DNA of 64,000 bases from a virus. Both the position numbers and the translations under genes were made by a program. The notes beneath the pieces were generated by a model that saw only the letters and a program-made list of their open reading frames with translations, did not search any database and was not told the DNA's origin. Shown piece after piece: positions 1 through 64,000 of this stretch. Every line of letters begins with the position of its first letter. The first letter of the stretch is position 1. The stretch lies in IMG/VR virus record IMGVR_UViG_3300028833_000003; one strand, given 5' to 3'.

Positions 1-9
1 TAAAGTCAT
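1..9 (-). CDS. first 3 codons of the next leftward gene (continues beyond the window)
   Basis: rc ATG at 7-9 lies 8 nt after rc AGGAGG (18-23), directly downstream of the TAA (40-42) of the giant tail gene. Confidence 0.3.
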
Positions 10-39
10 ATCCTTTTCCTCCTAAAAGTAGTTATAATA

Positions 40-3000
40 TTAACCTGCTGCTTCTGCTATACCATTAATTGAACCATTACATGTTCCATGTTCTGGGACA
101 GAAACTGAACATGCACCACTAACATGATGCGCATGTGATTTATTTGCTTTGTTACTAATATCGCTTTCAGTTTTAGTAACTCGTGTTTCAAGCGATGTTA
201 CACCTGATTTTATTTCTTGTGCAGTTTGAGCCGCGCTGTCTGCGGTTGATTTACTATCTTGCATCATGCTCCAGATGTCATTTTTAGTATGCTCTCCATC
301 AAATGATAAACCTTTGCCTATAATTTCATTTAATCCCTCTGGACCACCGGCAAGTGCCTAAATGACTTTTGTTAGATTACCCATACTACCATTTATTTTA
401 CTTGCCAATGATGAAATTTGTCCCGCTAAATCAGCCAATTTTTGATTAACATAATTTAATGATGCATAAATGCCATCTGGTCCATAACAACCTAAACCAG
501 CATAAACTTTCTAAGTAGCATTAACCCACTATGCTGCTAAATTCCACTTATATAATAAACCATAAATTTCAGTTGAATAATTAATTAAATTACTAGTTGG
601 TGTTAAAATGATATGCTATTTACGAGTTTCTTCACTATCACTCGCTGTTTCAGCATAAGAAATAACATTACCTTCATTATCGACATATTCTTTCCATCCT
701 GCTACGGCAGAAAAACCTAAATATTGATGGTCATGAGAAAGATTATGCGCTTTCATATATGAATTGTCAGTATTTAAAATAAAACGTAATTCAGAACCAT
801 ATAATACATAATTACCAGAAACAATCTTATCAGCATCAGTTAAAGTTATTTCAACACCTTCCGCGGTCGTACCAAGCCCTTGCTCTGTATCCCATGTTGT
901 TGGTAACTATGTGCGACCTAAAATTGCCATTAATACATCATTCTCAGAATAATCATATGTATGACTATCAAAACCATTACCTACTTGCTAACGAATTAAA
1001 CCAGCTGTAACTTTTGTAGTTCCACTACTATCTGAGGAATATGTCGTACCACTGTAACTACTTGGACCCAACGTTACTGCGCTTTTTTGATTCCATGTAA
1101 TATATTCAAATGGTCCGCTATAGTCCTGACTTGAAATTTTAAATCCGACCAATTCAATTTCACCATTATCATCATATACACCAATAGATACTCTATTTTG
1201 TTTACCATCTAATACCACATTATTATGATAAAGATTAATAGTACCAGATTGACCATTTAATTCAATAGCAGGATAATAATTCGTATCATAAATAGTTTCG
1301 CCCCATTCATCTTTTGCAGGCACCATTACTGGCTAATCATTTTCATCTACCATAGGCTGATTATTATCATCAACAGCCTATACCATATGCACTTCACGTT
1401 TCATACATTCGCCTAAACGAATTGTACCTTTTGTACCGTCAATTGCTATGTTATATCCACCGGTCTATACATAAGTCGGTCCATTAACATGTGGTTCAAT
1501 ATCAACGACATACGACTCTAATAAACCATTATGATAATACTCAAGAGGAATTTGTGTAGCATATACAATGTGTCCAGTTTCAGCATGTATCTCATATGGA
1601 ATATCTGGTAAATCAATACGCCGAAGCATACGATCGGCATAATGAAGAGTTGGATCATAATAAAATCCCATACGCGCAAATGTATTTTCTGCTCCACCAG
1701 CACCACTTTCTAACAAAATAGATTTATTAAGTAAAGCAAAATAAGGGTATTTAACGCCTGCGCTGCCGTTAATCATGCCTACATCTAATTCTGCAACAAA
1801 TGAATTAGATTCTGTACGAATATATTGTCCTAAAGAATTCTTTTTACGACGACCAGTTTCATCATAAACATAATCCTACAATCTTATTGTACTGTATAAT
1901 TTTGTATCTGTAAAACCCCAGCCACCAATAGTACCACTTTCAGCATATAAATCACCGTTATAATCTACACTAAAAGTGCCTCGATTCTATTTAGACATTG
2001 GTTGTCCTGCTGGACCACTCCAAATATAATAATTACCTACATCATCTGCATTATTTAAACTACTACTTGAATTTAAAGAAGCATAAACTAAATCAATTTC
2101 TTTTTCATGTTCTTTTAAATTGATAATTTCTCCATTATTTATATAAATAAACTTATATCTGTATTGCTCAATATAACCATCAGTATATAATATTTTATGT
2201 AAAGGAATCATTGTATTTAAATAATAGAAAATATTTGTTAAATTTTCTGGCTAGACCCATCTGCCTTCTTCTACTTGTACTTGCGCAACATCATCTCTAA
2301 ATAGTAGATAATTAGATTTTATTTCACCCTCAGCCTAGTGTGTTGCAATGGCAGGGAAGAAATGCTCTAATAATGTTGGTATTTCAGGATATTCATTTCG
2401 TAATATAATTAATAAATATTTATGAACATACTATAAAATTGACTCATATGTAATACCAATCTAAATACCACTAGTTAAAACTTGCGTCGTAGATCCATCT
2501 TGTAATGTAATAGAAGAAGTTAATAATTTATTAATTTCTGTTAATAAACTATGATCCTCACAAATCATGCCAAATTTACTTAAATTATCAGGCGCTAAAT
2601 AGATTTCTTTAATAAGATATAAATATAATTCTTCGGCAAATTCTCTATTAGTAGAAGTCTTATTTCCAACTCCTAGATATATTTTACTATTATTTTTTTT
2701 CTTTGTCAAGCCTGCGTCAGTAATCTACCAGCCGCCGATATCACCCCAACCAGCACGAATACCGCCGCTCATAAATACACCACGATGTGGATCAACAGCG
2801 AATACATCTTTAGTTTCTGCTATTGACAATAAATCATTCCAATTTACATTCGCTGCATTTATGTCGCTCTTTTCACTTTCAGTGTATAAAAAATAAGGGC
2901 TATATCCTTTTGATTTAATATCATATAAATTATCAGTAATTATATCAGTCTTTTTAGGATTTAAATTAATATAAGACGTCATGTTAGCGTTGCTAATAAT

Positions 3001-6000
3001 GCCAGCATGCTTATTAATATAAATACGTCCTGCGCCAGCAGCACCAAAAAATGCTTCACCGCTAGTTAATAATCCATATGTTTGTGCGCCAGCCTTAAAA
3101 CCATAAATACCAGGAGTATCAATACTACCATCGTTAATATCACTAGACCAATCACCCATCAACATACCAGTAAAGGCATTATTTGAATCTTTAGAGCCAA
3201 CGACAATACGTTTAGACAAAGATGTATTGTTATTATTATCAATGGTAATTTCTGTACCGCCCCAAGCATTTACTAATGAAGAACAATAAACTTGCCGTTC
3301 AAATACAATTGCTTGAGTAACCCAAGTACCATCACGCAATTTTACACTTAAATAAGCGTGTGCATCTCGTAATTTGTCTTCCCACTAAGTATTTTCACCA
3401 TCTACTAATAATAAAGAATAGGTAGTGCCCAATTCAGAATCATTAGCTTTAATGCGAATCCAATTATCTACATTTAAAGCATTCTCATAACTGCCAGTAT
3501 CTAAATTTATAAAATAATTAGTACCGATATTATTTACGATCATACCAACGCTTGTATTTAAAGCATCTGCAATACTATCTGCATCGCGATATTTGAAAGT
3601 TAAAGACCATACTGGAGCCATATCTAAAGTGACAGGAATATAACCTGTTTTCAATGATGCTTGATATTCATCAACAATTGCTTCTTTTACTTCACACTCA
3701 TGATCAATCAATGCACGTTGTTCAGTTACATAATTAAATCTTTGATCATTTTCTTCTGGTATTAACTCCGCATTTGCATCAATAACAGCATAACGCTAAC
3801 GCCGCCATGTCCAATTTGCATATTCTAAAGATGGATCAAATTCAGTGGCATATTCTGCGTCAGGCAAACGAATTGCTCTACGCAATTCAATTAAATTAGT
3901 AATAAACCCACGTGCATCATAAATAATTTGCTTACCAATAGATGCCGCCATCTCTTCTATATTAATATAAATATATCTATTATTATGATCTACAACTTCA
4001 AATGCACTTTTATCATAAGCTGGATTTGTACCAGATGAATTAAAAGCGATACGATTTGGACAAGAAATACTATAACTATTCACCTATAAATTATCTAATG
4101 CATCTACTGCTTTCCATACCTAAAATGGTACAGAATAATATAAGCTATAATTTTCTAATCCATCAACTCGCAATGTAATAATAGGCGGTACAATTGGCTA
4201 ATCTACTGTAAAGAAGTCCATTGATAATGGCTAAATATATAAAACACCAGAAGCATCAATATTAATCATATAATAATTGTCTTCTGTATTAGCATTTAAA
4301 CCAGAATTTAAATACCAATAAATCTAACACTTTGCACGTTCTTCATCAGATAGCGGTAATCCATTTTTCTTTCTGATATTAGCAATTAAATCATAATAAT
4401 AAGTACCTAACGAATCTTCTGCAGTGCCTTCTAAAGTAATCATATGATATTTATCTAATTTTAAAATTGGCGCATTAGTTAATTCATTACTATGATCTCT
4501 TACCATAATAGAGATATTATAATTACTACCCATCGTACTGGCATTACCAAAATGGAATTCGCGTTCGGCTATATAATTAACATTCCCATAATTGATATTT
4601 AATGCTAATCTATCTATTGGTCGCGCACTACTTAAAGAATACGAATCTTTAATTCTAAACTCTAATACAAATACTGTAGTTTCAGGCGCAAAATGAAATC
4701 CAAAACGTTCATTCACTTGCTCAGTAGTCATACGATGTAAATAATTAAACATCGTTGGTGAATCAGGATTAACTTCATTCGCAGTAATATCCATATTCCA
4801 ACTGATTGCATACGCTGCCGTTAAGTCATCAGCAATTTGCTAACGTACTGATGCAGTTAATTGTGTAATTAATTCTTCTTTCCCCAATGTAGCATAAGCA
4901 TCATCAAATGAAGTAATATTTAAATAAGCAGCTATAACTTTTTTATCCCAATCGTTTAAATAGCCTTGTGCTACTTCATCTGTTATTGTTGGATCATATG
5001 CTTTTAATTTTTCTAAGTAACTTGATTCTGTTGCAATTGCTTCACGAATAGGCTAATTATATTGTACAATACTATAATTAGCTTCTTCTTCAGAATCATC
5101 AGACCGCATCATCAAAAACGCATAATATGTAACGCTGTCATATGGGATTCCATCTGGATTTTCTATTGCGTGCCCGCGTTCATCAAAAACAAAAAATTCA
5201 GATATACTATCATCAGCTATAAATGATCCACCAAATAAATTTTCTGATGGTACTTTTTCATTTAAACTTTCGTATCGTGGTCTTACTAATTGTACTTTAA
5301 ATTTAGAATTTATGTCAGAAAATTGTTCTACTAAGTAATCAGTAGATTGATTTGTAAAAGTAACTTCATTACTAGTAATAAAAGTATTATCATATGAAGC
5401 AATCGCTTTAAATGTTTGTTTTGATTTTTTAGGATTTAAATCGACTTCTGCCAATGTAAATAATTCTTCTGGTTCATCTAATACATATTTAGCTGGTTCA
5501 TTAGTTTGTTCTTCAACAGTATAAATTTCTGATAAATACTAAAATTCTACTGCATTTAATGGTATAGCAGTATTACGATCTGCAGTGAATGGTAATGTAT
5601 CGCTTTCAATTAATACTAATTCATTACTATCGTTTCGTGTTACTAATTGATAATCAACTAAATTAATCCAATAGCCGTAAGGGTTATTGTTATCCAATTT
5701 ATCAGCAAAGTCTTGTATCTCTACTGCATTACCAAAATTTAACGTCCAACCTGCTATTTCATCATTCCAAGGCTATAAAATAGTCGGCGCATTACCAGTT
5801 CCGCCAGAAGTCAATGGTATATAATAATAAGCACCTACTTTTGGTTGTACAGAATGATCAAAACCATACATATTAGTTAATGTATAAATCATTGAATCAA
5901 ACTTCCAATAAGTAGGTAAATAACCAGGAGCTTCCACCGTAGAATCGTCACATTCAAAAATTGTCTGACCTAATTTAAATTGATATAATGGATGCAATAC

Positions 6001-6993
6001 CCAAGCATCAATATCTTTTACTGGATCAACTATATGCTCCTATCGTTCTATATGGCCAATATACTATACAACTGGCGCCCATTTTTCATTATCATTAATT
6101 AAAATTGATTTTAATTGTGCATAAGTCACAACTTTTGTAGCAGTTTTATCAATACTACCATCAGGTCGTATCGTATCATTTAATGGTTCCCATCCTAACC
6201 CAGCCTATTTATCAATAGTGCCGGTATAATCGGTATTTTTTCTGAACCATTTAATTTTATAACGCTAATTTAATAAATCTTTATATTGATTAATTAAATT
6301 ATATAAATCTTCCTACTACTAAATAGTTGTAATATCATCAAATAAATTCTCTGGATCATATAACATCTAATTAAAAATGTCTTTAAAAGCATTGCCATCC
6401 GCCCAATCTTCTTCAGTCATATCATCAAATAAAGTTAAACCATATTGATTATATAGGGCTTCCATACGATTATATAAATAAGTTAAATAATTCTTATTAA
6501 CTAAAATGCGCTCAGTGCGCTAAACTGCTTGAGCTTCTATTAATAATGCTTCTTCCATCATACGAGTTAGCTCTTGCAATTCATATGTTATTGCTTCTAA
6601 GCGAGCGATATAAGCTGCTAATTGTTCATTTGCATCTTCAATTTCTTCTTCTACATCTTGTCGTATTGCAGTAATGAAATCATTAAGCATTTGCGTACAA
6701 TTCTTTTTAAATTCTTCTTCTATATAAGTATATACATCTTTATCCTGTTGTTTAGCTTCTTCTTCTAAAACTTCACGCTCTTTGCCTTTTGTTCTATCAT
6801 AAATAACATATGCAGCATAACGAGCCGCTTGCTCTTTTGCTTCACGTATTGCACGATCGCGCGCCAAAGCCTAAGCAGACAATGACACTGACGAATAAAT
6901 AGTTTTTGCAGTTTTTTCAAAAGCGGTAGTATTAATACTTAAACCACCGCCACCAGCTTCTAACGGTACAGTAACAAAACTCAATAATCTCAC
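40..6993 (-). CDS. giant tail-tip/fibre protein (Tal position), 2317 codons with TAG read as sense
   Basis: 12 ORF-track fragments (40..267 to 6520..6867) share one frame. All interruptions checked are rc-TAG (358, 511, 529, 616, 907, 988, 6871). GTG 6991-6993 overlaps the upstream TGA (GTGA). True stop is TAA 40-42. Last gene after the tape measure. Confidence 0.75.
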
Positions 6994-9900
6994 CCCAATC
7001 TAGAGATGTCCCAAGACAACTTAATTTTTGCAGGTTGCCAAGCACTAAAAGTAAAATGTCGTTCTTCTTTTATTGGTTTTTGCATATACTCTGCTGCTTT
7101 TTGTCGTACTAATTCAGCAGCCAACTATTCTTGCATTTTACCATACTAATAAAAATCACGTGAGGTCGGTTTTTTTACTGTTGTCGTTGTAGTTTCATTC
7201 CCATCTGGATCAGTAGTAGTAACGGTAGTTGTGCTTTGTTGTTGCAATTTTTTTTCTTGTAATGCTATCTAATAATAGCAATATAATATCTATCGAATTA
7301 AAGTATTTACTAAAGAATCGCCTGTTCCAGTAATCATATAACCAGAAGCTACTGATGCGTGCTCTGCATCTTTGATAATTGATTTTCCTGGACATAAAGC
7401 ATATAATCTTAAAAAATGTAAATGCGCCGTACTATCAGGGTTAATTACCATATTAGGAGAAGTTTCATAAGAGCGCATTAAATAAGGATTTGCAATTTTA
7501 TTACAAAAAACATCATCAGTAGCAAACATGTCTTCTGTAAAAATAATTTCGTCTTCAAACTACATTAATTCATTAACAACCGCAGTGGATAAAATATCTA
7601 AATTATATTTTAATAATAAAGGATTATTAGTCTAATCAATCATAATTAACTGTTGTAATTTATCACTTAATTTTGAACGAGCTTCATCAATTTCTCTTTG
7701 TGTATATAATGTGATATTATTTAATACACTTAAATCAGCAATTGAGTCAATAGTTGCTAACTAATTTTCTAAGCTCGCTAATTTAGCATTTAAAGCATCA
7801 ACCGCAACAGTTATATTGTCTTGCTCTTCTGTTAATTCATTTTGTCTTGCGGTAATTTTTTCACGTTCTAACTAAATTGCTCTACGTTCATAAATAAGCC
7901 ATCTATTTACAACGTCAATAATAACTTTTTGTTTATTCGCGCGCGTAGCATCAAATGGAGTATTATATAACTCACGATAGCCTTCAATTAAAGCACTTAA
8001 ATCTTTTTCATCATCACGGCTATAAAATAATGCACGTTCAGTTGGCTATAATTCAATTAATGTTTGCGTTTCAGCATCCATCTCCCAAGAAGGGTAAATA
8101 TAAATACCGTTATTTACATCTGCTTTTACCCAAATAGCTTTTAAGTTACGAGTTTCAACTTGGTCTCTTAATTCTGCCCCACCTAAGCCATATTCAAGAG
8201 GTTCTTCAGTATATAAAATTAATTTTCCTTCTGCTAATTCCTAAACTGCAAAACCTAAACCTAAATATGGATTATGTAATGCTAATGTCTCTGGTACCGC
8301 AGCCTCGCAGCCTTCAATTAAGTCATCATAAGATTCATTACTTCTGACATATAAAATTGTTTCATCTACTCCAGGTAAAGCATATTTATATTCTACTGTC
8401 ATATTGCCTTCGGCAGACCATCCAGGAATTAAATTATTTGCTAAATCATAACTATCAAAATTCTAAAAAACAAATAATGTAATTTTACTAATTGAAATAT
8501 AGTCTTCAATATTTAATAATTTCTATTGAGAGTATGGAATAGTATAAGCATAACTATTACCAATAAATTCCGCATTTGTAAATTCGTCATCAAAAATAAT
8601 ATTATTTTCTTCATTAATAATGCCATATTCATTAGAACCGGTATCAATCAAATGAGCATCTAATTTACGCCATAAATCATCATAATGAATATCTAAACGA
8701 GTTAAAGCTAACTATTTATTATATTCATCATTGGCATATTGTTCTGTAATCGCCGCAACGTCAGCCGCATATTGTGCTTCTAATGCAGCTTTACGTTTAT
8801 TATATTCATCCGCAGTGTAAGTGCTTGTAGAAGATTCTTCATCAGTTGTTTTTTTAACGCCTTCGACCACAATTTTTACACCATAAGTACCTTTTAATCC
8901 AGGATATTGATTTAAGAATGATTCTACATCTATCTATAAACCAGCTTTAGTAAAACCTTCTATTGTTGCCGCGCCATTAGCAGGAACAAAAGAACATAAT
9001 TTAGTAAATAATTTACTGTAATGACCAGTTAAAACATCATAAAATTTTCTATTAGCCCAAAATTTATATGATACTTCTGGTCCGCCGCAAATAGGTGTTA
9101 TACGATATTCATTATAAATCTATTCTAAAGTACGTGTTTTTGCATATTTGGCTTTAAATTGTAGCCAAGCCTAAATGATATTATCACGTACTTCATCACT
9201 TACTCCTTCTGTTGTGACCATAGCAAGCATATCTGGATAAGCTAAGTCTCTCGTTAATTTTTTCCAATCAAACACTTTAGTATTTAATGATTCCCATTTA
9301 GAAGTTAAATTTGTAATAAAATTATTAATGCTAGCATACTAATGTGCAGCATTTTTAATTGTATGTAATGTGCCATTTTCTAAATAGTTATAATCAGCAT
9401 TATCATCTATATTCGTTGTATCAGAAAATTTTGCATATTCTTGTTGATAGTATGCGGATAATCTAGCATTATCTTCCTATAACCAAGCAATACATTGCTC
9501 GCGAGTGTTTTCTGTATAAGCCGGATCGGCTTCAATTGCACGTCCAACTTGCGCGACCAATATTTGTAATTCTGATAACGTATAATATGGTGCATGATTC
9601 TAACTCAAATTATTAACAGCATTAGTTAAAGCAGCATATTCGTGGTGTATGCAATCATAAATCGTATTCACATTATCAAAAGCGATAAAATTATTCATAC
9701 GCTATTGAATAATAGCAATTTTTTCTTCACGCATAGTTTCGATTATACGAGTACATTCATATGGAGTTATACCCCATACATATTCTTTATCTTGATTCTA
9801 CTCATAACGATGCTATTTTTTTAATTCAATATCTTCTTCTGCGTTGCCTAAAGCCGCTAAATCAGCAATATAAACAGGAACACAACCAGTTAATAAGCTA

Positions 9901-10259
9901 TATAAATCTTCAACCTCAAGCGCAGCAACCTAAACGAAATCATCAAAAGGCCATTTAAAATTATACGCCGCACTGCTACCTGTCATTAAACGACTTACAA
10001 TGCGTTTCTAATTGTCCCAATTATTCTATGGAACTAAAACTTGTACCTATTCGCCCGCGAAAAATGACTATTCTGAGTATGCTTCAAAACGAGTATTTTC
10101 ATATTCACAAGTGTAAATATTTTTATCCTCTTCCGAACGCGAAATGATAGTACAAGGCGAATAAGTTTTATCAAATTTTAAATCACTTAATGCTTTTTTA
10201 GTCAATAAATCAACTGCACTTAAAACGCCATTTGCAACACTATCATTAAAATTAGCCAT
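6990..10259 (-). CDS. large tail protein (distal-tail/Dit position), 1089 codons with TAG as sense
   Basis: ATG 10257-10259 lies 9 nt after AAAGGAG. Fragments 10068..10259 and 7290..7529 are in frame. In-frame stops checked are all TAG (7125, 7146, 7269, 7290, 7560, 7632, 7761). Real stop is TGA 6990-6992. Confidence 0.7.
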
Positions 10260-10301
10260 ATCTTCACACTCCTTTTACTCTATAACTCTATAACATAATG
10301 T

Positions 10302-10335
10302 AAAAAGGGCCGGATTCTTTAATAGAATCCGGCCC
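10302..10335 (-). terminator. rho-independent terminator/attenuator after the tape measure gene
   Basis: 11-bp stem GGGCCGGATTC/GAATCCGGCCC (10307-10317 / 10325-10335) followed by a T5 run on the minus strand. Confidence 0.7.
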
Positions 10336-10342
10336 TATATTT

Positions 10343-13300
10343 TTATCTATAATTATTAATATATTGTGACGCACGATTATTAAGTTCATCAAACGCCGCA
10401 ATAATTTCGTTTCTATCAGTTGCATTCGGGAACTCAGCGGAAATATGAACATTCTATTCTAGCCCGCCTAGACCAGAGAAAATGCTAGCACCATTGGCTG
10501 AAACTCCACTACTTGACATAGCGGCAGCCAAACCACCAATAAATCCTAACAAATTTTGAACAGCAGATGTATCAATAGAATGTAACAGATCAATCGTATT
10601 TAGCAAATTAGGCGTGTCTGCCGCATTAAGCATAAGCTCTGGTTTATTTGGTGTGCCATCAACCCAAGCAGGTCCAGTATAATCAACCAAACCGCCAGAA
10701 GCATACCCACTTAATTTTGAATTATATCTCATTGCAGCAGCCTTTGCCGCTTCAATTTTTGATTGCCAATCACTTGAAACCTTTTTACTTTTAGTAGATG
10801 ATACTGTTGTACCGTTAGAACTAGCAACCGTACCATCAGTATAACCAACCATATTATTTTGTACTGGTACTAAACGATATTGAATAAAACCAGTAGCATT
10901 AGGTGTTGCAATGTCTCCTTCGGTACCACCAATCTGCCATAATAATTCTAAATTTTTTGTATTTGCTGCTTCAATAGTAGCAAAAATATCTGAAATAACT
11001 TGTTTTTGTCTATACCAAGCATCAGTCACTGCATCAACTTTAGCCGCTTCATCGCCCAATTCCTCATTTAAAAGACTGACTTGCGATGCAGCTAATGATG
11101 TAGTAGAACCAATGATTTCATCAAAATTGGTCATGTCTGCTAACCCAGTACGATAAAGAGATGTATCTAAAGCATCACTGAATTCTTTTAATTTAGGTAA
11201 TAACCAATCAATCTATTCTGCTAAACTCATTGCCATACTATCTTGTAATTCAATAGCAGCTTGAATAGTAGGATTGATACCTTCTGTTGGGTCTTTAAAA
11301 GCACTATAATAAGCATCGCTATATGCATCCATACAAGCTTCATTATTAGTGGTTAAATTAGCATATGCTTCTTTCATTTGATCGACAAAATATTTATCGT
11401 CTTGTTGAGCCATTTCATGTAATTCACGTAATTTTGCTGCTTTTTCTTCTTCATTCAATAAATCATCAAGAGCAATAGCTTTCGCCTATTCCACATACCA
11501 TTTGCGCTTTTCTAACATTTGTTCTTCTAATTCCCGCACTCTGTCTAATGATAATTCATTAATTTCAATTAATACATCATTATATTCCTGCGTTGCTTCA
11601 TCAACTTTTTCTTGGTCTGCAGTATATTGATACATATAATTACCATTTTCATCTCTTGTTAATCGTACAGTATCTTTTGCGTTCTATGCATCACGTAACG
11701 CTGTCTGTTTTTCTAATAGTTCATACTATTTTTGCATCATATCAACATCATATTGAGTTAATTGACCACTTTTAGCTTTTTGATTAATAACATTCTATAG
11801 CTCTTCATATTGATTCTTTAAAGCCTTATCCATAGTATCTGCCATCGCTTGTTCAATTTGTCTATTTAATTTATTAATATTATATAACTAATGAGCTGTA
11901 TTTAAATATCTATCTTGTACTTCAATGTCACGATCATATTTACCTTGTAAGTAATCTAATGTCGTTTCTCCCATCGCCAATGCTCTATCTAATTCAGTGC
12001 CCATTTCTTCAACATCGGCTTCCCAACGTTGTCTAGCTAAATCCGCCATACTTGTTAAATTTTCATAATAAGTATTTTGTGTATCTTTTAAGCGAGCTAA
12101 TAAACTATAATAATCTGCCTATTGCTGTGCGTCTAAATTTTCTAGACCATCAGCTTCAATAATTTTTTGATCAAATAATTCTTTTTGAGCTAAAACAGTT
12201 TCATATACATCTTTATAAATATTTGCCAATGCCTAAGTTTGATTATATTGTTCTGTCAAATTTGCTCTTGTTGTTGTAAATGTTTTATGAACTCCTATTA
12301 AATCACTAATATCTTTAATAGTCTATAAAGCAGTAATATTCTTATCTAATAAATCAGTATTTCTTGATAATTCGTCATCGTATTTAGACCACATATCTTC
12401 AAATAATTCCTATATTTCTTGACCTTTATCAAAGATGTCTGACATATCATCATTTAAAGCTTCCATAATATCCTATGAATGTTCTGCCATAGTTGCACCA
12501 TCAATTTCGCCTGCTTTAAATGCTTGCTATAATTCATTTAATTTAGTCATTTCTTCATTAAGTTTAATAAAACTCGCACCATCTAAATTTACTCCATCAC
12601 TACCAAATAGTGCCTCTGCTATTAAACTTGCTCTTGTGCTAAGATTAGTTAATATATCTTCGGTACGATCAAGTTGCCCTTCTAATGCATTTAATTCTAA
12701 ATCTGCTAATTCAATTTTCCATTCGTGCGCAGTTTCTACGGTTTCAGCAGTTTTTTCAGAAATTTCATGTTGCTATTCAAGAATTTTTTCTTGATATTCT
12801 TCTATTTGAGCTAATGAATCTTCATAATCTTCAATGACTTTCAACATACGTTGATAGGCATCATCAGGTCCTTCCATCCCGCTTTCTGCTTCATCATCTT
12901 TATGTTCATTATACCAATCTATTAATTTTTCCTAAAGAGCTTCCCAATTTTTAATAGTTCCATCTTCATCAAAATCAAGAGTAATACCAAGCTATGCTGC
13001 TAAGCCTTCAACATTTGATCTATCTTTGCTAGCATATGCCGCAGCTTCATTTAATCGTTCTTGATAATTGTCCATTTGTTTATTTAATTTTTCAATTTCT
13101 TCACGCATCAATTTAACTTTAGTTACACCAAATGCCATTTCTTCTTTTTTAGCGACCTAGCCTAATTTGGAATCATATCGTTTAATTGTTTCATCAACTT
13201 CATGGTAGCGTTTAAGATCGGCTTTGGATTTACCTTTCTTCTTCTTTTTGCCTCCACCGCCGCCGCCTCCGCCGCCACCACCAGGTGCAGAAGGTGCTCC

Positions 13301-16300
13301 GGCGCCAGGTCTTGCTCCAGTAGTACCAAAATCTGGTACGGCAAGACTAGTTGTACCTGAACCTTGTAATTGACCTTCAGCAGTAGCAGTCATAGAGCCG
13401 CCACCTGGCATAGTAACTGTCATTGTTGAAGATGCAGGTACATCAATTTCGTTTTCTCCTGTAACTGTCTTTAAACTAGGAGGAGGAGGAGCTTGTACAG
13501 TATATGTGATTGTGCCATCTTGATTTAATACTGCGGTTATAGCATCTGCATTTTGAATTAAGTATTCTACAGGTATCTATACAGCCTAGCCTGTTTGTTC
13601 GCTTAAAGTTGCACTTAACTAATCTGCTAAACCTTGCATATCAGTTCCCATCATTGCCGCAGCGCCTTGGGCATTTGTTGCTACATACTAAAAACCATCA
13701 CCAACTTGCTAAACTGCAAGTCCCATATCATTTAATACTTCATTTGCTTCATCTAAGTTATCAAACTAACTAACAAATTCTTCAGCAGTTTGTTGAGTTT
13801 TTTCTCCCCACTTTGAAGCTAGACCCATTGTATCCATTAACTATCGCATTTGTTTATTGGTTAAGTTTAAATCTTTTTGCAATTGTCGTAATGCTTTGCT
13901 ATCTTCTTTTCCAAGTTTTTCACCAAATTTTAACCCGTTACCAATTTTGTTAAATTCTGCTAACTGTTCTGTACAATCTTCTATAGATTGACCTGTTTCT
14001 TGGAACATCTCATCTAATTGTTTAGTTAAAATTTTTGCTTCTAACTATTCCATTGCTTCAACAGAACCATTAGCCCATTGTGAAATTAAATCTTTATTGT
14101 CTTTGATAAAATCCATGCCAACTTCTGCATCTTTAAAGAAATTATTAACTATATCTACTAAATCTTGATAAGCTGCCATTTGTTCTTTAATAGATTTTGT
14201 TTGATCATCAATAGTAGCTAAAGACCCATTTTCTTCTCTAGCTTTTTGTAATGCATCTAATGCTTCTGTCGCTTTATTATATTCAACAGCTGCTTCAGAC
14301 ATTAATAACTTGTCATCAGCTTCTAAATCTTGCCATTCAAGCATTACTCCTTCATAAGCTGCAATACTTTCAACATAATTTTCCATTTCTTGTGCTTCAA
14401 TACCAAGCTATTGCGCATAATTAGATAATAAATCTGTTAATGCTTGTACATCACCATGTAATGCCGCAGTCACTTTGTCTCCTGCAAATGCTTCATTAGC
14501 TAAATCTGTACCCAATTCTACTTCATCAGTATTAAATAAAATTGGATGTTCTAATAGATATTGATCTACAGCTTCTTGTTGTGCTTGCTGAATTGCAGCA
14601 GCTCTTTTATTCATATATGCAAGTTCACTTTTTGTAACTGCATTACCATTATCATCTAAAAGTAATAAATCAGGTTTATTCGGGTTACTTATTGGTTTAG
14701 GATTAGTTTTATCAAATTCTGCACCTGCTTGTCTTGCTGCATCTGCTTGTATTCTTGCGATTTGGTCCATCTAGGCCTAATTTACTGCAGTATAACCCTT
14801 TTCCTAAAATTGCTTTAATTCCTCTGCGCTATTAGCGTAATCCTAGTTTTTAACAGTAACTTTTCCAGTCTTTTGATCAATTTCAAAACTACTTGCAGTA
14901 CCATCTTGTAACATTTTCATTGCTGCCATAATCTGTGCCGCTGCAGCAGCCATAGCGGCGGCTAACTGCATGGTTGCACTTTCCAATTGCACTAAACCGA
15001 TAGAAGCAACTGTGGCATCTTCACCAACAATTCCCATGTCCTATAAAGTTTTTAGTACCGCTGCCTAATCTGCTTCTGACATACCTGCGAGAGTGCCTTT
15101 TTCAATCATTTGCTATTGAGCAGTCTATAATAATGTCATTTTTTGCTATTGACTATCTATATATTGCTCACCTTCTTGTCGAGCTTTGTCAGCCATATTA
15201 GTTCGTTTGGTTTCTACTTCTGTAAATGCTGCCGCTAAGATTTCAGCCAATTCAGAATCAGAATGTACATACATTGAGTCTTTTATCAAAGATAATACCG
15301 CCTCGAAATCCTCTTGTTTAAGTGTATAACCTTGCGCAGCTTCACTAACATGATAATTACCAGTCTAATCTGCAAAAACAAGACCATGACGTTCTAATCC
15401 TGCCAAAATTGCTATACTATTTGCGTCTCCGGCTTTAGCTTTATCATTATATTCCCCAATTAATTTAGGATTTAATGATTTTCCAATAACATCACGCAAT
15501 TCACCGGCTAAATATTTATCTACATATTTTCTAACATTTTCATTATATTGATCTTTTGTAGTATCTAAATATTCACCATTTTCACTATTTAAAAATCTTT
15601 GTCGCCCTGATTTATTATAAGTATCAAAATCAAATGGTCTATAATCAACTCTTGCATCAGGATTGTTTATATGTTCTTTAATTTCTTGTAATGTTTTACC
15701 TGCTTCTAATAATGTTTGCACATATGCTGCTAATTCATCAGGACTACCGAACATTGATTCTAAGATACTTTTTCCTTCTGCTAATCCTGCTCTCATATCA
15801 GCAATTGCTTGGAATGTTTGCTCCCATAATTCTAGTACTGCTTGTGCAGTAGCTTGTTCCTAAGCATATATCGCCTGTAAACCACTTGCCCATACATCTT
15901 TAATAGTATTCCATGCTTCTTCAACGGCAAATTCAATTTCCGTTCCGCTATGATTTAAAGCTTGTTGTACGGCAGCTATAAATTCTTCGTTATGATTATT
16001 AATTGCATCTGCTAAATCTGTTGCTCCAACTGTAGCAATTGCAGAATTAACTGCAGCGTCTATATAAGATTTTTGAGCATCAGACAATTTATCACTTTGA
16101 GCATATTCTTTATTACGATAATAATCTTTTTCACGTTCAGCAATTGCTTTTTGCATTTCTTCATTGAAGTTCTCATTCATTTTTACCAAAGCATCAGCCC
16201 GAGCTTGTGCAATATCTTTTGGACGTTTAGAATCTTTTTCTGCCTACGCTTTTAATGCTTTTAAAGCTGATTGATATTCATGTTCAAATTCTGCTGTCCA

Positions 16301-19300
16301 TTCTCTTCCAGGCATTTCTTGTGAAACCAATTGTTTTGCTTTTTGTTGCAATTTTTGTTCTTCATCTTTCCATTTAGCTTCTGCATCATCTTGAACTTTT
16401 TGTTCATAAGCCTTCCAAATTTCCTAATCAGTTAATTTATCTTTATTATCTGGATTGGCAATATAATTATCTCTAAAAGCTGCGTAATCATATAATGTAC
16501 TATACTTTTGATGATCCGCATCAGTACCACCTAACAAGCTATCTAAAACATCTGTAATAGATGTATCTTCAGAAATTTTTCCAATAGCATTTTGAATTTC
16601 ATCTAAAATACTTCGTGCAATTTTATCTCCTAAACCATCAACATTTGGCTCCCAACCAGCAATAGACTATGACAAACCAACTTGTAGACCTTGGATTAAG
16701 AATGGAGCCAAAGCCATAGTTAGTTTTGATGGTGATGCAATACCAAGAGCATGAGCAAATGCTGCAATAATTTCATTACCAATTGGCGCAAAATACGCTG
16801 CCCAATCTACATCTGTATTTTGTAATCCAACAATTAAGCCATCCATTAAATGCATAGCTAATGACGCCGTTGCGGAATCAGAAGATTGAGATGCTTCATC
16901 TAATGCTCTAAAATAATTATTTAAAACATCAGGTGCCAAATCTTTAAAATCATCTGGAGACATGGCTAAAATTTTATTATACATAAGTTGAGCCTTATAT
17001 TTTTGTTCATTTGACCAAGTATTATGGCTACCTTCAGCATTAAATTCGAACATAGCACTTTGTATATCTTGTATACTCTATAAATTATTATGTCGCTATC
17101 TAAAGTTTGTCACATGCTATTTTTCATTATTAGCAATAAATGGTATATCAATTCCACCTAAATAAGAATACATTTTATCAAGATCTTCTGCGCCCTTTTG
17201 CTATAAATTGCTTTTATCCATCAAAGCTTTAACTTTAACAAAATATTCTTGTCCTTGTAACTGTTGTTGAATAGTGTTATTTCCAAGACTCGCATCAGCT
17301 TTAACATGATATTCATTTGGTTTATCTTCTGCTCCATCAATTGCTCCCTATAATTCTGCAGCTAAAGTTACTTCTGTACCATTTGCTAATCTTACTTTAA
17401 TTTCTTTGCCTTTTCCATCTGCTCCTTGTAATATTTGAGAAATTTGCGATTCAATAATACCAACATCTGTTTGAATTTTTAGTTTTCGTGGTTGACCATT
17501 TTCATCTGTTTCCATTTCCCATGCGCTTATTTTAGATGCTAAATTAAATTCTTCGCCTTTATCATCAACGCAATTAATTTTAATATTATGACCAGTTGCA
17601 TCAGTTTCATAACTTTTAATCGTTGCCGCAAAATCTTCGTCATCTTTTCGAATTAAAATAGTTTTAGTGCCTGGAAGCATTAAAGCTGCGACCGTTACCG
17701 TAAAACCTAATGTATTACCTGCATTAATTGCAATTTTCTTTTCCTCTGGAACACTATCTAATAAAGTAGTATAAGTTACTTCAAAAGTGCCATTTTCGCC
17801 ATCAAACATAATAGTTTTATGGTCTGTAGTAATTGCTGTATTATATTTTGCAGTATAAGTACCAAATTCACCTTGGAAAGTAATAGTTTTATCTTCTCCT
17901 GCAATTGCTGTATCATATGTTGCAGTATAGGTACCAAATTCACCTTGGAAAGTAATAGTTTTATTTTCTGTAGCGGTTGCTTCTTTAACTGCAAAAGTAT
18001 AAGTGCCACCATCACCTAAAAACGTAATCGTTTTATTCTCATTCATTATAGCTTCTTTTACTGTATCTGTATAAGTTCCAAATTCGCCCTAAAATATAAT
18101 TGTTTTATTGTCATCTAAAGTTGCAGATGTATAAGCCGCCTAATAAGTTCCATCTTTAGCATAAAAAACAATATTCTTTTCTCCATCAATCTGTACAGCT
18201 TCTAATGAAGAAGTATATTCACTACCTGTTTCACCAACAAATGTAATTATTTTTGAACCAGGATGACTTTCAATAGCAGCAATTGTATCACTGTATTCTT
18301 TATCATCAACAGAAAAAGTTACTTGTCCATCAGGATGTAAATTAAAATTCTCAACTGCCTAAACTACTTCTTTACCATCAACGGTATAATAAACTTGACC
18401 ATCTTGATAAAGCCAAGTCTAAATTTCATCTTCATTTTCCATCTCGGCTTCAACTTCAATTACACTATGGTCAACTGGAGTTGTATCTAATTCTGTTACT
18501 AATCCAACATATTCTTGTTGCCGTTTTTCTAAAGTACTTAATTGCATTAATGCTGCTTCTGTTGCGGCTACCATGCCAGCCTTAATTTGCTCTTTATCTC
18601 CATCAGCATTTTGAATATCTTCAATAATTTCTTTAACTCTTTCAGCTGCAACACCAGCTCTAATTAAAGATTGTTCTAATTCACCAATTGAAGAAAAAGA
18701 TAAATTATCTAATGAAGTTAAATTTGATTGAATGAACTAAATCGCACTTTTAGCCGCGTTAATTTTTTCATCGTCCTAACTAGTTTGACTATCAACTCGA
18801 GACTATATTTGTTCCATACGCTAGTCATTTAATGCACGCTCTTGAGCTTCGATTTTTCTCTACTAAATTTGAACCTGAGTATCATCATATCCTTTTTCAT
18901 CGCGCATGTTCTATAATTCTTCTAGCTTTTGTTTCATTTGTTCCAATCTATATGTTTCTCGTTCTAGATCAGACATTCCTAGCCATTCCTCAAATGAGGG
19001 AGTATCAGCCTTATTTAAGCCCAATAATAATTGATTCATTGCTAATTCAGTATCTTTCCATTTTGTCGGGTCTAATTCTGCACCAGATAACCATTCTAAC
19101 TATTGCGATTTACCAGACGCAGTTTCAATAAATTTAGTTGCAGTTTGTAACGCCGTAGTAATATTAGTATATTCTGCTTCTTCATCACTTAAACTTGTTA
19201 ATAATCCTCTAAAATCACTATTGTTATTTACTGTACCTTTATAAGATATACCCCAATCATTCATATATGTACGTAAAATATCACTTGCAGAACCTGCAGT

Positions 19301-22300
19301 AGCATATTTGTCACCAAACATAGCAAGCATAGTATTACGTGTATCTTCGTTGTTTAATAATTTTCCATTTTCATCTATGTTTTCTGATAAAAAACGCTAA
19401 AAAGTACGCTAATGCTCCCATTGCTATTTAGCCTAATCAACATCTTCTACACCCATTCGTTCTTGCATAAAAGCATTCTATGAATCTGTAATAATAGTAT
19501 TTAAATCTACCATTCCATCTTCATATTGTTGCCACCAATTATCATAACCTGTGCTTATTTGCTCCATTAAAGTCGCCATTTGTGCGGCTTTTTCAGAAGA
19601 AGACATTTTATTCCATTCTTGAGTATTAAAAATTTCTCCTAATCCTAATAAATCACTTACTATTGGTAGCTATGCCGCAAAACTATCTATATCAAATTCA
19701 CCAGAATATCTATTACCCCATTGAGCCAATAAGCCTGTTGCAGTTTGTGCTTTTGCTTGTTGCTATAATAATTGAGGAACTCGTTTGTCCATTAAATCAC
19801 CATTATTATCTAAAAATGGTGCTATATTAGCCATATAAGACCAATCTTTATCAGTAAAACCCCACTGCTCTAATTTTTTCTACGCTTCTTCTTTTGTCAT
19901 TTTTTTATTACGAGTTGTCATTGCAGTTACAGCAGATTCTTTATTAGCAACCGTTGCATCTGCCGCAGCTATATCACTTTCTGATACACCGACTAATCCT
20001 CTGGCATAAGTAGTTACTAATTGACTAGCTTGTTTTTTAGCTGCTCGAGTAATAGCATCATTTTTATTACTATCTATGCCCCAGTCTGCTAATAAACCTT
20101 CAACTAAACTCTCCTATACATCAGAACTCCATCCTTCAACATTTTGTTGTTTTAGCCAATCCTAGCCTTTTAATTCTCTCATACTCTTAATAGCATTAAG
20201 ATATGGAGAAATCATTTCAGTGATCATGTAATCAATATCTTCAAATGATTGATCATGTACTAAAGCTTCTAACTATGATTTCATTCCAGGGTCTTCAATA
20301 GTTTTTGCTGCTTCTTTAATTGCTTGTAGCTAATTATAATAATGTAACAATGAATCTAAATCAGATTCAATAACTAAGTCATCGGCAGTTCGTGCCATCC
20401 CTGTTCCACCCGCGCGCGCACTACCGCCTAAGAATGATTGAATCAAATTATTTTCTTGATCGCCTGTTGCATTACCACTAAGCCAATAATCATATTTTCG
20501 ACTACCAGCATAATCAATATTAATACCATATTGATTAGCTAACATATCTCTTATATTTGCATTCTATAAACTTTTTAATAAACCAGATTGTTTCATATTA
20601 GTATTAAATGAACTTAATATGTCATTATAAACAACTCCGGTTTTATTCCCTTCATTATTATCTCTATATTTGTCTCCCATATTTTCTTTTGCTATTTTAG
20701 TAACCTAATTTTCTAAACCATGTTCTGCGCGTCTAACATCAGATTCTGCAGTTTCAATTTGTTGTTCACGTGCAGCCTCAATAGATTCTTGAATAGCTGC
20801 AGTTAATCCTTGATAATTACCAGTAAGTGCCATAACTGCAGCACCCTAAATGCCTAAACTAGATGCGATATCAGCTAAAGCACTACTATATTCTTGAACA
20901 GATAATGCACCTTCTGCAAACTATTTGTTTAATGAGTCAAAAGCATTACTATTAGTCATTAATTCTTGATTTGATTGTTGATGTTCTTCTAAAATTTTAT
21001 TTGTAGTTTCTGCCATTTTAACCATTTCTTGTTCACGTTTTTCTTGCTAATCTTTCATATACGTAAATACACCAGCAATTGCCATACCAGCCGCTTGAAT
21101 GCCTGCCATCAATGGTCCTTGTGTTGCAAATGTATTAAGTAATGAACCACCTGCACTAACAATAGAAGTTACACCTGCTAATGTATCACCACTTTCAAAT
21201 GACTTCATAATACCTTGCATAGAAGTAAAACCTTGAACTGCAGCCATGGCTCCTTCTGCAACTGTTGCCAAACCCTTAGACAATTTTTGAGCTGCAGCTT
21301 CACGAGCATTCAATGCTTGCTCTTCTTCATCTTCCATATCAAAGCCTGCAGTAATCTCTTCTTGGCCTACCTAACGACCATATTCCTAAGCTCTATGAGC
21401 AGAATCTTCACCAACAATGCTACGCATTTCCTGATAAGCTTCATCTAAGTCATCATCAATTTGATCACGTAAATGCTCTGCAATAACTCTTCCACGATCA
21501 GCTTTAGTAGCTTGATTTTGTTCATTAAAACCAGCACTTTCAAGCCAATCATTCATTTCATTTTCGTCTTGCGGTAAAAAATCACGTACTGCTTGAGCCA
21601 TTGGATTATTCTCATCCATCATAACAGACTCAAAACGCTCTGCAGCCGCTGTACTATCTGTGTCCTCATTAAAAATTTGATCTATCTATTGATTTACTGC
21701 ACCACGTAAAGCATTTCCTCTAGCTTCTTCTTGTACTCTATTACCTAATCCACGTATCGCTGTATTTTGTACATTCTTATCATCTGATTTAAAATCTGCT
21801 ACCATGTCATCAAGATCACTACCACTATAACCCTGATCAGCATAATAATTTAAAGCATTAATATAAGCATCATCACGTAATTTATCAGCAGTACCTGTAC
21901 CTTCTAATTCAACTAAAGAACCAATTGATAATTCTCTACGAGCTTCATCTGTAATATTGGCTAAATTAGTTTCATGACCTGCCATGGTTTGCTAACGCTA
22001 ATTTAAATAATCAATATGCTATTGTAAACGCGCAGCTTCTTGTCCACTCATATGCCCTTGTCGTAATAATAATTCTTGTTTAGCTATCGCACTTTCACTT
22101 CTTGCGTCTGCACTTAATAAACGCATTGTATTTGCAGTATTTGCACTTGTATCTGGTGTTAATTCACTTTCTCGTCTATCTAAAGCGCTATTATATTCCA
22201 TATCTGCCGATCTACGTAAAGTTGTTAGATTATCAAATAAATTTCGCTATTGAGTGCCTTGTGCAAATTTTTGAGCACCATACTAAGAAATTGCTTGCAT

Positions 22301-24001
22301 CCTTCCGCCATAATTATTTGAATTATTTTGCATATAAGCATTAAATTTTCTATAAGTAGGAATACCACCAATTGGATGCCCTTCTGAGCCTTTTGCTGCT
22401 TTCATGTTGCCCCATGCAGTCCGCAACGTACCACCTTTGCCAAAGAAATTTCCAAATGCCATGCTAATACCTGTTAATTTATCTAACATCTATGGTTTAA
22501 ATGCAGTCATCATCATCTAAGAAATTTTTGCTAATATACCAGGGATACCTCCAAGACCATTAACTAAACCTCTAACTGCAGATAACGCTGTTGCCAATGC
22601 ATTATTAAATCCAACAAGGAATTTATCATTAATTAAATCACCGAAAATAGCTTCTTTACTTGCTTGTACTCTTTGTTTAGATGCTTTAACAGAATCTTCA
22701 TAAATTTTCTGCATTTTTTCTAAGCTGCCAGCTGAATTTTGAGCATTTTGCAAATCTTTTTGATACGTATCCCAGTTTTCAAATAATGCCATTAATTGCG
22801 TATATTGACGTTTACCAGCAACAACCTGCGCGATAGCAGTTTTTTGCGCACTGCCCATGGTCTACCATTTATTACCAAGATCAGTAATAACATCGCCCAT
22901 ATCACGCATATTACCAGTAGCATCTAAAACCTATACACCAATAGAATTTAATGAGCTTGAAACTTTACCTAAATTAACACCGTCTTCTAATGTTTCACCT
23001 AATTTTAAGTCACCCATACGTGCTAAAATAGTTTTAAAAGATGTACCAATTGATTCAGCACTTTCACGAGTAACAGAAGATACAGTTGCAACAATAGAAG
23101 ACATTTGTTCCATACCGACACCAACAGTACTAGCAGTCGCGGCAACTTTCTATAAAGCTGTTGCAATTTCTTCCATGCTAGTAGCAGTAGTAGAACCTAA
23201 TTTTGCCATTACATCTACATAACCTTCAAGCTAATCACCGCCTGCTTTATAAGAATTCCAAACGGCGGTTAGCATTTCTGACATTTCCGCAGCATTAGCT
23301 TTGAATGCAGTATTTGCAGCCTTTAAAGTAATTTGTGCTTTCTTTTGTACATCTCTATCATTATCACCCTATTGATAATAAATTAATGCTGCATCAGCAT
23401 ATGCTTTTGTTGATGTACTTAAACTTTTTGCCATTACATTTGCTTCTTTTGCAAAATTGCTCATATCAGAAATAGATTTGCCAGTAACAACACGAATATT
23501 ATTTAATGAAGTATTTAAATTTTCAATATAGCTAACTGCTCCACTCATAGCAGACTATAAGCCATGAACCATTTGACTAGCTGCTTGCCATTTCACAGTA
23601 TTCATTAAAGTTGTGCCAAACTATGCAATAAGACCAGTCGCTTTTTGCGCGGGAATAGTTGCCTAAGTTAGAACAGAAGACAACTATGAAATTGCCTATT
23701 GTCCAGTTGTACCGGCGCGCTAGAAACTGGCAATTAACGTTTGAACATTTGTATTAGCACTCGCCAAGCTATTACTTAATGCACTAAAATTAATTTGCCC
23801 AGTATTAACATTAACTGCCTATTGTAATGCCTACTATAATTTTGCTGCTTGCTACGCGGCATCTGCCATATTTGTATCAATTTTTAAATTTAATCTACTG
23901 TTTTGCTGCAATCTTTGTAATGAAGAACTTAATTGTTCAACCTACCGCTATGCAGCACTGGCATCAGCCTAAATATTAATTTTATACTATACACCAGCCA
24001 C
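10343..24001 (-). CDS. tail tape measure protein, 4552 codons with TAG as sense
   Basis: 19 ORF-track fragments (10454..11134 to 22931..23113) share one frame and each ends in rc-TAG. Hand check of 11461-13156 and 22859-24001 found only TAG in frame. GTG 23999-24001 follows GAAAGGAG. The N-terminal third reads like a TP901-type TMP core. Stop is TAA 10343-10345. Confidence 0.8.
17747..18253 (-). repeat. seven tandem 72-nt (24-25 codon) coding repeats inside the tape measure
   Basis: The unit K-T-I-T-F-Q-G-E-F-G-T-Y-T... repeats seven times. DNA copies such as accaaattcaccttggaaagtaatagtttt recur at 17861 and 17933. Confidence 0.85.
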
Positions 24002-24038
24002 GTTGCAAACTCCTTTCTCTCTTTATATAATAAAAAAA

Positions 24039-24063
24039 TCGTCTAATATTATGTATTAGACGA
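24039..24063 (-). terminator. hairpin terminator/attenuator between the chaperone-position gene and the tape measure
   Basis: 10-bp stem TCGTCTAATA/TATTAGACGA with a 5-nt loop. There is a T7 run on the minus strand and a T-rich tail on the plus strand as well. Confidence 0.6.
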
Positions 24064-24075
24064 TTTCATTTTTTC

Positions 24076-24600
24076 TTAACCTATTTTATCTAAAATTTCT
24101 TTAACCGTAGTTAATTTTTCTGGGTCTTCAATTTTTTCAATTGTTTTATCAATATCATCTTTTGCAATCGCATAATCTGCATTAATCATATTAATCATAC
24201 CAGCTAATGAATTATTATAAGAAACAATATTATTCGCACATTTCTAAGCAGCGTCCCATAATAATTCATGTTCTCTTGTGGGAATTGCTTTAATTACACT
24301 ATCATAAACATGATTAAGTTCTAATGCATCAAATACTTTACTAATATTTTCTAATTGCTTATCAGTAATATTAATATTAGTATAATAACGAATTAATAAA
24401 ACTTTAAACCAAATTTCTAATCGCATTGGGTTATAAGCACCAGTAGAATCAATAGTATATGATAATAATTCACTAATCAACTGTGCTTTATCATCTACTG
24501 ATAAATACTAAATTACATTAATTTCTGTATCTCCTATTTTTATAATCACAGGTTCAACTGATTTAATGGGTGTTACTTTTGAAAAAGCAACTTTCGCCAT
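24076..24600 (-). CDS. tail assembly chaperone-position protein (174 aa)
   Basis: ATG 24598-24600 follows AAAGGAG. In-frame TAGs at 24508 and 24244. Stop is TAA 24076-24078. It lies immediately upstream of the tape measure. Confidence 0.55.
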
Positions 24601-24662
24601 AATAACATCTCCTTTATCTCAATACTTATTTATAATATACCATATTTTTTTTATTTTGTCAA

Positions 24663-25904
24663 TTATGAATCTGCGATAGACGCTAAAGTAGATTTTGAAA
24701 TTTCAGTTATCCAATCTCCTTTTTGTTTATGTATCATTTCATTAACTTGAGTATAGATTTTGCTAATAATTTCTGCTGTACTAATAACATAAATGTTTGC
24801 ACTACCAGGATCATTATATACTAAATAATTAGCACCTAAATCACCAATACCATCTTTCTTTAATTCATTTCTAATAATTTCGTCTACATAAGTTTGACCT
24901 CGACCTGTTAATTCATAAATAACACGTAACTACTATAAAGCTAATCGTACATCTTCACGATGAGTATTACGAGCATAATAAAAAATACTAATTGAAACAC
25001 CATAAGGAAATCGAGTATTAAGCAGATCTAAATAAACACGTTTACTTTTTGTCTAACCAAAATGAACTGAACGTACTCTTGACTAAATGGCATTTGTAAT
25101 ACCTGTCGCGGCGTCTTTAATATATGATAAACTATTATAGTTTTTTGCAGTAAAATAAGCTTTATGCAATAATTTAGCAATATGCATTAATTTAGATCCG
25201 GCGGTTGCAGTAATTGTTAATTCAACTGCATGTCCATTCACATCGACTTTACCATTAACAGTAGTTGTTACAAAATCATCGGCAGATGTTCGTTCATCAA
25301 ACAGGCGTTTAATTTTATCTGCTTCCTCTTGTACTGCAGCATTAGCAAGATCACTTATTGCTCCATCAATCATACTACGCAATGGAGTATGCGCACCTTT
25401 CGTACTTACTGAATGCCCCATAACATTTACTTTTGCGGCACCAAAAATAACATCATTTAAATTGGCATTTTTTGCTCCTCCAAACTACTAAGTCGCCATA
25501 CTGATAGCCGCCAATTCGCCTTCTAAAACATCACCTTGCGTCCAACCTTTAGACTTCAAACCAGTGCGAGTAAAAAAACCTCTGCCACTAGCGCCAATAA
25601 CAGAACCCGCTTCTTGTAAAATCTAACTTAAAGCTTGTTGCTAAATACCACTTTTTAATGATATATTCTCAAAACCCTTATTACCTTTATTAGATAAATT
25701 TTTTAAATCACGAAAAAAATCTTGCAATTCTCTTGCTTCAGCAGCACTACCTGCTCCTTCAACTGCTCCGTGACTATTACCAAGACCATTCATAATATTA
25801 TTATACTCGCTCATTAATTCATCACGCATCGCAGTTAATGCTTGATAAGGATCTAATCCTTCATATGCTTTATATCGTTCACCTAAGTGTAATAATCTTG
25901 GCAT
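24663..25904 (-). CDS. virion/tail-module protein of unknown function (413 aa)
   Basis: ORF fragments 25641..25904 and 25083..25421 are in one frame, joined by TAGs (25641, 25623, 25488, 25485, 25083, 25053, 24933, 24930). Stop is TAA 24663-24665. Confidence 0.6.
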
Positions 25905-25922
25905 TTATGTCACCCGCTTAAT

Positions 25923-25957
25923 AAAAAAAATGGGGACGAGCTTTTTTGCTCGTCCCC
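25923..25957 (-). terminator. rho-independent terminator after the major tail protein gene
   Basis: 10-bp stem GGGGACGAGC/GCTCGTCCCC (25932-25957) followed by a T8 run on the minus strand. Confidence 0.75.
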
Positions 25958-25976
25958 ATTTGTATTATATCAATAA

Positions 25977-27059
25977 TTATTCACCAAAACGCTTTGGAGG
26001 TTCCTTACCAGAATCTTCATAAATGTCGCCTGGGAATTTAGTATCACCCTCAACTGCGCCACGAGTTGAACCATCATAAAGTGCAGTATCTTCAACAATC
26101 TGAAGAGCAGCAATTACTTTCTTGGTCTTATCAAACTTAGTATAGTCTGGGAAAGCATCCATTGTGAAAGTAAAGGTAGAAGGATCACCAGTAGGTGCCA
26201 TTGTGAAGGTAAAGTTAGACTGAACCTTGCAGTTAGGAATGATAAATTCAGCAGGATAGTCTTCACCAGTTGCTTCATCACGGAACAAAGTAGAAGCTTC
26301 AAGATAATAAGAACCACCGAACTTACCAGCTTCAATATCAATCTGCTTTACATACTGAGTGCTCTTTACATAATAGTCAATATAAAGAACAGAACCTGGA
26401 TCATCGCCCATGCCATTAACGTAGTCATATACTTCCTGTGGATTCTTAGCATCCTTATAAGCATCTACGTTTGCTTGGAACTCAGTGCCAATAGGAGCAT
26501 GAGCATCCATGATCTTACCAGCGACCAATAATTCATTATGAGCAGCATTATAAGCAGCAGCCCAATGAGCAAAGATTTCTTCAACGTTCATTTCCTTAGC
26601 AATATCATCACGTTGAATTTCCATAGGAATACGATTGGTATTAATAGAACCATCAGCATTCTTCAACATAATATACATGCTACCACCCTTGGCTGGCTCA
26701 TGAGCAAGAGTAATCTTACCTGCTTTAATCTGAACCTGCTCAGTAGTATGTACATAAATAGGATGATCTTCATCAGCATCCATGAAACCAGCACCAGAAA
26801 GAATTGAGAAGCTTTCTGGACTAATCAAAGCATCTTCCATTGTAAATGTTACAGTACGGTCGCCTTCCCAAGCTACCAAGCGAGGATTACCTTTACCGCC
26901 CTGAGCATAAACAGTTGTGCTCTGGCCTTCCAAAGAAGAAGTCTTCAATGTTTCAAAATATAACACAGGCATATCCTTGTCAAGATACAACTTACCGAAG
27001 AAACCTGCTGCCTTACGACGAAGTACAACATCGCAAATTTCGCGTACGCCAAATCTCAT
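25977..27059 (-). CDS. major tail (tube-like) protein, 360 aa
   Basis: ATG 27057-27059 lies 8 nt after AAGGAGG; the ORF-track start at 27098 would overlap the upstream gene. No TAG. Strong terminator follows. Sits between the neck genes and the chaperone/TMP. The N-terminus resembles tube proteins by recollection only. Confidence 0.55.
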   Translation of the reverse strand: MRFGVREICDVVLRRKAAGFFGKLYLDKDMPVLYFETLKTSSLEGQSTTVYAQGGKGNPRLVAWEGDRTVTFTMEDALISPESFSILSGAGFMDADEDHPIYVHTTEQVQIKAGKITLAHEPAKGGSMYIMLKNADGSINTNRIPMEIQRDDIAKEMNVEEIFAHWAAAYNAAHNELLVAGKIMDAHAPIGTEFQANVDAYKDAKNPQEVYDYVNGMGDDPGSVLYIDYYVKSTQYVKQIDIEAGKFGGSYYLEASTLFRDEATGEDYPAEFIIPNCKVQSNFTFTMAPTGDPSTFTFTMDAFPDYTKFDKTKKVIAALQIVEDTALYDGSTRGAVEGDTKFPGDIYEDSGKEPPKRFGE

Positions 27060-27076
27060 ATGCGTTTCCTCCTTAA

Positions 27077-27835
27077 TTAATGTAAACTTTTCATCCAATC
27101 GTCTGGTTTACTGTCGGGTTTTCCGCCAGCCAAACGTGATCTTATATCTAAATCCCACCCGACATATAAGCCGTATCTCTCAATCAAATCATAGAGCTGA
27201 TAGACCGTAAGATTAAGGCAATCATCCAGACTCATGGATTCCAGAGCAATGGTGAGAATAGAAACATATCTAGATAAAACACCATCATTACCACCCGAGC
27301 CTCTACGCCGAGCAGCTTCACTACGACCCTTCATTAATTTCGCCGCAATTGCAGCAGCTTTATTACCTTTTGGATTATAATTTGAGTTCTAACCACCAGT
27401 CGCATTATTTAATCCACACACTTCTGTTAGAATTGCTTGCACAGTATCAAAATTATTTTCATCAAGAGTAAAAGAATGTTTTGTCGTAGCGTTATTAAAA
27501 AAAACTCCCATAGGTAAAAACTATGCAGTATATCCTGGGAAAAACAACATAAACAGTTGTTCGATGGTATTTTTCCGCTTCCCCGAATCCTAAATATTCG
27601 GGTTAGCTACTAATGTCATAAATATCTAAAAATTATTAAGGGCGGCTAAACTAGAAGCGCCCTATCCTGTCTAAGATGCTAAAAGCACTTTTCGATTAAA
27701 ACACACTAACTATAAGGCTAAAAAATATTCTTCTTCACCAATTAATGCAATTTCCGCGATTTTAGGCTAGTGGATTGTAGTCTATAACTCAACTACTGGG
27801 ATATTAGTCCCAGCCATTAAAGCTAATGAATTCAT
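27077..27835 (-). CDS. neck/tail-module protein (252 aa)
   Basis: ATG 27833-27835 overlaps the upstream TGA (ATGA). At least eight in-frame TAGs (e.g. 27389, 27521, 27590, 27626, 27662, 27671, 27710, 27767, 27782). Stop is TAA 27077-27079. Confidence 0.55.
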
Positions 27836-28365
27836 AATAATGGGTTCCGCTAATCTTCTTCTCCGTGAATAGCTTCATAAGTTAAACATAAACCCATCAA
27901 CTAATCATTAAGTAAAAGATTGCGCCCAGTTAAGAATTGAGTTTCCCCAATTCCAGTTAATTTTTTCTTATTGAAAAGACTATCAATTTCACCAGCAATC
28001 TTATAAGGACGTAACTAAAAATTGCCTAAATTCCAATGATCAGGATGACAAAGAATGTCAAATTCAATAATACAATCTCGATACACTGGATTCTTTTTAT
28101 TTGGCTAAAAATTATCCATTGAAATTAATACGTAATTAGGACACTCAGTAGAAACTTCTAGCTAAGGAACTATACGTATCTACTTATGAATCATAGAATA
28201 TTTTTGTTCTTGTGTTAAATCATTTGCTTTTAAACAATCTTTTTCAGTATAATAAAGTAATTTCATTAAACGTTGATCTTCCATCATTTTTTGAATAATC
28301 AACGCCAAATCTTTATCGACCGCCAAGAAACTTGATTTAGGAAAATAATCTTGCCCAACAATCAT
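27832..28365 (-). CDS. neck/tail-module protein (177 aa)
   Basis: ATG 28363-28365 follows AAAGGAGGAG. In-frame TAGs at 28180, 28162, 28105, 28015, 27901 and 27850. Stop is TGA 27832-27834. Confidence 0.65.
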
Positions 28366-28382
28366 ATTAACTCCTCCTTTAA

Positions 28383-29348
28383 TTAAAACAATGATTCAAC
28401 AACAATAGTTTTATGTAAATCTTCAATTAGCATATCATTATGAAATACAATTTCAAATTCACCACTAACCATTGGCAACCATTTTACAATTAAACCATTA
28501 TCTTGTTCATCTACTCGCCATTCAACTACATCATCAATATCTTTATTCTAAGATGTTGATACTACTGACCAGTCACCGCGAATACGACGATTTACATTAT
28601 ATTTAACTTCCTATCTTGGCTTAATAAATACTTCACCATCAATAGAAACATCAAATATATTCTGCTTAGGAGGATTAGGATCGGTAGGCTCAATTATATA
28701 TTCATCTCCATGACATTCATAATCTTCTTCTGCGACTATTTCTAAAATACCGGGTGTACTAATACTGTCAGGAGCCTGAACTTTCCAATATCTACCTTCA
28801 AATTCAAAGCGTTGATAACGTTCTAGCGCACGTATTGTTTCCTCAGTGCGTTTTACATATATGTCAAGAGTTAAATTAGGTACATCAGCAGCAATACCGT
28901 GCTTTTGAATTGTATTAATTTTAGTTTCAACAGGCCCGCGCACAGCCATCCATAAACCAAATTTTTCTTTAGTTTCTGGATCAGTAACTTCAACCCACTA
29001 GGCTCTGCGGCAATTTCCTCTAAAATATGCCAATTCAGTTAATTCTTGTTTGAGTATTAGCCAATGAATACCAGACTCTTTTGGCCATTCAAAACTATCT
29101 CCTGGCTTAAAATCATATCGCCAATCAACAGAGATAATCTTTTCATCATAGTCAAATTTTACTTTATCAGGATTAATTAATGCTAATACCCATTCACTGT
29201 CTTCTTCATCTTTTTTAATCCAAGCATGTTGATAAGAATAAAGAAGCGCACGATGGAATGAACGTCTTTTATCTCGAACCATGCGGTCATGTTGGCGGTC
29301 ATTAACCGCGGCACGTGCGCGAGCGCGCAAATTATCTAGTGCGTCCAT
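28383..29348 (-). CDS. head-tail module protein (321 aa)
   Basis: Fragments 28998..29348 and 28611..28949 are in one frame, joined by TAGs at 28998, 28611 and 28548. Stop is TAA 28383-28385. Confidence 0.65.
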
Positions 29349-29661
29349 CTAACTAATTCGCTAAATCAGTTAATAGTGAAATTGCACTAAAAACTGTTTT
29401 GCGATATATCATAAAATCGGCTTCGTCAAGCAGACCATACAATTCAGTAACAAATACTAAAAAGTCTAATTCACCGCCAAATATTTTGTCTAACCCACGA
29501 AGTTCAAGTAATACAGTTTTAATCTATCCTTGCCAATCCTCTTGATTTTCACGCATCGGCAATAATTTCCAAATCTGATTGACCAGACGACGCAAATCGG
29601 TCACTACAACACCTGGTTCAAATTTGAACTCAGTTGTTTCTGATTGCTTCCCACTTGCCAT
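29332..29661 (-). CDS. small head-tail module protein (109 aa), tentative
   Basis: ATG 29659-29661 overlaps the end of the upstream gene. The frame stays open through two TAGs to TAA 29332-29334. It is below the ORF-track cutoff because of the TAGs. Confidence 0.35.
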
Positions 29662-30211
29662 AATCAATACCATTATCGCTATCTGCGTCGCCAGATCCTT
29701 CATGAATAATCTTAACAGTACCAGCTAATGCAGCTTCTTCTTGCTTTGGAATAGCACTATCATTAAGCATATGCCAATTAGACATAACATGTCCAGTTTC
29801 TGGTACAATTTTACGCCGCTTATATAAACGTTGTGCGTGAATATTCTCGCGCCACACCTCAGTCTTTAAATTTAAAAGCTTCGCAAGATGATTAGCTTGC
29901 GAAGTAAATTTAAAATCTGAACCGCTATATTTCATGCGTGTATTTTCAATAGAAGAAATCTGTCGGTCCAACCATACGACTTTCATTAAAATAGCGAAAA
30001 TATTAATTTCTTCTCTGGTTAAATCAACATTGTATTGCTCTTGATCTGCGTCATAATCATATAGAGCAAATCTTGGAAATTCAAAGTAGGATATGGCATC
30101 TAATAGAATCTATTTACAATCACGAATAGTATCTTCCTCAGTCAATTCCAAATACTAATCATCTGTAATTTTACCAAGGAAGGCATTATAAATAGTTTCA
30201 AATGATGTCAT
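29630..30211 (-). CDS. head-tail connector-position protein (193 aa)
   Basis: ATG 30209-30211 follows AAGGGGGA. In-frame TAGs at 30155 and 30110. Stop is TGA 29630-29632. Confidence 0.6.
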
Positions 30212-30212
30212 A

Positions 30213-30812
30213 TTACTCCCCCTTTGCCTCTTCTTTCTGCACTACTTTATACTGAGGAGTAGTGCGGCGACCACTAGTTTTAGTTTCGGCCTATACTCTA
30301 CGGGTAGGTGCAGCCTTTACTTCCATACCACTATCAGTAGTATTTGCTTCTTCAGCCTGCGCAGCTTCAACTTCTGCCTTATGCTGCAAAGCAAGCGTTA
30401 TATCAAAACCAGTCTTTGCTTTAAGAGCTTCGCGCTTACGCGCATCATTGCAAGGCAATTCATAAGAATATTTCTTGATTAAATCTATTACACCATCAGG
30501 CGCAAAATCAAGGCAATCAAGGAATGCTTCAACGCTACCATTTTGAATTAAATCAATAACGCCTTTTTCATCCAAATAATATTCAGGTTCAATCCGAATA
30601 GGCATTTCCTTCACTACTTCTGTATCTTCAATAAATAGACTATCACGAAGCATTACAGTACCACCTGGAACAAAACTTAAAGCATCCAACTCTTCACGAG
30701 TAAGATTTTTTACTTCGCCAGGCTACCATTCGCGGCGAATGCCCATATCTGGAATCGTATAAATAAGCATTCTACTACTGCGATTACGCACTTTAATTTT
30801 ATTGTCTGCCAT
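30213..30812 (-). CDS. structural-module protein (199 aa)
   Basis: ATG 30810-30812 follows AAGGAG. In-frame TAGs at 30723 and 30291. Stop is TAA 30213-30215. Confidence 0.65.
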
Positions 30813-30841
30813 ATTTTTTTACTCCTTTTTCTCTTAAATTA

Positions 30842-30865
30842 GGACCGCCGCACTGGCGGCGGCCC
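30842..30865 (-). terminator. GC-rich hairpin after the capsid gene (possible attenuator)
   Basis: 9-bp stem with one mismatch, GGACCGCCG/CGGCGGCCC. No clear T-run follows. Confidence 0.35.
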
Positions 30866-30878
30866 TTATATATGATTA

Positions 30879-31934
30879 TTAATCGCCCGTTTCATTTGCA
30901 GAACGTGTAACATTCAATTGACCTTTAAGAGCATCGTCGATATATACGCAGATGTCTGGAGTCATAACAACACCAACGCCTACTTTCTTATAGACCTGAA
31001 TTTCACGGCTGCGATCCTTATTGACATATTCATCAACAATAGTGCTACCTTCCATAACAACCTTGGCAGGCTTTACAGCACCTGGAAGAATATAGCAATA
31101 ACCTGGGTCAATAACCTTTGTCTGATGAGTTGCATCAGTGAAGCCCTGTGGAAGAATAGTAATAGGATGATTCTTATAAGAAGCAAAACGACCATTATTC
31201 CAAATAGTATCCTTCATATTGTCAGAATACATAGCAGCATTAGCAGGACGAATCTTAGAAGCAAATTCTTCAGTGCAATAAATGGTAGGAGTACCATAAG
31301 CTGCAGCGATAGAAATTAAACGATCAAATGCTGCTTCATCCCAACCAGTAACTTCAGCAGTATTAAGAGCTGGAAGCTGATTCAAACCAGTCTTCAAAGC
31401 CTGACCGATTTCCCAATAAATGAGTTCGTCAAGACCTTCCATAACAATACGAGTTACCTCAGCAAAATCAGCACGACCATCAAGGAACTCTTCCAAACCA
31501 ATCTGAGCGGCACCGCCGATAGCACTGGTCTGTACTTCGATAGGCGTATCTTTACCAAGCTTAAATACTTCGTAAATACCAGCCAAACCGACCTTGGTGA
31601 TGAACTGCTTTGCACGCTGACGATCATGCCAACGCATAAAGATAGCCTTGTCACCCTGAGCCATGGTCTTTACTTCGGCAAACTTGCCATATTCCTGCTC
31701 AACTTTACGAGGAAGAACATCATCCATGGTCTGTTCGATTAATTCAAAGATAGTATTCTTATTTTCACGATAAAGAGCAAAAGTGCCTGCATACTCATTG
31801 AGTTCTTTACGAAGGGTCTCATTGAGTGCATCATAGGTGAGATTCTCACCATTAAATGAATATGCAACAGGAGCAGAGCGATCGGCCTTAGCTGTTGCCT
31901 TCATCAATTGAAGAAGTTCTTTCTTATCCAACAT
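30879..31934 (-). CDS. major capsid protein (HK97-fold type), 351 aa
   Basis: ATG 31932-31934 lies 7 nt after AAAGGAGAG. Uninterrupted ORF with no TAG. Follows the portal, protease/scaffold and 249-aa genes. Size and sequence style fit capsid proteins (recollection, not searched). Confidence 0.7.
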   Translation of the reverse strand: MLDKKELLQLMKATAKADRSAPVAYSFNGENLTYDALNETLRKELNEYAGTFALYRENKNTIFELIEQTMDDVLPRKVEQEYGKFAEVKTMAQGDKAIFMRWHDRQRAKQFITKVGLAGIYEVFKLGKDTPIEVQTSAIGGAAQIGLEEFLDGRADFAEVTRIVMEGLDELIYWEIGQALKTGLNQLPALNTAEVTGWDEAAFDRLISIAAAYGTPTIYCTEEFASKIRPANAAMYSDNMKDTIWNNGRFASYKNHPITILPQGFTDATHQTKVIDPGYCYILPGAVKPAKVVMEGSTIVDEYVNKDRSREIQVYKKVGVGVVMTPDICVYIDDALKGQLNVTRSANETGD

Positions 31935-31954
31935 TGTCAATCTCTCCTTTCCTA

Positions 31955-32704
31955 TTACTGAAGTCTCATAATTTTAACAGCTGGTTGCATATCGCCAAGA
32001 TTATAAACCTTAACTACCTGCCATACCATACCAGCAGGAAGAGCAGGAGCATTTTCACCACTAGGAGCGGTAACCTTAACAAGATAACCATCTTCGCCTG
32101 GGGCCAAAAGATCACCACGAGCTAAAGAACCTGGATCTGCTTTAATGCAGTTAGTAGTAAAAATATCACCCTCATGAGTCTTAAAGAGACGAGGTACCAT
32201 AATACCCTGGGTATCAGTAAAGAGCTGTGGCTGATTTAATACTTCAACTTCATACTTGTTACCAATAGCAAAATGATTACGACCAAAATCTTCACCAGGA
32301 TAGGTTTCGGTATGTCCATCTGGATAAATCTCACTATTAGCACCAATAGTCTTCATCAAAGGATTAAGATCAACATTATTAGCACCGGTTACACCAACTG
32401 GGCTATAAACAGAGCCGGTATAGTCACGACGGATCATTGCGAAGTCCTGATCGGTTTCGCCCTTGGCATAAACCTTTACTTCGTTATAAACTAACATCCA
32501 CTCGCCCTTGCCGGTAAAATTGACTACATTATTAGCATAGTCATACTTTGCAAACTGACCATTCTCAAGAATCTTAATATTCTTAGCTGCTGGCAACTGT
32601 GCATAAATCTCGCCAGTGCGCTGTGCAGACAAATGGTTAGGTTCAACCTGACCGAAGCCATAAGTTACATAAGTGGCTACCGGTGAAAGTCTTTTAAAAG
32701 CCAT
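31955..32704 (-). CDS. head decoration/auxiliary capsid protein by position (249 aa)
   Basis: ATG follows AAAGGAGGA. No TAG. Lies between the scaffold-like and capsid genes. Confidence 0.45.
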   Translation of the reverse strand: MAFKRLSPVATYVTYGFGQVEPNHLSAQRTGEIYAQLPAAKNIKILENGQFAKYDYANNVVNFTGKGEWMLVYNEVKVYAKGETDQDFAMIRRDYTGSVYSPVGVTGANNVDLNPLMKTIGANSEIYPDGHTETYPGEDFGRNHFAIGNKYEVEVLNQPQLFTDTQGIMVPRLFKTHEGDIFTTNCIKADPGSLARGDLLAPGEDGYLVKVTAPSGENAPALPAGMVWQVVKVYNLGDMQPAVKIMRLQ

Positions 32705-32725
32705 TGTAGCTTCCTCCTTTATTTA

Positions 32726-34063
32726 TTACATATTTTTGGCGGTTTCGCGCACGGCCTTAATCCAGGCAGGAGCGTTATCTGACTCGCCCGTTTCATCTAA
32801 ATTGAAAGTGAAGTCTTTTTCAGGCTTCTTTTCAGTATCAAGGTCGAAACTTACCTTGTTACGAACACAAAGAATACATAATTTAGCTTCAATATCGTCC
32901 AAAGAATATTCATCAATCTTTGAAACTACATCAGCCTTATCGGCATCTGTAAGCATATAGAAACTATCAATCATGTCTTGCTTAGCCTTGCGATCGGCAT
33001 CAGCCTTGAACTTGCGCAATGGCTCAAGTTCAGCAGTAAGAGAATTTACCTGCTCTTGAAGAGAAGCGAACTGTGATTGAAGATCCTTGTAAAGTTCAGA
33101 CTCAGTAATCTCTTCATCAGAAAGAGAATGCTTGGTCTTTTTCTTCTTTTTATCTTCGTCTTCATCATCTTCTGGTTCAGACTTGTCATCCTCACCATCG
33201 CCTTTATCAGATGCGGGCTTGTCTTCTTCCTTCTTCTTTTCATCAGAAGGATCTTCGCCTTTATCTTCTGGCTTGTCCTCGTTTTCTTCCTCGTCCTTGG
33301 GCTTCTTCTTAAATTCAGTATCATCGTCCAAGGGGAGGTTCTCTTCAACAGGAGGATTTAATTTTTCATTCTCATTGTCCATGTGAGCATTTCCTCCTTT
33401 TTCCAGCATTGCTTTAATTTCCCCGACCATAGCATACATTGTCTGCTTAAAGTCATCATCTAGGGAGAATGTTGCAGCAATTCCGGCGCCTTCAAAGCAA
33501 GGTTCGCAATCCTCACCGAGAATGCAAAGTTTGGAAATTACTGCCTCATTGATTATAAAAAATTCAGGCCATCCATTATCGTCAAATGACCAATCTCCGT
33601 TAGTAAGACTTTCATCTAACTCCATTGATTGATTATTCCCATTTGTTAAAATACGCTTAGATTCTGGATATGCCCCAGTCCAAATCCACCCTTCGGTCAT
33701 TAGATACTCATGATCTACGCCATCATCAGTGAATGTTTGAAACCATACTTTTGCGTTCATATCTACAAATCCATAAGGACGTGTAGTATCAACAATTCTT
33801 ATGCCATCGCCACGAATTTCTAAGTTCTTATTATGCTGCTCAAAATCATCTTTGTTTTCATTATAAAAACCAACGATTGGGCAGCCCGGCAAAGACTTAG
33901 CCATTTCAGTCGCAACAGCCTTGGTGATAACACTACCATTGCGGTTAGGTTCATCACCCACATAACATACTTTAATTTCACAATGTGAAATTAAAGGATT
34001 AACGGGAGTAAAATTCAATAATGAAATTGTATTTTCCCGCGGTATGCTTATATGACGAGCCAT
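32726..34063 (-). CDS. prohead protease-like domain fused to an acidic linker and scaffold-like coiled coil (445 aa)
   Basis: ATG follows AAGGAGGGAG. The N-terminal ~210 aa resemble XkdF-type phage protease domains (recollection). There is a D/E/K low-complexity tract (33080-33330) and a helical C-terminus. No TAG. Confidence 0.55.
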   Translation of the reverse strand: MARHISIPRENTISLLNFTPVNPLISHCEIKVCYVGDEPNRNGSVITKAVATEMAKSLPGCPIVGFYNENKDDFEQHNKNLEIRGDGIRIVDTTRPYGFVDMNAKVWFQTFTDDGVDHEYLMTEGWIWTGAYPESKRILTNGNNQSMELDESLTNGDWSFDDNGWPEFFIINEAVISKLCILGEDCEPCFEGAGIAATFSLDDDFKQTMYAMVGEIKAMLEKGGNAHMDNENEKLNPPVEENLPLDDDTEFKKKPKDEEENEDKPEDKGEDPSDEKKKEEDKPASDKGDGEDDKSEPEDDEDEDKKKKKTKHSLSDEEITESELYKDLQSQFASLQEQVNSLTAELEPLRKFKADADRKAKQDMIDSFYMLTDADKADVVSKIDEYSLDDIEAKLCILCVRNKVSFDLDTEKKPEKDFTFNLDETGESDNAPAWIKAVRETAKNM

Positions 34064-34075
34064 TTTACTCCCTCC

Positions 34076-35677
34076 TTAACCTTGTGAATTCTTATTAGCG
34101 ATAGTTTTATCTGATTTTTCACTATCAGCTTTTTCTGGTCGCCCACCTGTATTACTATCAGATTTGGCCGTTTTACTCTAACTTACTTCGCCCGCAGTTT
34201 TACCACTAGAACCAACTGCTTTACCAGACATAGTAGAAGACATCATTGGCGGTATCATAATATCAGACAAATGAAGTATCTCATTCTCGAAATGAGCAGT
34301 AGCTAAAATAGAACTCTGCCGTTGTCCCATAGCAACAAGAGGTAACATTTTAGAATAACCAATCTGCACTAATTCTTTATAGAATTTCGCAACTTCTTGG
34401 TAATTATAAATGGTAGTTTCTAACATATAGCTGCGGAAACTATACCGTTTATTTGGGGGACACTTTTTAGTTATCATTTTATTAAGGAAGGCTTCATACT
34501 GTAACAATAAGTTACGCATAGTGGCTTCATCGTTTAAAATAGATGATTGCAAAGCGATGTTTCCATCACTATTGAATAAATTTTGTGAAACACCAAATTC
34601 ATTATAGACTTGTCTCTCAATCTTCTCCAAACCATCCGCCGCGGCAGCAGTGCTATTTGAGTCAGCCATATCTGCAACATCAACGTCCGCAAAGGTAGTT
34701 AATACATCAACACCGACCGCACGTTTTAACATACTAACTGCATTATTATGAATATCACGTGCTTCATCAACGTCGAATATTAAATCACCATTTTTATCAA
34801 GAGGCAATTTCTAAATCAATACTTTTAATAACTATTGCATGGTCTTACGACGGTCTAAATCCTGCGCCTAGTCTAAATCAATTAATGTAGGAATAGAATT
34901 AACCAAAATTGGCATATCCGACCCATTTAAATTAAATTTAAACGCGGCAGCTGTATCCAACAAATACCAACCTTCACTATCACCAATGCCATCGCCCATT
35001 AGCTTATGCCGCTTATATAATAAATATCCTTCTTGGAAATCTTCTGGGAACATTTTCAAAATCTTCATACGATAAACCGCATCAGGAAATTTATCATCAA
35101 AGAAGCGCATATTAAATTCAATAGCCGGCATCCCAGCTTTAAAATAGCGACTGCGGCAATAATCAGTTGGTAGCTCTTGAATTGTCATACAGTCTTTGGT
35201 ATCAACCCAATAACCATAATAACAACCATCTCGAATAACCTTTAATGCAATATCGCCAAATACTTTTTTGAGATTAGAATTATCTAAATAAGTAAGTATT
35301 CGCGCAAATTCTGTCAGCACTTTATCTTCTTTTAATTTATCATCTTCGATAATATATGGCGTAACATAATAATCATAACGATAAAGGAAGGCGAAGTATT
35401 TACATAAACGTTCATAAATACCAGATATATCATAGAAATATTGTGATACTAAACGTTGAGTTGCATAATCTTTTTGCGCGAGTGCTTTTAAAATAAAATT
35501 CTTATCTGCATAAGTACGATTGTTTTTCTTTAATGAGCCAAGGTCCAATATAGCATCTTCCAAATTTTGTAAGCCGACTTTAATTTTACGGAAGTCTATA
35601 CTGTCATAATGAGGTGCGACAACTGGCTCAGACATAGAAAATCCTTTGGCTTTAATTTCATCCTAATTTCTTGGCAA
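34076..35677 (-). CDS. portal protein (about 533 aa)
   Basis: Fragments 34868..35635 and 34178..34807 are in frame, joined by TAGs. TTG 35675-35677 lies 8 nt after AAGGAGG; ATG 35635 is an alternative start. Stop is TAA 34076-34078. Sits between TerL and the protease/scaffold gene. Confidence 0.7.
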
Positions 35678-35690
35678 TCATCTCACCTCC

Positions 35691-36047
35691 TTAGTATCCA
35701 GCTTTTTTCATAATATAATCATAACTTAACAAATGTTCTTCTGTATAAGGAATTTCTATTAATTTATATCCATTCAAAGCACAAAAACGTCGTTTTAAAT
35801 TATCATTATACTACTGTTGGAAAAATCCTTTTTTACCACCATATTTGGCAGAAGGCTAATAATGCTATTTTCCTTGATACTCTATTAAAAAATCTATTTC
35901 TCCATCATCATCAAATACACAAAAATCAAATTTTAATGGTCTTCCACTTGTACTTACTAATCCTGCAAATTGCTGCTCCATAGTAAAATTAGCATCAGCT
36001 GCTTCTAGGATTTCGCGGATAGTAATTTCTCCTCTACTTGCATTCAT
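35691..36047 (-). CDS. small nuclease-like protein (118 aa) between TerL and portal
   Basis: ATG follows GAGGGGAG. In-frame TAGs at 35865, 35856 and 35811. The segment DFCVFDDDGEIDFLIEYQGKQHY resembles a PD-(D/E)xK / Vsr-like core (motif only). Confidence 0.4.
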
Positions 36048-36051
36048 ATCT

Positions 36052-37788
36052 TTAACTCCCCTCAGTAAAAAACATCATATCACTAAGTCGCCCACGCTTA
36101 CGTTTTTTACTATCCTCTTCCTACTTAATGTAGTATAATCCGTATTCAAATGCTGAAAACTTATCCTTGCGGATAGTATTATTTGCACGCTTTAAAATGA
36201 TATTAACACCTTCATTTTCTTCGCGCAAATTCATCATTTCTTCTTTCAATATGGAAGTCAAAGTAAATGGTTTAAGATATTCTGCCCTTTCTTCGGGTTT
36301 CATCTCTTGTCCGCGTTTTGTTCCCATTAATTTATTTTTAGCAGCTCGCTCACTAATTAACATTTTTACACGCCCTGATGATAACTGAGTTTGTGCATTT
36401 GCGTGAGCCTCAGTGTTAATAGGCGCATTTGCTTTAATTAAATAAAGTGCATCATACTCGCAATTATTAGTTTGATACTTTTTATAATAATTATCTTCAT
36501 CATTATAAACACCAAAATCTGGGTATGTATCATTTGTGTCTGGATCTACTTGACCTTTAATCATATAATCGACTAGACCAATACCCAAACCGTTAGCATC
36601 AATTACTATACGCTTAGCTTTAAATTTATAATATAATTTCTTTAAATAAATTGCCTAATCTTCAAAGTGTTCATCTGACATTGTAAAAATATTTACTAAT
36701 GTTTTAATAGATGCGCCAGCACTTTGCGGCGTTACTTTAAATACACAAACAACAGAATCACAACCTTTGCGGCCAACATCAACAGAGAGTACATAATATG
36801 CTGTACTACGAGAACGTCCAGAATACTCATACTCTGGCTAATTTAATTTACGATTACGTTCAAATTGTTCGCTATTGAAGAAAGCATCTTCAACTGTGCC
36901 AGACCATTTAGACTCATACTCTCTATCAAAAGATGACTCATTAAATGTACCATCCATTTTTAAGTCTTTAATAAATGACTTAGAAAGCAAGCCCATGATA
37001 ACTGGGATGCGCCAGGTTCCGCCCATAATAAATGCTTTATCTGGGTCGATAATCTATTGTACCAATAGCGTCATCAACTTATCGTAAGCAAATGTATTCT
37101 TCCATCCTGCTGTTGTAATATATAATTGTGATTTATTTAAAGTTTCCTCTTCGCGCACCTCGCCGCTAGCGCAACGTCGCGCAACGTTCATTGTAGGAAT
37201 TATAACTTCGTTTAAGATTGTACCATCAACACCAACGCACTCTTCAACAACACCGGCATGACGACGCTTACCACGCGAGGTATCTCTTGCCGCAATATTG
37301 TCAAACCAAGAGCCATTGTAAAAAACGTATTTACAGTAGTCTTTGCCTTCCATTGTTTTTCCTCGGCGGAAATCAATTTCGTGCGCGAAAGCTGGTATTA
37401 ATGTACAAATTTCAGAAACTTTTTCTTTCATAATGCCGCTGGCCTGCTCTTTACCGCCAGAGGTAACGAATAAATGCGCACCTGGGTACAAGATACAACG
37501 AATAATAAGTATCATAACGGCTAAGAATGATTTAGAATAAGCACGAGGGAATACTGCATACACGTATTTTTTACGCATCGCCGCACGCATGAACACTCTT
37601 TGGTAATAAAATAACTAAAAATTATTAGGATTACCAAATTGTAGCATAAAATCTACAAATAAATCTGGGTATTCACGCCAAAAAGCAACATATTGGCGCG
37701 CGATGGGTATAATAGCCCTTACGCGCTCCTCAGATAATCCTATTTTATTTAAATCATTGCGCAAATTGAGTAAATCACTTAATGCCAT
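36052..37788 (-). CDS. terL: terminase large subunit (578 aa)
   Basis: Three ORF-track fragments (37054..37596, 36838..37026, 36121..36588) are in one frame, joined by TAGs. ATG 37786-37788 follows AGAGGTGG. ATPase- and nuclease-like halves are present. Stop is TAA 36052-36054. Confidence 0.8.
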
Positions 37789-37799
37789 TAGACCACCTC

Positions 37800-38969
37800 T
37801 TATTCATCTGTAAGAGATTGCATCCACTCTGCATCCTCTTCCTCTTGTTCTTCAAGGAAGTCGAAGTGATTTTCAAAATCTTCGTCCTTTAATTCTTCCA
37901 AATCTTCAATATCAAGTTCTTCATCGTCATCATCATCAGTCGTTAAGTCGGCTTCATTAGCATTAGATTTCTAAATTTCAATAATAGCCTGCTCAATACG
38001 GTCGCCTAAGTGCATCTCTTCGCGCACCAAGGTATCTGTATATTTTTGCATGTCCTTTAATGTTTCATCAACGTGGTCTTTTGGACTATCAACATAATAT
38101 TTTGGAATAAAACCTTCCTGCTCGCAAATACGCACAAGCTCACCGACCGCATTTACATACTCGCCATTTTCATTTTTATTTTGCGCAGCAGTAAATTTAG
38201 CGGATTTCATTAACATGTCGTAGGTGCGCATTAGCTTTTGGAAGCCTTCAACATCGCCTAAGTCCAAAAGCTGATGCCCTTTAAGAGAGGTTTTACAAAT
38301 AAACTTTAATTGGTCGATGTGCGCTGGTGTCTAAATGTCGAACGCTTCCATCATATCAGAGTAGAATTGTTCTAACTACACCCACTCATGTGGTCGATAT
38401 GTTTTACCCCATTTAATAGATAGATATTTCTTATCTTCTTCTGTTAAATCATCCTAAAAATCATCTGGTGTTAATAAATCAATTGGGGCTGGCGCAGCTT
38501 CTTCTTGTTTCGCCTACGGGTTGGCCCACTCAGGCTTCTCAGGCTTAAAATCTTTTTTAAGTTCATCGTCGATTTGTAATCCATCATAGCCCTATTCTTT
38601 CATGGCCGCAATTTTTTGCTATTCCAGTTCGGCCTAAATCCTCTCAGTATCCGCCCAACGATAATCCTTAAATTGTTTGAGTTTCATCTTGGACAAATAA
38701 CGGCCCAAAATTGTAACACCGGTTACTTTATTGCGGTCTTTGCCATATTTTTCTAGTAGTGAGTTCCACTCTTGCGGGATATATGGAACGTCGCATTCTT
38801 CTAATATCCATAAGTAAGTCTATGGATCCCAGTTATCAACATGTCGTGTAATACACTTTTTACACTCAAAAAGCTTACCATCTTTCGGGTATTTATCTAA
38901 ACGGTATGATTGATAAAACTAATTGCCGTCCATGGTGCGGCCGCACGTTTTGCAATAATAATCTGCCAT
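37800..38969 (-). CDS. small-terminase-position protein with an N-terminal CxxC...CxxC zinc ribbon and acidic tail (389 aa)
   Basis: ATG 38967-38969. Ten in-frame TAGs by hand count (38919, 38820, 38634, 38619, 38592, 38514, 38454, 38376, 38331, 37971). Stop is TAA 37800-37802. Directly upstream of terL. Confidence 0.45.
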
Positions 38970-38971
38970 AA

Positions 38972-40042
38972 TTAAGTCGCCTTCTTTCGGTTCTTAGCGT
39001 TGCGGCACTCCTTGCAGATAGAATACCATCCATCTTTTGAAGTGTTATTTACCGAAAAATAACGTTGATGTGCTAACTTAATTTGCCCACAGCGACTACA
39101 CCGCTTCCACTTGCCCTTTTCCACGAACGTATAGTGCCACATCAAAAATTCATCTTGGGCGTATTGCGCGATGAGTTTAGGGATTTTATTGCGCCATAAA
39201 GACGAGATATATTCAACTGAGTGGGTGGTGCCGAATTCTTTTTCTAGTTGCGCCTTAATTTCTTCATTGGAGAAGTAAGACATTTTACATTCAGCGATGC
39301 GGCGATACATAGGAAATTTATCAAGAGCCGCCGCATAATAGCGGTCGAAATCCTAGATGGTCGCCCACAGGTCAGTTTGCATATGATCCCAAACTTTATC
39401 TTTAATTTTGTGATAGTTGCACATAATTGCGGAAATAACTTTGTAGTCACATAAAGAAATACCGCTCCAGCGCACCCCTTTTGTCTAAGGGTCAATCCAC
39501 TCATCAAAGGGCAGCGTAATTGGGAACCGAGTGCCACTATTCACATTCGTAAATTTAATGGGCGTCTTGTATGCGTTTTTGATTAAATACTAATCTTTCC
39601 GCATCTCGATCAATGTGCGCTTAATGATGTAAGCGTCACGCCCAGTTGCGACTTTCTACTTGGCTTCCCAGCGCTTTATTCCTTCTCTAAGTTCGCGCAA
39701 GAACGGTATTGTATCTACGTCTTCCTGAGTTATCATTACTTTTGGTTGAAAAATTACATTTTTATTATTTTCTACTAATAAATTATATACACCATCTTCG
39801 CCGTTCTCAAATTGCCCGACCAACCCCTCAAATGAGGTTTCGCGTTTAGTTATAGTTGCCATGCGGTTCTCGGTGAGGAGGCGGCGCTATTTGCGTTCTT
39901 CTTTTTCCATACAGAGAACTAGGTAATCGGCCAATGCTTCAAGATACTGCGGAGTTGGGTCTTCCACTTCGGAGAGTATCTATTCAACTAATTTTAAACG
40001 CTCTTCTGGAGCTTCAATAGTATAGTCTAATTTTGTTGCCAT
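38972..40042 (-). CDS. first gene of the leftward operon: putative DNA-binding/regulatory protein with a C-terminal zinc ribbon (356 aa)
   Basis: ATG 40040-40042 lies 9 nt after GAAAGGAG. Six in-frame TAGs (39980, 39887, 39656, 39590, 39485, 39353). HTH-like segment NEEIKAQLEKEFGTTHSVEYISSLW, then CSRC...CKEC. Stop is TAA 38972-38974. Confidence 0.4.
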
Positions 40043-40067
40043 CCTATCAAACTCCTTTCATAGCTAC

Positions 40068-40096
40068 ATTATAGCAAAAATTTTTTGTAAAGTCAA
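40068..40096 (-). promoter_or_regulatory. sigma-70/A-type promoter of the leftward structural operon
   Basis: On the minus strand, TTGACT (40091-40096), a 17-nt spacer and TATAAT (40068-40073). Divergent from P1. Confidence 0.7.
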
Positions 40097-40104
40097 GTCC
40101 AGTA

Positions 40105-40133
40105 TTGACAGAACAAAAAAAATATGTTAAAAT
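40105..40133 (+). promoter_or_regulatory. promoter P1
   Basis: TTGACA, 17-nt spacer, TGt+TAAAAT. Confidence 0.7.
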
Positions 40134-40145
40134 AATATAAAGGAG

Positions 40146-40427
40146 ATGATAGCATTGGTTTGGTTATTTGTAATAATTGTCGCGCTGTTACTGCCGATTT
40201 GGTATAATACAATTCCTATACCGGATATGAATGAAGTGAATGTTGTATGGCATCAAAAATATATAGGCTGGACATGGTGCGACAAGGATAAAAATGAACA
40301 CCGCATTGGCCGATTGACTGCGTGGAAAATGTTATTAGATTATCCTGCTCGTTTGGTTGTATATACTTGGAACACAGACGATGATGATGAAGAAGATGAG
40401 GATGATAGGAATACTATTGAATTATAA
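40146..40427 (+). CDS. small membrane-anchored protein with an acidic C-terminal tail
   Basis: 93-codon ORF after P1. AAAGGAG abuts the ATG, so TTG 40155 is an alternative start. Hydrophobic N-terminus, D/E run at the C-terminus, TAA stop. Confidence 0.7.
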   Translation: MIALVWLFVIIVALLLPIWYNTIPIPDMNEVNVVWHQKYIGWTWCDKDKNEHRIGRLTAWKMLLDYPARLVVYTWNTDDDDEEDEDDRNTIEL

Positions 40428-40534
40428 GGAATGCTTTTTCTATTGTTTTCCCAAAAATATGGGGTGGTAAGAGGTTCCAGGCAAAAAAAATTTTTCACTT
40501 TAAAACCAATTAATTCCTGAAACATACGCCCCCC

Positions 40535-40610
40535 ATTTCATTCTCACGCCGGCGCGCCAGCGGCCATGGCGCGCCGAGTTTGCCTGTATTTTTACCCCAC
40601 AAAAAATTAA
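40535..40610. repeat. GC-rich intergenic element, copy E1
   Basis: GGCGCGCC...GGCGCGCC hairpin, then ...TTTGCC...ACCCCACAAAAAATT. Same layout as E2-E6. Confidence 0.5.
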
Positions 40611-40752
40611 TTGTCTATTGTCGCCTTTCTGGTAAATAGCGACGGTGCCCGAAACTTTGACCCCGAGAAAATGTATAAGTAGTGCATACTTATACATTTA
40701 TTTTGTATATAAAAAAAATTATGATACCCCAGAAAAATTTTTAAAAAAAGTA

Positions 40753-40781
40753 TTGACAATAGTAAATTGGTGTGCTATAAT
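40753..40781 (+). promoter_or_regulatory. promoter P2
   Basis: TTGACA, 17 nt, TGc+TATAAT, with an A/T tract upstream. Confidence 0.8.
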
Positions 40782-40811
40782 AAGTACATCAAGAGAAAGG
40801 AGCTAACCGCT

Positions 40812-41141
40812 ATGAAGAACAACGACTGGTGGTCCATCGCGTGCATTATTACATTAGTTATCATCACTGTTATTGTGAGCCTGGGTGTGGGCATGTCAAT
40901 CCAGAAAAGAGACATGGTAAATCGGCTTTACCCCAATGTGGCTTATGTGGTTGAGATAGACCGCGCAACAGATACCCTAACAGTGGAAGACTCAATAGGC
41001 CATCTGTGGAGCGTGCAAGGTGTAGAAGACTACATACTGGGCGACTTGGTAGGCATGGTCATGGACAGTATGGGCACAGACTTAGTGTATGATGATGAAG
41101 TGGTCAAGATGCACTATTGTGGAGGATGGAACGAAGTATAA
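40812..41141 (+). CDS. hypothetical membrane protein (109 aa)
   Basis: ATG lies 9 nt after AAGGAG. The ORF-track start 40767 lies inside P2. N-terminal TM helix. Confidence 0.8.
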   Translation: MKNNDWWSIACIITLVIITVIVSLGVGMSIQKRDMVNRLYPNVAYVVEIDRATDTLTVEDSIGHLWSVQGVEDYILGDLVGMVMDSMGTDLVYDDEVVKMHYCGGWNEV

Positions 41142-41163
41142 TAAAAAAATTTTTAAAAAAGTA

Positions 41164-41192
41164 TTGACATTAATATTCATTTGTGATATACT
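41164..41192 (+). promoter_or_regulatory. promoter P3
   Basis: TTGACA, 17 nt, TGa+TATACT. Confidence 0.75.
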
Positions 41193-41246
41193 TTAATCAA
41201 GGTAAGGGAAGTGCTTACCGGAAACAGTTAAGAGGAGGACATTACA

Positions 41247-41453
41247 ATGACAGTTTATCGCATGTTCGCTACCGAATACAATCATCGCTCCTGTGTCCGC
41301 ATCTTCAAGCCCGAACAGCTTCCAACTGTTAAGCCCTTCCTGCGTCGGTATTGTGCTGAAAGCGCACCAAATACCATTGTTGAACTTGTCAAGTATGTCA
41401 ATGGCAAAGCCGAAAAGTGTGTTTATAAGGTACAGAAACCTGGCAATAAATAA
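41247..41453 (+). CDS. hypothetical early protein (68 aa)
   Basis: AGAGGAGG RBS. The leader contains the hairpin GGTAAG/CTTACC. Confidence 0.8.
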   Translation: MTVYRMFATEYNHRSCVRIFKPEQLPTVKPFLRRYCAESAPNTIVELVKYVNGKAEKCVYKVQKPGNK

Positions 41454-41472
41454 AAAAAATTAAAAAAACCTA

Positions 41473-41501
41473 TTGACAAATCCCGAAACCCGTGTTATAA
41501 T
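41473..41501 (+). promoter_or_regulatory. promoter P4
   Basis: TTGACA, 17 nt, TGt+TATAAT. Confidence 0.8.
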
Positions 41502-41535
41502 GAGCATGTAAAAAGGAAACAGGGAGGACAAACAA

Positions 41536-41721
41536 ATGACTAACATCTTGACAATCATCTTCGTCGCTATCATCGCTTTTGAAGTCTTTGCGGTATCACC
41601 CTTTGGATTATACTTTGCATCAAAAGATTATGACAATGGCAAGCCGATGCGTGTGTTGATTGCGGCGTTTGTCCTTGCCATTCCAGCGATAGTCATTGCA
41701 GAAATTTTAGGAATAGCGTAA
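41536..41721 (+). CDS. small two-helix membrane protein (61 aa)
   Basis: GGGAGGA RBS and two hydrophobic segments. Confidence 0.75.
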   Translation: MTNILTIIFVAIIAFEVFAVSPFGLYFASKDYDNGKPMRVLIAAFVLAIPAIVIAEILGIA

Positions 41722-41729
41722 AAAAAGTA

Positions 41730-41758
41730 TTGACAAAAAGAACGTTGTGTGTTATAAT
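41730..41758 (+). promoter_or_regulatory. promoter P5
   Basis: TTGACA, 17 nt, TGt+TATAAT. Confidence 0.8.
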
Positions 41759-41788
41759 AAGACCATCAAGAGAGAGGAGACTAAGACA

Positions 41789-41989
41789 ATGATGTACGAA
41801 CTGGTTCTCACCTATGACGATGGAGCGATGAAGAAAGAAACTGCCAAACTGCCGAACCTGATGAGCGCATTGGGCATCTACATGGAGGACGACAGCTGGT
41901 GCTACGCACAGATAACGAACTGCCAGACTGGCGAGGTCATCGCCATCTGGGAGAACAACAGCGAGTATGGTGTCACAACTGCGGGCTGA
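41789..41989 (+). CDS. hypothetical early protein (66 aa)
   Basis: ATG follows GAGAGGAG. The ORF-track start 41747 lies inside P5. Confidence 0.75.
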   Translation: MMYELVLTYDDGAMKKETAKLPNLMSALGIYMEDDSWCYAQITNCQTGEVIAIWENNSEYGVTTAG

Positions 41990-41992
41990 CCG

Positions 41993-42095
41993 AAAGGCCA
42001 GCCTTTTTCCTTTCGCCGGCGCGCGCACGAACGTTTGCGCGCCGAATTCGCGCACAACTATACCCAGCACAATTCACGCGCCAAAAAGTGCAGAA
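41993..42095. repeat. GC-rich intergenic element, copy E2
   Basis: ...CGCCGGCGCGCGCACGAACGTTTGCGCGCC...ACCCAGCACAATT... Confidence 0.45.
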
Positions 42096-42125
42096 AAAAA
42101 ATTGCAAAAAATTTTCCTAAAACTA

Positions 42126-42154
42126 TTGACAAGCTCGGCACGGTATGCTATAAT
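42126..42154 (+). promoter_or_regulatory. promoter P6
   Basis: TTGACA, 17 nt, TGc+TATAAT. Confidence 0.8.
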
Positions 42155-42181
42155 AAGTACAACAAAGCAAGGGAGGACACG

Positions 42182-42493
42182 ATGATGATTAACATCCGCA
42201 CTATCCGCAAGCTGAGCAACAACGATGGGCTGACACTCAAAGCAGGTAAGGCTATCACATACAAAACAGGTTATCAGGTAGCAACAGAAGGCATGGAATG
42301 CACCACAGCAGAGCAGGCTATCAAAGCGGTTAAGCAGTACGGCGGAAACTGTGGCGTGTGGTTCTCTGATGGTGTGTATTACATTGACAAGAGCCACAGA
42401 GTAAGCACCAAGCGCGAAGCGCTCACAGTGGGCAAGGCACACAATCAAATCTCTGTGCTTAAATGGTCTAACATGAGTTTGATTTATTGCTAA
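42182..42493 (+). CDS. hypothetical early protein (103 aa)
   Basis: ATG follows AAGGGAGGA. The ORF-track start 42035 precedes the promoter. Confidence 0.75.
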   Translation: MMINIRTIRKLSNNDGLTLKAGKAITYKTGYQVATEGMECTTAEQAIKAVKQYGGNCGVWFSDGVYYIDKSHRVSTKREALTVGKAHNQISVLKWSNMSLIYC

Positions 42494-42511
42494 AAAAGTT
42501 TTAAAAAGTGC

Positions 42512-42540
42512 TTGACAACAACAGCCAAACGTGATATAAT
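42512..42540 (+). promoter_or_regulatory. promoter P7
   Basis: TTGACA, 17 nt, TGa+TATAAT. Confidence 0.8.
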
Positions 42541-42570
42541 TAAGCCATCAAAGAGAGGGAGGACGACACC

Positions 42571-42756
42571 ATGATGAAGCACAGCAGAGAGATGACCGCA
42601 GAACAGCACCTGATGATTCTGGAAGAGCGCTATGAGGTCAAGGTCAAGGGCACAACTATTATCGTTTATACTGATGAAGATGGAGAGACCACGCAGGTAG
42701 TGAAAGATTACATGGTGCATTTTTCGCGCAAGGGTTATAAAATAATTTACAAATAA
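42571..42756 (+). CDS. hypothetical early protein (61 aa)
   Basis: GAGGGAGGA RBS. Confidence 0.75.
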   Translation: MMKHSREMTAEQHLMILEERYEVKVKGTTIIVYTDEDGETTQVVKDYMVHFSRKGYKIIYK

Positions 42757-42759
42757 CCC

Positions 42760-42788
42760 TTGACAAATAGAACCAACGGTGCTATAAT
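42760..42788 (+). promoter_or_regulatory. promoter P8
   Basis: TTGACA, 17 nt, TGc+TATAAT. Confidence 0.8.
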
Positions 42789-42818
42789 AGAGACATCAAA
42801 AGACAGGGAGGCGAAACG

Positions 42819-42983
42819 ATGGCAAAGCGGTACGTAACTCGGCAGTATCTCTGGAATACATTCTACACTTGGGGAGTGTGGGATAAAAAAGAATGTAAAT
42901 GGATTGTTAATGATAGATTGTACAGAAGAAACGTCATAGAAATCGCTGACAAATTAAACAAAGAAGAACAAAAAAAGTATTGA
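42819..42983 (+). CDS. hypothetical early protein (54 aa, below the ORF-track cutoff)
   Basis: ATG follows CAGGGAGG. The TGA stop overlaps the -35 of P9. Confidence 0.65.
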   Translation: MAKRYVTRQYLWNTFYTWGVWDKKECKWIVNDRLYRRNVIEIADKLNKEEQKKY

Positions 42984-43008
42984 CAAATAACCGCGCGTAT
43001 GTTATAAT
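42980..43008 (+). promoter_or_regulatory. promoter P9
   Basis: TTGACA, 17 nt, TGt+TATAAT. Confidence 0.8.
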
Positions 43009-43037
43009 TGAGCCATCAAATGAAGGAGGTCATGCAG

Positions 43038-43247
43038 ATGACTGTTAAGGAACTGATGAAGAAGCTGGCAAAGATGGATCCTGAAATGAAAGTGTGCTTC
43101 CCTGATACTTATGAACAAAACGAAGGTTGGGGCCAATATCCTGAGTATTGCATTGTCGGCGGTGCCGAAGTGGAAGATGGGCGCGTGATGTTGTGGGCAG
43201 GTGAAGACACTGCACGCGAAGAAAAAGATAATGATGAAATCGAATAA
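43038..43247 (+). CDS. hypothetical early protein (69 aa)
   Basis: The second ATG lies 8 nt after GAAGGAGG. The ORF-track start 43008 lies in the -10. Confidence 0.75.
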   Translation: MTVKELMKKLAKMDPEMKVCFPDTYEQNEGWGQYPEYCIVGGAEVEDGRVMLWAGEDTAREEKDNDEIE

Positions 43248-43253
43248 AAAGTA

Positions 43254-43282
43254 TTGACAAATCCTAAAACCCGTGCTATAAT
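43254..43282 (+). promoter_or_regulatory. promoter P10
   Basis: TTGACA, 17 nt, TGc+TATAAT. Confidence 0.8.
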
Positions 43283-43311
43283 AAAAACATCAAATGAAGG
43301 GAGCCACAACA

Positions 43312-43482
43312 ATGAAGAAAGAAATCACTTACACTGAGCAGGAGCTAAAAAAGTGGTTCGAAGAAATGAAAAAGAAATATCCGCACTCGATGGCCGAAGA
43401 ACATTTTAGTTTTGTTGAAATGAACATGTTTGACCATCAATGGCACGAAGAAAATAATTTGAAAATAGTGCTTGACAAATAA
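43312..43482 (+). CDS. hypothetical early protein (56 aa)
   Basis: ATG follows GAAGGGAG. Confidence 0.7.
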   Translation: MKKEITYTEQELKKWFEEMKKKYPHSMAEEHFSFVEMNMFDHQWHEENNLKIVLDK

Positions 43483-43500
43483 TCAAACGTGTGCTATAAT
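43472..43500 (+). promoter_or_regulatory. promoter P11
   Basis: TTGACA, 17 nt, TGc+TATAAT. The -35 overlaps the end of the upstream CDS. Confidence 0.8.
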
Positions 43501-43529
43501 TAAACTATCAAATGAGGGAGGGCAAGGCA

Positions 43530-43754
43530 ATGAAGTTTTGGAAGAAAGAAAACAAAAAGGAAGAGGGATACAAAATTGCTTTTTGTGACACGCCTGATCT
43601 TTCAACTAAGTTTGGTGAATGGAAAGGAACTTTTGATAGTTATTCTTCGGCCGACCATTGCATCAGAATGGGATGGGGAAAAGCTATCAAATCAAAAGCA
43701 ACTGACGCATACGAAATTGATAGTGCATGGCTTGTTATCGAAAAAATTTCTTGA
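43530..43754 (+). CDS. hypothetical early protein (74 aa)
   Basis: ATG follows GAGGGAGGG. Confidence 0.75.
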   Translation: MKFWKKENKKEEGYKIAFCDTPDLSTKFGEWKGTFDSYSSADHCIRMGWGKAIKSKATDAYEIDSAWLVIEKIS

Positions 43755-43773
43755 AAATTTTTTCAAAAAAGGA

Positions 43774-43802
43774 TTGACAAACCCACCAGACCGTGTTATA
43801 AT
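43774..43802 (+). promoter_or_regulatory. promoter P12
   Basis: TTGACA, 17 nt, TGt+TATAAT. Confidence 0.8.
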
Positions 43803-43852
43803 AGAGACACAAAAGGGAAAGGAAAATCCCCAACACCAGAAAGGAAACTACA

Positions 43853-44071
43853 ATGACGAAGATCTACACCGTGGCTGTGATGAACCGCTTTGAGAATGAC
43901 CACACTGAAACCAAGTATTTCACCACCAAAGAAAAAGCCATCAAGTATGCGGAAAAGATCAACGCCAAATACGAAGAAGCAAGAGCTAACAAAAATTATT
44001 TCGAGATGGTCTATCATGTGGCGATGGACTGGGGCATCAAAGAGGTTATGGCCGATGAAGAAGAGGAATAA
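43853..44071 (+). CDS. hypothetical early protein (72 aa)
   Basis: Purine-rich 45-nt leader, GAAAGGAAA RBS. Confidence 0.7.
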   Translation: MTKIYTVAVMNRFENDHTETKYFTTKEKAIKYAEKINAKYEEARANKNYFEMVYHVAMDWGIKEVMADEEEE

Positions 44072-44099
44072 AAATCCTCTTCTTTTTTTCAAAAACCTA

Positions 44100-44128
44100 T
44101 TGACAAATCCCGAAACGTATGTTATAAT
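44100..44128 (+). promoter_or_regulatory. promoter P13
   Basis: TTGACA, 17 nt, TGt+TATAAT. Confidence 0.8.
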
Positions 44129-44157
44129 TAAGCCATCAAATGAAGGAGGACGAAACG

Positions 44158-44310
44158 ATGATGAAGGTTTATCTGGTCTGGTATTTCAACCCTGAGGTGA
44201 GCGAAAATCAGGCGATGCTGTGGGGACTTTACACCACGAAAGAGAAGGCCGAGAAAGCGCTGACTGAGTGCGGATTTCATGGATGGATTAATGAAGAGGT
44301 CGCGGAGTAA
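44158..44310 (+). CDS. hypothetical early protein (50 aa)
   Basis: ATG follows GAAGGAGGA. The TAA sits in the GTAA loop of hairpin 44301-44316. Confidence 0.65.
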   Translation: MMKVYLVWYFNPEVSENQAMLWGLYTTKEKAEKALTECGFHGWINEEVAE

Positions 44311-44378
44311 TCCGCGGCCCTTTGCTTTGGGCCGGTCGCGCGCGGGCGTGCGCGACCGGAGTTGGCCTGCGTAATAGT
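44311..44378. repeat. GC-rich intergenic element, copy E3
   Basis: ...GGCCGGTCGCGCGCGGGCGTGCGCGACCGG..., with a 9-bp stem CCGGTCGCG/CGCGACCGG. Confidence 0.5.
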
Positions 44379-44384
44379 CTTGTA

Positions 44385-44612
44385 ATAATTTTGTAACAAA
44401 TTCGTAACACTTTTGTAACAAAATTGTAATCCCGAAATTGTTACGAAAGTATTAAATTTTTATTACAAAAATTTAATACTTTTTTAATAATATTTAATAA
44501 TTATAAGAAAAGAATAAAAAATCGTGGAAAAATGCGATTTAACATAATCTTAATACTTTTGTAACACTTTTGTAACAAAAAAAGTGATTTTGTAACACTT
44601 TTTTAACAAAAA
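44385..44612. repeat. AT-rich GTAACA/TGTTAC box cluster 1
   Basis: Exact GTAACA at 44393, 44404, 44415, 44561, 44572 and 44592. TGTTAC at 44439. 14-bp perfect inverted repeat AGTATTAAATTTTT/AAAAATTTAATACT at 44448-44480. Confidence 0.8.
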
Positions 44613-44616
44613 ACGC

Positions 44617-44645
44617 TTGACAAGTGCCCGTGTAGGGTGTATAAT
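44617..44645 (+). promoter_or_regulatory. promoter P14
   Basis: TTGACA, 17 nt, TGt+ATAAT. Confidence 0.75.
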
Positions 44646-44694
44646 GAAGTCACAAAAGAGGTCAAGGACAGACCGAAAAACCAGAAGGGGCAAA

Positions 44695-45201
44695 ATGATG
44701 ATGAACCGGAATTACAATCCCGCGTGCGCGATGAACAGCCTGTCTTATATGGTTACCAAATACCACAAGCTCTCCGCGTCTCACATTTACTTCTTCGGTT
44801 TTGAGTTTAACGGCGCTGTTTATGCCTACACCAGCAAGAACCTGCCCCGTAAAGTCCTCCGCACTGAAAAGGCTTCCTCTAAGAACGGCGGTTTCCGGCA
44901 AGTCAAGTTCCGCCCCACTAAGTTCTGGAAGATGGACATGATCCTCTCCGGCAAAGCTATCAAGGTCGCTGATATGGCCGACTTTATGGCTCTTGCTCCT
45001 AAGAACAAGGGTTGCAAGTTTGAAATGTGGGTAACTGAAACCTACACCAGCGAAAAGTGGGTCAAGGATAGCGTCCGGTTTGACAAGGCTGGCGATGTGG
45101 TCATCAACGGCGAAAACGTCCAGGTCAAGTTTGAAGGCGCCGAAGTCATCAACGAACGTTCTCTCCGCAATGCTTACTATGATGCGATGGGGCTGGCCTA
45201 A
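44695..45201 (+). CDS. hypothetical early protein (168 aa)
   Basis: ATG follows GAAGGGG. The ORF-track start 44617 lies in the -35. The TAA lies in the loop of hairpin 45186-45209. Confidence 0.7.
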   Translation: MMMNRNYNPACAMNSLSYMVTKYHKLSASHIYFFGFEFNGAVYAYTSKNLPRKVLRTEKASSKNGGFRQVKFRPTKFWKMDMILSGKAIKVADMADFMALAPKNKGCKFEMWVTETYTSEKWVKDSVRFDKAGDVVINGENVQVKFEGAEVINERSLRNAYYDAMGLA

Positions 45202-45237
45202 GCCCCATCCATCCCGGGCCCTATATGAAAAAAACTA

Positions 45238-45266
45238 TTGACAAAATCCAAATTATATGATATAAT
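45238..45266 (+). promoter_or_regulatory. promoter P15
   Basis: TTGACA, 17 nt, TGa+TATAAT. Confidence 0.8.
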
Positions 45267-45298
45267 CCAAATGTACCAAGAGAAAGGAAGTAATGAGA

Positions 45299-45736
45299 AT
45301 GACAAAGGCAATTTGGTTCGATATGGATGGCACAATCGCTGACCTATATGCGGTGGATGGCTGGCTGGCTGACCTGCAAGCGGAAAATACAAGGCCCTAT
45401 GATGAAGCGAAAGTGATGCACAATATGGCAAGGCTGGCGCGATTGCTGAACACTTTACAGCGCAATGGCTACACCATCGGCATTATCAGCTGGACCAGCA
45501 AATGCGGTTCTGACCTCTACAATGGCGCGGTCGCTCTGTCAAAACTCTGCTGGCTGAACAAACACTTGCACAGTGTCCAGTGGGATGAAATCAAGATTGT
45601 AAAGTATGGCACTAACAAGCGTGAAACCTGCGGAGATGGTATCTTGTTTGATGATGAAGAAGGAAACCGCAAGGCATGGGGCGAAAATGCTTATACACCT
45701 GACAAGATTTGGGAAGTGCTGACTGCTCTGCGGTGA
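45299..45736 (+). CDS. HAD-superfamily phosphatase, 5'(3')-deoxyribonucleotidase-like (145 aa)
   Basis: Motif I FDMDGTIAD (DxDGT) and a late LFDDEE acidic motif. The second ATG lies 8 nt after AAAGGAAG. Confidence 0.6.
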   Translation: MTKAIWFDMDGTIADLYAVDGWLADLQAENTRPYDEAKVMHNMARLARLLNTLQRNGYTIGIISWTSKCGSDLYNGAVALSKLCWLNKHLHSVQWDEIKIVKYGTNKRETCGDGILFDDEEGNRKAWGENAYTPDKIWEVLTALR

Positions 45737-45780
45737 AGCACTCCCAAACCCGGGCGCGAAAAAAAATTTTTAAAAACCTA

Positions 45781-45809
45781 TTGACAAAATCGCAATCATG
45801 CCTTATAAT
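45781..45809 (+). promoter_or_regulatory. promoter P16, with no ORF behind it
   Basis: TTGACA, 17 nt, TATAAT. Only about 55 nt lie between it and the next promoter. The transcript would start AATAACTGTCAAGAGGACGAGGGCGCGTCC (hairpin GGACG/CGTCC). Confidence 0.65.
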
Positions 45810-45868
45810 AATAACTGTCAAGAGGACGAGGGCGCGTCCCTGAGAGAAAAAAATCTCTTCAAACCCTC

Positions 45869-45897
45869 TTGACAAACCCTCAAAAGTATGGTACAAT
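45869..45897 (+). promoter_or_regulatory. promoter P17, with no credible ORF behind it
   Basis: TTGACA, 17 nt, TGg+TACAAT. Downstream there is only ATG-GTC-TAA, then about 100 nt before P18. Confidence 0.6.
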
Positions 45898-46012
45898 GAA
45901 CAAGACGAAAGGGGATGAGCCAAATGGTCTAAGCAAGCGTGGTGTGGGTGTGGGATGAGAAGCCCAACACAACAAGACCGCAAAAGTTCTCAAAAAAAGT
46001 TTCAAAAACCTC

Positions 46013-46041
46013 TTGACAAACCCAACCAACCATGATATAAT
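46013..46041 (+). promoter_or_regulatory. promoter P18
   Basis: TTGACA, 17 nt, TGa+TATAAT. Leader hairpin GTTCCAAGGGAAC at 46048-46060. Confidence 0.8.
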
Positions 46042-46117
46042 AAAGATGTTCCAAGGGAACAACAAAAACAAAAGGCAAGCGGATAAGCCCCACAAACCGC
46101 AGAAAGGAATTGATACT

Positions 46118-46492
46118 ATGACTACCACCATCACCAACATCTCTGCTCTGAACACTGCTATCGAAACTCTGACCGCTGTCGAAGGTATGGAAGAGGTTGT
46201 AACCAAGCTGACCAACATCAAGGCTTCTTATGAGAAGCGTGCGTCTGCGGAGCGCAAGCCCACCAAGGCGCAGATTGCCAAGAAGGAAGAGAACGCCGCT
46301 TTTGCGGAGGAAGTCTTTGAAGCAATCAAGGAAACTCCTGCGACTGCCAAGGCTCTGGCTGAGCGGTTCGCTGTCACTCCGCAGAAGATGACTTCTGCTC
46401 TGGTCGCTCTGCGCAAGGCTGGGCGCATCAATGACAAGGAACAGGAAAAGAAGTCCTGGCCTCACATCTGGCAGGTGGCTGTGGGCGCGTAA
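46118..46492 (+). CDS. winged-helix-like early protein, paralog 1 of 4 (124 aa)
   Basis: Shares ...EKR(A/S)..ERKPTKAQ..K.EEN... and the C-terminal S/TPxK(M/L)T(S/A)xL segment with 47412, 51857 and 53469. ATG follows GAAAGGAA. Confidence 0.7.
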   Translation: MTTTITNISALNTAIETLTAVEGMEEVVTKLTNIKASYEKRASAERKPTKAQIAKKEENAAFAEEVFEAIKETPATAKALAERFAVTPQKMTSALVALRKAGRINDKEQEKKSWPHIWQVAVGA

Positions 46493-46526
46493 GCGCCCCA
46501 GCCCTGGGCCCGGGCGAAAAAACTTC

Positions 46527-46555
46527 TTGACAAATCAATAGCAACATGATATAAT
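46527..46555 (+). promoter_or_regulatory. promoter P19
   Basis: TTGACA, 17 nt, TGa+TATAAT. Confidence 0.8.
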
Positions 46556-46581
46556 AATCATGTTGAAAGGAGCTGAACCAA

Positions 46582-47055
46582 ATGAACGCTATTCCCTCTC
46601 TTGACATTGTAAAAGAACTTGAACCGCTGACCGCTGTAGTGCGCGAGTTCGTAAAGAGCTTTGATGAAGAGTATGATGCTGTGCTTGGCCCTGGCTTCAT
46701 GGCTAACATGGACGAAGATGTAGTTGTCTATTCAATCGCAATGTCTGATGCTGGCGGGCAATCCTTCCGCGACAACTTTGTAAAGCGCTTTCCTAAGTGC
46801 GATTGTCTTTCAACCTTTGCGCTGTCTCTGTTCCATGAGGTTGGACACCTTGAAACAGAATGGGACATGGACGATGATGTGGAATTGCGCAACAGCGACA
46901 AGATGGACGATGAAACATACTATAATTTGCACAATGAGTGGATAGCTACACAATTCGCTGGTGAATGGGCCACTTCTCATTTGGAAAAAGCAAAACAATT
47001 TGATTTGAAATTCAATGAGGTTGCCCGCGCGATTATTGGCCGACTTTTGGATTGA
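46582..47055 (+). CDS. HExxH-motif protein, putative zinc metallopeptidase-like (157 aa)
   Basis: Contains LFHEVGHLE. GAAAGGAG RBS. Confidence 0.4.
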   Translation: MNAIPSLDIVKELEPLTAVVREFVKSFDEEYDAVLGPGFMANMDEDVVVYSIAMSDAGGQSFRDNFVKRFPKCDCLSTFALSLFHEVGHLETEWDMDDDVELRNSDKMDDETYYNLHNEWIATQFAGEWATSHLEKAKQFDLKFNEVARAIIGRLLD

Positions 47056-47065
47056 AAATTGAAAC

Positions 47066-47087
47066 CGCCCTTTTGTAGGGCGTTTTT
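47066..47087 (+). terminator. rho-independent terminator
   Basis: Stem CGCCC/GGCG(G) with a 7-nt loop, followed by a T5 run. Confidence 0.65.
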
Positions 47088-47089
47088 CA

Positions 47090-47190
47090 TTTTCATTTTC
47101 CCATTGCCCTCGGCCGGGCCGCGCGCGGTCGCCCAGGCTGCGTGCGGGCCGCATTTGCGCACCAACAGGCCCAACACAAAACCAAAACCA
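47090..47190. repeat. GC-rich intergenic element, copy E4
   Basis: ...CGGCCGGGCCGCGCGCGGTCGCC...GCGGGCCGCATTTGCGCACC...CCCAACACAAAACC... Confidence 0.5.
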
Positions 47191-47234
47191 AAATCAGCGA
47201 GCGAAAAAAATTTTAAAAAAATCCTAAAAACCTA

Positions 47235-47263
47235 TTGACAGGCACCCCATTTGGTGATATACT
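47235..47263 (+). promoter_or_regulatory. promoter P20, with no ORF behind it
   Basis: TTGACA, 17 nt, TGa+TATACT. The transcript would start with hairpin TGTTCCTGAGGGGAACA (47269-47285). About 70 nt before P21. Confidence 0.6.
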
Positions 47264-47331
47264 TATATTGTTCCTGAGGGGAACAGAAACGAAAAACCAA
47301 AAATGAAATTAAAAAAAATTTCAAAATGGTC

Positions 47332-47360
47332 TTGACAAACTGCTCACCCTCTGGTATAAT
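47332..47360 (+). promoter_or_regulatory. promoter P21
   Basis: TTGACA, 17 nt, TGg+TATAAT. Confidence 0.8.
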
Positions 47361-47411
47361 AAAAGAGAAGAAAGGGAAGGACACCCTACAAACCAGAAAG
47401 GAATTGATACC

Positions 47412-47777
47412 ATGACTAACAAAATGACTTACTCTGATGCCCTCCGCAACGCTATCGCCACTGTCACTGATGAAGCTACCAAGTCCCGCCTTGAAGATTT
47501 GCTGGTTTCCATTGAAAAGCGTTCCAACTCTGAGCGCAAGCCCACCAAGGCCCAGCTGGAAAAGCAGGAAGAAAACAAGGCCCTGGCTGAGGTTGTGTTC
47601 AAGGTGCTGTCTGCTCACAGGGTTGAAGCTTCTGTCGCTGAGCTGAAAAAGCTGGACGATCAGCTTGTCGATCTGTCCTCCCCTAAGCTGACCGCTGTGC
47701 TGAAAATCCTGATCGACCAGAACAAGGTTTCTAAGGATGACAGTGGAAGGGTTGCCAAGTACATCGCCCTTGACTAA
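47412..47777 (+). CDS. winged-helix-like early protein, paralog 2 of 4 (121 aa)
   Basis: Closest to the 53469 copy (…KKLDD.(L/F)VDLSSPK(L/I)TA(V/L)LKIL(I/M)D(Q/E)N…DDSGRVA(K/R)Y). Followed by a 10-bp hairpin with a GAAA loop (47784-47807). Confidence 0.75.
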   Translation: MTNKMTYSDALRNAIATVTDEATKSRLEDLLVSIEKRSNSERKPTKAQLEKQEENKALAEVVFKVLSAHRVEASVAELKKLDDQLVDLSSPKLTAVLKILIDQNKVSKDDSGRVAKYIALD

Positions 47778-47841
47778 CAAACAGAGGGCAGGGGAAACCC
47801 TGCCCTCCTCCCGCCCCGGGCCGAGAACCTTAAAAAAACTA

Positions 47842-47870
47842 TTGACAAGCTGACAATCCTGTGCTATAAT
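47842..47870 (+). promoter_or_regulatory. promoter P22
   Basis: TTGACA, 17 nt, TGc+TATAAT. Confidence 0.8.
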
Positions 47871-47905
47871 CTTATTGAAATCAATACGAAAGAGATGATG
47901 ACAAA

Positions 47906-48481
47906 ATGACAAGAGCAGAAATTATCGCCAATAATAATTTTGAAATCGCCAAAGAAAAATTTGAAAATGCAAGTCTGAGATGGTCTAATTATTGGTGGGA
48001 AGCTTGCGAAAAAATTTATAATGCAAGTAAAGAATGGGCAGAAAAATATATTCTTGATCCAGTAAAGCGTATTATCAAAAGAATTAAAAGAGTTTTAGGT
48101 GGCATTGATTGGAATGGTTTTGAACCCTTCCCGCATGGAGTACAGCAATTTTATTTGATTAGATTATTAAATGCCGAAGGTGAAAATGTTTGGAATAAAA
48201 TCGGCACTACATCTCGAGCAACATACATTCGCATGAAAGACCATCTAAAAAACGCTGACTATCGTAAGCATGGAGTAAAAACTATTCAAATCATCGGCCT
48301 GTGGGATTGTAAAAATGTAGACGCTGAAATTATTGAAAATCGCGTGCGCAAATATTTACGCAAAGATTACGAACAGCAATTCGTCCCAAATGATCGTTTT
48401 GAAATAGAATTTGATATTCCCTCCCTGTCTAAAATGATAGAAGAGACAATTGCATTTGAAAATAGTTTTATGTATAATTAA
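47906..48481 (+). CDS. T5orf172/GIY-YIG-like domain protein (191 aa) in an AT-rich insert
   Basis: The C-terminal half reads FYLIRLL..GE.VWNKIGTTSR...RMKDHL...AE.IE..VRKYL...NDRFE, which fits the KIGxT...R...E...F pattern of T5orf172 (recollection). Markedly more AT-rich than its neighbours. Confidence 0.45.
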   Translation: MTRAEIIANNNFEIAKEKFENASLRWSNYWWEACEKIYNASKEWAEKYILDPVKRIIKRIKRVLGGIDWNGFEPFPHGVQQFYLIRLLNAEGENVWNKIGTTSRATYIRMKDHLKNADYRKHGVKTIQIIGLWDCKNVDAEIIENRVRKYLRKDYEQQFVPNDRFEIEFDIPSLSKMIEETIAFENSFMYN

Positions 48482-48489
48482 AAAAGGGA

Positions 48490-48518
48490 TTGACAAATCC
48501 CTTCCCATGTAGTATAAT
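48490..48518 (+). promoter_or_regulatory. promoter P23
   Basis: TTGACA, 17 nt, TATAAT. Confidence 0.75.
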
Positions 48519-48544
48519 AATGGTGTTGAAAGGAGCTGATAAAC

Positions 48545-48694
48545 ATGGCGAACAAGAGCAAAAGCAAAGTCAAGAATAGCTATGAAATCAACAAAGGCAT
48601 TCGGCGCGATTGGGGCAACATCAACCCTGTTACAAAAATCATACCAGACAAGCGCAACAAGAAACCTAAGCACAAAAAAAATTGGGAAGAGTGA
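48545..48694 (+). CDS. small basic protein (49 aa, below the ORF-track cutoff)
   Basis: ATG follows GAAAGGAG. K/R-rich. TGA stop. Confidence 0.6.
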   Translation: MANKSKSKVKNSYEINKGIRRDWGNINPVTKIIPDKRNKKPKHKKNWEE

Positions 48695-48704
48695 TACACA
48701 CCTA

Positions 48705-48733
48705 TTGACAAATTTAAAAAAATGTGATATAAT
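48705..48733 (+). promoter_or_regulatory. promoter P24
   Basis: TTGACA, 17 nt, TGa+TATAAT. Confidence 0.8.
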
Positions 48734-48765
48734 AATTATAGAAAATCAGAAAGGAAGTGTGCGTA

Positions 48766-49215
48766 ATGGCAAAGCAACAGCGGCAACCCACTCCACCTAC
48801 CAGAGAATGGATTGATGAATGGATTGACAAGTATTTGGAAGAGCATCCAAATGAAATCATTGAAGATTTCCAAGGGCTGGAAGATCAAGCTGACTATGAG
48901 TGGTGGTGCAAAGAGATTGACGCAGGACGCCCCACACCTTACGACTTGACCAAAGAGCAAGAAAAGGAAAGCCACAAAGCAAGAGTAACGCCTGGCGGAA
49001 GTGGCAAGCCCAAGGCAAACACTGAGCGCAAGCGCAAGCCCAATGACACAAAGAGAACCATTATCGGCTGGGTTCAAACCTTGTTTGAAGGTTTCGCTCT
49101 TAATGACAAAGTGGCTAATGTGATTGTCTCCAATGTTGAAAGGTCAATAGATTTTGAAATGGATGGCAAGCATTATACATTGAGCCTGACAGAGCATCGC
49201 CCACCTAAAAAGTGA
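48766..49215 (+). CDS. early protein, family B paralog 1 of 2 (149 aa)
   Basis: Shares EQAD(Y/C)EW..K..DAG....YDLTKEQEKE..KA...RKRKP and the C-terminal ...HRPPK with 53968..54396. Confidence 0.7.
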   Translation: MAKQQRQPTPPTREWIDEWIDKYLEEHPNEIIEDFQGLEDQADYEWWCKEIDAGRPTPYDLTKEQEKESHKARVTPGGSGKPKANTERKRKPNDTKRTIIGWVQTLFEGFALNDKVANVIVSNVERSIDFEMDGKHYTLSLTEHRPPKK

Positions 49216-49262
49216 GCGGTGCTTTTTTTCGGCCCGGGCCAAAAATTTTTTTCGCAAACCTA

Positions 49263-49291
49263 TTGACAAACCTCTTTCAGAGTGCTATAAT
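49263..49291 (+). promoter_or_regulatory. promoter P25 (sole promoter for the five genes 49328-50495)
   Basis: TTGACA, 17 nt, TGc+TATAAT. Leader hairpin GTTCCAAGGGAAC at 49298-49310. Confidence 0.8.
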
Positions 49292-49327
49292 AACATTGTT
49301 CCAAGGGAACAGAAAGGAAGTAAAATT

Positions 49328-49564
49328 ATGAAACCTATCAAAATTGCTGGCACTGTCTTTGATGCTGATGCACTTTCTATTGAAGCAATTGATGCGTTAA
49401 TTGAAAAACTTGAAGAAGCAAAATGCACACAACGCCGCAAAAAGGCAGAAGAATACGCAGAGAAAATTCATAACTTAATTATCGAAGCAAAACAGCAAGA
49501 TTTAAATGTGATGATTGACAATGAATGGATCCCTGATGATTTCAGAGTTGATGTTTATATCTGA
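49328..49564 (+). CDS. hypothetical early protein (78 aa)
   Basis: GAAAGGAAG RBS. Confidence 0.7.
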   Translation: MKPIKIAGTVFDADALSIEAIDALIEKLEEAKCTQRRKKAEEYAEKIHNLIIEAKQQDLNVMIDNEWIPDDFRVDVYI

Positions 49565-49599
49565 TAATACAAATAAGCAATAGAAAGGAAATAAAAGCA

Positions 49600-49815
49600 A
49601 TGTATAAAACAACTTGGATGATCACTGATGAAAGTGATGAAGGCACATTCCAGACAGAGCTGACCTTGTATCATTTTGGCAAGCGTCCCAAGTTCCCTCG
49701 CTGGTACATGGGAGAAAATCATTCTTATCAGATTGAAATGATTTGGAATTTCCATCTGATTGTTCGCCCTTCTATTTTCTTTAAATGCCTGACCCATCAA
49801 TACATTATCAGATGA
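49600..49815 (+). CDS. hypothetical early protein (71 aa)
   Basis: GAAAGGAAA RBS. Confidence 0.6.
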   Translation: MYKTTWMITDESDEGTFQTELTLYHFGKRPKFPRWYMGENHSYQIEMIWNFHLIVRPSIFFKCLTHQYIIR

Positions 49816-49830
49816 AAGGAAGTATCCACA

Positions 49831-50115
49831 ATGAGAGACGCGAAAAAAGGAACTTATAATGATAGTTATACTTATTGCCCTGTTAATGCGTATGGAGATT
49901 GTCCTTACTGTGACCAAAGTGATGTATGCCACATCGATGATCCTCTCAAAGATTGCGATGACTGGGGCGCGTTTTGGGAGAGCTGGGAAGACTGGCTAAA
50001 CGCTGATGATGCAAACCCTGATGCACCAGAGGATTTTGCGGAAGATGAAATCCGCTGGGCTGGTGATGTGTATGGCTATGAAGATACAATGGAGGACAAC
50101 AATGAATACTTATGA
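49831..50115 (+). CDS. very acidic, Trp-rich small protein with an N-terminal Cys cluster (94 aa)
   Basis: GAAAGGAAG RBS. CPxxxxxxCPYC...C...C, followed by a D/E/W-rich tail. Confidence 0.7.
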   Translation: MRDAKKGTYNDSYTYCPVNAYGDCPYCDQSDVCHIDDPLKDCDDWGAFWESWEDWLNADDANPDAPEDFAEDEIRWAGDVYGYEDTMEDNNEYL

Positions 50116-50275
50116 AATCATGATTAATTATCTTAACTATGTATTTCCAAACAGAAAATTTAGTAAAGAATATTTAGACATCCTTTACGCTATCTTTATA
50201 AAGGGATATGGCGAAGGCGAACTCGCGGGAGAAATTGAAGCAAATAAATATTGGAGCGAAAGGAAAGAAAAATAA
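50102..50275 (+). CDS. hypothetical early protein (57 aa)
   Basis: ATG lies 5 nt after GGAGGA and overlaps the upstream gene by 14 nt. Confidence 0.5.
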   Translation: MNTYEIMINYLNYVFPNRKFSKEYLDILYAIFIKGYGEGELAGEIEANKYWSERKEK

Positions 50276-50279
50276 ATAA

Positions 50280-50495
50280 ATGTATAATTATAATAATGAC
50301 CCATTTGCGAAGGGCACACAAAAATATCAACAAGAGATAGTCGCAAAAGCATTAAATGACCATTTGCTCAAATGTGTTAAAAATAGTTATTGGTGCGCTC
50401 ATTGCTCTCTAAATCATAGTGGCATCTGCTTTTTTGCAAAAGAATGTTTTGAGAATGATCGAAAATATTATAGAGAAGATGATGAGGAGGAATAA
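50280..50495 (+). CDS. Cys-rich small protein (71 aa)
   Basis: ORF with a weak AAGGAAAG RBS and an acidic C-terminus. Confidence 0.55.
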   Translation: MYNYNNDPFAKGTQKYQQEIVAKALNDHLLKCVKNSYWCAHCSLNHSGICFFAKECFENDRKYYREDDEEE

Positions 50496-50535
50496 ACTTC
50501 TCATTTTGCCCGGGCCAAAAAATTTCAAAAAAGTA

Positions 50536-50564
50536 TTGACAAGCTGAAACAAATGCTGTATAAT
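50536..50564 (+). promoter_or_regulatory. promoter P26
   Basis: TTGACA, 17 nt, TGt+ATAAT. The leader GTAATCAAGAGGAGGTAATCAA is nearly identical to that of P27. Confidence 0.8.
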
Positions 50565-50593
50565 AGCTATGTAATCAAGAGGAGGTAATCAAG

Positions 50594-50746
50594 ATGAAGA
50601 CTTTGAAGGTGCTGGCTGTGATTGGTTGCTTACTGACTATCTGGGGTCTGGTGTGGGGTATCTTCATCAAAGATTTCATTTGGGGTGCGTTTGTTGGTCT
50701 GGCGCTAATAATGCCTTATCTGGTTTGGGGAGATGAGGAAGAATGA
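50594..50746 (+). CDS. small membrane protein (50 aa)
   Basis: AGAGGAGG RBS. Two hydrophobic segments. TGA overlaps the next ATG (ATGA). Confidence 0.65.
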   Translation: MKTLKVLAVIGCLLTIWGLVWGIFIKDFIWGAFVGLALIMPYLVWGDEEE

Positions 50747-50901
50747 AAAGAAGTCTTTACAAGCGTTATGATGATTTAGCCTGCTGGGATTTGGACAAAG
50801 GATGTAGGCGCATCATTGACCAGTCTCGACCTGGTAGGCGTCGCCTGAAAAAGGTTCTTCGGCGTCAAGCGCGCAAGCGGTTAAATCAGCGGGAAGAATA
50901 A
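50743..50901 (+). CDS. small Arg/Lys-rich protein (52 aa)
   Basis: ATGA-coupled to the upstream gene. Confidence 0.5.
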   Translation: MKRSLYKRYDDLACWDLDKGCRRIIDQSRPGRRRLKKVLRRQARKRLNQREE

Positions 50902-50933
50902 CCGCCCGGGCGAAAAAAATTTCTAAAAAGCTA

Positions 50934-50962
50934 TTGACAACCTATCAAGATGGTGCTATAAT
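50934..50962 (+). promoter_or_regulatory. promoter P27
   Basis: TTGACA, 17 nt, TGc+TATAAT. Confidence 0.8.
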
Positions 50963-50991
50963 AAGCATGTAATCAAGAGGAGGTAATCAAA

Positions 50992-51507
50992 ATGACTAAG
51001 AACACTTACGAAGCTCGCGCCTATAAGTTCGCCACTTTCCTTGCTCGTCTGTTTGCTGGTTGCTCTTCTCTGGAAGATTTCATGTGGGCGCTGGACTATT
51101 ACAACGCTACGCACTCTCGCAAACTGCGCTGGGCGCATGGTGTTTCTCGCATTGCGATTATCCGCTCTGACTATGTTATCAAGTTTAACATGGTGCCTGA
51201 TGAAGAATGGGAAGATGGTCGCGCTGGCAACTGCGAAAGCGAAGAAGCGGTCTATGAGCGCGCCTGCGAAGATGGCTTTGAGTATCTGCTGGCTAAAACC
51301 ACTGTTTGCACCATCGAAGAACACACTTTCTCTATCATGCCTCGCATTAACCATGTGAATGATTGGACACGCGACTGGACAGAGTATTGCACTGATGAAG
51401 AATATAACTGGCTGGTGCAAAATGTGAATGACTTGCATGAAGGTAATGTGGGATACAGAAATCGAAAAGTGTGCGTAATCGACTACGCCTGGGACGCGGA
51501 AATGTAA
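50992..51507 (+). CDS. atypical protein-kinase-like early protein (171 aa)
   Basis: Contains DLHEGNVG....VCVIDYA, which looks like a DxHxGN catalytic loop plus a DFG-like IDY, and an upstream VIKF Lys. The TAA lies in a hairpin loop (51496-51512). Confidence 0.4.
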   Translation: MTKNTYEARAYKFATFLARLFAGCSSLEDFMWALDYYNATHSRKLRWAHGVSRIAIIRSDYVIKFNMVPDEEWEDGRAGNCESEEAVYERACEDGFEYLLAKTTVCTIEEHTFSIMPRINHVNDWTRDWTEYCTDEEYNWLVQNVNDLHEGNVGYRNRKVCVIDYAWDAEM

Positions 51508-51595
51508 TCCGCGCCCTTTTGCGTTCGACCGCGCGCTGCCGGATGTGGCGCGCGGCATTTGCCCCACAGCATACCCCACACAATTTTCGGCGCGA
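51508..51595. repeat. GC-rich intergenic element, copy E5
   Basis: ...CGACCGCGCGCTGCCGGATGTGGCGCGCGGCATTTGCCCCACAGCATACCCCACACAATTTT... Confidence 0.5.
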
Positions 51596-51637
51596 AAAAA
51601 AGTTCAAAAAAAACTTCAAAAAAATTCCTAAAACCTA

Positions 51638-51666
51638 TTGACAAGACCAGCGAAAGCGAGTATAAT
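51638..51666 (+). promoter_or_regulatory. promoter P28, with no credible ORF behind it
   Basis: TTGACA, 17 nt, TATAAT. The transcript would start AATAACTGTCAGGAGGG, the same 5' end as P16. About 100 nt before P29. Confidence 0.6.
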
Positions 51667-51768
51667 AATAACTGTCAGGAGGGCAAGAGAACATCCTCTC
51701 CCCTGATGGCACTGGCAAGGACGCTCTGACAAGATGCGGAAACTTCAAAAAAAAGTTTGAAAAACCCC

Positions 51769-51797
51769 TTGACAAAGCGCTGAAAGTGTGATACAAT
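51769..51797 (+). promoter_or_regulatory. promoter P29
   Basis: TTGACA, 17 nt, TGa+TACAAT. Confidence 0.75.
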
Positions 51798-51856
51798 AAG
51801 GATGTCAAATGAAGGGGAGCTGATAAACCCCACAAACAGAGAAAGAGGTAGATACC

Positions 51857-52240
51857 ATGATGAACACCAAGATGACTAACAAGAGCGCTCTGTCCTTTGT
51901 CCTGACCAACTGCGAAGTGCCTGCGGATGTCAAGGAGCGTCTGGAAGCGATGCTGGCTTCCCTTGAAAAGCGTTCTGAGAACGCCAAGGGCAAGGAGCGC
52001 AAGCTGTCTCCCAAGCAGGAGCAGGAGCGCAAGGAGCGTGAGGAGTTCCGCTCCAAGGTGTATGAGACTATGTGTGAGAACCTGAACTTCGAATACACCT
52101 GCAAGGGTCTGGCTGACCTGTTCGCTGTCTCTTCTCCCAAGATGGCGAACGCTCTGACCAAGCTGGTTGAAGCTGGCAAGGTTGAGCGTCTGGTTTCCAC
52201 CACCAACAAGTCCAAGGTGTGGTTCAAGGTGGTAGCGTAA
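51857..52240 (+). CDS. winged-helix-like early protein, paralog 3 of 4 (127 aa)
   Basis: Divergent copy (…LEKRSENAKGKERKLSPKQEQE…SSPKMANALTKL…). The TAA lies in the GTAA loop of the 9-bp hairpin 52228-52249. Confidence 0.7.
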   Translation: MMNTKMTNKSALSFVLTNCEVPADVKERLEAMLASLEKRSENAKGKERKLSPKQEQERKEREEFRSKVYETMCENLNFEYTCKGLADLFAVSSPKMANALTKLVEAGKVERLVSTTNKSKVWFKVVA

Positions 52241-52297
52241 GCTACCACCGCCCCACCTGGGGCGCGCCGGGGCCGAAAAAAAATTTTTAAAAACCTA

Positions 52298-52326
52298 TTG
52301 ACAAAGCTTTAAAACCGCTGTATAAT
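52298..52326 (+). promoter_or_regulatory. promoter P30
   Basis: TTGACA, 17 nt, TGt+ATAAT. Confidence 0.8.
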
Positions 52327-52372
52327 AAACATGTTCCAAGTGAGAACAAAAGAAAGAAAGGATTTGATAACA

Positions 52373-53029
52373 ATGGCTTCTAAGTATAATGACATTTTTG
52401 GTGATACTGAGACGCTGGGTCCGCTGGATAGCCCCATCATTTACAATGGTTACATGCATTGCAGGGAAACAGATGAAGAAGTAAATGCACTGATTAATGA
52501 ATATTTCTTCAACCTTGAAAAATTCGCCACAGCGTATTATGCAAACAAGCGTCCGCAATATTTGGACGATTTGTGGGACAGCAAAATCTTTGCTGAAAAT
52601 TTTTGGGACTTCCGCAAAAAAGTGCTTGCCATGCTCAACCCCAATAAAAAGAACAGATTTTTCGCTCACAATGCGAGATTTGATGTTATGGCATTGAATA
52701 ACACTTGCAGAGCGTTAAGCGATGGAAAAGTGAAATATTTCTTCCCCTATGAAGTTGAAGTTTGTGATACTCTCAAAATGGCGCGTCAAGTTGTCGCAAA
52801 AATGCCCACCTACATCAAATACTGTCAAGAGAATGGATACATGACCAAGCACAAGACGCCCAGGGTTCGCCTGACCGCTGAAATTCTTTACAGATTTATT
52901 ACAAAAGATGAAGAATTTAATGAAGAGCACAGAGGGAAAGAAGATGTTCTGATCGAAGAAAAAATTTATGACTACATCAAGAGACAGCATAAAAAGTGCA
53001 ATCCTGCGCTCTACGCCCGCAAGGCATGA
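52373..53029 (+). CDS. DnaQ-like DEDDh 3'-5' exonuclease (218 aa)
   Basis: ExoI GDTETLG, ExoII FFAHNARFDV and ExoIII EHRGKEDV (H-x4-D). ATG follows GAAAGGA. Confidence 0.55.
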   Translation: MASKYNDIFGDTETLGPLDSPIIYNGYMHCRETDEEVNALINEYFFNLEKFATAYYANKRPQYLDDLWDSKIFAENFWDFRKKVLAMLNPNKKNRFFAHNARFDVMALNNTCRALSDGKVKYFFPYEVEVCDTLKMARQVVAKMPTYIKYCQENGYMTKHKTPRVRLTAEILYRFITKDEEFNEEHRGKEDVLIEEKIYDYIKRQHKKCNPALYARKA

Positions 53030-53081
53030 GCGCAGGCGGCCCGGGCCGAAAATTGTATACAAAAAAAATTTCAAAAACCTA

Positions 53082-53110
53082 TTGACAAGAACCTGAATCA
53101 GCAGTATAAT
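53082..53110 (+). promoter_or_regulatory. promoter P31, with no credible ORF behind it
   Basis: TTGACA, 17 nt, TATAAT. The transcript would start with hairpin GTCCC/GGGAC. About 130 nt before P32. Confidence 0.6.
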
Positions 53111-53239
53111 ATAAGTGTCCCAAGGGGCAAGGGACAGTCAAGGCCAGGTTGCCGAAAGTCAACAGAGACAATACGCATGGACTACAGAAACATTTGGCCA
53201 TTAGCAAACACAATGTGCGAAAAAAGTTTGCGAAACCCC

Positions 53240-53268
53240 TTGACAAAGCCCACAACCTGTGGTATAAT
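53240..53268 (+). promoter_or_regulatory. promoter P32, with no credible ORF behind it
   Basis: TTGACA, 17 nt, TGg+TATAAT. About 120 nt before P33, with no ATG after the AAAGGAAAGGGG. Confidence 0.6.
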
Positions 53269-53391
53269 GCAAATGTAAGATAAAGGAAAGGGGAAAAATA
53301 AAAAGCCACCCCAATCCCAATGCGCAAAAATGCAAGGCTTTGCTTCCATGTGCTTCTTACAAAGTCAAGAAATAAAAAATAAAAAAAGTTC

Positions 53392-53420
53392 TTGACAAAC
53401 ACCACAAAGCATGATATAAT
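53392..53420 (+). promoter_or_regulatory. promoter P33
   Basis: TTGACA, 17 nt, TGa+TATAAT. Leader hairpin TGTTCCAAGAGAACA at 53426-53440. Confidence 0.8.
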
Positions 53421-53468
53421 AAAGATGTTCCAAGAGAACAAAAGGAAAAAAAGAAAGAGGTAATGAAA

Positions 53469-53858
53469 ATGACTAACATCACCAAGAACATGAAGTACGC
53501 TGACATCCTCTCCATCCTGCATGGCGAAAATCCTGCCTATGGTTGCTCCATCGAAACTCTGACCGCTTTCATCGAACATGAAATGGAACTGACCGCGAAA
53601 AAGAACGCGGCTCCCAAGAAGCCTTCCAAGGCTCAGGTGGAGAAGCAGGAGGAGAACAAGGTTCTCGCTCAGACGCTGTTTGAAGTCCTCGCGGCTCATG
53701 GTAAGGATGTAAGCGTCGCGGAAATCAAGAAACTGGATGATCGCTTTGTGGATCTGTCCTCTCCCAAAATCACTGCGCTGTTGAAAATCCTGATGGATGA
53801 AAACCGCATGGTCAAAGATGATAGCGGAAGGGTGGCAAGGTATCAGGTTCTCGCCTGA
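53469..53858 (+). CDS. winged-helix-like early protein, paralog 4 of 4 (129 aa)
   Basis: The second ATG lies 8 nt after AGAGG. Close paralog of 47412..47777. Confidence 0.75.
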   Translation: MTNITKNMKYADILSILHGENPAYGCSIETLTAFIEHEMELTAKKNAAPKKPSKAQVEKQEENKVLAQTLFEVLAAHGKDVSVAEIKKLDDRFVDLSSPKITALLKILMDENRMVKDDSGRVARYQVLA

Positions 53859-53910
53859 TACCTCCGCCCCTCGCGGGCCCGGGCGCGAAAAAAACATTTT
53901 CAAAAAGGTA

Positions 53911-53939
53911 TTGACAAGCTGATTGCAAGGTGCTATAAT
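53911..53939 (+). promoter_or_regulatory. promoter P34
   Basis: TTGACA, 17 nt, TGc+TATAAT. Confidence 0.8.
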
Positions 53940-53967
53940 AGAACCATCGAAAGGAGCTGATGACAGT

Positions 53968-54396
53968 ATGACGAAGGAACAGTACATTGAACAGTATCTC
54001 GATGAGTATGAGCGCAAGCACCCTGATGAACGAATTGATTATGAAAAGTTGCGTGAGCAGGCTGACTGTGAATGGTATGACAAGCAGGTAGATGCAGGCA
54101 AGAAGACTGAATACGATTTGACCAAGGAGCAAGAGAAGGAAGCCAAGAAGGCTCGACAGTATGCCAAGTCTGACAAGGAGCGCAAGAAGGTTGTGCGGGA
54201 GCGCAAGCCTGATGAGGACAAGCGCGAAATCATCGAAGTCATTGCACAGAATTTGAAGCGCGTTTGTACTGAGGATGACCAAATGGCAAAGGAAATCACT
54301 GTTGTAAATCCTGAGCGTGAAGTCACCTTTATTTTGCGGGGCGTTGAATACAGCGTCCAGGTTATCAAGCATAGACCGCCCAAGGCCCCTCAGTGA
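53968..54396 (+). CDS. early protein, family B paralog 2 of 2 (142 aa)
   Basis: ATG follows GAAAGGAG. The TGA lies within hairpin 54384-54402. Confidence 0.7.
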   Translation: MTKEQYIEQYLDEYERKHPDERIDYEKLREQADCEWYDKQVDAGKKTEYDLTKEQEKEAKKARQYAKSDKERKKVVRERKPDEDKREIIEVIAQNLKRVCTEDDQMAKEITVVNPEREVTFILRGVEYSVQVIKHRPPKAPQ

Positions 54397-54432
54397 GGGG
54401 CCGCCCGGGCGAAAAAAAATTTTTAAAAAGTA

Positions 54433-54461
54433 TTGACAAGTGCGCGAATGGATGCTATAAT
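54433..54461 (+). promoter_or_regulatory. promoter P35
   Basis: TTGACA, 17 nt, TGc+TATAAT. Leader hairpin at 54467-54484. Confidence 0.8.
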
Positions 54462-54500
54462 AATGGTGTTCCAAGAGAGAACAGAAAGGGCTGATAAAGA

Positions 54501-54731
54501 ATGTGTGATTGTGTAGCAAGTGCAATGTTAAATGATTACGAGCGACAAGCATGGACCTTTATCGAAAAGGGAACCCGCATCATTAAACTTTGCACAGAAT
54601 TAAGACAATTAAATTGTAACAAAGAAACTGTTGATTTTGCTTTGGTGTGGTTAGAACGCTCAAAGAAAACTCCTGAGGAAATTATTCAAATGGTCAAGCT
54701 CTATCACAAAGATTTGGAGGATGAAAAATGA
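54501..54731 (+). CDS. hypothetical early protein (76 aa)
   Basis: GAAAGGG RBS. ATGA overlap with the next gene. Confidence 0.7.
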   Translation: MCDCVASAMLNDYERQAWTFIEKGTRIIKLCTELRQLNCNKETVDFALVWLERSKKTPEEIIQMVKLYHKDLEDEK

Positions 54732-54937
54732 ATATTGTGGCGCGTGGGTATAGCATTTCACTGAACAAAGAGGAAGAAAATTTTACAAACAAGATAGTCG
54801 ATTTTGTTGATAAGCTGGAAAAGGAAATCTTTGAAGCTGGTGCATTACCTCCTGATGATTTGCAAACAGTTTTTGATGCTTTAAGAGATAACGCCTGCAA
54901 GCTCAGAGACAATGAATTTTATGATGAAGGAGAATAA
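54728..54937 (+). CDS. hypothetical early protein (69 aa)
   Basis: Translationally coupled (ATGA). A GGAGGA lies inside the upstream gene. Confidence 0.65.
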   Translation: MNIVARGYSISLNKEEENFTNKIVDFVDKLEKEIFEAGALPPDDLQTVFDALRDNACKLRDNEFYDEGE

Positions 54938-54945
54938 AAAAAGTA

Positions 54946-54974
54946 TTGACAATCCTTCCCACCTGTGTTATAAT
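54946..54974 (+). promoter_or_regulatory. promoter P36
   Basis: TTGACA, 17 nt, TGt+TATAAT. Leader hairpin at 54980-54996. Confidence 0.8.
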
Positions 54975-55016
54975 GAACATGTTCCAAGAGAGAACAAAAG
55001 AAAGGAAAGATAAACT

Positions 55017-55217
55017 ATGAATGAAGAGCGTTGCCCATATTGCCAATCTGAAAACTTCATCACTGATGATTATGAAGAAGATTATGCCGAACAGGATAAA
55101 ATCACCTTGTACTGGAAATGCAAATGCAACAACTGCGGTAAAGAATTTCACATCCAAGAATGGTACAAGTTACAGCGCAAAACCATCTCGACCGCGGAAC
55201 AGTGGGAGGAAGAATAA
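55017..55217 (+). CDS. zinc-ribbon small protein (66 aa)
   Basis: CPYC...CNNC. GAAAGGAAAG RBS. Confidence 0.7.
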   Translation: MNEERCPYCQSENFITDDYEEDYAEQDKITLYWKCKCNNCGKEFHIQEWYKLQRKTISTAEQWEEE

Positions 55218-55418
55218 ATGACTATCCAGCGTCGCATTGTATTAGATGATGAAGAACAGAACCTGATTACTCAGGTGGATGATTTGATTACTCAGGTTTA
55301 TAATGAATTAGATTCCTCTGATAAGGAGGGCCTCAAAAAGATAATGGCTTTAACAAATGCGTTAGCCGATTTCGCCTATGATTATGGGTCTGATGACTAT
55401 CGAAGTGGGTGCCTGTGA
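55218..55418 (+). CDS. hypothetical acidic early protein (66 aa)
   Basis: ATG directly follows the upstream TAA. A GGGAGGA lies in the upstream gene. Confidence 0.65.
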   Translation: MTIQRRIVLDDEEQNLITQVDDLITQVYNELDSSDKEGLKKIMALTNALADFAYDYGSDDYRSGCL

Positions 55419-55419
55419 C

Positions 55420-55510
55420 CGCAGGCGCCCGCTTGTTTTTCGCCCGGCCGAGCACCATACGTGCGCAGGCCGCAATTTTGTCAAGACTAACCCCACACAA
55501 TTTTTACGCA
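55420..55510. repeat. GC-rich intergenic element, copy E6
   Basis: ...CGCCCGGCCGAGCACCATACGTGCGCAGGCCGCAATTTTG...AACCCCACACAATTTTT. Confidence 0.5.
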
Positions 55511-55745
55511 AATTTTACGATTTTGTTACAATTCTGTTAATTTTCCCGAAACTTTTGTTACAAAAGTATTAAATTTTTGTTACAAATTATTAAATTTTTA
55601 TTAAATTTTTGTAATAATTGTAATAATTTTGTAATATTTTAAATTGTTACGAAAGTATTGCGAAATTGTTACAGATTTATTACGAAATTGTTACAAAACT
55701 TAACAAAATCGTAACATTTTTGTAACATTTGACCCACTTTTGTAA
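55505..55745. repeat. AT-rich TGTTAC/GTAACA box cluster 2 (homologous to cluster 1)
   Basis: TGTTAC at 55524, 55556, 55578, 55645, 55667 and 55689. GTAACA at 55711 and 55722. Shares TCCCGAAA.TTGTTAC.AAAGTATTAAATTTTT and AAATTGTTACGAAAGTATT with 44430-44462. Confidence 0.8.
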
Positions 55746-55756
55746 AAATTTGGCCC

Positions 55757-56113
55757 CATATGCACCTGGGCGGCGCGTTCACGCGCCATATGCGCCGCGC
55801 CCACGAATTAATGCTAATGCTACACTCATATGCGCCGAAAATGCGGCATCCGCGGGCACGCAGATAATTTCCCTTAATCCATATGAAATCGCCGCGTTTT
55901 TTCTTGCGCACGATTACAGAATCGCAAGAAGCACCAATGACCCTCATATGCTCTCATTTCCTGACCACGGGCGTAGCAAAATCTTCCCCTCTCTGAGCCC
56001 ATTTTAAGACAAAGGGAGCGACCCGACCGGGTTTTCCACTTATCTATTAATAACCCGACCGGTGCGCATACTTTTTTCCACACTACCGACCGGGTTTTCC
56101 ATAGTCCCATATG
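55757..56113. repeat. dispersed (C/T)CATATGC motif, six copies in non-coding DNA
   Basis: Copies near 55757, 55786, 55826, 55879, 55945 and 56107. Confidence 0.5.
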
Positions 56114-56296
56114 CCTAACCCGACCGCATTCTATATATTTATTCACTTTGCTCACAATTCTTTAATAAATATACACCTACCCGACCGGGTTATACACAAA
56201 AAAGCGGGCTATCTACAATACTGTAAATAACCCGTTCCACTTTATATATGTAATTTTACTCAGATAACTCAAAGTATTGTGAATAACCCGACCGGT
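56018..56296 (+). repeat. direct-repeat array of ACCCGACCGG
   Basis: Exact copies at 56021, 56053, 56179 and 56286. Variants at 56085 (ACCGACCGG), 56118 (ACCCGACCGC) and 56229 (AACCCGTTCC). All share one orientation and are often preceded by AATA/CTA. Confidence 0.8.
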
Positions 56297-56307
56297 CTGC
56301 ACATTAT

Positions 56308-56335
56308 TAAAAGGAGCCACATATGTGTGGCTCCT
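56308..56335 (-). terminator. terminator of the leftward 175-aa gene (hairpin usable on both strands)
   Basis: 10-bp stem AGGAGCCACA/TGTGGCTCCT with a 4-nt loop and T-runs on both sides. Confidence 0.7.
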
Positions 56336-56338
56336 CTT

Positions 56339-56866
56339 TTATATGCCCTTCTCTTTTAACTTCTCAGTCAGTGTCTTCTCTTTTACGTCCGTATCAGTCT
56401 TGGCCTTATTCGCCTCAATCACCTTTAACGCATCCAACATCTTCTGCCGCATCTCTGGTGTGAGCGTTCGATCTTTCTTTGTACCAGACCATGCTGGCAT
56501 TGGCATCGCTTGCCAAGATTGCATATGTGTAGGCGAGAATGTAGTCGCAGGTGCAGTTGTATCTTGTGCTTTTAATGACCGAATAGCAGTATCAATCCGC
56601 GCATCATTGTACATATCTTTCCAATTCCGGTGCTCAGCTAGTGCTAGCCAGTAAGCCAGAAAGGATCTAAGCGTGGTTTCTTCCCCACCCCGACCATTTT
56701 TAATAAGCTCTATAATTACATCTGCATAGTCCTTCATCTGCTAATCAGCTTGTAGTTTCTGTGCCGCATTACGCAGAGAAGTATTCATCATATTAAGGAA
56801 GTCATCTTCCTTAGGATACTGCTTCATTAGTTCATATAGTGTTTGCTAAAACATTGTATTATCCAT
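56339..56866 (-). CDS. hypothetical protein (175 aa)
   Basis: ATG 56864-56866 lies 10 nt after AAGGAG. In-frame TAGs at 56846 and 56741. Stop is TAA 56339-56341. Confidence 0.6.
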
Positions 56867-56945
56867 ATTGTCATATCTCCTTATTACGAATTACGGTAAC
56901 GATTAAATTCAAGGGGTCGCATATAGCAGTGTGCAGCGATCGCAC

Positions 56946-57029
56946 GACACATCCACAATTTTTAAGGACACATCCACAATTTTTAGATATGTATCCACAA
57001 TTCTTAAAGATACATCCATAACATGTTCA
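56946..57029 (+). repeat. four direct repeats with an exact 21-bp period and a DnaA-box-like core
   Basis: ATCCACAA at 56951, 56972 and 56993, and ATCCATAA at 57014. Copy 3 (GTATCCACA) matches TTATCCACA at 8 of 9 positions. Confidence 0.75.
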
Positions 57030-57041
57030 ATAGCTAACTGC

Positions 57042-57488
57042 TTAAATATGTATATCTGTATCTACTTCTTTAACAATCTTCGGCTTCCCCGTCGGTATCC
57101 AATGTGGATCAAAATGCCAAAAGTCCTCATTCCTCAACCTAGCATATTCCAATAGCACATCATCCCACTCTTTGGACCCAACCCACTGCCCAAGATAATT
57201 CAACTCATCCAAATAACTATGAACCAATATCCAATTCTTACTATACTTTATATGATCCAGCCCACACATTTGCACACGAGCCAACTGTTCAATAACACTT
57301 TGATCCCAACCAATATAATATCCAAAACCACTGAAATCACTATCAGGAACTTCATGATTACCAAGCACATTCCATATATAGTCTCTTTCAGTAATATACT
57401 CCTCTTTCTACGTGCCGTGCAATAGCGCCGCAATCAAAATTCCCAGAAATGTAAAAACAAAAGCCAACAGTACATAACTATACCACAT
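57042..57488 (-). CDS. membrane-anchored hypothetical protein (148 aa)
   Basis: ATG 57486-57488 follows GGGAGG. In-frame TAG at 57408. N-terminal TM helix. Stop is TAA 57042-57044. Confidence 0.55.
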
Positions 57489-57505
57489 CGCGCAATTAGC
57501 CTCCC

Positions 57506-57880
57506 TTAGTCTAAATTAACATATACACCATCATAAGTGCCGATTTTGTTAAATCTTCCATCATACATGCTATTATCATTCAATACAAAATATTGCTGCG
57601 CTCGTTCATCACTCGCATCAACTATTTTGCGCAAAGTCTCACTAATCTCAATTGTATCTTGCGCTTTCATCCAAGGTATCAAATATATAGGCAGCTTTTT
57701 ATAAGTCCCAATGTAAAATATCGACCCACTATAACGAAACTCAGTTGGTACTTCCTTATTACTCTCATAGTACAAATTCGGTGTGTCTTCGACAGTCTCA
57801 AACTCAATCTTTTCCTTCAATATATATAAATACTTACGCTTATTTTCAGTTGTAACAGCGTAAGTTAATTCCATCATCAT
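57506..57880 (-). CDS. hypothetical protein (124 aa)
   Basis: Uninterrupted ORF downstream of the minus-strand promoter at 57917-57945. Confidence 0.65.
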   Translation of the reverse strand: MMMELTYAVTTENKRKYLYILKEKIEFETVEDTPNLYYESNKEVPTEFRYSGSIFYIGTYKKLPIYLIPWMKAQDTIEISETLRKIVDASDERAQQYFVLNDNSMYDGRFNKIGTYDGVYVNLD

Positions 57881-57916
57881 ACTTAAATCACTAGCCTTTT
57901 TCTATCTTTCATATAT

Positions 57917-57945
57917 ATTATACCAAAAATTTTTAAAAAAATCAA
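57917..57945 (-). promoter_or_regulatory. minus-strand promoter (TTGATT-17-TGgTATAAT)
   Basis: rc -35 at 57940-57945 and rc -10 at 57917-57922. The block AAAATTTTTGGTATAATATAT is shared with 59234-59262. Confidence 0.65.
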
Positions 57946-58053
57946 TTTTTTGAAATCATTTTTTGAAATGCTCCTTGGGCTTACGTGCCAATTTTTGAAA
58001 TGAAATTTTGAAACCCCTACTCGGCCCCATTTTGAAATCATTTTTTGAAATGT
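57944..58053 (+). repeat. seven TTTGAAA(T/C) boxes
   Basis: TTTTTTGAAATCATTTTTTGAAATG occurs twice (about 57945 and 58029), with further copies near 57992 and 58005. Confidence 0.7.
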
Positions 58054-58063
58054 ATCCACCCCA

Positions 58064-58098
58064 GGGTATAATTCATCACAAAGTGATGAATTATACCC
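58064..58098. repeat. perfect 16-bp inverted repeat with a 3-nt loop
   Basis: GGGTATAATTCATCAC-AAA-GTGATGAATTATACCC, preceded by GTATCCACC. Confidence 0.85.
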
Positions 58099-58132
58099 CT
58101 TATTTAGATTTTTTATTTCGCTATTATTTAGA

Positions 58133-58199
58133 TATTGGTAGATGTTTTACCCAAGTATGGTAGATTTTTTACCCATAAGTATGGTAGATTTTTTACCCA
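58133..58199 (+). repeat. three tandem ~22-bp iterons (GTATGGTAGATTTTTTACCCA)
   Basis: Units at 58133-58153, 58154-58175 and 58176-58199, immediately downstream of the Rep-like gene. Confidence 0.8.
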
Positions 58200-58246
58200 A
58201 TCGGCATTTTAGTCTACATATAATGCTCAGACCAATTTAACAAACG

Positions 58247-58798
58247 ATAACGCGGTGCTTTTCCATCGAAAAAATTTTCAAATGAAATCAAACCATTATT
58301 CTATAACACATCAAGAGCATTATGAATGGCCTATCTAGCCCGCGGATTACCCCCTAATTTTACACCCAAATGTTCTGCTATTTCTTCCTATGTAAATACA
58401 TAACCAGGTTTATATTTCCAACGTTGCCCTAAATAAATATATGTTTTAATAACTGCTTCTTTAACTGTATCAGTTAAAAACTAAACAGTAGCCAAAGGTA
58501 ATAATAAATAAATTTCTTCTACATTCGGCATAATATATCTATTATCTTCTTCAATTAAATAACCAATTTCCAACAAATAATTTAAATGAACACGCAACGT
58601 CTTTGCACTTTTTATTCCAATTTTTTTACATATTGCAGCCTATGTCGGTAAATCACTCTTCAAAACAATAGTGACCCCATCTTCTGGATACGACATAGAC
58701 TATAAATAAGCATATAATTCAGCATCAATGCGTGGGTCTTTCAAGAACGTAATCTCCTTTGTTAAATTAGTGTCAGCTGGAAAGCGTTTTTGAACCAT
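58247..58798 (-). CDS. winged-helix DNA-binding protein, candidate replication initiator/organizer (183 aa)
   Basis: ATG 58796-58798 lies 8 nt after GAAGGAGGTGA. Six in-frame TAGs. Stop is TAA 58247-58249. Two HTH-like segments. Iterons lie on both sides. Confidence 0.45.
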
Positions 58799-58852
58799 AC
58801 TTGTTTTCACCTCCTTCATAATCTACTGAAAGAGAAATAAGTAAAAATAACT

Positions 58853-58905
58853 TTTTTTACCCAAGTATGGTAGATATTTTTCCCAAAAATTTTACCCATA
58901 TATAA
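58853..58905 (+). repeat. iteron copies upstream of the Rep-like gene
   Basis: TTTTTTACCCAAGTATGGTAGATATTTTTCCCAAAAATTTTACCCA, the same unit as 58133-58199. Confidence 0.7.
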
Positions 58906-58925
58906 TATAAAAACGGAGTGAATAA

Positions 58926-59156
58926 TCACTCCGCATCAGTATCGTTTGCAATAGTTACATATTTAGGCGCGCGAGGTGGTCTCTCAGCCAAAATTGTATT
59001 CAAATCCTTTTCAAACTTAGGATTGTTGGCAAACACCCAGCAAAGAAACTCCGGCTTACTAGGATTTGGCGTAGTAGCAACCGGTAAATTACCCATTTCA
59101 ATCAACTTAGTCGCGATGCGGCGTGTGTAAATAATCTTATTAACATTCTCAGCCAT
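58926..59156 (-). CDS. small hypothetical protein (76 aa)
   Basis: ATG 59154-59156 lies 7 nt after GGAGGA. TGA stop. Faint resemblance to DUF5659-type small phage proteins (recollection only). Confidence 0.55.
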   Translation of the reverse strand: MAENVNKIIYTRRIATKLIEMGNLPVATTPNPSKPEFLCWVFANNPKFEKDLNTILAERPPRAPKYVTIANDTDAE

Positions 59157-59233
59157 TTTAAATTCCTCCATTATGCGTCTGGGCGCACTTCGTTAATGTA
59201 TTTGAAAGTTTTTTTGTCTCACTTTCTACATAT

Positions 59234-59262
59234 ATTATACCAAAAATTTTTCCGTCCGTCAA
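59234..59262 (-). promoter_or_regulatory. minus-strand promoter (TTGACG-17-TGgTATAAT)
   Basis: rc -35 at 59257-59262 and rc -10 at 59234-59239. Back-to-back with the plus-strand promoter at 59264. Confidence 0.65.
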
Positions 59263-59263
59263 G

Positions 59264-59292
59264 TTGATTTTTTCAAAAAAATTTGTTATAAT
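59264..59292 (+). promoter_or_regulatory. plus-strand promoter (TTGATT-17-TGtTATAAT)
   Basis: -35 at 59264-59269 and -10 at 59287-59292. Confidence 0.6.
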
Positions 59293-59325
59293 ATACATAT
59301 ACGATGAAAGAAGGAGGAATACCCC

Positions 59326-59499
59326 GTGATTAAAACAGAACGCATTGATAATTTAATTCACACATATAGTGATTAGGGCTTTATGATTAAGGCGCCAGAT
59401 GGCTCAATAGTAAGTGAAGCCTTTGACCTGCGGCCGCAGACATATACCGAGACAAACGTCAAAGCGCCCGCACACGAAGAAATTGACGAAGAAGCATAA
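59326..59499 (+). CDS. tentative 57-codon ORF that needs read-through of TAG 59374-59376
   Basis: GTG lies 7 nt after GAAGGAGGA. It would be 16 codons if TAG stops and 57 if TAG is sense (TAA at 59497). Confidence 0.3.
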
Positions 59500-59502
59500 A
59501 AC

Positions 59503-59531
59503 TTGATTTTTTAATAAAAATATTATATAAT
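59503..59531 (+). promoter_or_regulatory. class-2 promoter with conserved leader, copy A
   Basis: TTGATT, 17 nt, TATAAT. The block AAAATATTATATAATATATATATAAGATAAAGAAAGG is conserved with 62104-62141. Confidence 0.65.
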
Positions 59532-59565
59532 ATATATATAAGATAAAGAAAGGGTTGGTGGCAAA

Positions 59566-60321
59566 ATGGTAGCAAAGTCTTATCAGAACAAAGAAATCGT
59601 CGGTGAGCCCTACACTGTGATGCTTGACAAACGTGGCGCCGTCCAGTATGTAAAGATTAAGACGGGCCGCACCAATCCGGATGGCTCTCCCGTTATCAAA
59701 GAAGTGCGCTGGTATTCCGAAGAGGAATACTATAAAATGTATCCCCAGGAGATGCCGCAAATCGTCTTTGATGCTAAGAAGGGCTTTGGCTTCGATAAAG
59801 GTTATATTTGGATTTTCGGTGGCGATACTTATAGCGAACTGGAATGGTTCCGCGCATGCCCTGTAACTCGTTACGCTCGCCATTTCGGTTGGTATGTTGT
59901 AAGTACCGATGAGCTGCCCAACGATATTCCCGAAGGCGTTGAACCCATTAAGCTGATGTGGGAACAGGTGTCGGATGGCAACGACAACATCCTCGATGAA
60001 GATAAAATCAAGTCGATTGTGCGTGACATCCTTCATCCTATTGATACGCGCAGCACCTATCAGGGCGAAATTGGCGGTAAGATTACTGTAACGGCCAAAT
60101 GCACGATGTGCCGTGAGGTTTATGGACCGTATGGTATTTCTGTGCTGCACAATTTCGTCGATGCTAATGGTAATGTCTATGTCTGGTTCACTCAAAAGAG
60201 CCTTGAATCTGGCAAGACCTACACTTTCAGCGCGAAAGTAAAAGACCATAAGGAATATCGTAACCAGCAGCAGACTATTATCTACTATCTGCGTAATATT
60301 AAGGAGGTAGAAAATGCCTAA
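59566..60321 (+). CDS. 251-aa protein with an OB-fold-like C-terminal third (possible DNA-binding)
   Basis: RBS-like GGTGG precedes the ATG. The plus-strand product has ordinary composition. The C-terminal pattern G.KITVTAK....V....G..VYVWFT....GKTYTFSAKVKDH resembles OB folds (weak). Confidence 0.6.
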   Translation: MVAKSYQNKEIVGEPYTVMLDKRGAVQYVKIKTGRTNPDGSPVIKEVRWYSEEEYYKMYPQEMPQIVFDAKKGFGFDKGYIWIFGGDTYSELEWFRACPVTRYARHFGWYVVSTDELPNDIPEGVEPIKLMWEQVSDGNDNILDEDKIKSIVRDILHPIDTRSTYQGEIGGKITVTAKCTMCREVYGPYGISVLHNFVDANGNVYVWFTQKSLESGKTYTFSAKVKDHKEYRNQQQTIIYYLRNIKEVENA

Positions 60322-60664
60322 TTATAACATTACGTCTGAATGTATGAGTGCAAAAGATGCAGTTGCTCTTTCTAATAAGGAATACCAGCGCCTGCGGGAC
60401 CTGGTATTCCAGCTTTTGCGTAAAACTTTTAACGATGAAGTGCGCAAGGCCGCAACCACTGGCCTGCATTGGTTTAGATGGCGCGTCGTAGATAATAATT
60501 TGCATGTATCAACAGCCGTCACAGAAGAACTAAGTGATTTTGTGCGGCACCTGCGTGCGCTAGGATATGCGGCGGATGTAACTACTGGCCATTCTGGTGT
60601 AACGAATGGTTATATTTGCGCATGGGGCGAAGATGCTGCTAAATTGATTGAGGAGAATATGTAA
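60314..60664 (+). CDS. hypothetical protein (116 aa)
   Basis: AAGGAGG RBS inside the upstream gene. Confidence 0.7.
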   Translation: MPNYNITSECMSAKDAVALSNKEYQRLRDLVFQLLRKTFNDEVRKAATTGLHWFRWRVVDNNLHVSTAVTEELSDFVRHLRALGYAADVTTGHSGVTNGYICAWGEDAAKLIEENM

Positions 60665-60867
60665 TGGATGTATTAAAAATGACGGTCGGGCATCTTTCAG
60701 AAACTGAAAGTGAAGCTCTTAAAACTGCGGTTGATGTATTAGAAGAAGTCATGGCAACTGCGCAAGAATATAATTCTATTTATCATGATGCAGAGACAGC
60801 CAAAGATGCTATTGAGATGTTCATAATTAAATATGTTCGCAATAGAACGGACGTGTGGTTCAAATAA
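60664..60867 (+). CDS. hypothetical protein (67 aa)
   Basis: TAATG overlap with the upstream stop. Confidence 0.6.
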   Translation: MDVLKMTVGHLSETESEALKTAVDVLEEVMATAQEYNSIYHDAETAKDAIEMFIIKYVRNRTDVWFK

Positions 60868-61340
60868 TGAAATTTTATACATCATATTTCTATCAAGTTA
60901 GGTTTTTTCCACCTAATTTAATTCCTCTATCAACAGCATGTTCAGACCCAAAATGGTTTCACGACAATAAAGGTTTAAAATGGCAATTCAAAGATAAGCG
61001 CGGCGTGCTAAATGGACTGCGTGCCGAACCGTTTGTGCCCGGCTAGCAGTTATATGGATTGTGTCGCGGACCTGAATATTGTGAAACAATTAATCCTCAA
61101 ACGTGTGATTTTTTACGTGCTTATAAAGCACAATTAGATGCGTTATACTATGATAGTATAATGTATCGTTTCCAACAGTTGCATGATAAAATATGTCATG
61201 CAGAGAACCTTGACAATGTAGATTTTGCTCTTTTGGTCCATGAGGCACCGACAAACCAATGTAGTGAAAGAAAAACTCTACAAAATTGGTTTCTTTCACA
61301 TAACGTGCCAATTAGCGAATGGTCAAAAGATCAAATATAA
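60867..61340 (+). CDS. hypothetical protein (157 aa) containing one sense TAG
   Basis: ORF-track pieces 60855..61046 and 61059..61340 are in the same frame, separated only by TAG 61044-61046. TAATG start coupling at 60867. Confidence 0.6.
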
Positions 61341-61365
61341 ATAATTTATTTAAAGGAGAAAGTGT

Positions 61366-62034
61366 ATGAAGAAGTTTGTAGTTTTCATTATGTCTATTCT
61401 CGTCGCGCTGTCAGTAGTAATGTCAGCATCTGCGCTGACGCTATCTGGTGAAGCATTGTGGGCCATTAGCACCGAACAGCATGTTATGGGCATTATTGAC
61501 CCGGCTAAGGTAGAGCACTACTTTGGTCCGCAGGAACCTCCTAAGCCCTATGTGCGCGGGTTCCTTGAAAATGGCCTGGTGCGCGAGAAAGGTTTGCAGG
61601 CTTACACTATCAGCGCAAGCGGTCAGCTGGGTGGATTTACTACTCTGAAAACGACTGTTACAATTTTCCCTCAGTTTGAGGAAGTCGTTTATGGCCTAGT
61701 AACTGATAAGTGCGGATATGAACCCAATAGTGTAACAGATTATATCCTTGCTACTATGTATTTTACTGATGAGTATGTCGGTCACGTATTTATTAAGACT
61801 AACGTGCCGAAGTTCCATGTTGGTACAATTACTATTACCGATAAAAAGGATACTATTGAACTTTATATGGGCGACTTTGATCTTGATGGAAATATGGAAC
61901 TTGGATTTGCGCCTGGCTGGACTCCTTGTCAGCCCGCACCTAAGAAGTGCTGCGGCAAATGGACAGTTAAGTGCATTACTGTAACTCAGATTTGTTATAT
62001 TAAGCAGTGCTTCCAGAAGACTAAGTGTAAGTAA
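61366..62034 (+). CDS. secreted protein with a Cys/Lys-rich C-terminal tail (222 aa)
   Basis: AAAGGAGAA RBS. Signal-peptide-like N-terminus (..VVMSASA/LT). The last 39 aa contain 8 Cys and 8 Lys. Confidence 0.7.
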   Translation: MKKFVVFIMSILVALSVVMSASALTLSGEALWAISTEQHVMGIIDPAKVEHYFGPQEPPKPYVRGFLENGLVREKGLQAYTISASGQLGGFTTLKTTVTIFPQFEEVVYGLVTDKCGYEPNSVTDYILATMYFTDEYVGHVFIKTNVPKFHVGTITITDKKDTIELYMGDFDLDGNMELGFAPGWTPCQPAPKKCCGKWTVKCITVTQICYIKQCFQKTKCK

Positions 62035-62041
62035 TTTATTT

Positions 62042-62069
62042 GGCCGGTGAAAATCCGGCCTATTTTTTT
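62042..62069 (+). terminator. rho-independent terminator
   Basis: Stem GGCCGG/CCGGCC with a 7-nt loop, followed by a T7 run. Confidence 0.8.
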
Positions 62070-62090
62070 ATGCAAAAATGAATCATCTAT

Positions 62091-62119
62091 TTGAAAATTT
62101 TAAAAAAATATTATATAAT
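62091..62119 (+). promoter_or_regulatory. class-2 promoter with conserved leader, copy B
   Basis: TTGAAA, 17 nt, TATAAT. Conserved block as in copy A. Both leaders end in TGGCAAATG. Confidence 0.65.
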
Positions 62120-62152
62120 ATATATGTAAGATAAATAAAGGAGATGTGGCAA

Positions 62153-63955
62153 ATGAGCGTTTATGAAATCTTTAATGCTTATCGTATGCGTTACGCGACT
62201 GGTTCTGAAAATTGTGAGTGTTCTCCTGACGAAGTGTCTGAGGAAGTATTGCTGCAACCCTGGCGCAAAGCTAAGGGCGAATATCTGATGCAGTTGTTCG
62301 GGGATCAGCTTATCCTGGAACGTCCTTTCACCTATCGTCGTGGTGAGGACGAACTGCGCAATGATATGTCTAATTTCCTTGATCGCAACATTGCCATGTC
62401 TTTCCGCAAGATGATGTGGTCTAAGGTTTGTGACCTGCTTGGTATTGAAAGCCGGCAGTGGTATTGGAATGATGGAGTTCTCTTTGGTGATGTAGAGGAC
62501 CTTCCCAAAGAGTCTCAGGAGCGCGCTAAGCGTTATAAGGTGGCGCTGGCGCTTGAAAATGCGTTCAGCTTTGATTCTCTGATGGAGAACCATATCGGTG
62601 TGGATAAGGCAGTCTCTTGCAAACTGGATGATGGTCGGCGTATTTCCATTGGTTTGAATGAAAAGCCTATGCGCGTTATCGGTAAGTTTGTTAAGCTGTT
62701 CCCTGACGATACTGACATGAAGGAACAATTTGATAAGTATTGTGTTATGCACTCTCAGGTGCTGAACCAGAAGACGCTGAAAGGCACCATCTGTCTGTCT
62801 ATTCATCCTCTGGACTATGCTACCGCTTCTGACAATGCGAATGGCTGGTCTAGCTGTATGTCTTGGCAGGAGCAGGGATGCTATCGTATTGGTACTGTCG
62901 AAATGATGAATAGTCCTATGGTTATTTGCTGCTATGTCAAGAGCGATAATAACATGCTGGATTGGAATTACGCGAATAAGCATTATGTTTGGAATAGCAA
63001 AAAGTGGCGCGCTTGGGCTATTCTGGATATTCATCAGTGCCTGATTAATAAGCAGTATCCTTATGACAATGATGATTTGGCCACTTTCTGCCTGAACTGG
63101 ATTCGTGAGCTGGCGGCTGAAAAGCTGGGCTGGACTTTTGATGCTCCTAAGCTTATCTATGGTGAAAATCCTTCTCATCATGGCGGTCGTGAGATTGATG
63201 GCGGTTATACTCTTGTGTATGACATGAATAAAATGTATAACGACATCAACATCAATGGTGAAGGTAATCTTTGCTGTCTGCGGCATAATTATGCTAAGCT
63301 GTGGAAAATGCCTCAGCGCGTTCATATTAACGTGAGTGGCGTAGATCAGTGCATGTGTTGCGGCAAGGTGTCTAACTGGGACGACCAGACCGAAGGTTCT
63401 CTGTTTGGCACTTGCTGCGATGCTGAAAATGGTTGCCATTGCGCTCGGTGCGGTGATTACGTCAATGAAGATGACATCTATTATGGTCCTGATGATGTCG
63501 CTTATTGCCAGGATTGCTATAATGATATATTCGGTCATTGCGAAATTTGCGACAGTGATGTTGAGCGCGAATATATGAATGATGTAACTGTTCATATCCC
63601 CGAGGATATGATTAAGGAAGGTCTTGAAAAGATTAACGCCATGCCGGAAGTTGATGGATATTTCGACCTGAGCGATTGGCAGATTACCGATTATAGCCTG
63701 CGCAGCTTCTCTGTGTGCGACCAGTGCTGTAAGGATTATCATTGGAGAATTGTGCATGACCCTCGTCTCAATGGTCATCAGTTCTTTGGCGATTTTATTG
63801 ATACTACGAACAAGCAGATGGATGAAATTGATATTAGCATGTTACTGAGACATTGCGACCTGCCTGGCACTCATTATAACTTCCGTTTCAACCACTCCAC
63901 TCGCGAAAAGATGCAGGCTGTGTGGATGGACCTGTGGGATAAATACATGAAGTAA
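62153..63955 (+). CDS. 600-aa protein with a Cys-rich C-terminal third, function unknown
   Basis: ATG lies 9 nt after AAAGGAG; the ORF-track ATG 62144 abuts the RBS. Promoter upstream and terminator downstream. Multiple CxxC/CC pairs between about 63250 and 63740. Confidence 0.75.
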   Translation: MSVYEIFNAYRMRYATGSENCECSPDEVSEEVLLQPWRKAKGEYLMQLFGDQLILERPFTYRRGEDELRNDMSNFLDRNIAMSFRKMMWSKVCDLLGIESRQWYWNDGVLFGDVEDLPKESQERAKRYKVALALENAFSFDSLMENHIGVDKAVSCKLDDGRRISIGLNEKPMRVIGKFVKLFPDDTDMKEQFDKYCVMHSQVLNQKTLKGTICLSIHPLDYATASDNANGWSSCMSWQEQGCYRIGTVEMMNSPMVICCYVKSDNNMLDWNYANKHYVWNSKKWRAWAILDIHQCLINKQYPYDNDDLATFCLNWIRELAAEKLGWTFDAPKLIYGENPSHHGGREIDGGYTLVYDMNKMYNDININGEGNLCCLRHNYAKLWKMPQRVHINVSGVDQCMCCGKVSNWDDQTEGSLFGTCCDAENGCHCARCGDYVNEDDIYYGPDDVAYCQDCYNDIFGHCEICDSDVEREYMNDVTVHIPEDMIKEGLEKINAMPEVDGYFDLSDWQITDYSLRSFSVCDQCCKDYHWRIVHDPRLNGHQFFGDFIDTTNKQMDEIDISMLLRHCDLPGTHYNFRFNHSTREKMQAVWMDLWDKYMK

Positions 63956-63962
63956 TATAACT

Positions 63963-63995
63963 ATCCTCACTCTACAACAAGAGTGAGGATTTTTT
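63963..63995 (+). terminator. rho-independent terminator
   Basis: 10-bp stem ATCCTCACTC/GAGTGAGGAT with an 8-nt loop, followed by a T-run. Confidence 0.8.
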
Positions 63996-64000
63996 ATTTG

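Follow-up and report, generated by a model that had tools for sequence, protein, structure and literature searches.

The locus described here lies in a 64-kb window of phage DNA with a G+C content of 37%, the window being the whole stretch that was analysed. A leftward late operon (40–40042) is open solely when TAG is read as a sense codon, indicating that the phage is TAG-recoded, and it carries the genes for the portal, the large terminase and a phage sigma factor (Table 1). The nearest terminases are those of Enterococcus phages of approximately 134–142 kb (47.8% identity), Geobacillus E3, Phass-1 and SPbeta-like phages. An open reading frame (ORF) of 4552 aa may encode a tape-measure-like protein. 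Ribosome-binding sites in the window are of the strong GGAGG type, no tRNA genes were found in it, and its GC skew merely tracks gene orientation. The early regions (40.1–56.0 kb and 59.3–64 kb) consist of dozens of small rightward genes that are nearly free of TAG; most of those tallied have none, and one has a single TAG. Between these two regions sits a short leftward block (59171–56339), which includes a gene for a tandem winged-helix (wH) protein together with direct repeats (iterons), AT-rich repeats, a hairpin and short boxes. A second repeat-rich non-coding region is found at 55.4–56.3 kb.

Table 1 Coordinates of the wH module, its borders and the late-operon landmarks in the 64-kb window
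Feature	Position	Strand	Details
Portal gene	34076–35677		Late operon
Large terminase gene	36052–37788		Late operon
Phage sigma factor gene	38972–40042		Late operon; phrog_5767, E 1.9e-47
Sigma-70-type promoter, strong	57917..57945	−	TTGATT, 17 nt, TGgTATAAT; serves the next gene (57880–57506)
Five TTTTGAAAT boxes (ATTTCAAAA on gene strand)	57948..58051		Partly in pairs spaced 13 bp
Perfect palindrome, 16+3+16	58064..58098		16-bp stem, 3-nt loop
AT-rich repeats TTATTTAG (CTAAATAA on gene strand)	58100..58136		Period ~11 bp; directly abut last iteron
Downstream iteron array, three direct repeats	58136..58199		Cores 58136–58153, 58158–58175, 58182–58199
Tandem winged-helix protein gene	58193..58798	−	201 aa; ATG 58798, TAA stop 58193–58195
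Shine–Dalgarno site AAGGAGGTG	58808..58816	−	Strong; 9 nt before the wH gene ATG; read from the sequence
Upstream repeat set	58853..58905		Full copy 58868–58885 (2 mismatches); half-sites TTTACCCA at 58856 and 58891
Intrinsic-terminator-like hairpin and T-run	58913..58934	−	Ends the preceding 81-aa gene; upstream module boundary
Small upstream gene	58926..59171	−	81 aa, no TAG; own strong promoter

An earlier note on this DNA had described the wH gene as a leftward 183-aa frame (58247–58798) with six TAG codons. The strand and start are as it stated; its end and length are not, because this frame has no stop at 58247 and, with TAG read as sense, continues for 201 aa to the TAA. The in-frame TAG codons are real and number seven (codons 33, 53, 106, 137, 156, 166 and 195). 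Given this stop, the third downstream repeat overlaps the last codons of the gene and the stop itself. TAG accounts for seven of the nine glutamine codons (0.78, or 3.5 TAG per 100 codons), the highest TAG share of glutamine codons within the window, and the G+C content of the gene (0.32) is like that of the late genes. Homologues of the protein have 0–11 TAG codons each, and at the conserved codons 33 and 53 they have TAG, CAA or CAG almost exclusively, an alternation that supports TAG=Gln within the gene itself. Because the first TAG is codon 33, the protein is untranslatable in a standard-code cell, and because most of its glutamine codons are TAG it is producible only once the TAG suppression of the phage is active; we infer that the timing of its expression would follow this switch. 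In surveys of recoded phages, recoded stops concentrate in late and lysis genes, and replication genes are variably recoded (bioRxiv 10.1101/2021.08.26.457843).

Matches to an 18-bp core, TGGTAGATTTTTTACCCA, occur only around the wH gene: with up to three mismatches there are four in the 64 kb, where 0.07 would be expected by chance, and none lies elsewhere. Three of them form the downstream array, so that the tandem 22-bp iterons reported previously stand in number and not in uniform spacing, which is 22 and 24 bp (Tandem Repeats Finder: period 24, 2.8 copies). The one to two further copies that had been placed upstream are confirmed as one full copy and two half-sites, located between the upstream terminator and the wH gene. 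All copies in the window share one orientation. No good sigma-70 promoter was found ahead of the wH gene; the proximal upstream half-site provides a −35-like TTGGGT, and the window and three related loci (L001, L004 and L005) share this first half of the repeat with a weak −10-like hexamer 17 nt beyond it. We regard this pair as the putative promoter of the wH gene, and binding of the protein at the TTGGGT half-repeat would plausibly repress it.

On the downstream side, the AT-rich repeats are a candidate unwinding element; the 40-bp AT-rich stretch reaches the 98.4th percentile for melting ease within the window, with other stretches ranking higher. The perfect 16-bp palindrome noted earlier is present beyond it, as the local copy of a hairpin that is positionally conserved in related loci, and so are the TTTTGAAAT boxes, which occur 13 times in the window against 3.9 expected. 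The last pair of boxes adjoins the promoter of the next gene, with which the module ends; at the other border, the 81-aa gene is conserved just 5′ of the wH gene in eight loci. The DnaA-box-like repeats that had been described beside the gene were not recovered: no TTATCCACA (up to one mismatch) occurs between 57.2 and 59.4 kb, its window-wide count (25 against 20.9 expected) is at chance level, and such repeats are found farther off, at 56946–57018 and 56003–56300. An Rfam search of 55.0–60.0 kb returned nothing credible. That the hairpin is an intrinsic terminator of the wH gene was considered and rejected, as every locus lacks a T-run after it on the gene strand; read on the opposite strand, the window hairpin fits a terminator pattern, but no transcript is expected from that side.

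The conservation of this arrangement was followed through 29 homologous loci, with 41–74% identity to the window protein, on metagenome and IMG/VR contigs of 27–201 kb. The gene is flanked by repeat arrays with a spacing of 22–24 bp in at least 26 of the 29: one to five full copies lie upstream and two to four downstream, where the array begins within about 70 nt of the stop codon. The sequence of the repeat co-varies with the wH protein: TTGGGTAAAAAATCTACCATAC is shared by the window, L001 and L004–L006, GAGACAATTTTCCTACCATAG is found in L003, GGTAATTTTTCATA in L017 and L027, and CTTGGTTCGATGAG in L025. In L029, two paralogous modules stand in tandem, each with a 23-bp repeat of its own, distinct from the other, in four copies after the gene. 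Of all the findings, this matching of gene to site argues most strongly that the wH protein binds the repeats. Downstream of the gene the order of elements is fixed across loci, with iterons followed by CTAAATAAT units and then the hairpin. The CTAAATAAT units, present in two to three copies at 10–11-bp spacing, abut the last iteron in most loci and are conserved in sequence even between loci with different iterons. Boxes similar to TTTTGAAAT occur at variable positions in L003, L004, L005, L007 and L029. In 10 of the 29 loci the gene is 0.3–5.4 kb from a contig end, against about 3.3 expected by our arithmetic; because the break positions are inconsistent, we draw no conclusion about a genome terminus.

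Each module has one conserved hairpin, not two, situated 90–200 nt past the stop codon in related loci. When folded with DNA parameters, its stem is approximately 8–19 bp and differs in every locus. The apex is far more uniform: on the strand antisense to the gene it reads GAGCGAAGCGA, CCGAAGG, GCGCGAAGCGC or GAGCGGAGCTC in about 24 of 30 loci, the motifs including GCGAAGC and GCGGAGC, and CCGAAGG is carried by L001 and L003–L007. On the antisense strand the flanking GA/GA steps could pair as tandem G·A, and on the gene strand T/C mismatches would stand in their place, so a DNA apex on the antisense strand explains all variants. Reading the apex as an RNA UUCG tetraloop fits only some of them. 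The window hairpin keeps the structure and not the cap, because its loop is AAA/TTT. Mini-hairpins of the GCGNAGC and CCGAAGG types have been documented, with CCGAAGG in ssiA of the RSF1010 oriV, GCGGAGC in the hairpin promoters of phage N4 and the related GCGAAAGC at the complementary-strand origin of phage G4 (PMC13037366). A hairpin promoter of the N4 type, used by a virion RNA polymerase, was judged unlikely here, as the early genes have strong sigma-70-type promoters and the phage has a sigma factor.

The two winged-helix halves that had been proposed for the protein were borne out by an AlphaFold2 model built on a 67-sequence alignment (pLDDT 91.7, pTM 0.86), in which an N-terminal strand precedes WH1 (about residues 26–101), a linker helix and WH2 (about residues 114–189). 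Helix–turn–helix hits were below threshold in both halves of the protein, and searches of Pfam, NCBIfam and PHROGs returned solely such sub-threshold, generic winged-helix hits; among the weak PHROG hits, replication initiators and DnaD-like loaders predominated. HTH_36 was the Pfam family matched most consistently, by 61 of the 67 family members (best E 1.6e-8). A repressor of the LexA or MarR type is not indicated, with LexA_DNA_bind scoring 19.8 against a curated cut-off of 23.7, MarR_2 scoring 19.2 against 27, and sites that are direct repeats rather than palindromes. The family is sizeable and unannotated, without a specific Pfam or NCBIfam model; it comprises 228 hits in a 90%-identity collection and 768 clusters (50% identity) at E ≤ 1e-3, many being fragments cut at TAG codons.

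The earlier note had also called the protein Rep-like. As a statement of family membership this fails: hmmscan gave no Rep_3 signal for the window protein, Rep_3 was absent among the 25 most-matched families in a scan of the 67 homologues, and in hhalign the family profile reached a probability of 0.2% against RepE and 0.7% against a 16-sequence RepE alignment. The Rep protein of plasmid pRGI00117, used as a positive control for the Rep3_N and Rep3_C profiles, scored 1.6e-33 and 1.8e-17. By sequence, Rep_3 membership was rejected, as was RepE homology by hhalign. A PDB search by sequence yielded nothing significant. By fold, the top full-length Foldseek matches in the PDB were three ‘isoreticular co-crystal’ entries, which we take to be RepE54–DNA scaffolds, and 8ac8 (‘Rep protein with DUE ssDNA’), at a modest level of similarity (E 1.6e-3 to 1.2e-2, probability 0.97–1.00, TM 0.42–0.46); other tandem-wH proteins, such as TFIIIC, Stn1, ScpB and ESCRT-II, ranked lower. 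Among viral models (BFVD), the best matches were uncharacterized gut-phage proteins (TM 0.70), and the annotated ones were a ‘Replication initiator protein’ (7.7e-5) and a COG5527 protein (1.4e-3). Profile searches thus brought up generic winged-helix–turn–helix families only, and structure prediction brought up RepE, weakly, as the best full-length solved structure. The modelled fold is probably of the iteron-initiator class, but Rep_3 homology gains no support from the profile–profile comparison with RepE, which was negative.

Homologues are scarce in bacterial species genomes, plasmids and GenBank phages. In GenBank phages, a DNA search with 57.4–59.4 kb gave only one 52-nt match, and tblastn with the wH protein gave none. 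Among 185,579 bacterial species genomes, four contigs bear a homologue, all from metagenome-assembled genomes (MAGs) of Clostridia and Erysipelotrichaceae, and among 72,556 plasmids only pRGI00117 does (7.2 kb; hhalign probability 99%). On this plasmid 23-bp repeats (three copies), CTAATAGTAT units (also three) and a hairpin accompany the gene, in the order found in the phage loci, and a genuine Rep_3 gene is present as well, with its own set of three 22-bp iterons. The module is thus portable. Because of the Rep_3 replicon, it is not needed as the sole replicon of pRGI00117 and is not necessarily a plasmid's replicon. A distant homologue (hhalign probability 97.5%) is found in the cultured Enterococcus phage VRE9_4, in phrog_3396, which is labelled ‘ScpB’, and no repeat arrays were found flanking it. 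More distant members of the family match the same PHROG (E 8e-14 to 3e-5). SMC_ScpB gave no hit with the window protein and was absent among the 25 most-matched families in the alignment scan, and the ScpAB chain 3w6j_E matched the model poorly (E 0.04, TM 0.25); the distant PHROG relatives are probably mislabelled as ScpB. The phrog_3396 phages (Enterococcus VRE9_1–4, H1, EF1 and EF5) are the cultured phages with the terminase nearest that of the window (47.8% identity), and there too the gene lies on the strand opposite to its early-gene neighbours. They differ from the window in the missing flanking arrays, and their ‘ScpB’ label has no support in this analysis.

The layout most resembles the ori2–repE–incC region of mini-F, to which the layout of P1 oriR–repA–incA is similar. 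In both the window and mini-F, a gene for a two-winged-helix initiator, or here its candidate counterpart, is flanked by its own direct repeats with roughly 22-bp phasing, the upstream set overlapping the promoter region and the downstream set lying at the stop codon. Because mini-F repE was run through the same tools (four iterons lie upstream, and five more start 2 nt after the stop), this parallel is a measured one, and RepE structures are also the best full-length PDB matches of the model. There are differences, too. The protein here is shorter (201 aa against 251) and has no detectable sequence relationship to Rep_3, the two arrays share one orientation instead of being opposed as in F, the AT-rich element is downstream of the gene rather than upstream, the module (57.2–59.4 kb) has no DnaA boxes, and the bearer is a phage of about 130–200 kb and not a plasmid.

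Origins of phage lambda (the O protein and ori-lambda), of Firmicutes phages and of SaPIs follow a related plan, in which a phage origin-binding protein recognizes phased repeats in or beside its own gene; the repeats adjoin an AT-rich region and function in lytic replication. The weak PHROG hits to O-like and DnaD-like initiators are in keeping with this plan. Unlike lambda O, the wH protein consists of its two wH domains only, lacking a C-terminal domain for helicase recruitment, and its repeats lie to either side of the gene rather than inside it. A further parallel is the oriV of RSF1010 (IncQ), where iterons are followed by an AT-rich segment and then a hairpin single-strand initiation signal, and where the ssiA cap, CCGAAGG, is the apex motif of L001 and L003–L007 (PMC13037366). 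RSF1010 has two hairpins on opposite strands and a dedicated primase; here there is one hairpin, with a loop of AAA/TTT in the window, the putative initiator gene is inside the module, and neither a RepB′-type primase nor a RepA helicase was recognized in the window.

Taking its anatomy, conservation, protein–repeat pairing and fold together, the module emerges as a conserved functional unit that comprises a tandem-wH protein, predicted to be sequence-specific, and its sites. Our preferred reading, which we hold tentatively and at slightly less than even confidence, is that it constitutes a self-contained and previously undescribed vegetative replication origin with its initiator, in a large TAG-recoded siphovirus of Firmicutes. 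In this scheme, the 201-aa protein would bind each asymmetric 22–24-bp repeat as a monomer, each winged-helix domain contacting one of the two conserved blocks, GGGTA or CTACC, which are about 11 bp apart. A complex nucleated on the three phased copies, where the gene has its 3′ end, would melt the abutting AT-rich CTAAATAAT repeats; the adjoining long hairpin would then extrude from one strand and provide a single-strand initiation signal at which primase or helicase could be loaded. The upstream copies, which overlap the weak promoter of the wH gene, could serve in autoregulation or pair with the downstream set. DNA binding, melting and priming are all put forward as proposals.

Several findings weigh against an origin. 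Sequence homology to Rep_3 is lacking and the fold similarity to RepE is modest (E ~2e-3); DnaA boxes are missing nearby (57.2–59.4 kb), and no helicase, primase or polymerase gene was recognized within about 18 kb of the module. Stretches that melt more easily than the AT-rich element exist nearby, the window hairpin has no GAA cap, pRGI00117 has the module in addition to its genuine Rep_3 gene with iterons, and the distant VRE9_4 homologue has no flanking arrays. The heavy use of TAG implies that none of the protein is present at the outset of infection. In addition, the non-coding, repeat-rich 55.4–56.3 kb region could be the origin instead. A bolder extension, which we think improbable, is that the origin is gated by the genetic code, its firing or shut-off being timed by the switch from the standard code to TAG=Gln.

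Other roles for a repeat-binding protein deserve consideration. The module might anchor or segregate DNA without starting replication, a centromere-binding protein or ScpB-like adaptor coating the arrays to position or condense DNA or to recruit a host factor. Centromeres are commonly direct-repeat arrays beside the gene of their binding protein, as in F sopC and R1 parC, the module is a second cassette on pRGI00117 next to its Rep_3 replicon, the VRE9_4 homologue is annotated ‘ScpB’ and the distant family members match that PHROG. We nevertheless consider this role unlikely: no NTPase partner or partition gene was recognized nearby, the SMC_ScpB profile gave no signal with the window protein or among the 25 most-matched families, the ScpAB match is poor (TM 0.25), a conserved AT-rich repeat with a priming-type hairpin is not a centromere feature, and these phages appear virulent and seldom occur in bacterial genomes. 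In a more radical variant, the protein would be a sequence-specific ScpB-like adaptor that loads host SMC at the arrays. Nor do we favour, beyond a small chance, a transcription regulator made after the code switch that autoregulates and, through its arrays and possibly looping, represses or insulates early promoters. The generic wHTH regulator families (LexA_DNA_bind, HTH_36 and MarR_2) are the only family hits, yet all are under their curated cut-offs. Upstream repeats overlap the putative −35 of the gene, and the gene, the most TAG-dense in the window among early-region neighbours that mostly have zero TAG, sits in a short block transcribed opposite to the long early-gene regions on either side. 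The sites, however, are phased direct repeats and not palindromic operators, the downstream array is about 190 bp from the next promoter with the hairpin and boxes in between, and such a role would not account for the conservation of the AT-rich repeats and the capped hairpin.

The gene-and-repeat anatomy recognized in the earlier note is real, conserved and like that of mini-F repE, but Rep_3 membership of the protein does not hold by sequence and the episomal lifestyle drawn from it, with the phage persisting as a phage-plasmid through a plasmid-type maintenance replicon, is very unlikely in our view. The layout of mini-F and P1, the homologous module on a 7.2-kb plasmid and the absence of a recognizable integrase would all fit such a lifestyle. 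That no integrase is seen agrees with the note, and a search for partition genes likewise came up empty: none of 40 neighbouring early-region proteins had a Pfam hit at 1e-4, so neither kind of gene was recognized, and the missing integrase is uninformative because the window is only part of the genome. Standard-code translation of the wH gene halts at codon 33, and because the protein needs active TAG suppression, a maintenance replicon in an uninfected standard-code cell is disfavoured. Iteron origins are, moreover, ordinary in lytic replication modules, pRGI00117 has its own Rep_3 replicon, homologues are confined to one of 72,556 plasmids and to four MAG contigs across 185,579 species genomes, and, judged by terminase, the nearest relatives in culture are Enterococcus phages of about 140 kb. 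We give still less weight to a polar barrier, in which co-oriented, tightly bound copies would block forks or RNA polymerase from one direction. Every repeat copy does have the same orientation, the locus is near a junction of convergent transcription, and RTP, which forms such a barrier in B. subtilis, likewise has a winged helix and is encoded beside its own Ter sites; against this, no search showed similarity to RTP, and barrier sites normally have neither AT-rich repeats nor a capped hairpin. A TerS/pac site was set aside, the terminase and portal genes being at 34–38 kb, next to which a separate 389-aa gene could encode the terminase small subunit.

For the large stop-codon-recoded Firmicutes phages of the gut and rumen, we know of essentially no origins or origin-binding proteins, and the module offers a concrete, testable candidate: a compact protein whose cognate sites vary from phage to phage and would act as natural specificity or incompatibility groups, alongside a conserved capped hairpin of a type used as a priming signal. 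It also defines a sizeable unannotated protein family and provides an example of a putative DNA-transaction gene whose expression hinges on the code switch; were the origin indeed code-gated, the mode of DNA replication would be coupled to the change of code. If confirmed, the origin reading would aid genome annotation, studies of host range and co-infection, and vector design for uncultured phages of Clostridia.

Across the related loci from metagenome and IMG/VR contigs (L001–L030), a long hairpin follows the stop codon of the homologue at a distance of 90–200 nt. Its stem differs from locus to locus, but its apex is kept: on the antisense strand of the gene it reads GAGCGAAGCGA, CCGAAGG or GCGGAGC, sequences known as 'mini-hairpin' motifs from the G4 origin, RSF1010 ssiA and N4 promoters (PMC13037366). 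One contig (L029, 6490–8730) carries two complete modules in tandem with paralogous genes. Each gene is preceded by TTTCA boxes and a CCCTTCGGG hairpin and has, on its downstream side, a 23-bp repeat of its own, distinct from the other, in four copies. The module also occurs on pRGI00117, a 7.2-kb plasmid from an uncultured bacterium. There a genuine Rep_3 gene is accompanied by three 22-bp iterons, and a separate homologue of the 201-aa tandem winged-helix protein comes with three 23-bp repeats, three CTAATAGTAT units and a hairpin (coordinates in the table).

The gene lies 0.3–5.4 kb from a contig end in 10 of 29 loci (L003–L007, L014, L017, L018, L025 and L026), compared with approximately 3.3 expected, and the break positions vary among these ten. 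Repeated promoters at which the assembly breaks, or nearness to a genome terminus, may account for this excess.

In the cultured Enterococcus phage VRE9_4, the homologue is a single gene on the strand opposite to every early-gene neighbour, with no flanking repeats, and this analysis found no support for its ScpB label. Two family members of 305–314 aa (P0157 and P0161) have a C-terminal region resembling HNH or homing endonucleases, representing either a real fusion of the DNA-binding module to a nuclease or two adjacent genes joined through TAG read-through.

Features of the window, phage VRE9_4 and plasmid pRGI00117
Feature	Location	Strand	Details
Sigma factor gene	window 38972–40042	(-)	phrog_5767, E 1.9e-47
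Four late genes without TAG	window 25977–27098 and 30879–34063	(-)	
Small genes, dozens	window 40100–56000 and 59300–64000	rightward	
Paralogue set, n = 4	window 46118, 47412, 51857, 53463		~125 aa
Paralogue set, n = 2	window 48766, 53923		~150 aa
Non-coding repeat-rich stretch	window 55420–56320		~900 bp; convergence of rightward and leftward genes
Tandem 21-bp repeats	window 56946–57018		3.5 copies, GACACATCCACAATTTTTAAA; between 148-aa and 175-aa leftward genes
Homologue annotated 'ScpB'	VRE9_4 (L037) 7001–7696		via phrog_3396
Rep_3 gene and homologue of the window's gene, with their repeats	pRGI00117 (L036, HG796263.1) 1186–2099 and 5963–6850		

Two further repeat regions lie in the window. 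The tandem 21-bp repeats, which include DnaA-box-like (G/A)TATCCACA, are probably the DnaA-box-like repeats mentioned in the earlier note. In the non-coding stretch, AT-rich TTGTTAC/TTGTAAC repeats with periods of 11, 21 and 22 bp cover about 260 bp and are laid out as an imperfect inverted pair. The stretch also contains a GC-rich segment, in which CATATG occurs six times, and, as a further element, six ACCCGACCGG units that alternate with DnaA-box-like TTTTCCAC(A). At the nucleotide level the stretch is not similar to the related loci; L001 has a repeat-rich tract at the same gene junction, but a different one. The stretch could serve as an origin, as a terminus or as some other cis-element.

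In-frame TAG is nearly absent from the small rightward genes of the early region, which have a higher G+C content (mostly 0.40–0.54) and gave no Pfam matches. Strong TTGACA/TGnTATAAT-type promoters precede the majority of them, and their paralogue sets are present in 23–27 of 28 related loci. The late operon is headed by the sigma factor gene, which has its own consensus sigma-70 promoter in front and encodes a protein with a zinc-ribbon or HNH-like C-terminal tail. A 4552-aa late ORF (10343–24001) contains 103 TAG codons. The four TAG-free late genes favour CAG, with TAG making up 23–75% of glutamine codons in their neighbours, and they probably encode the most highly expressed virion proteins.
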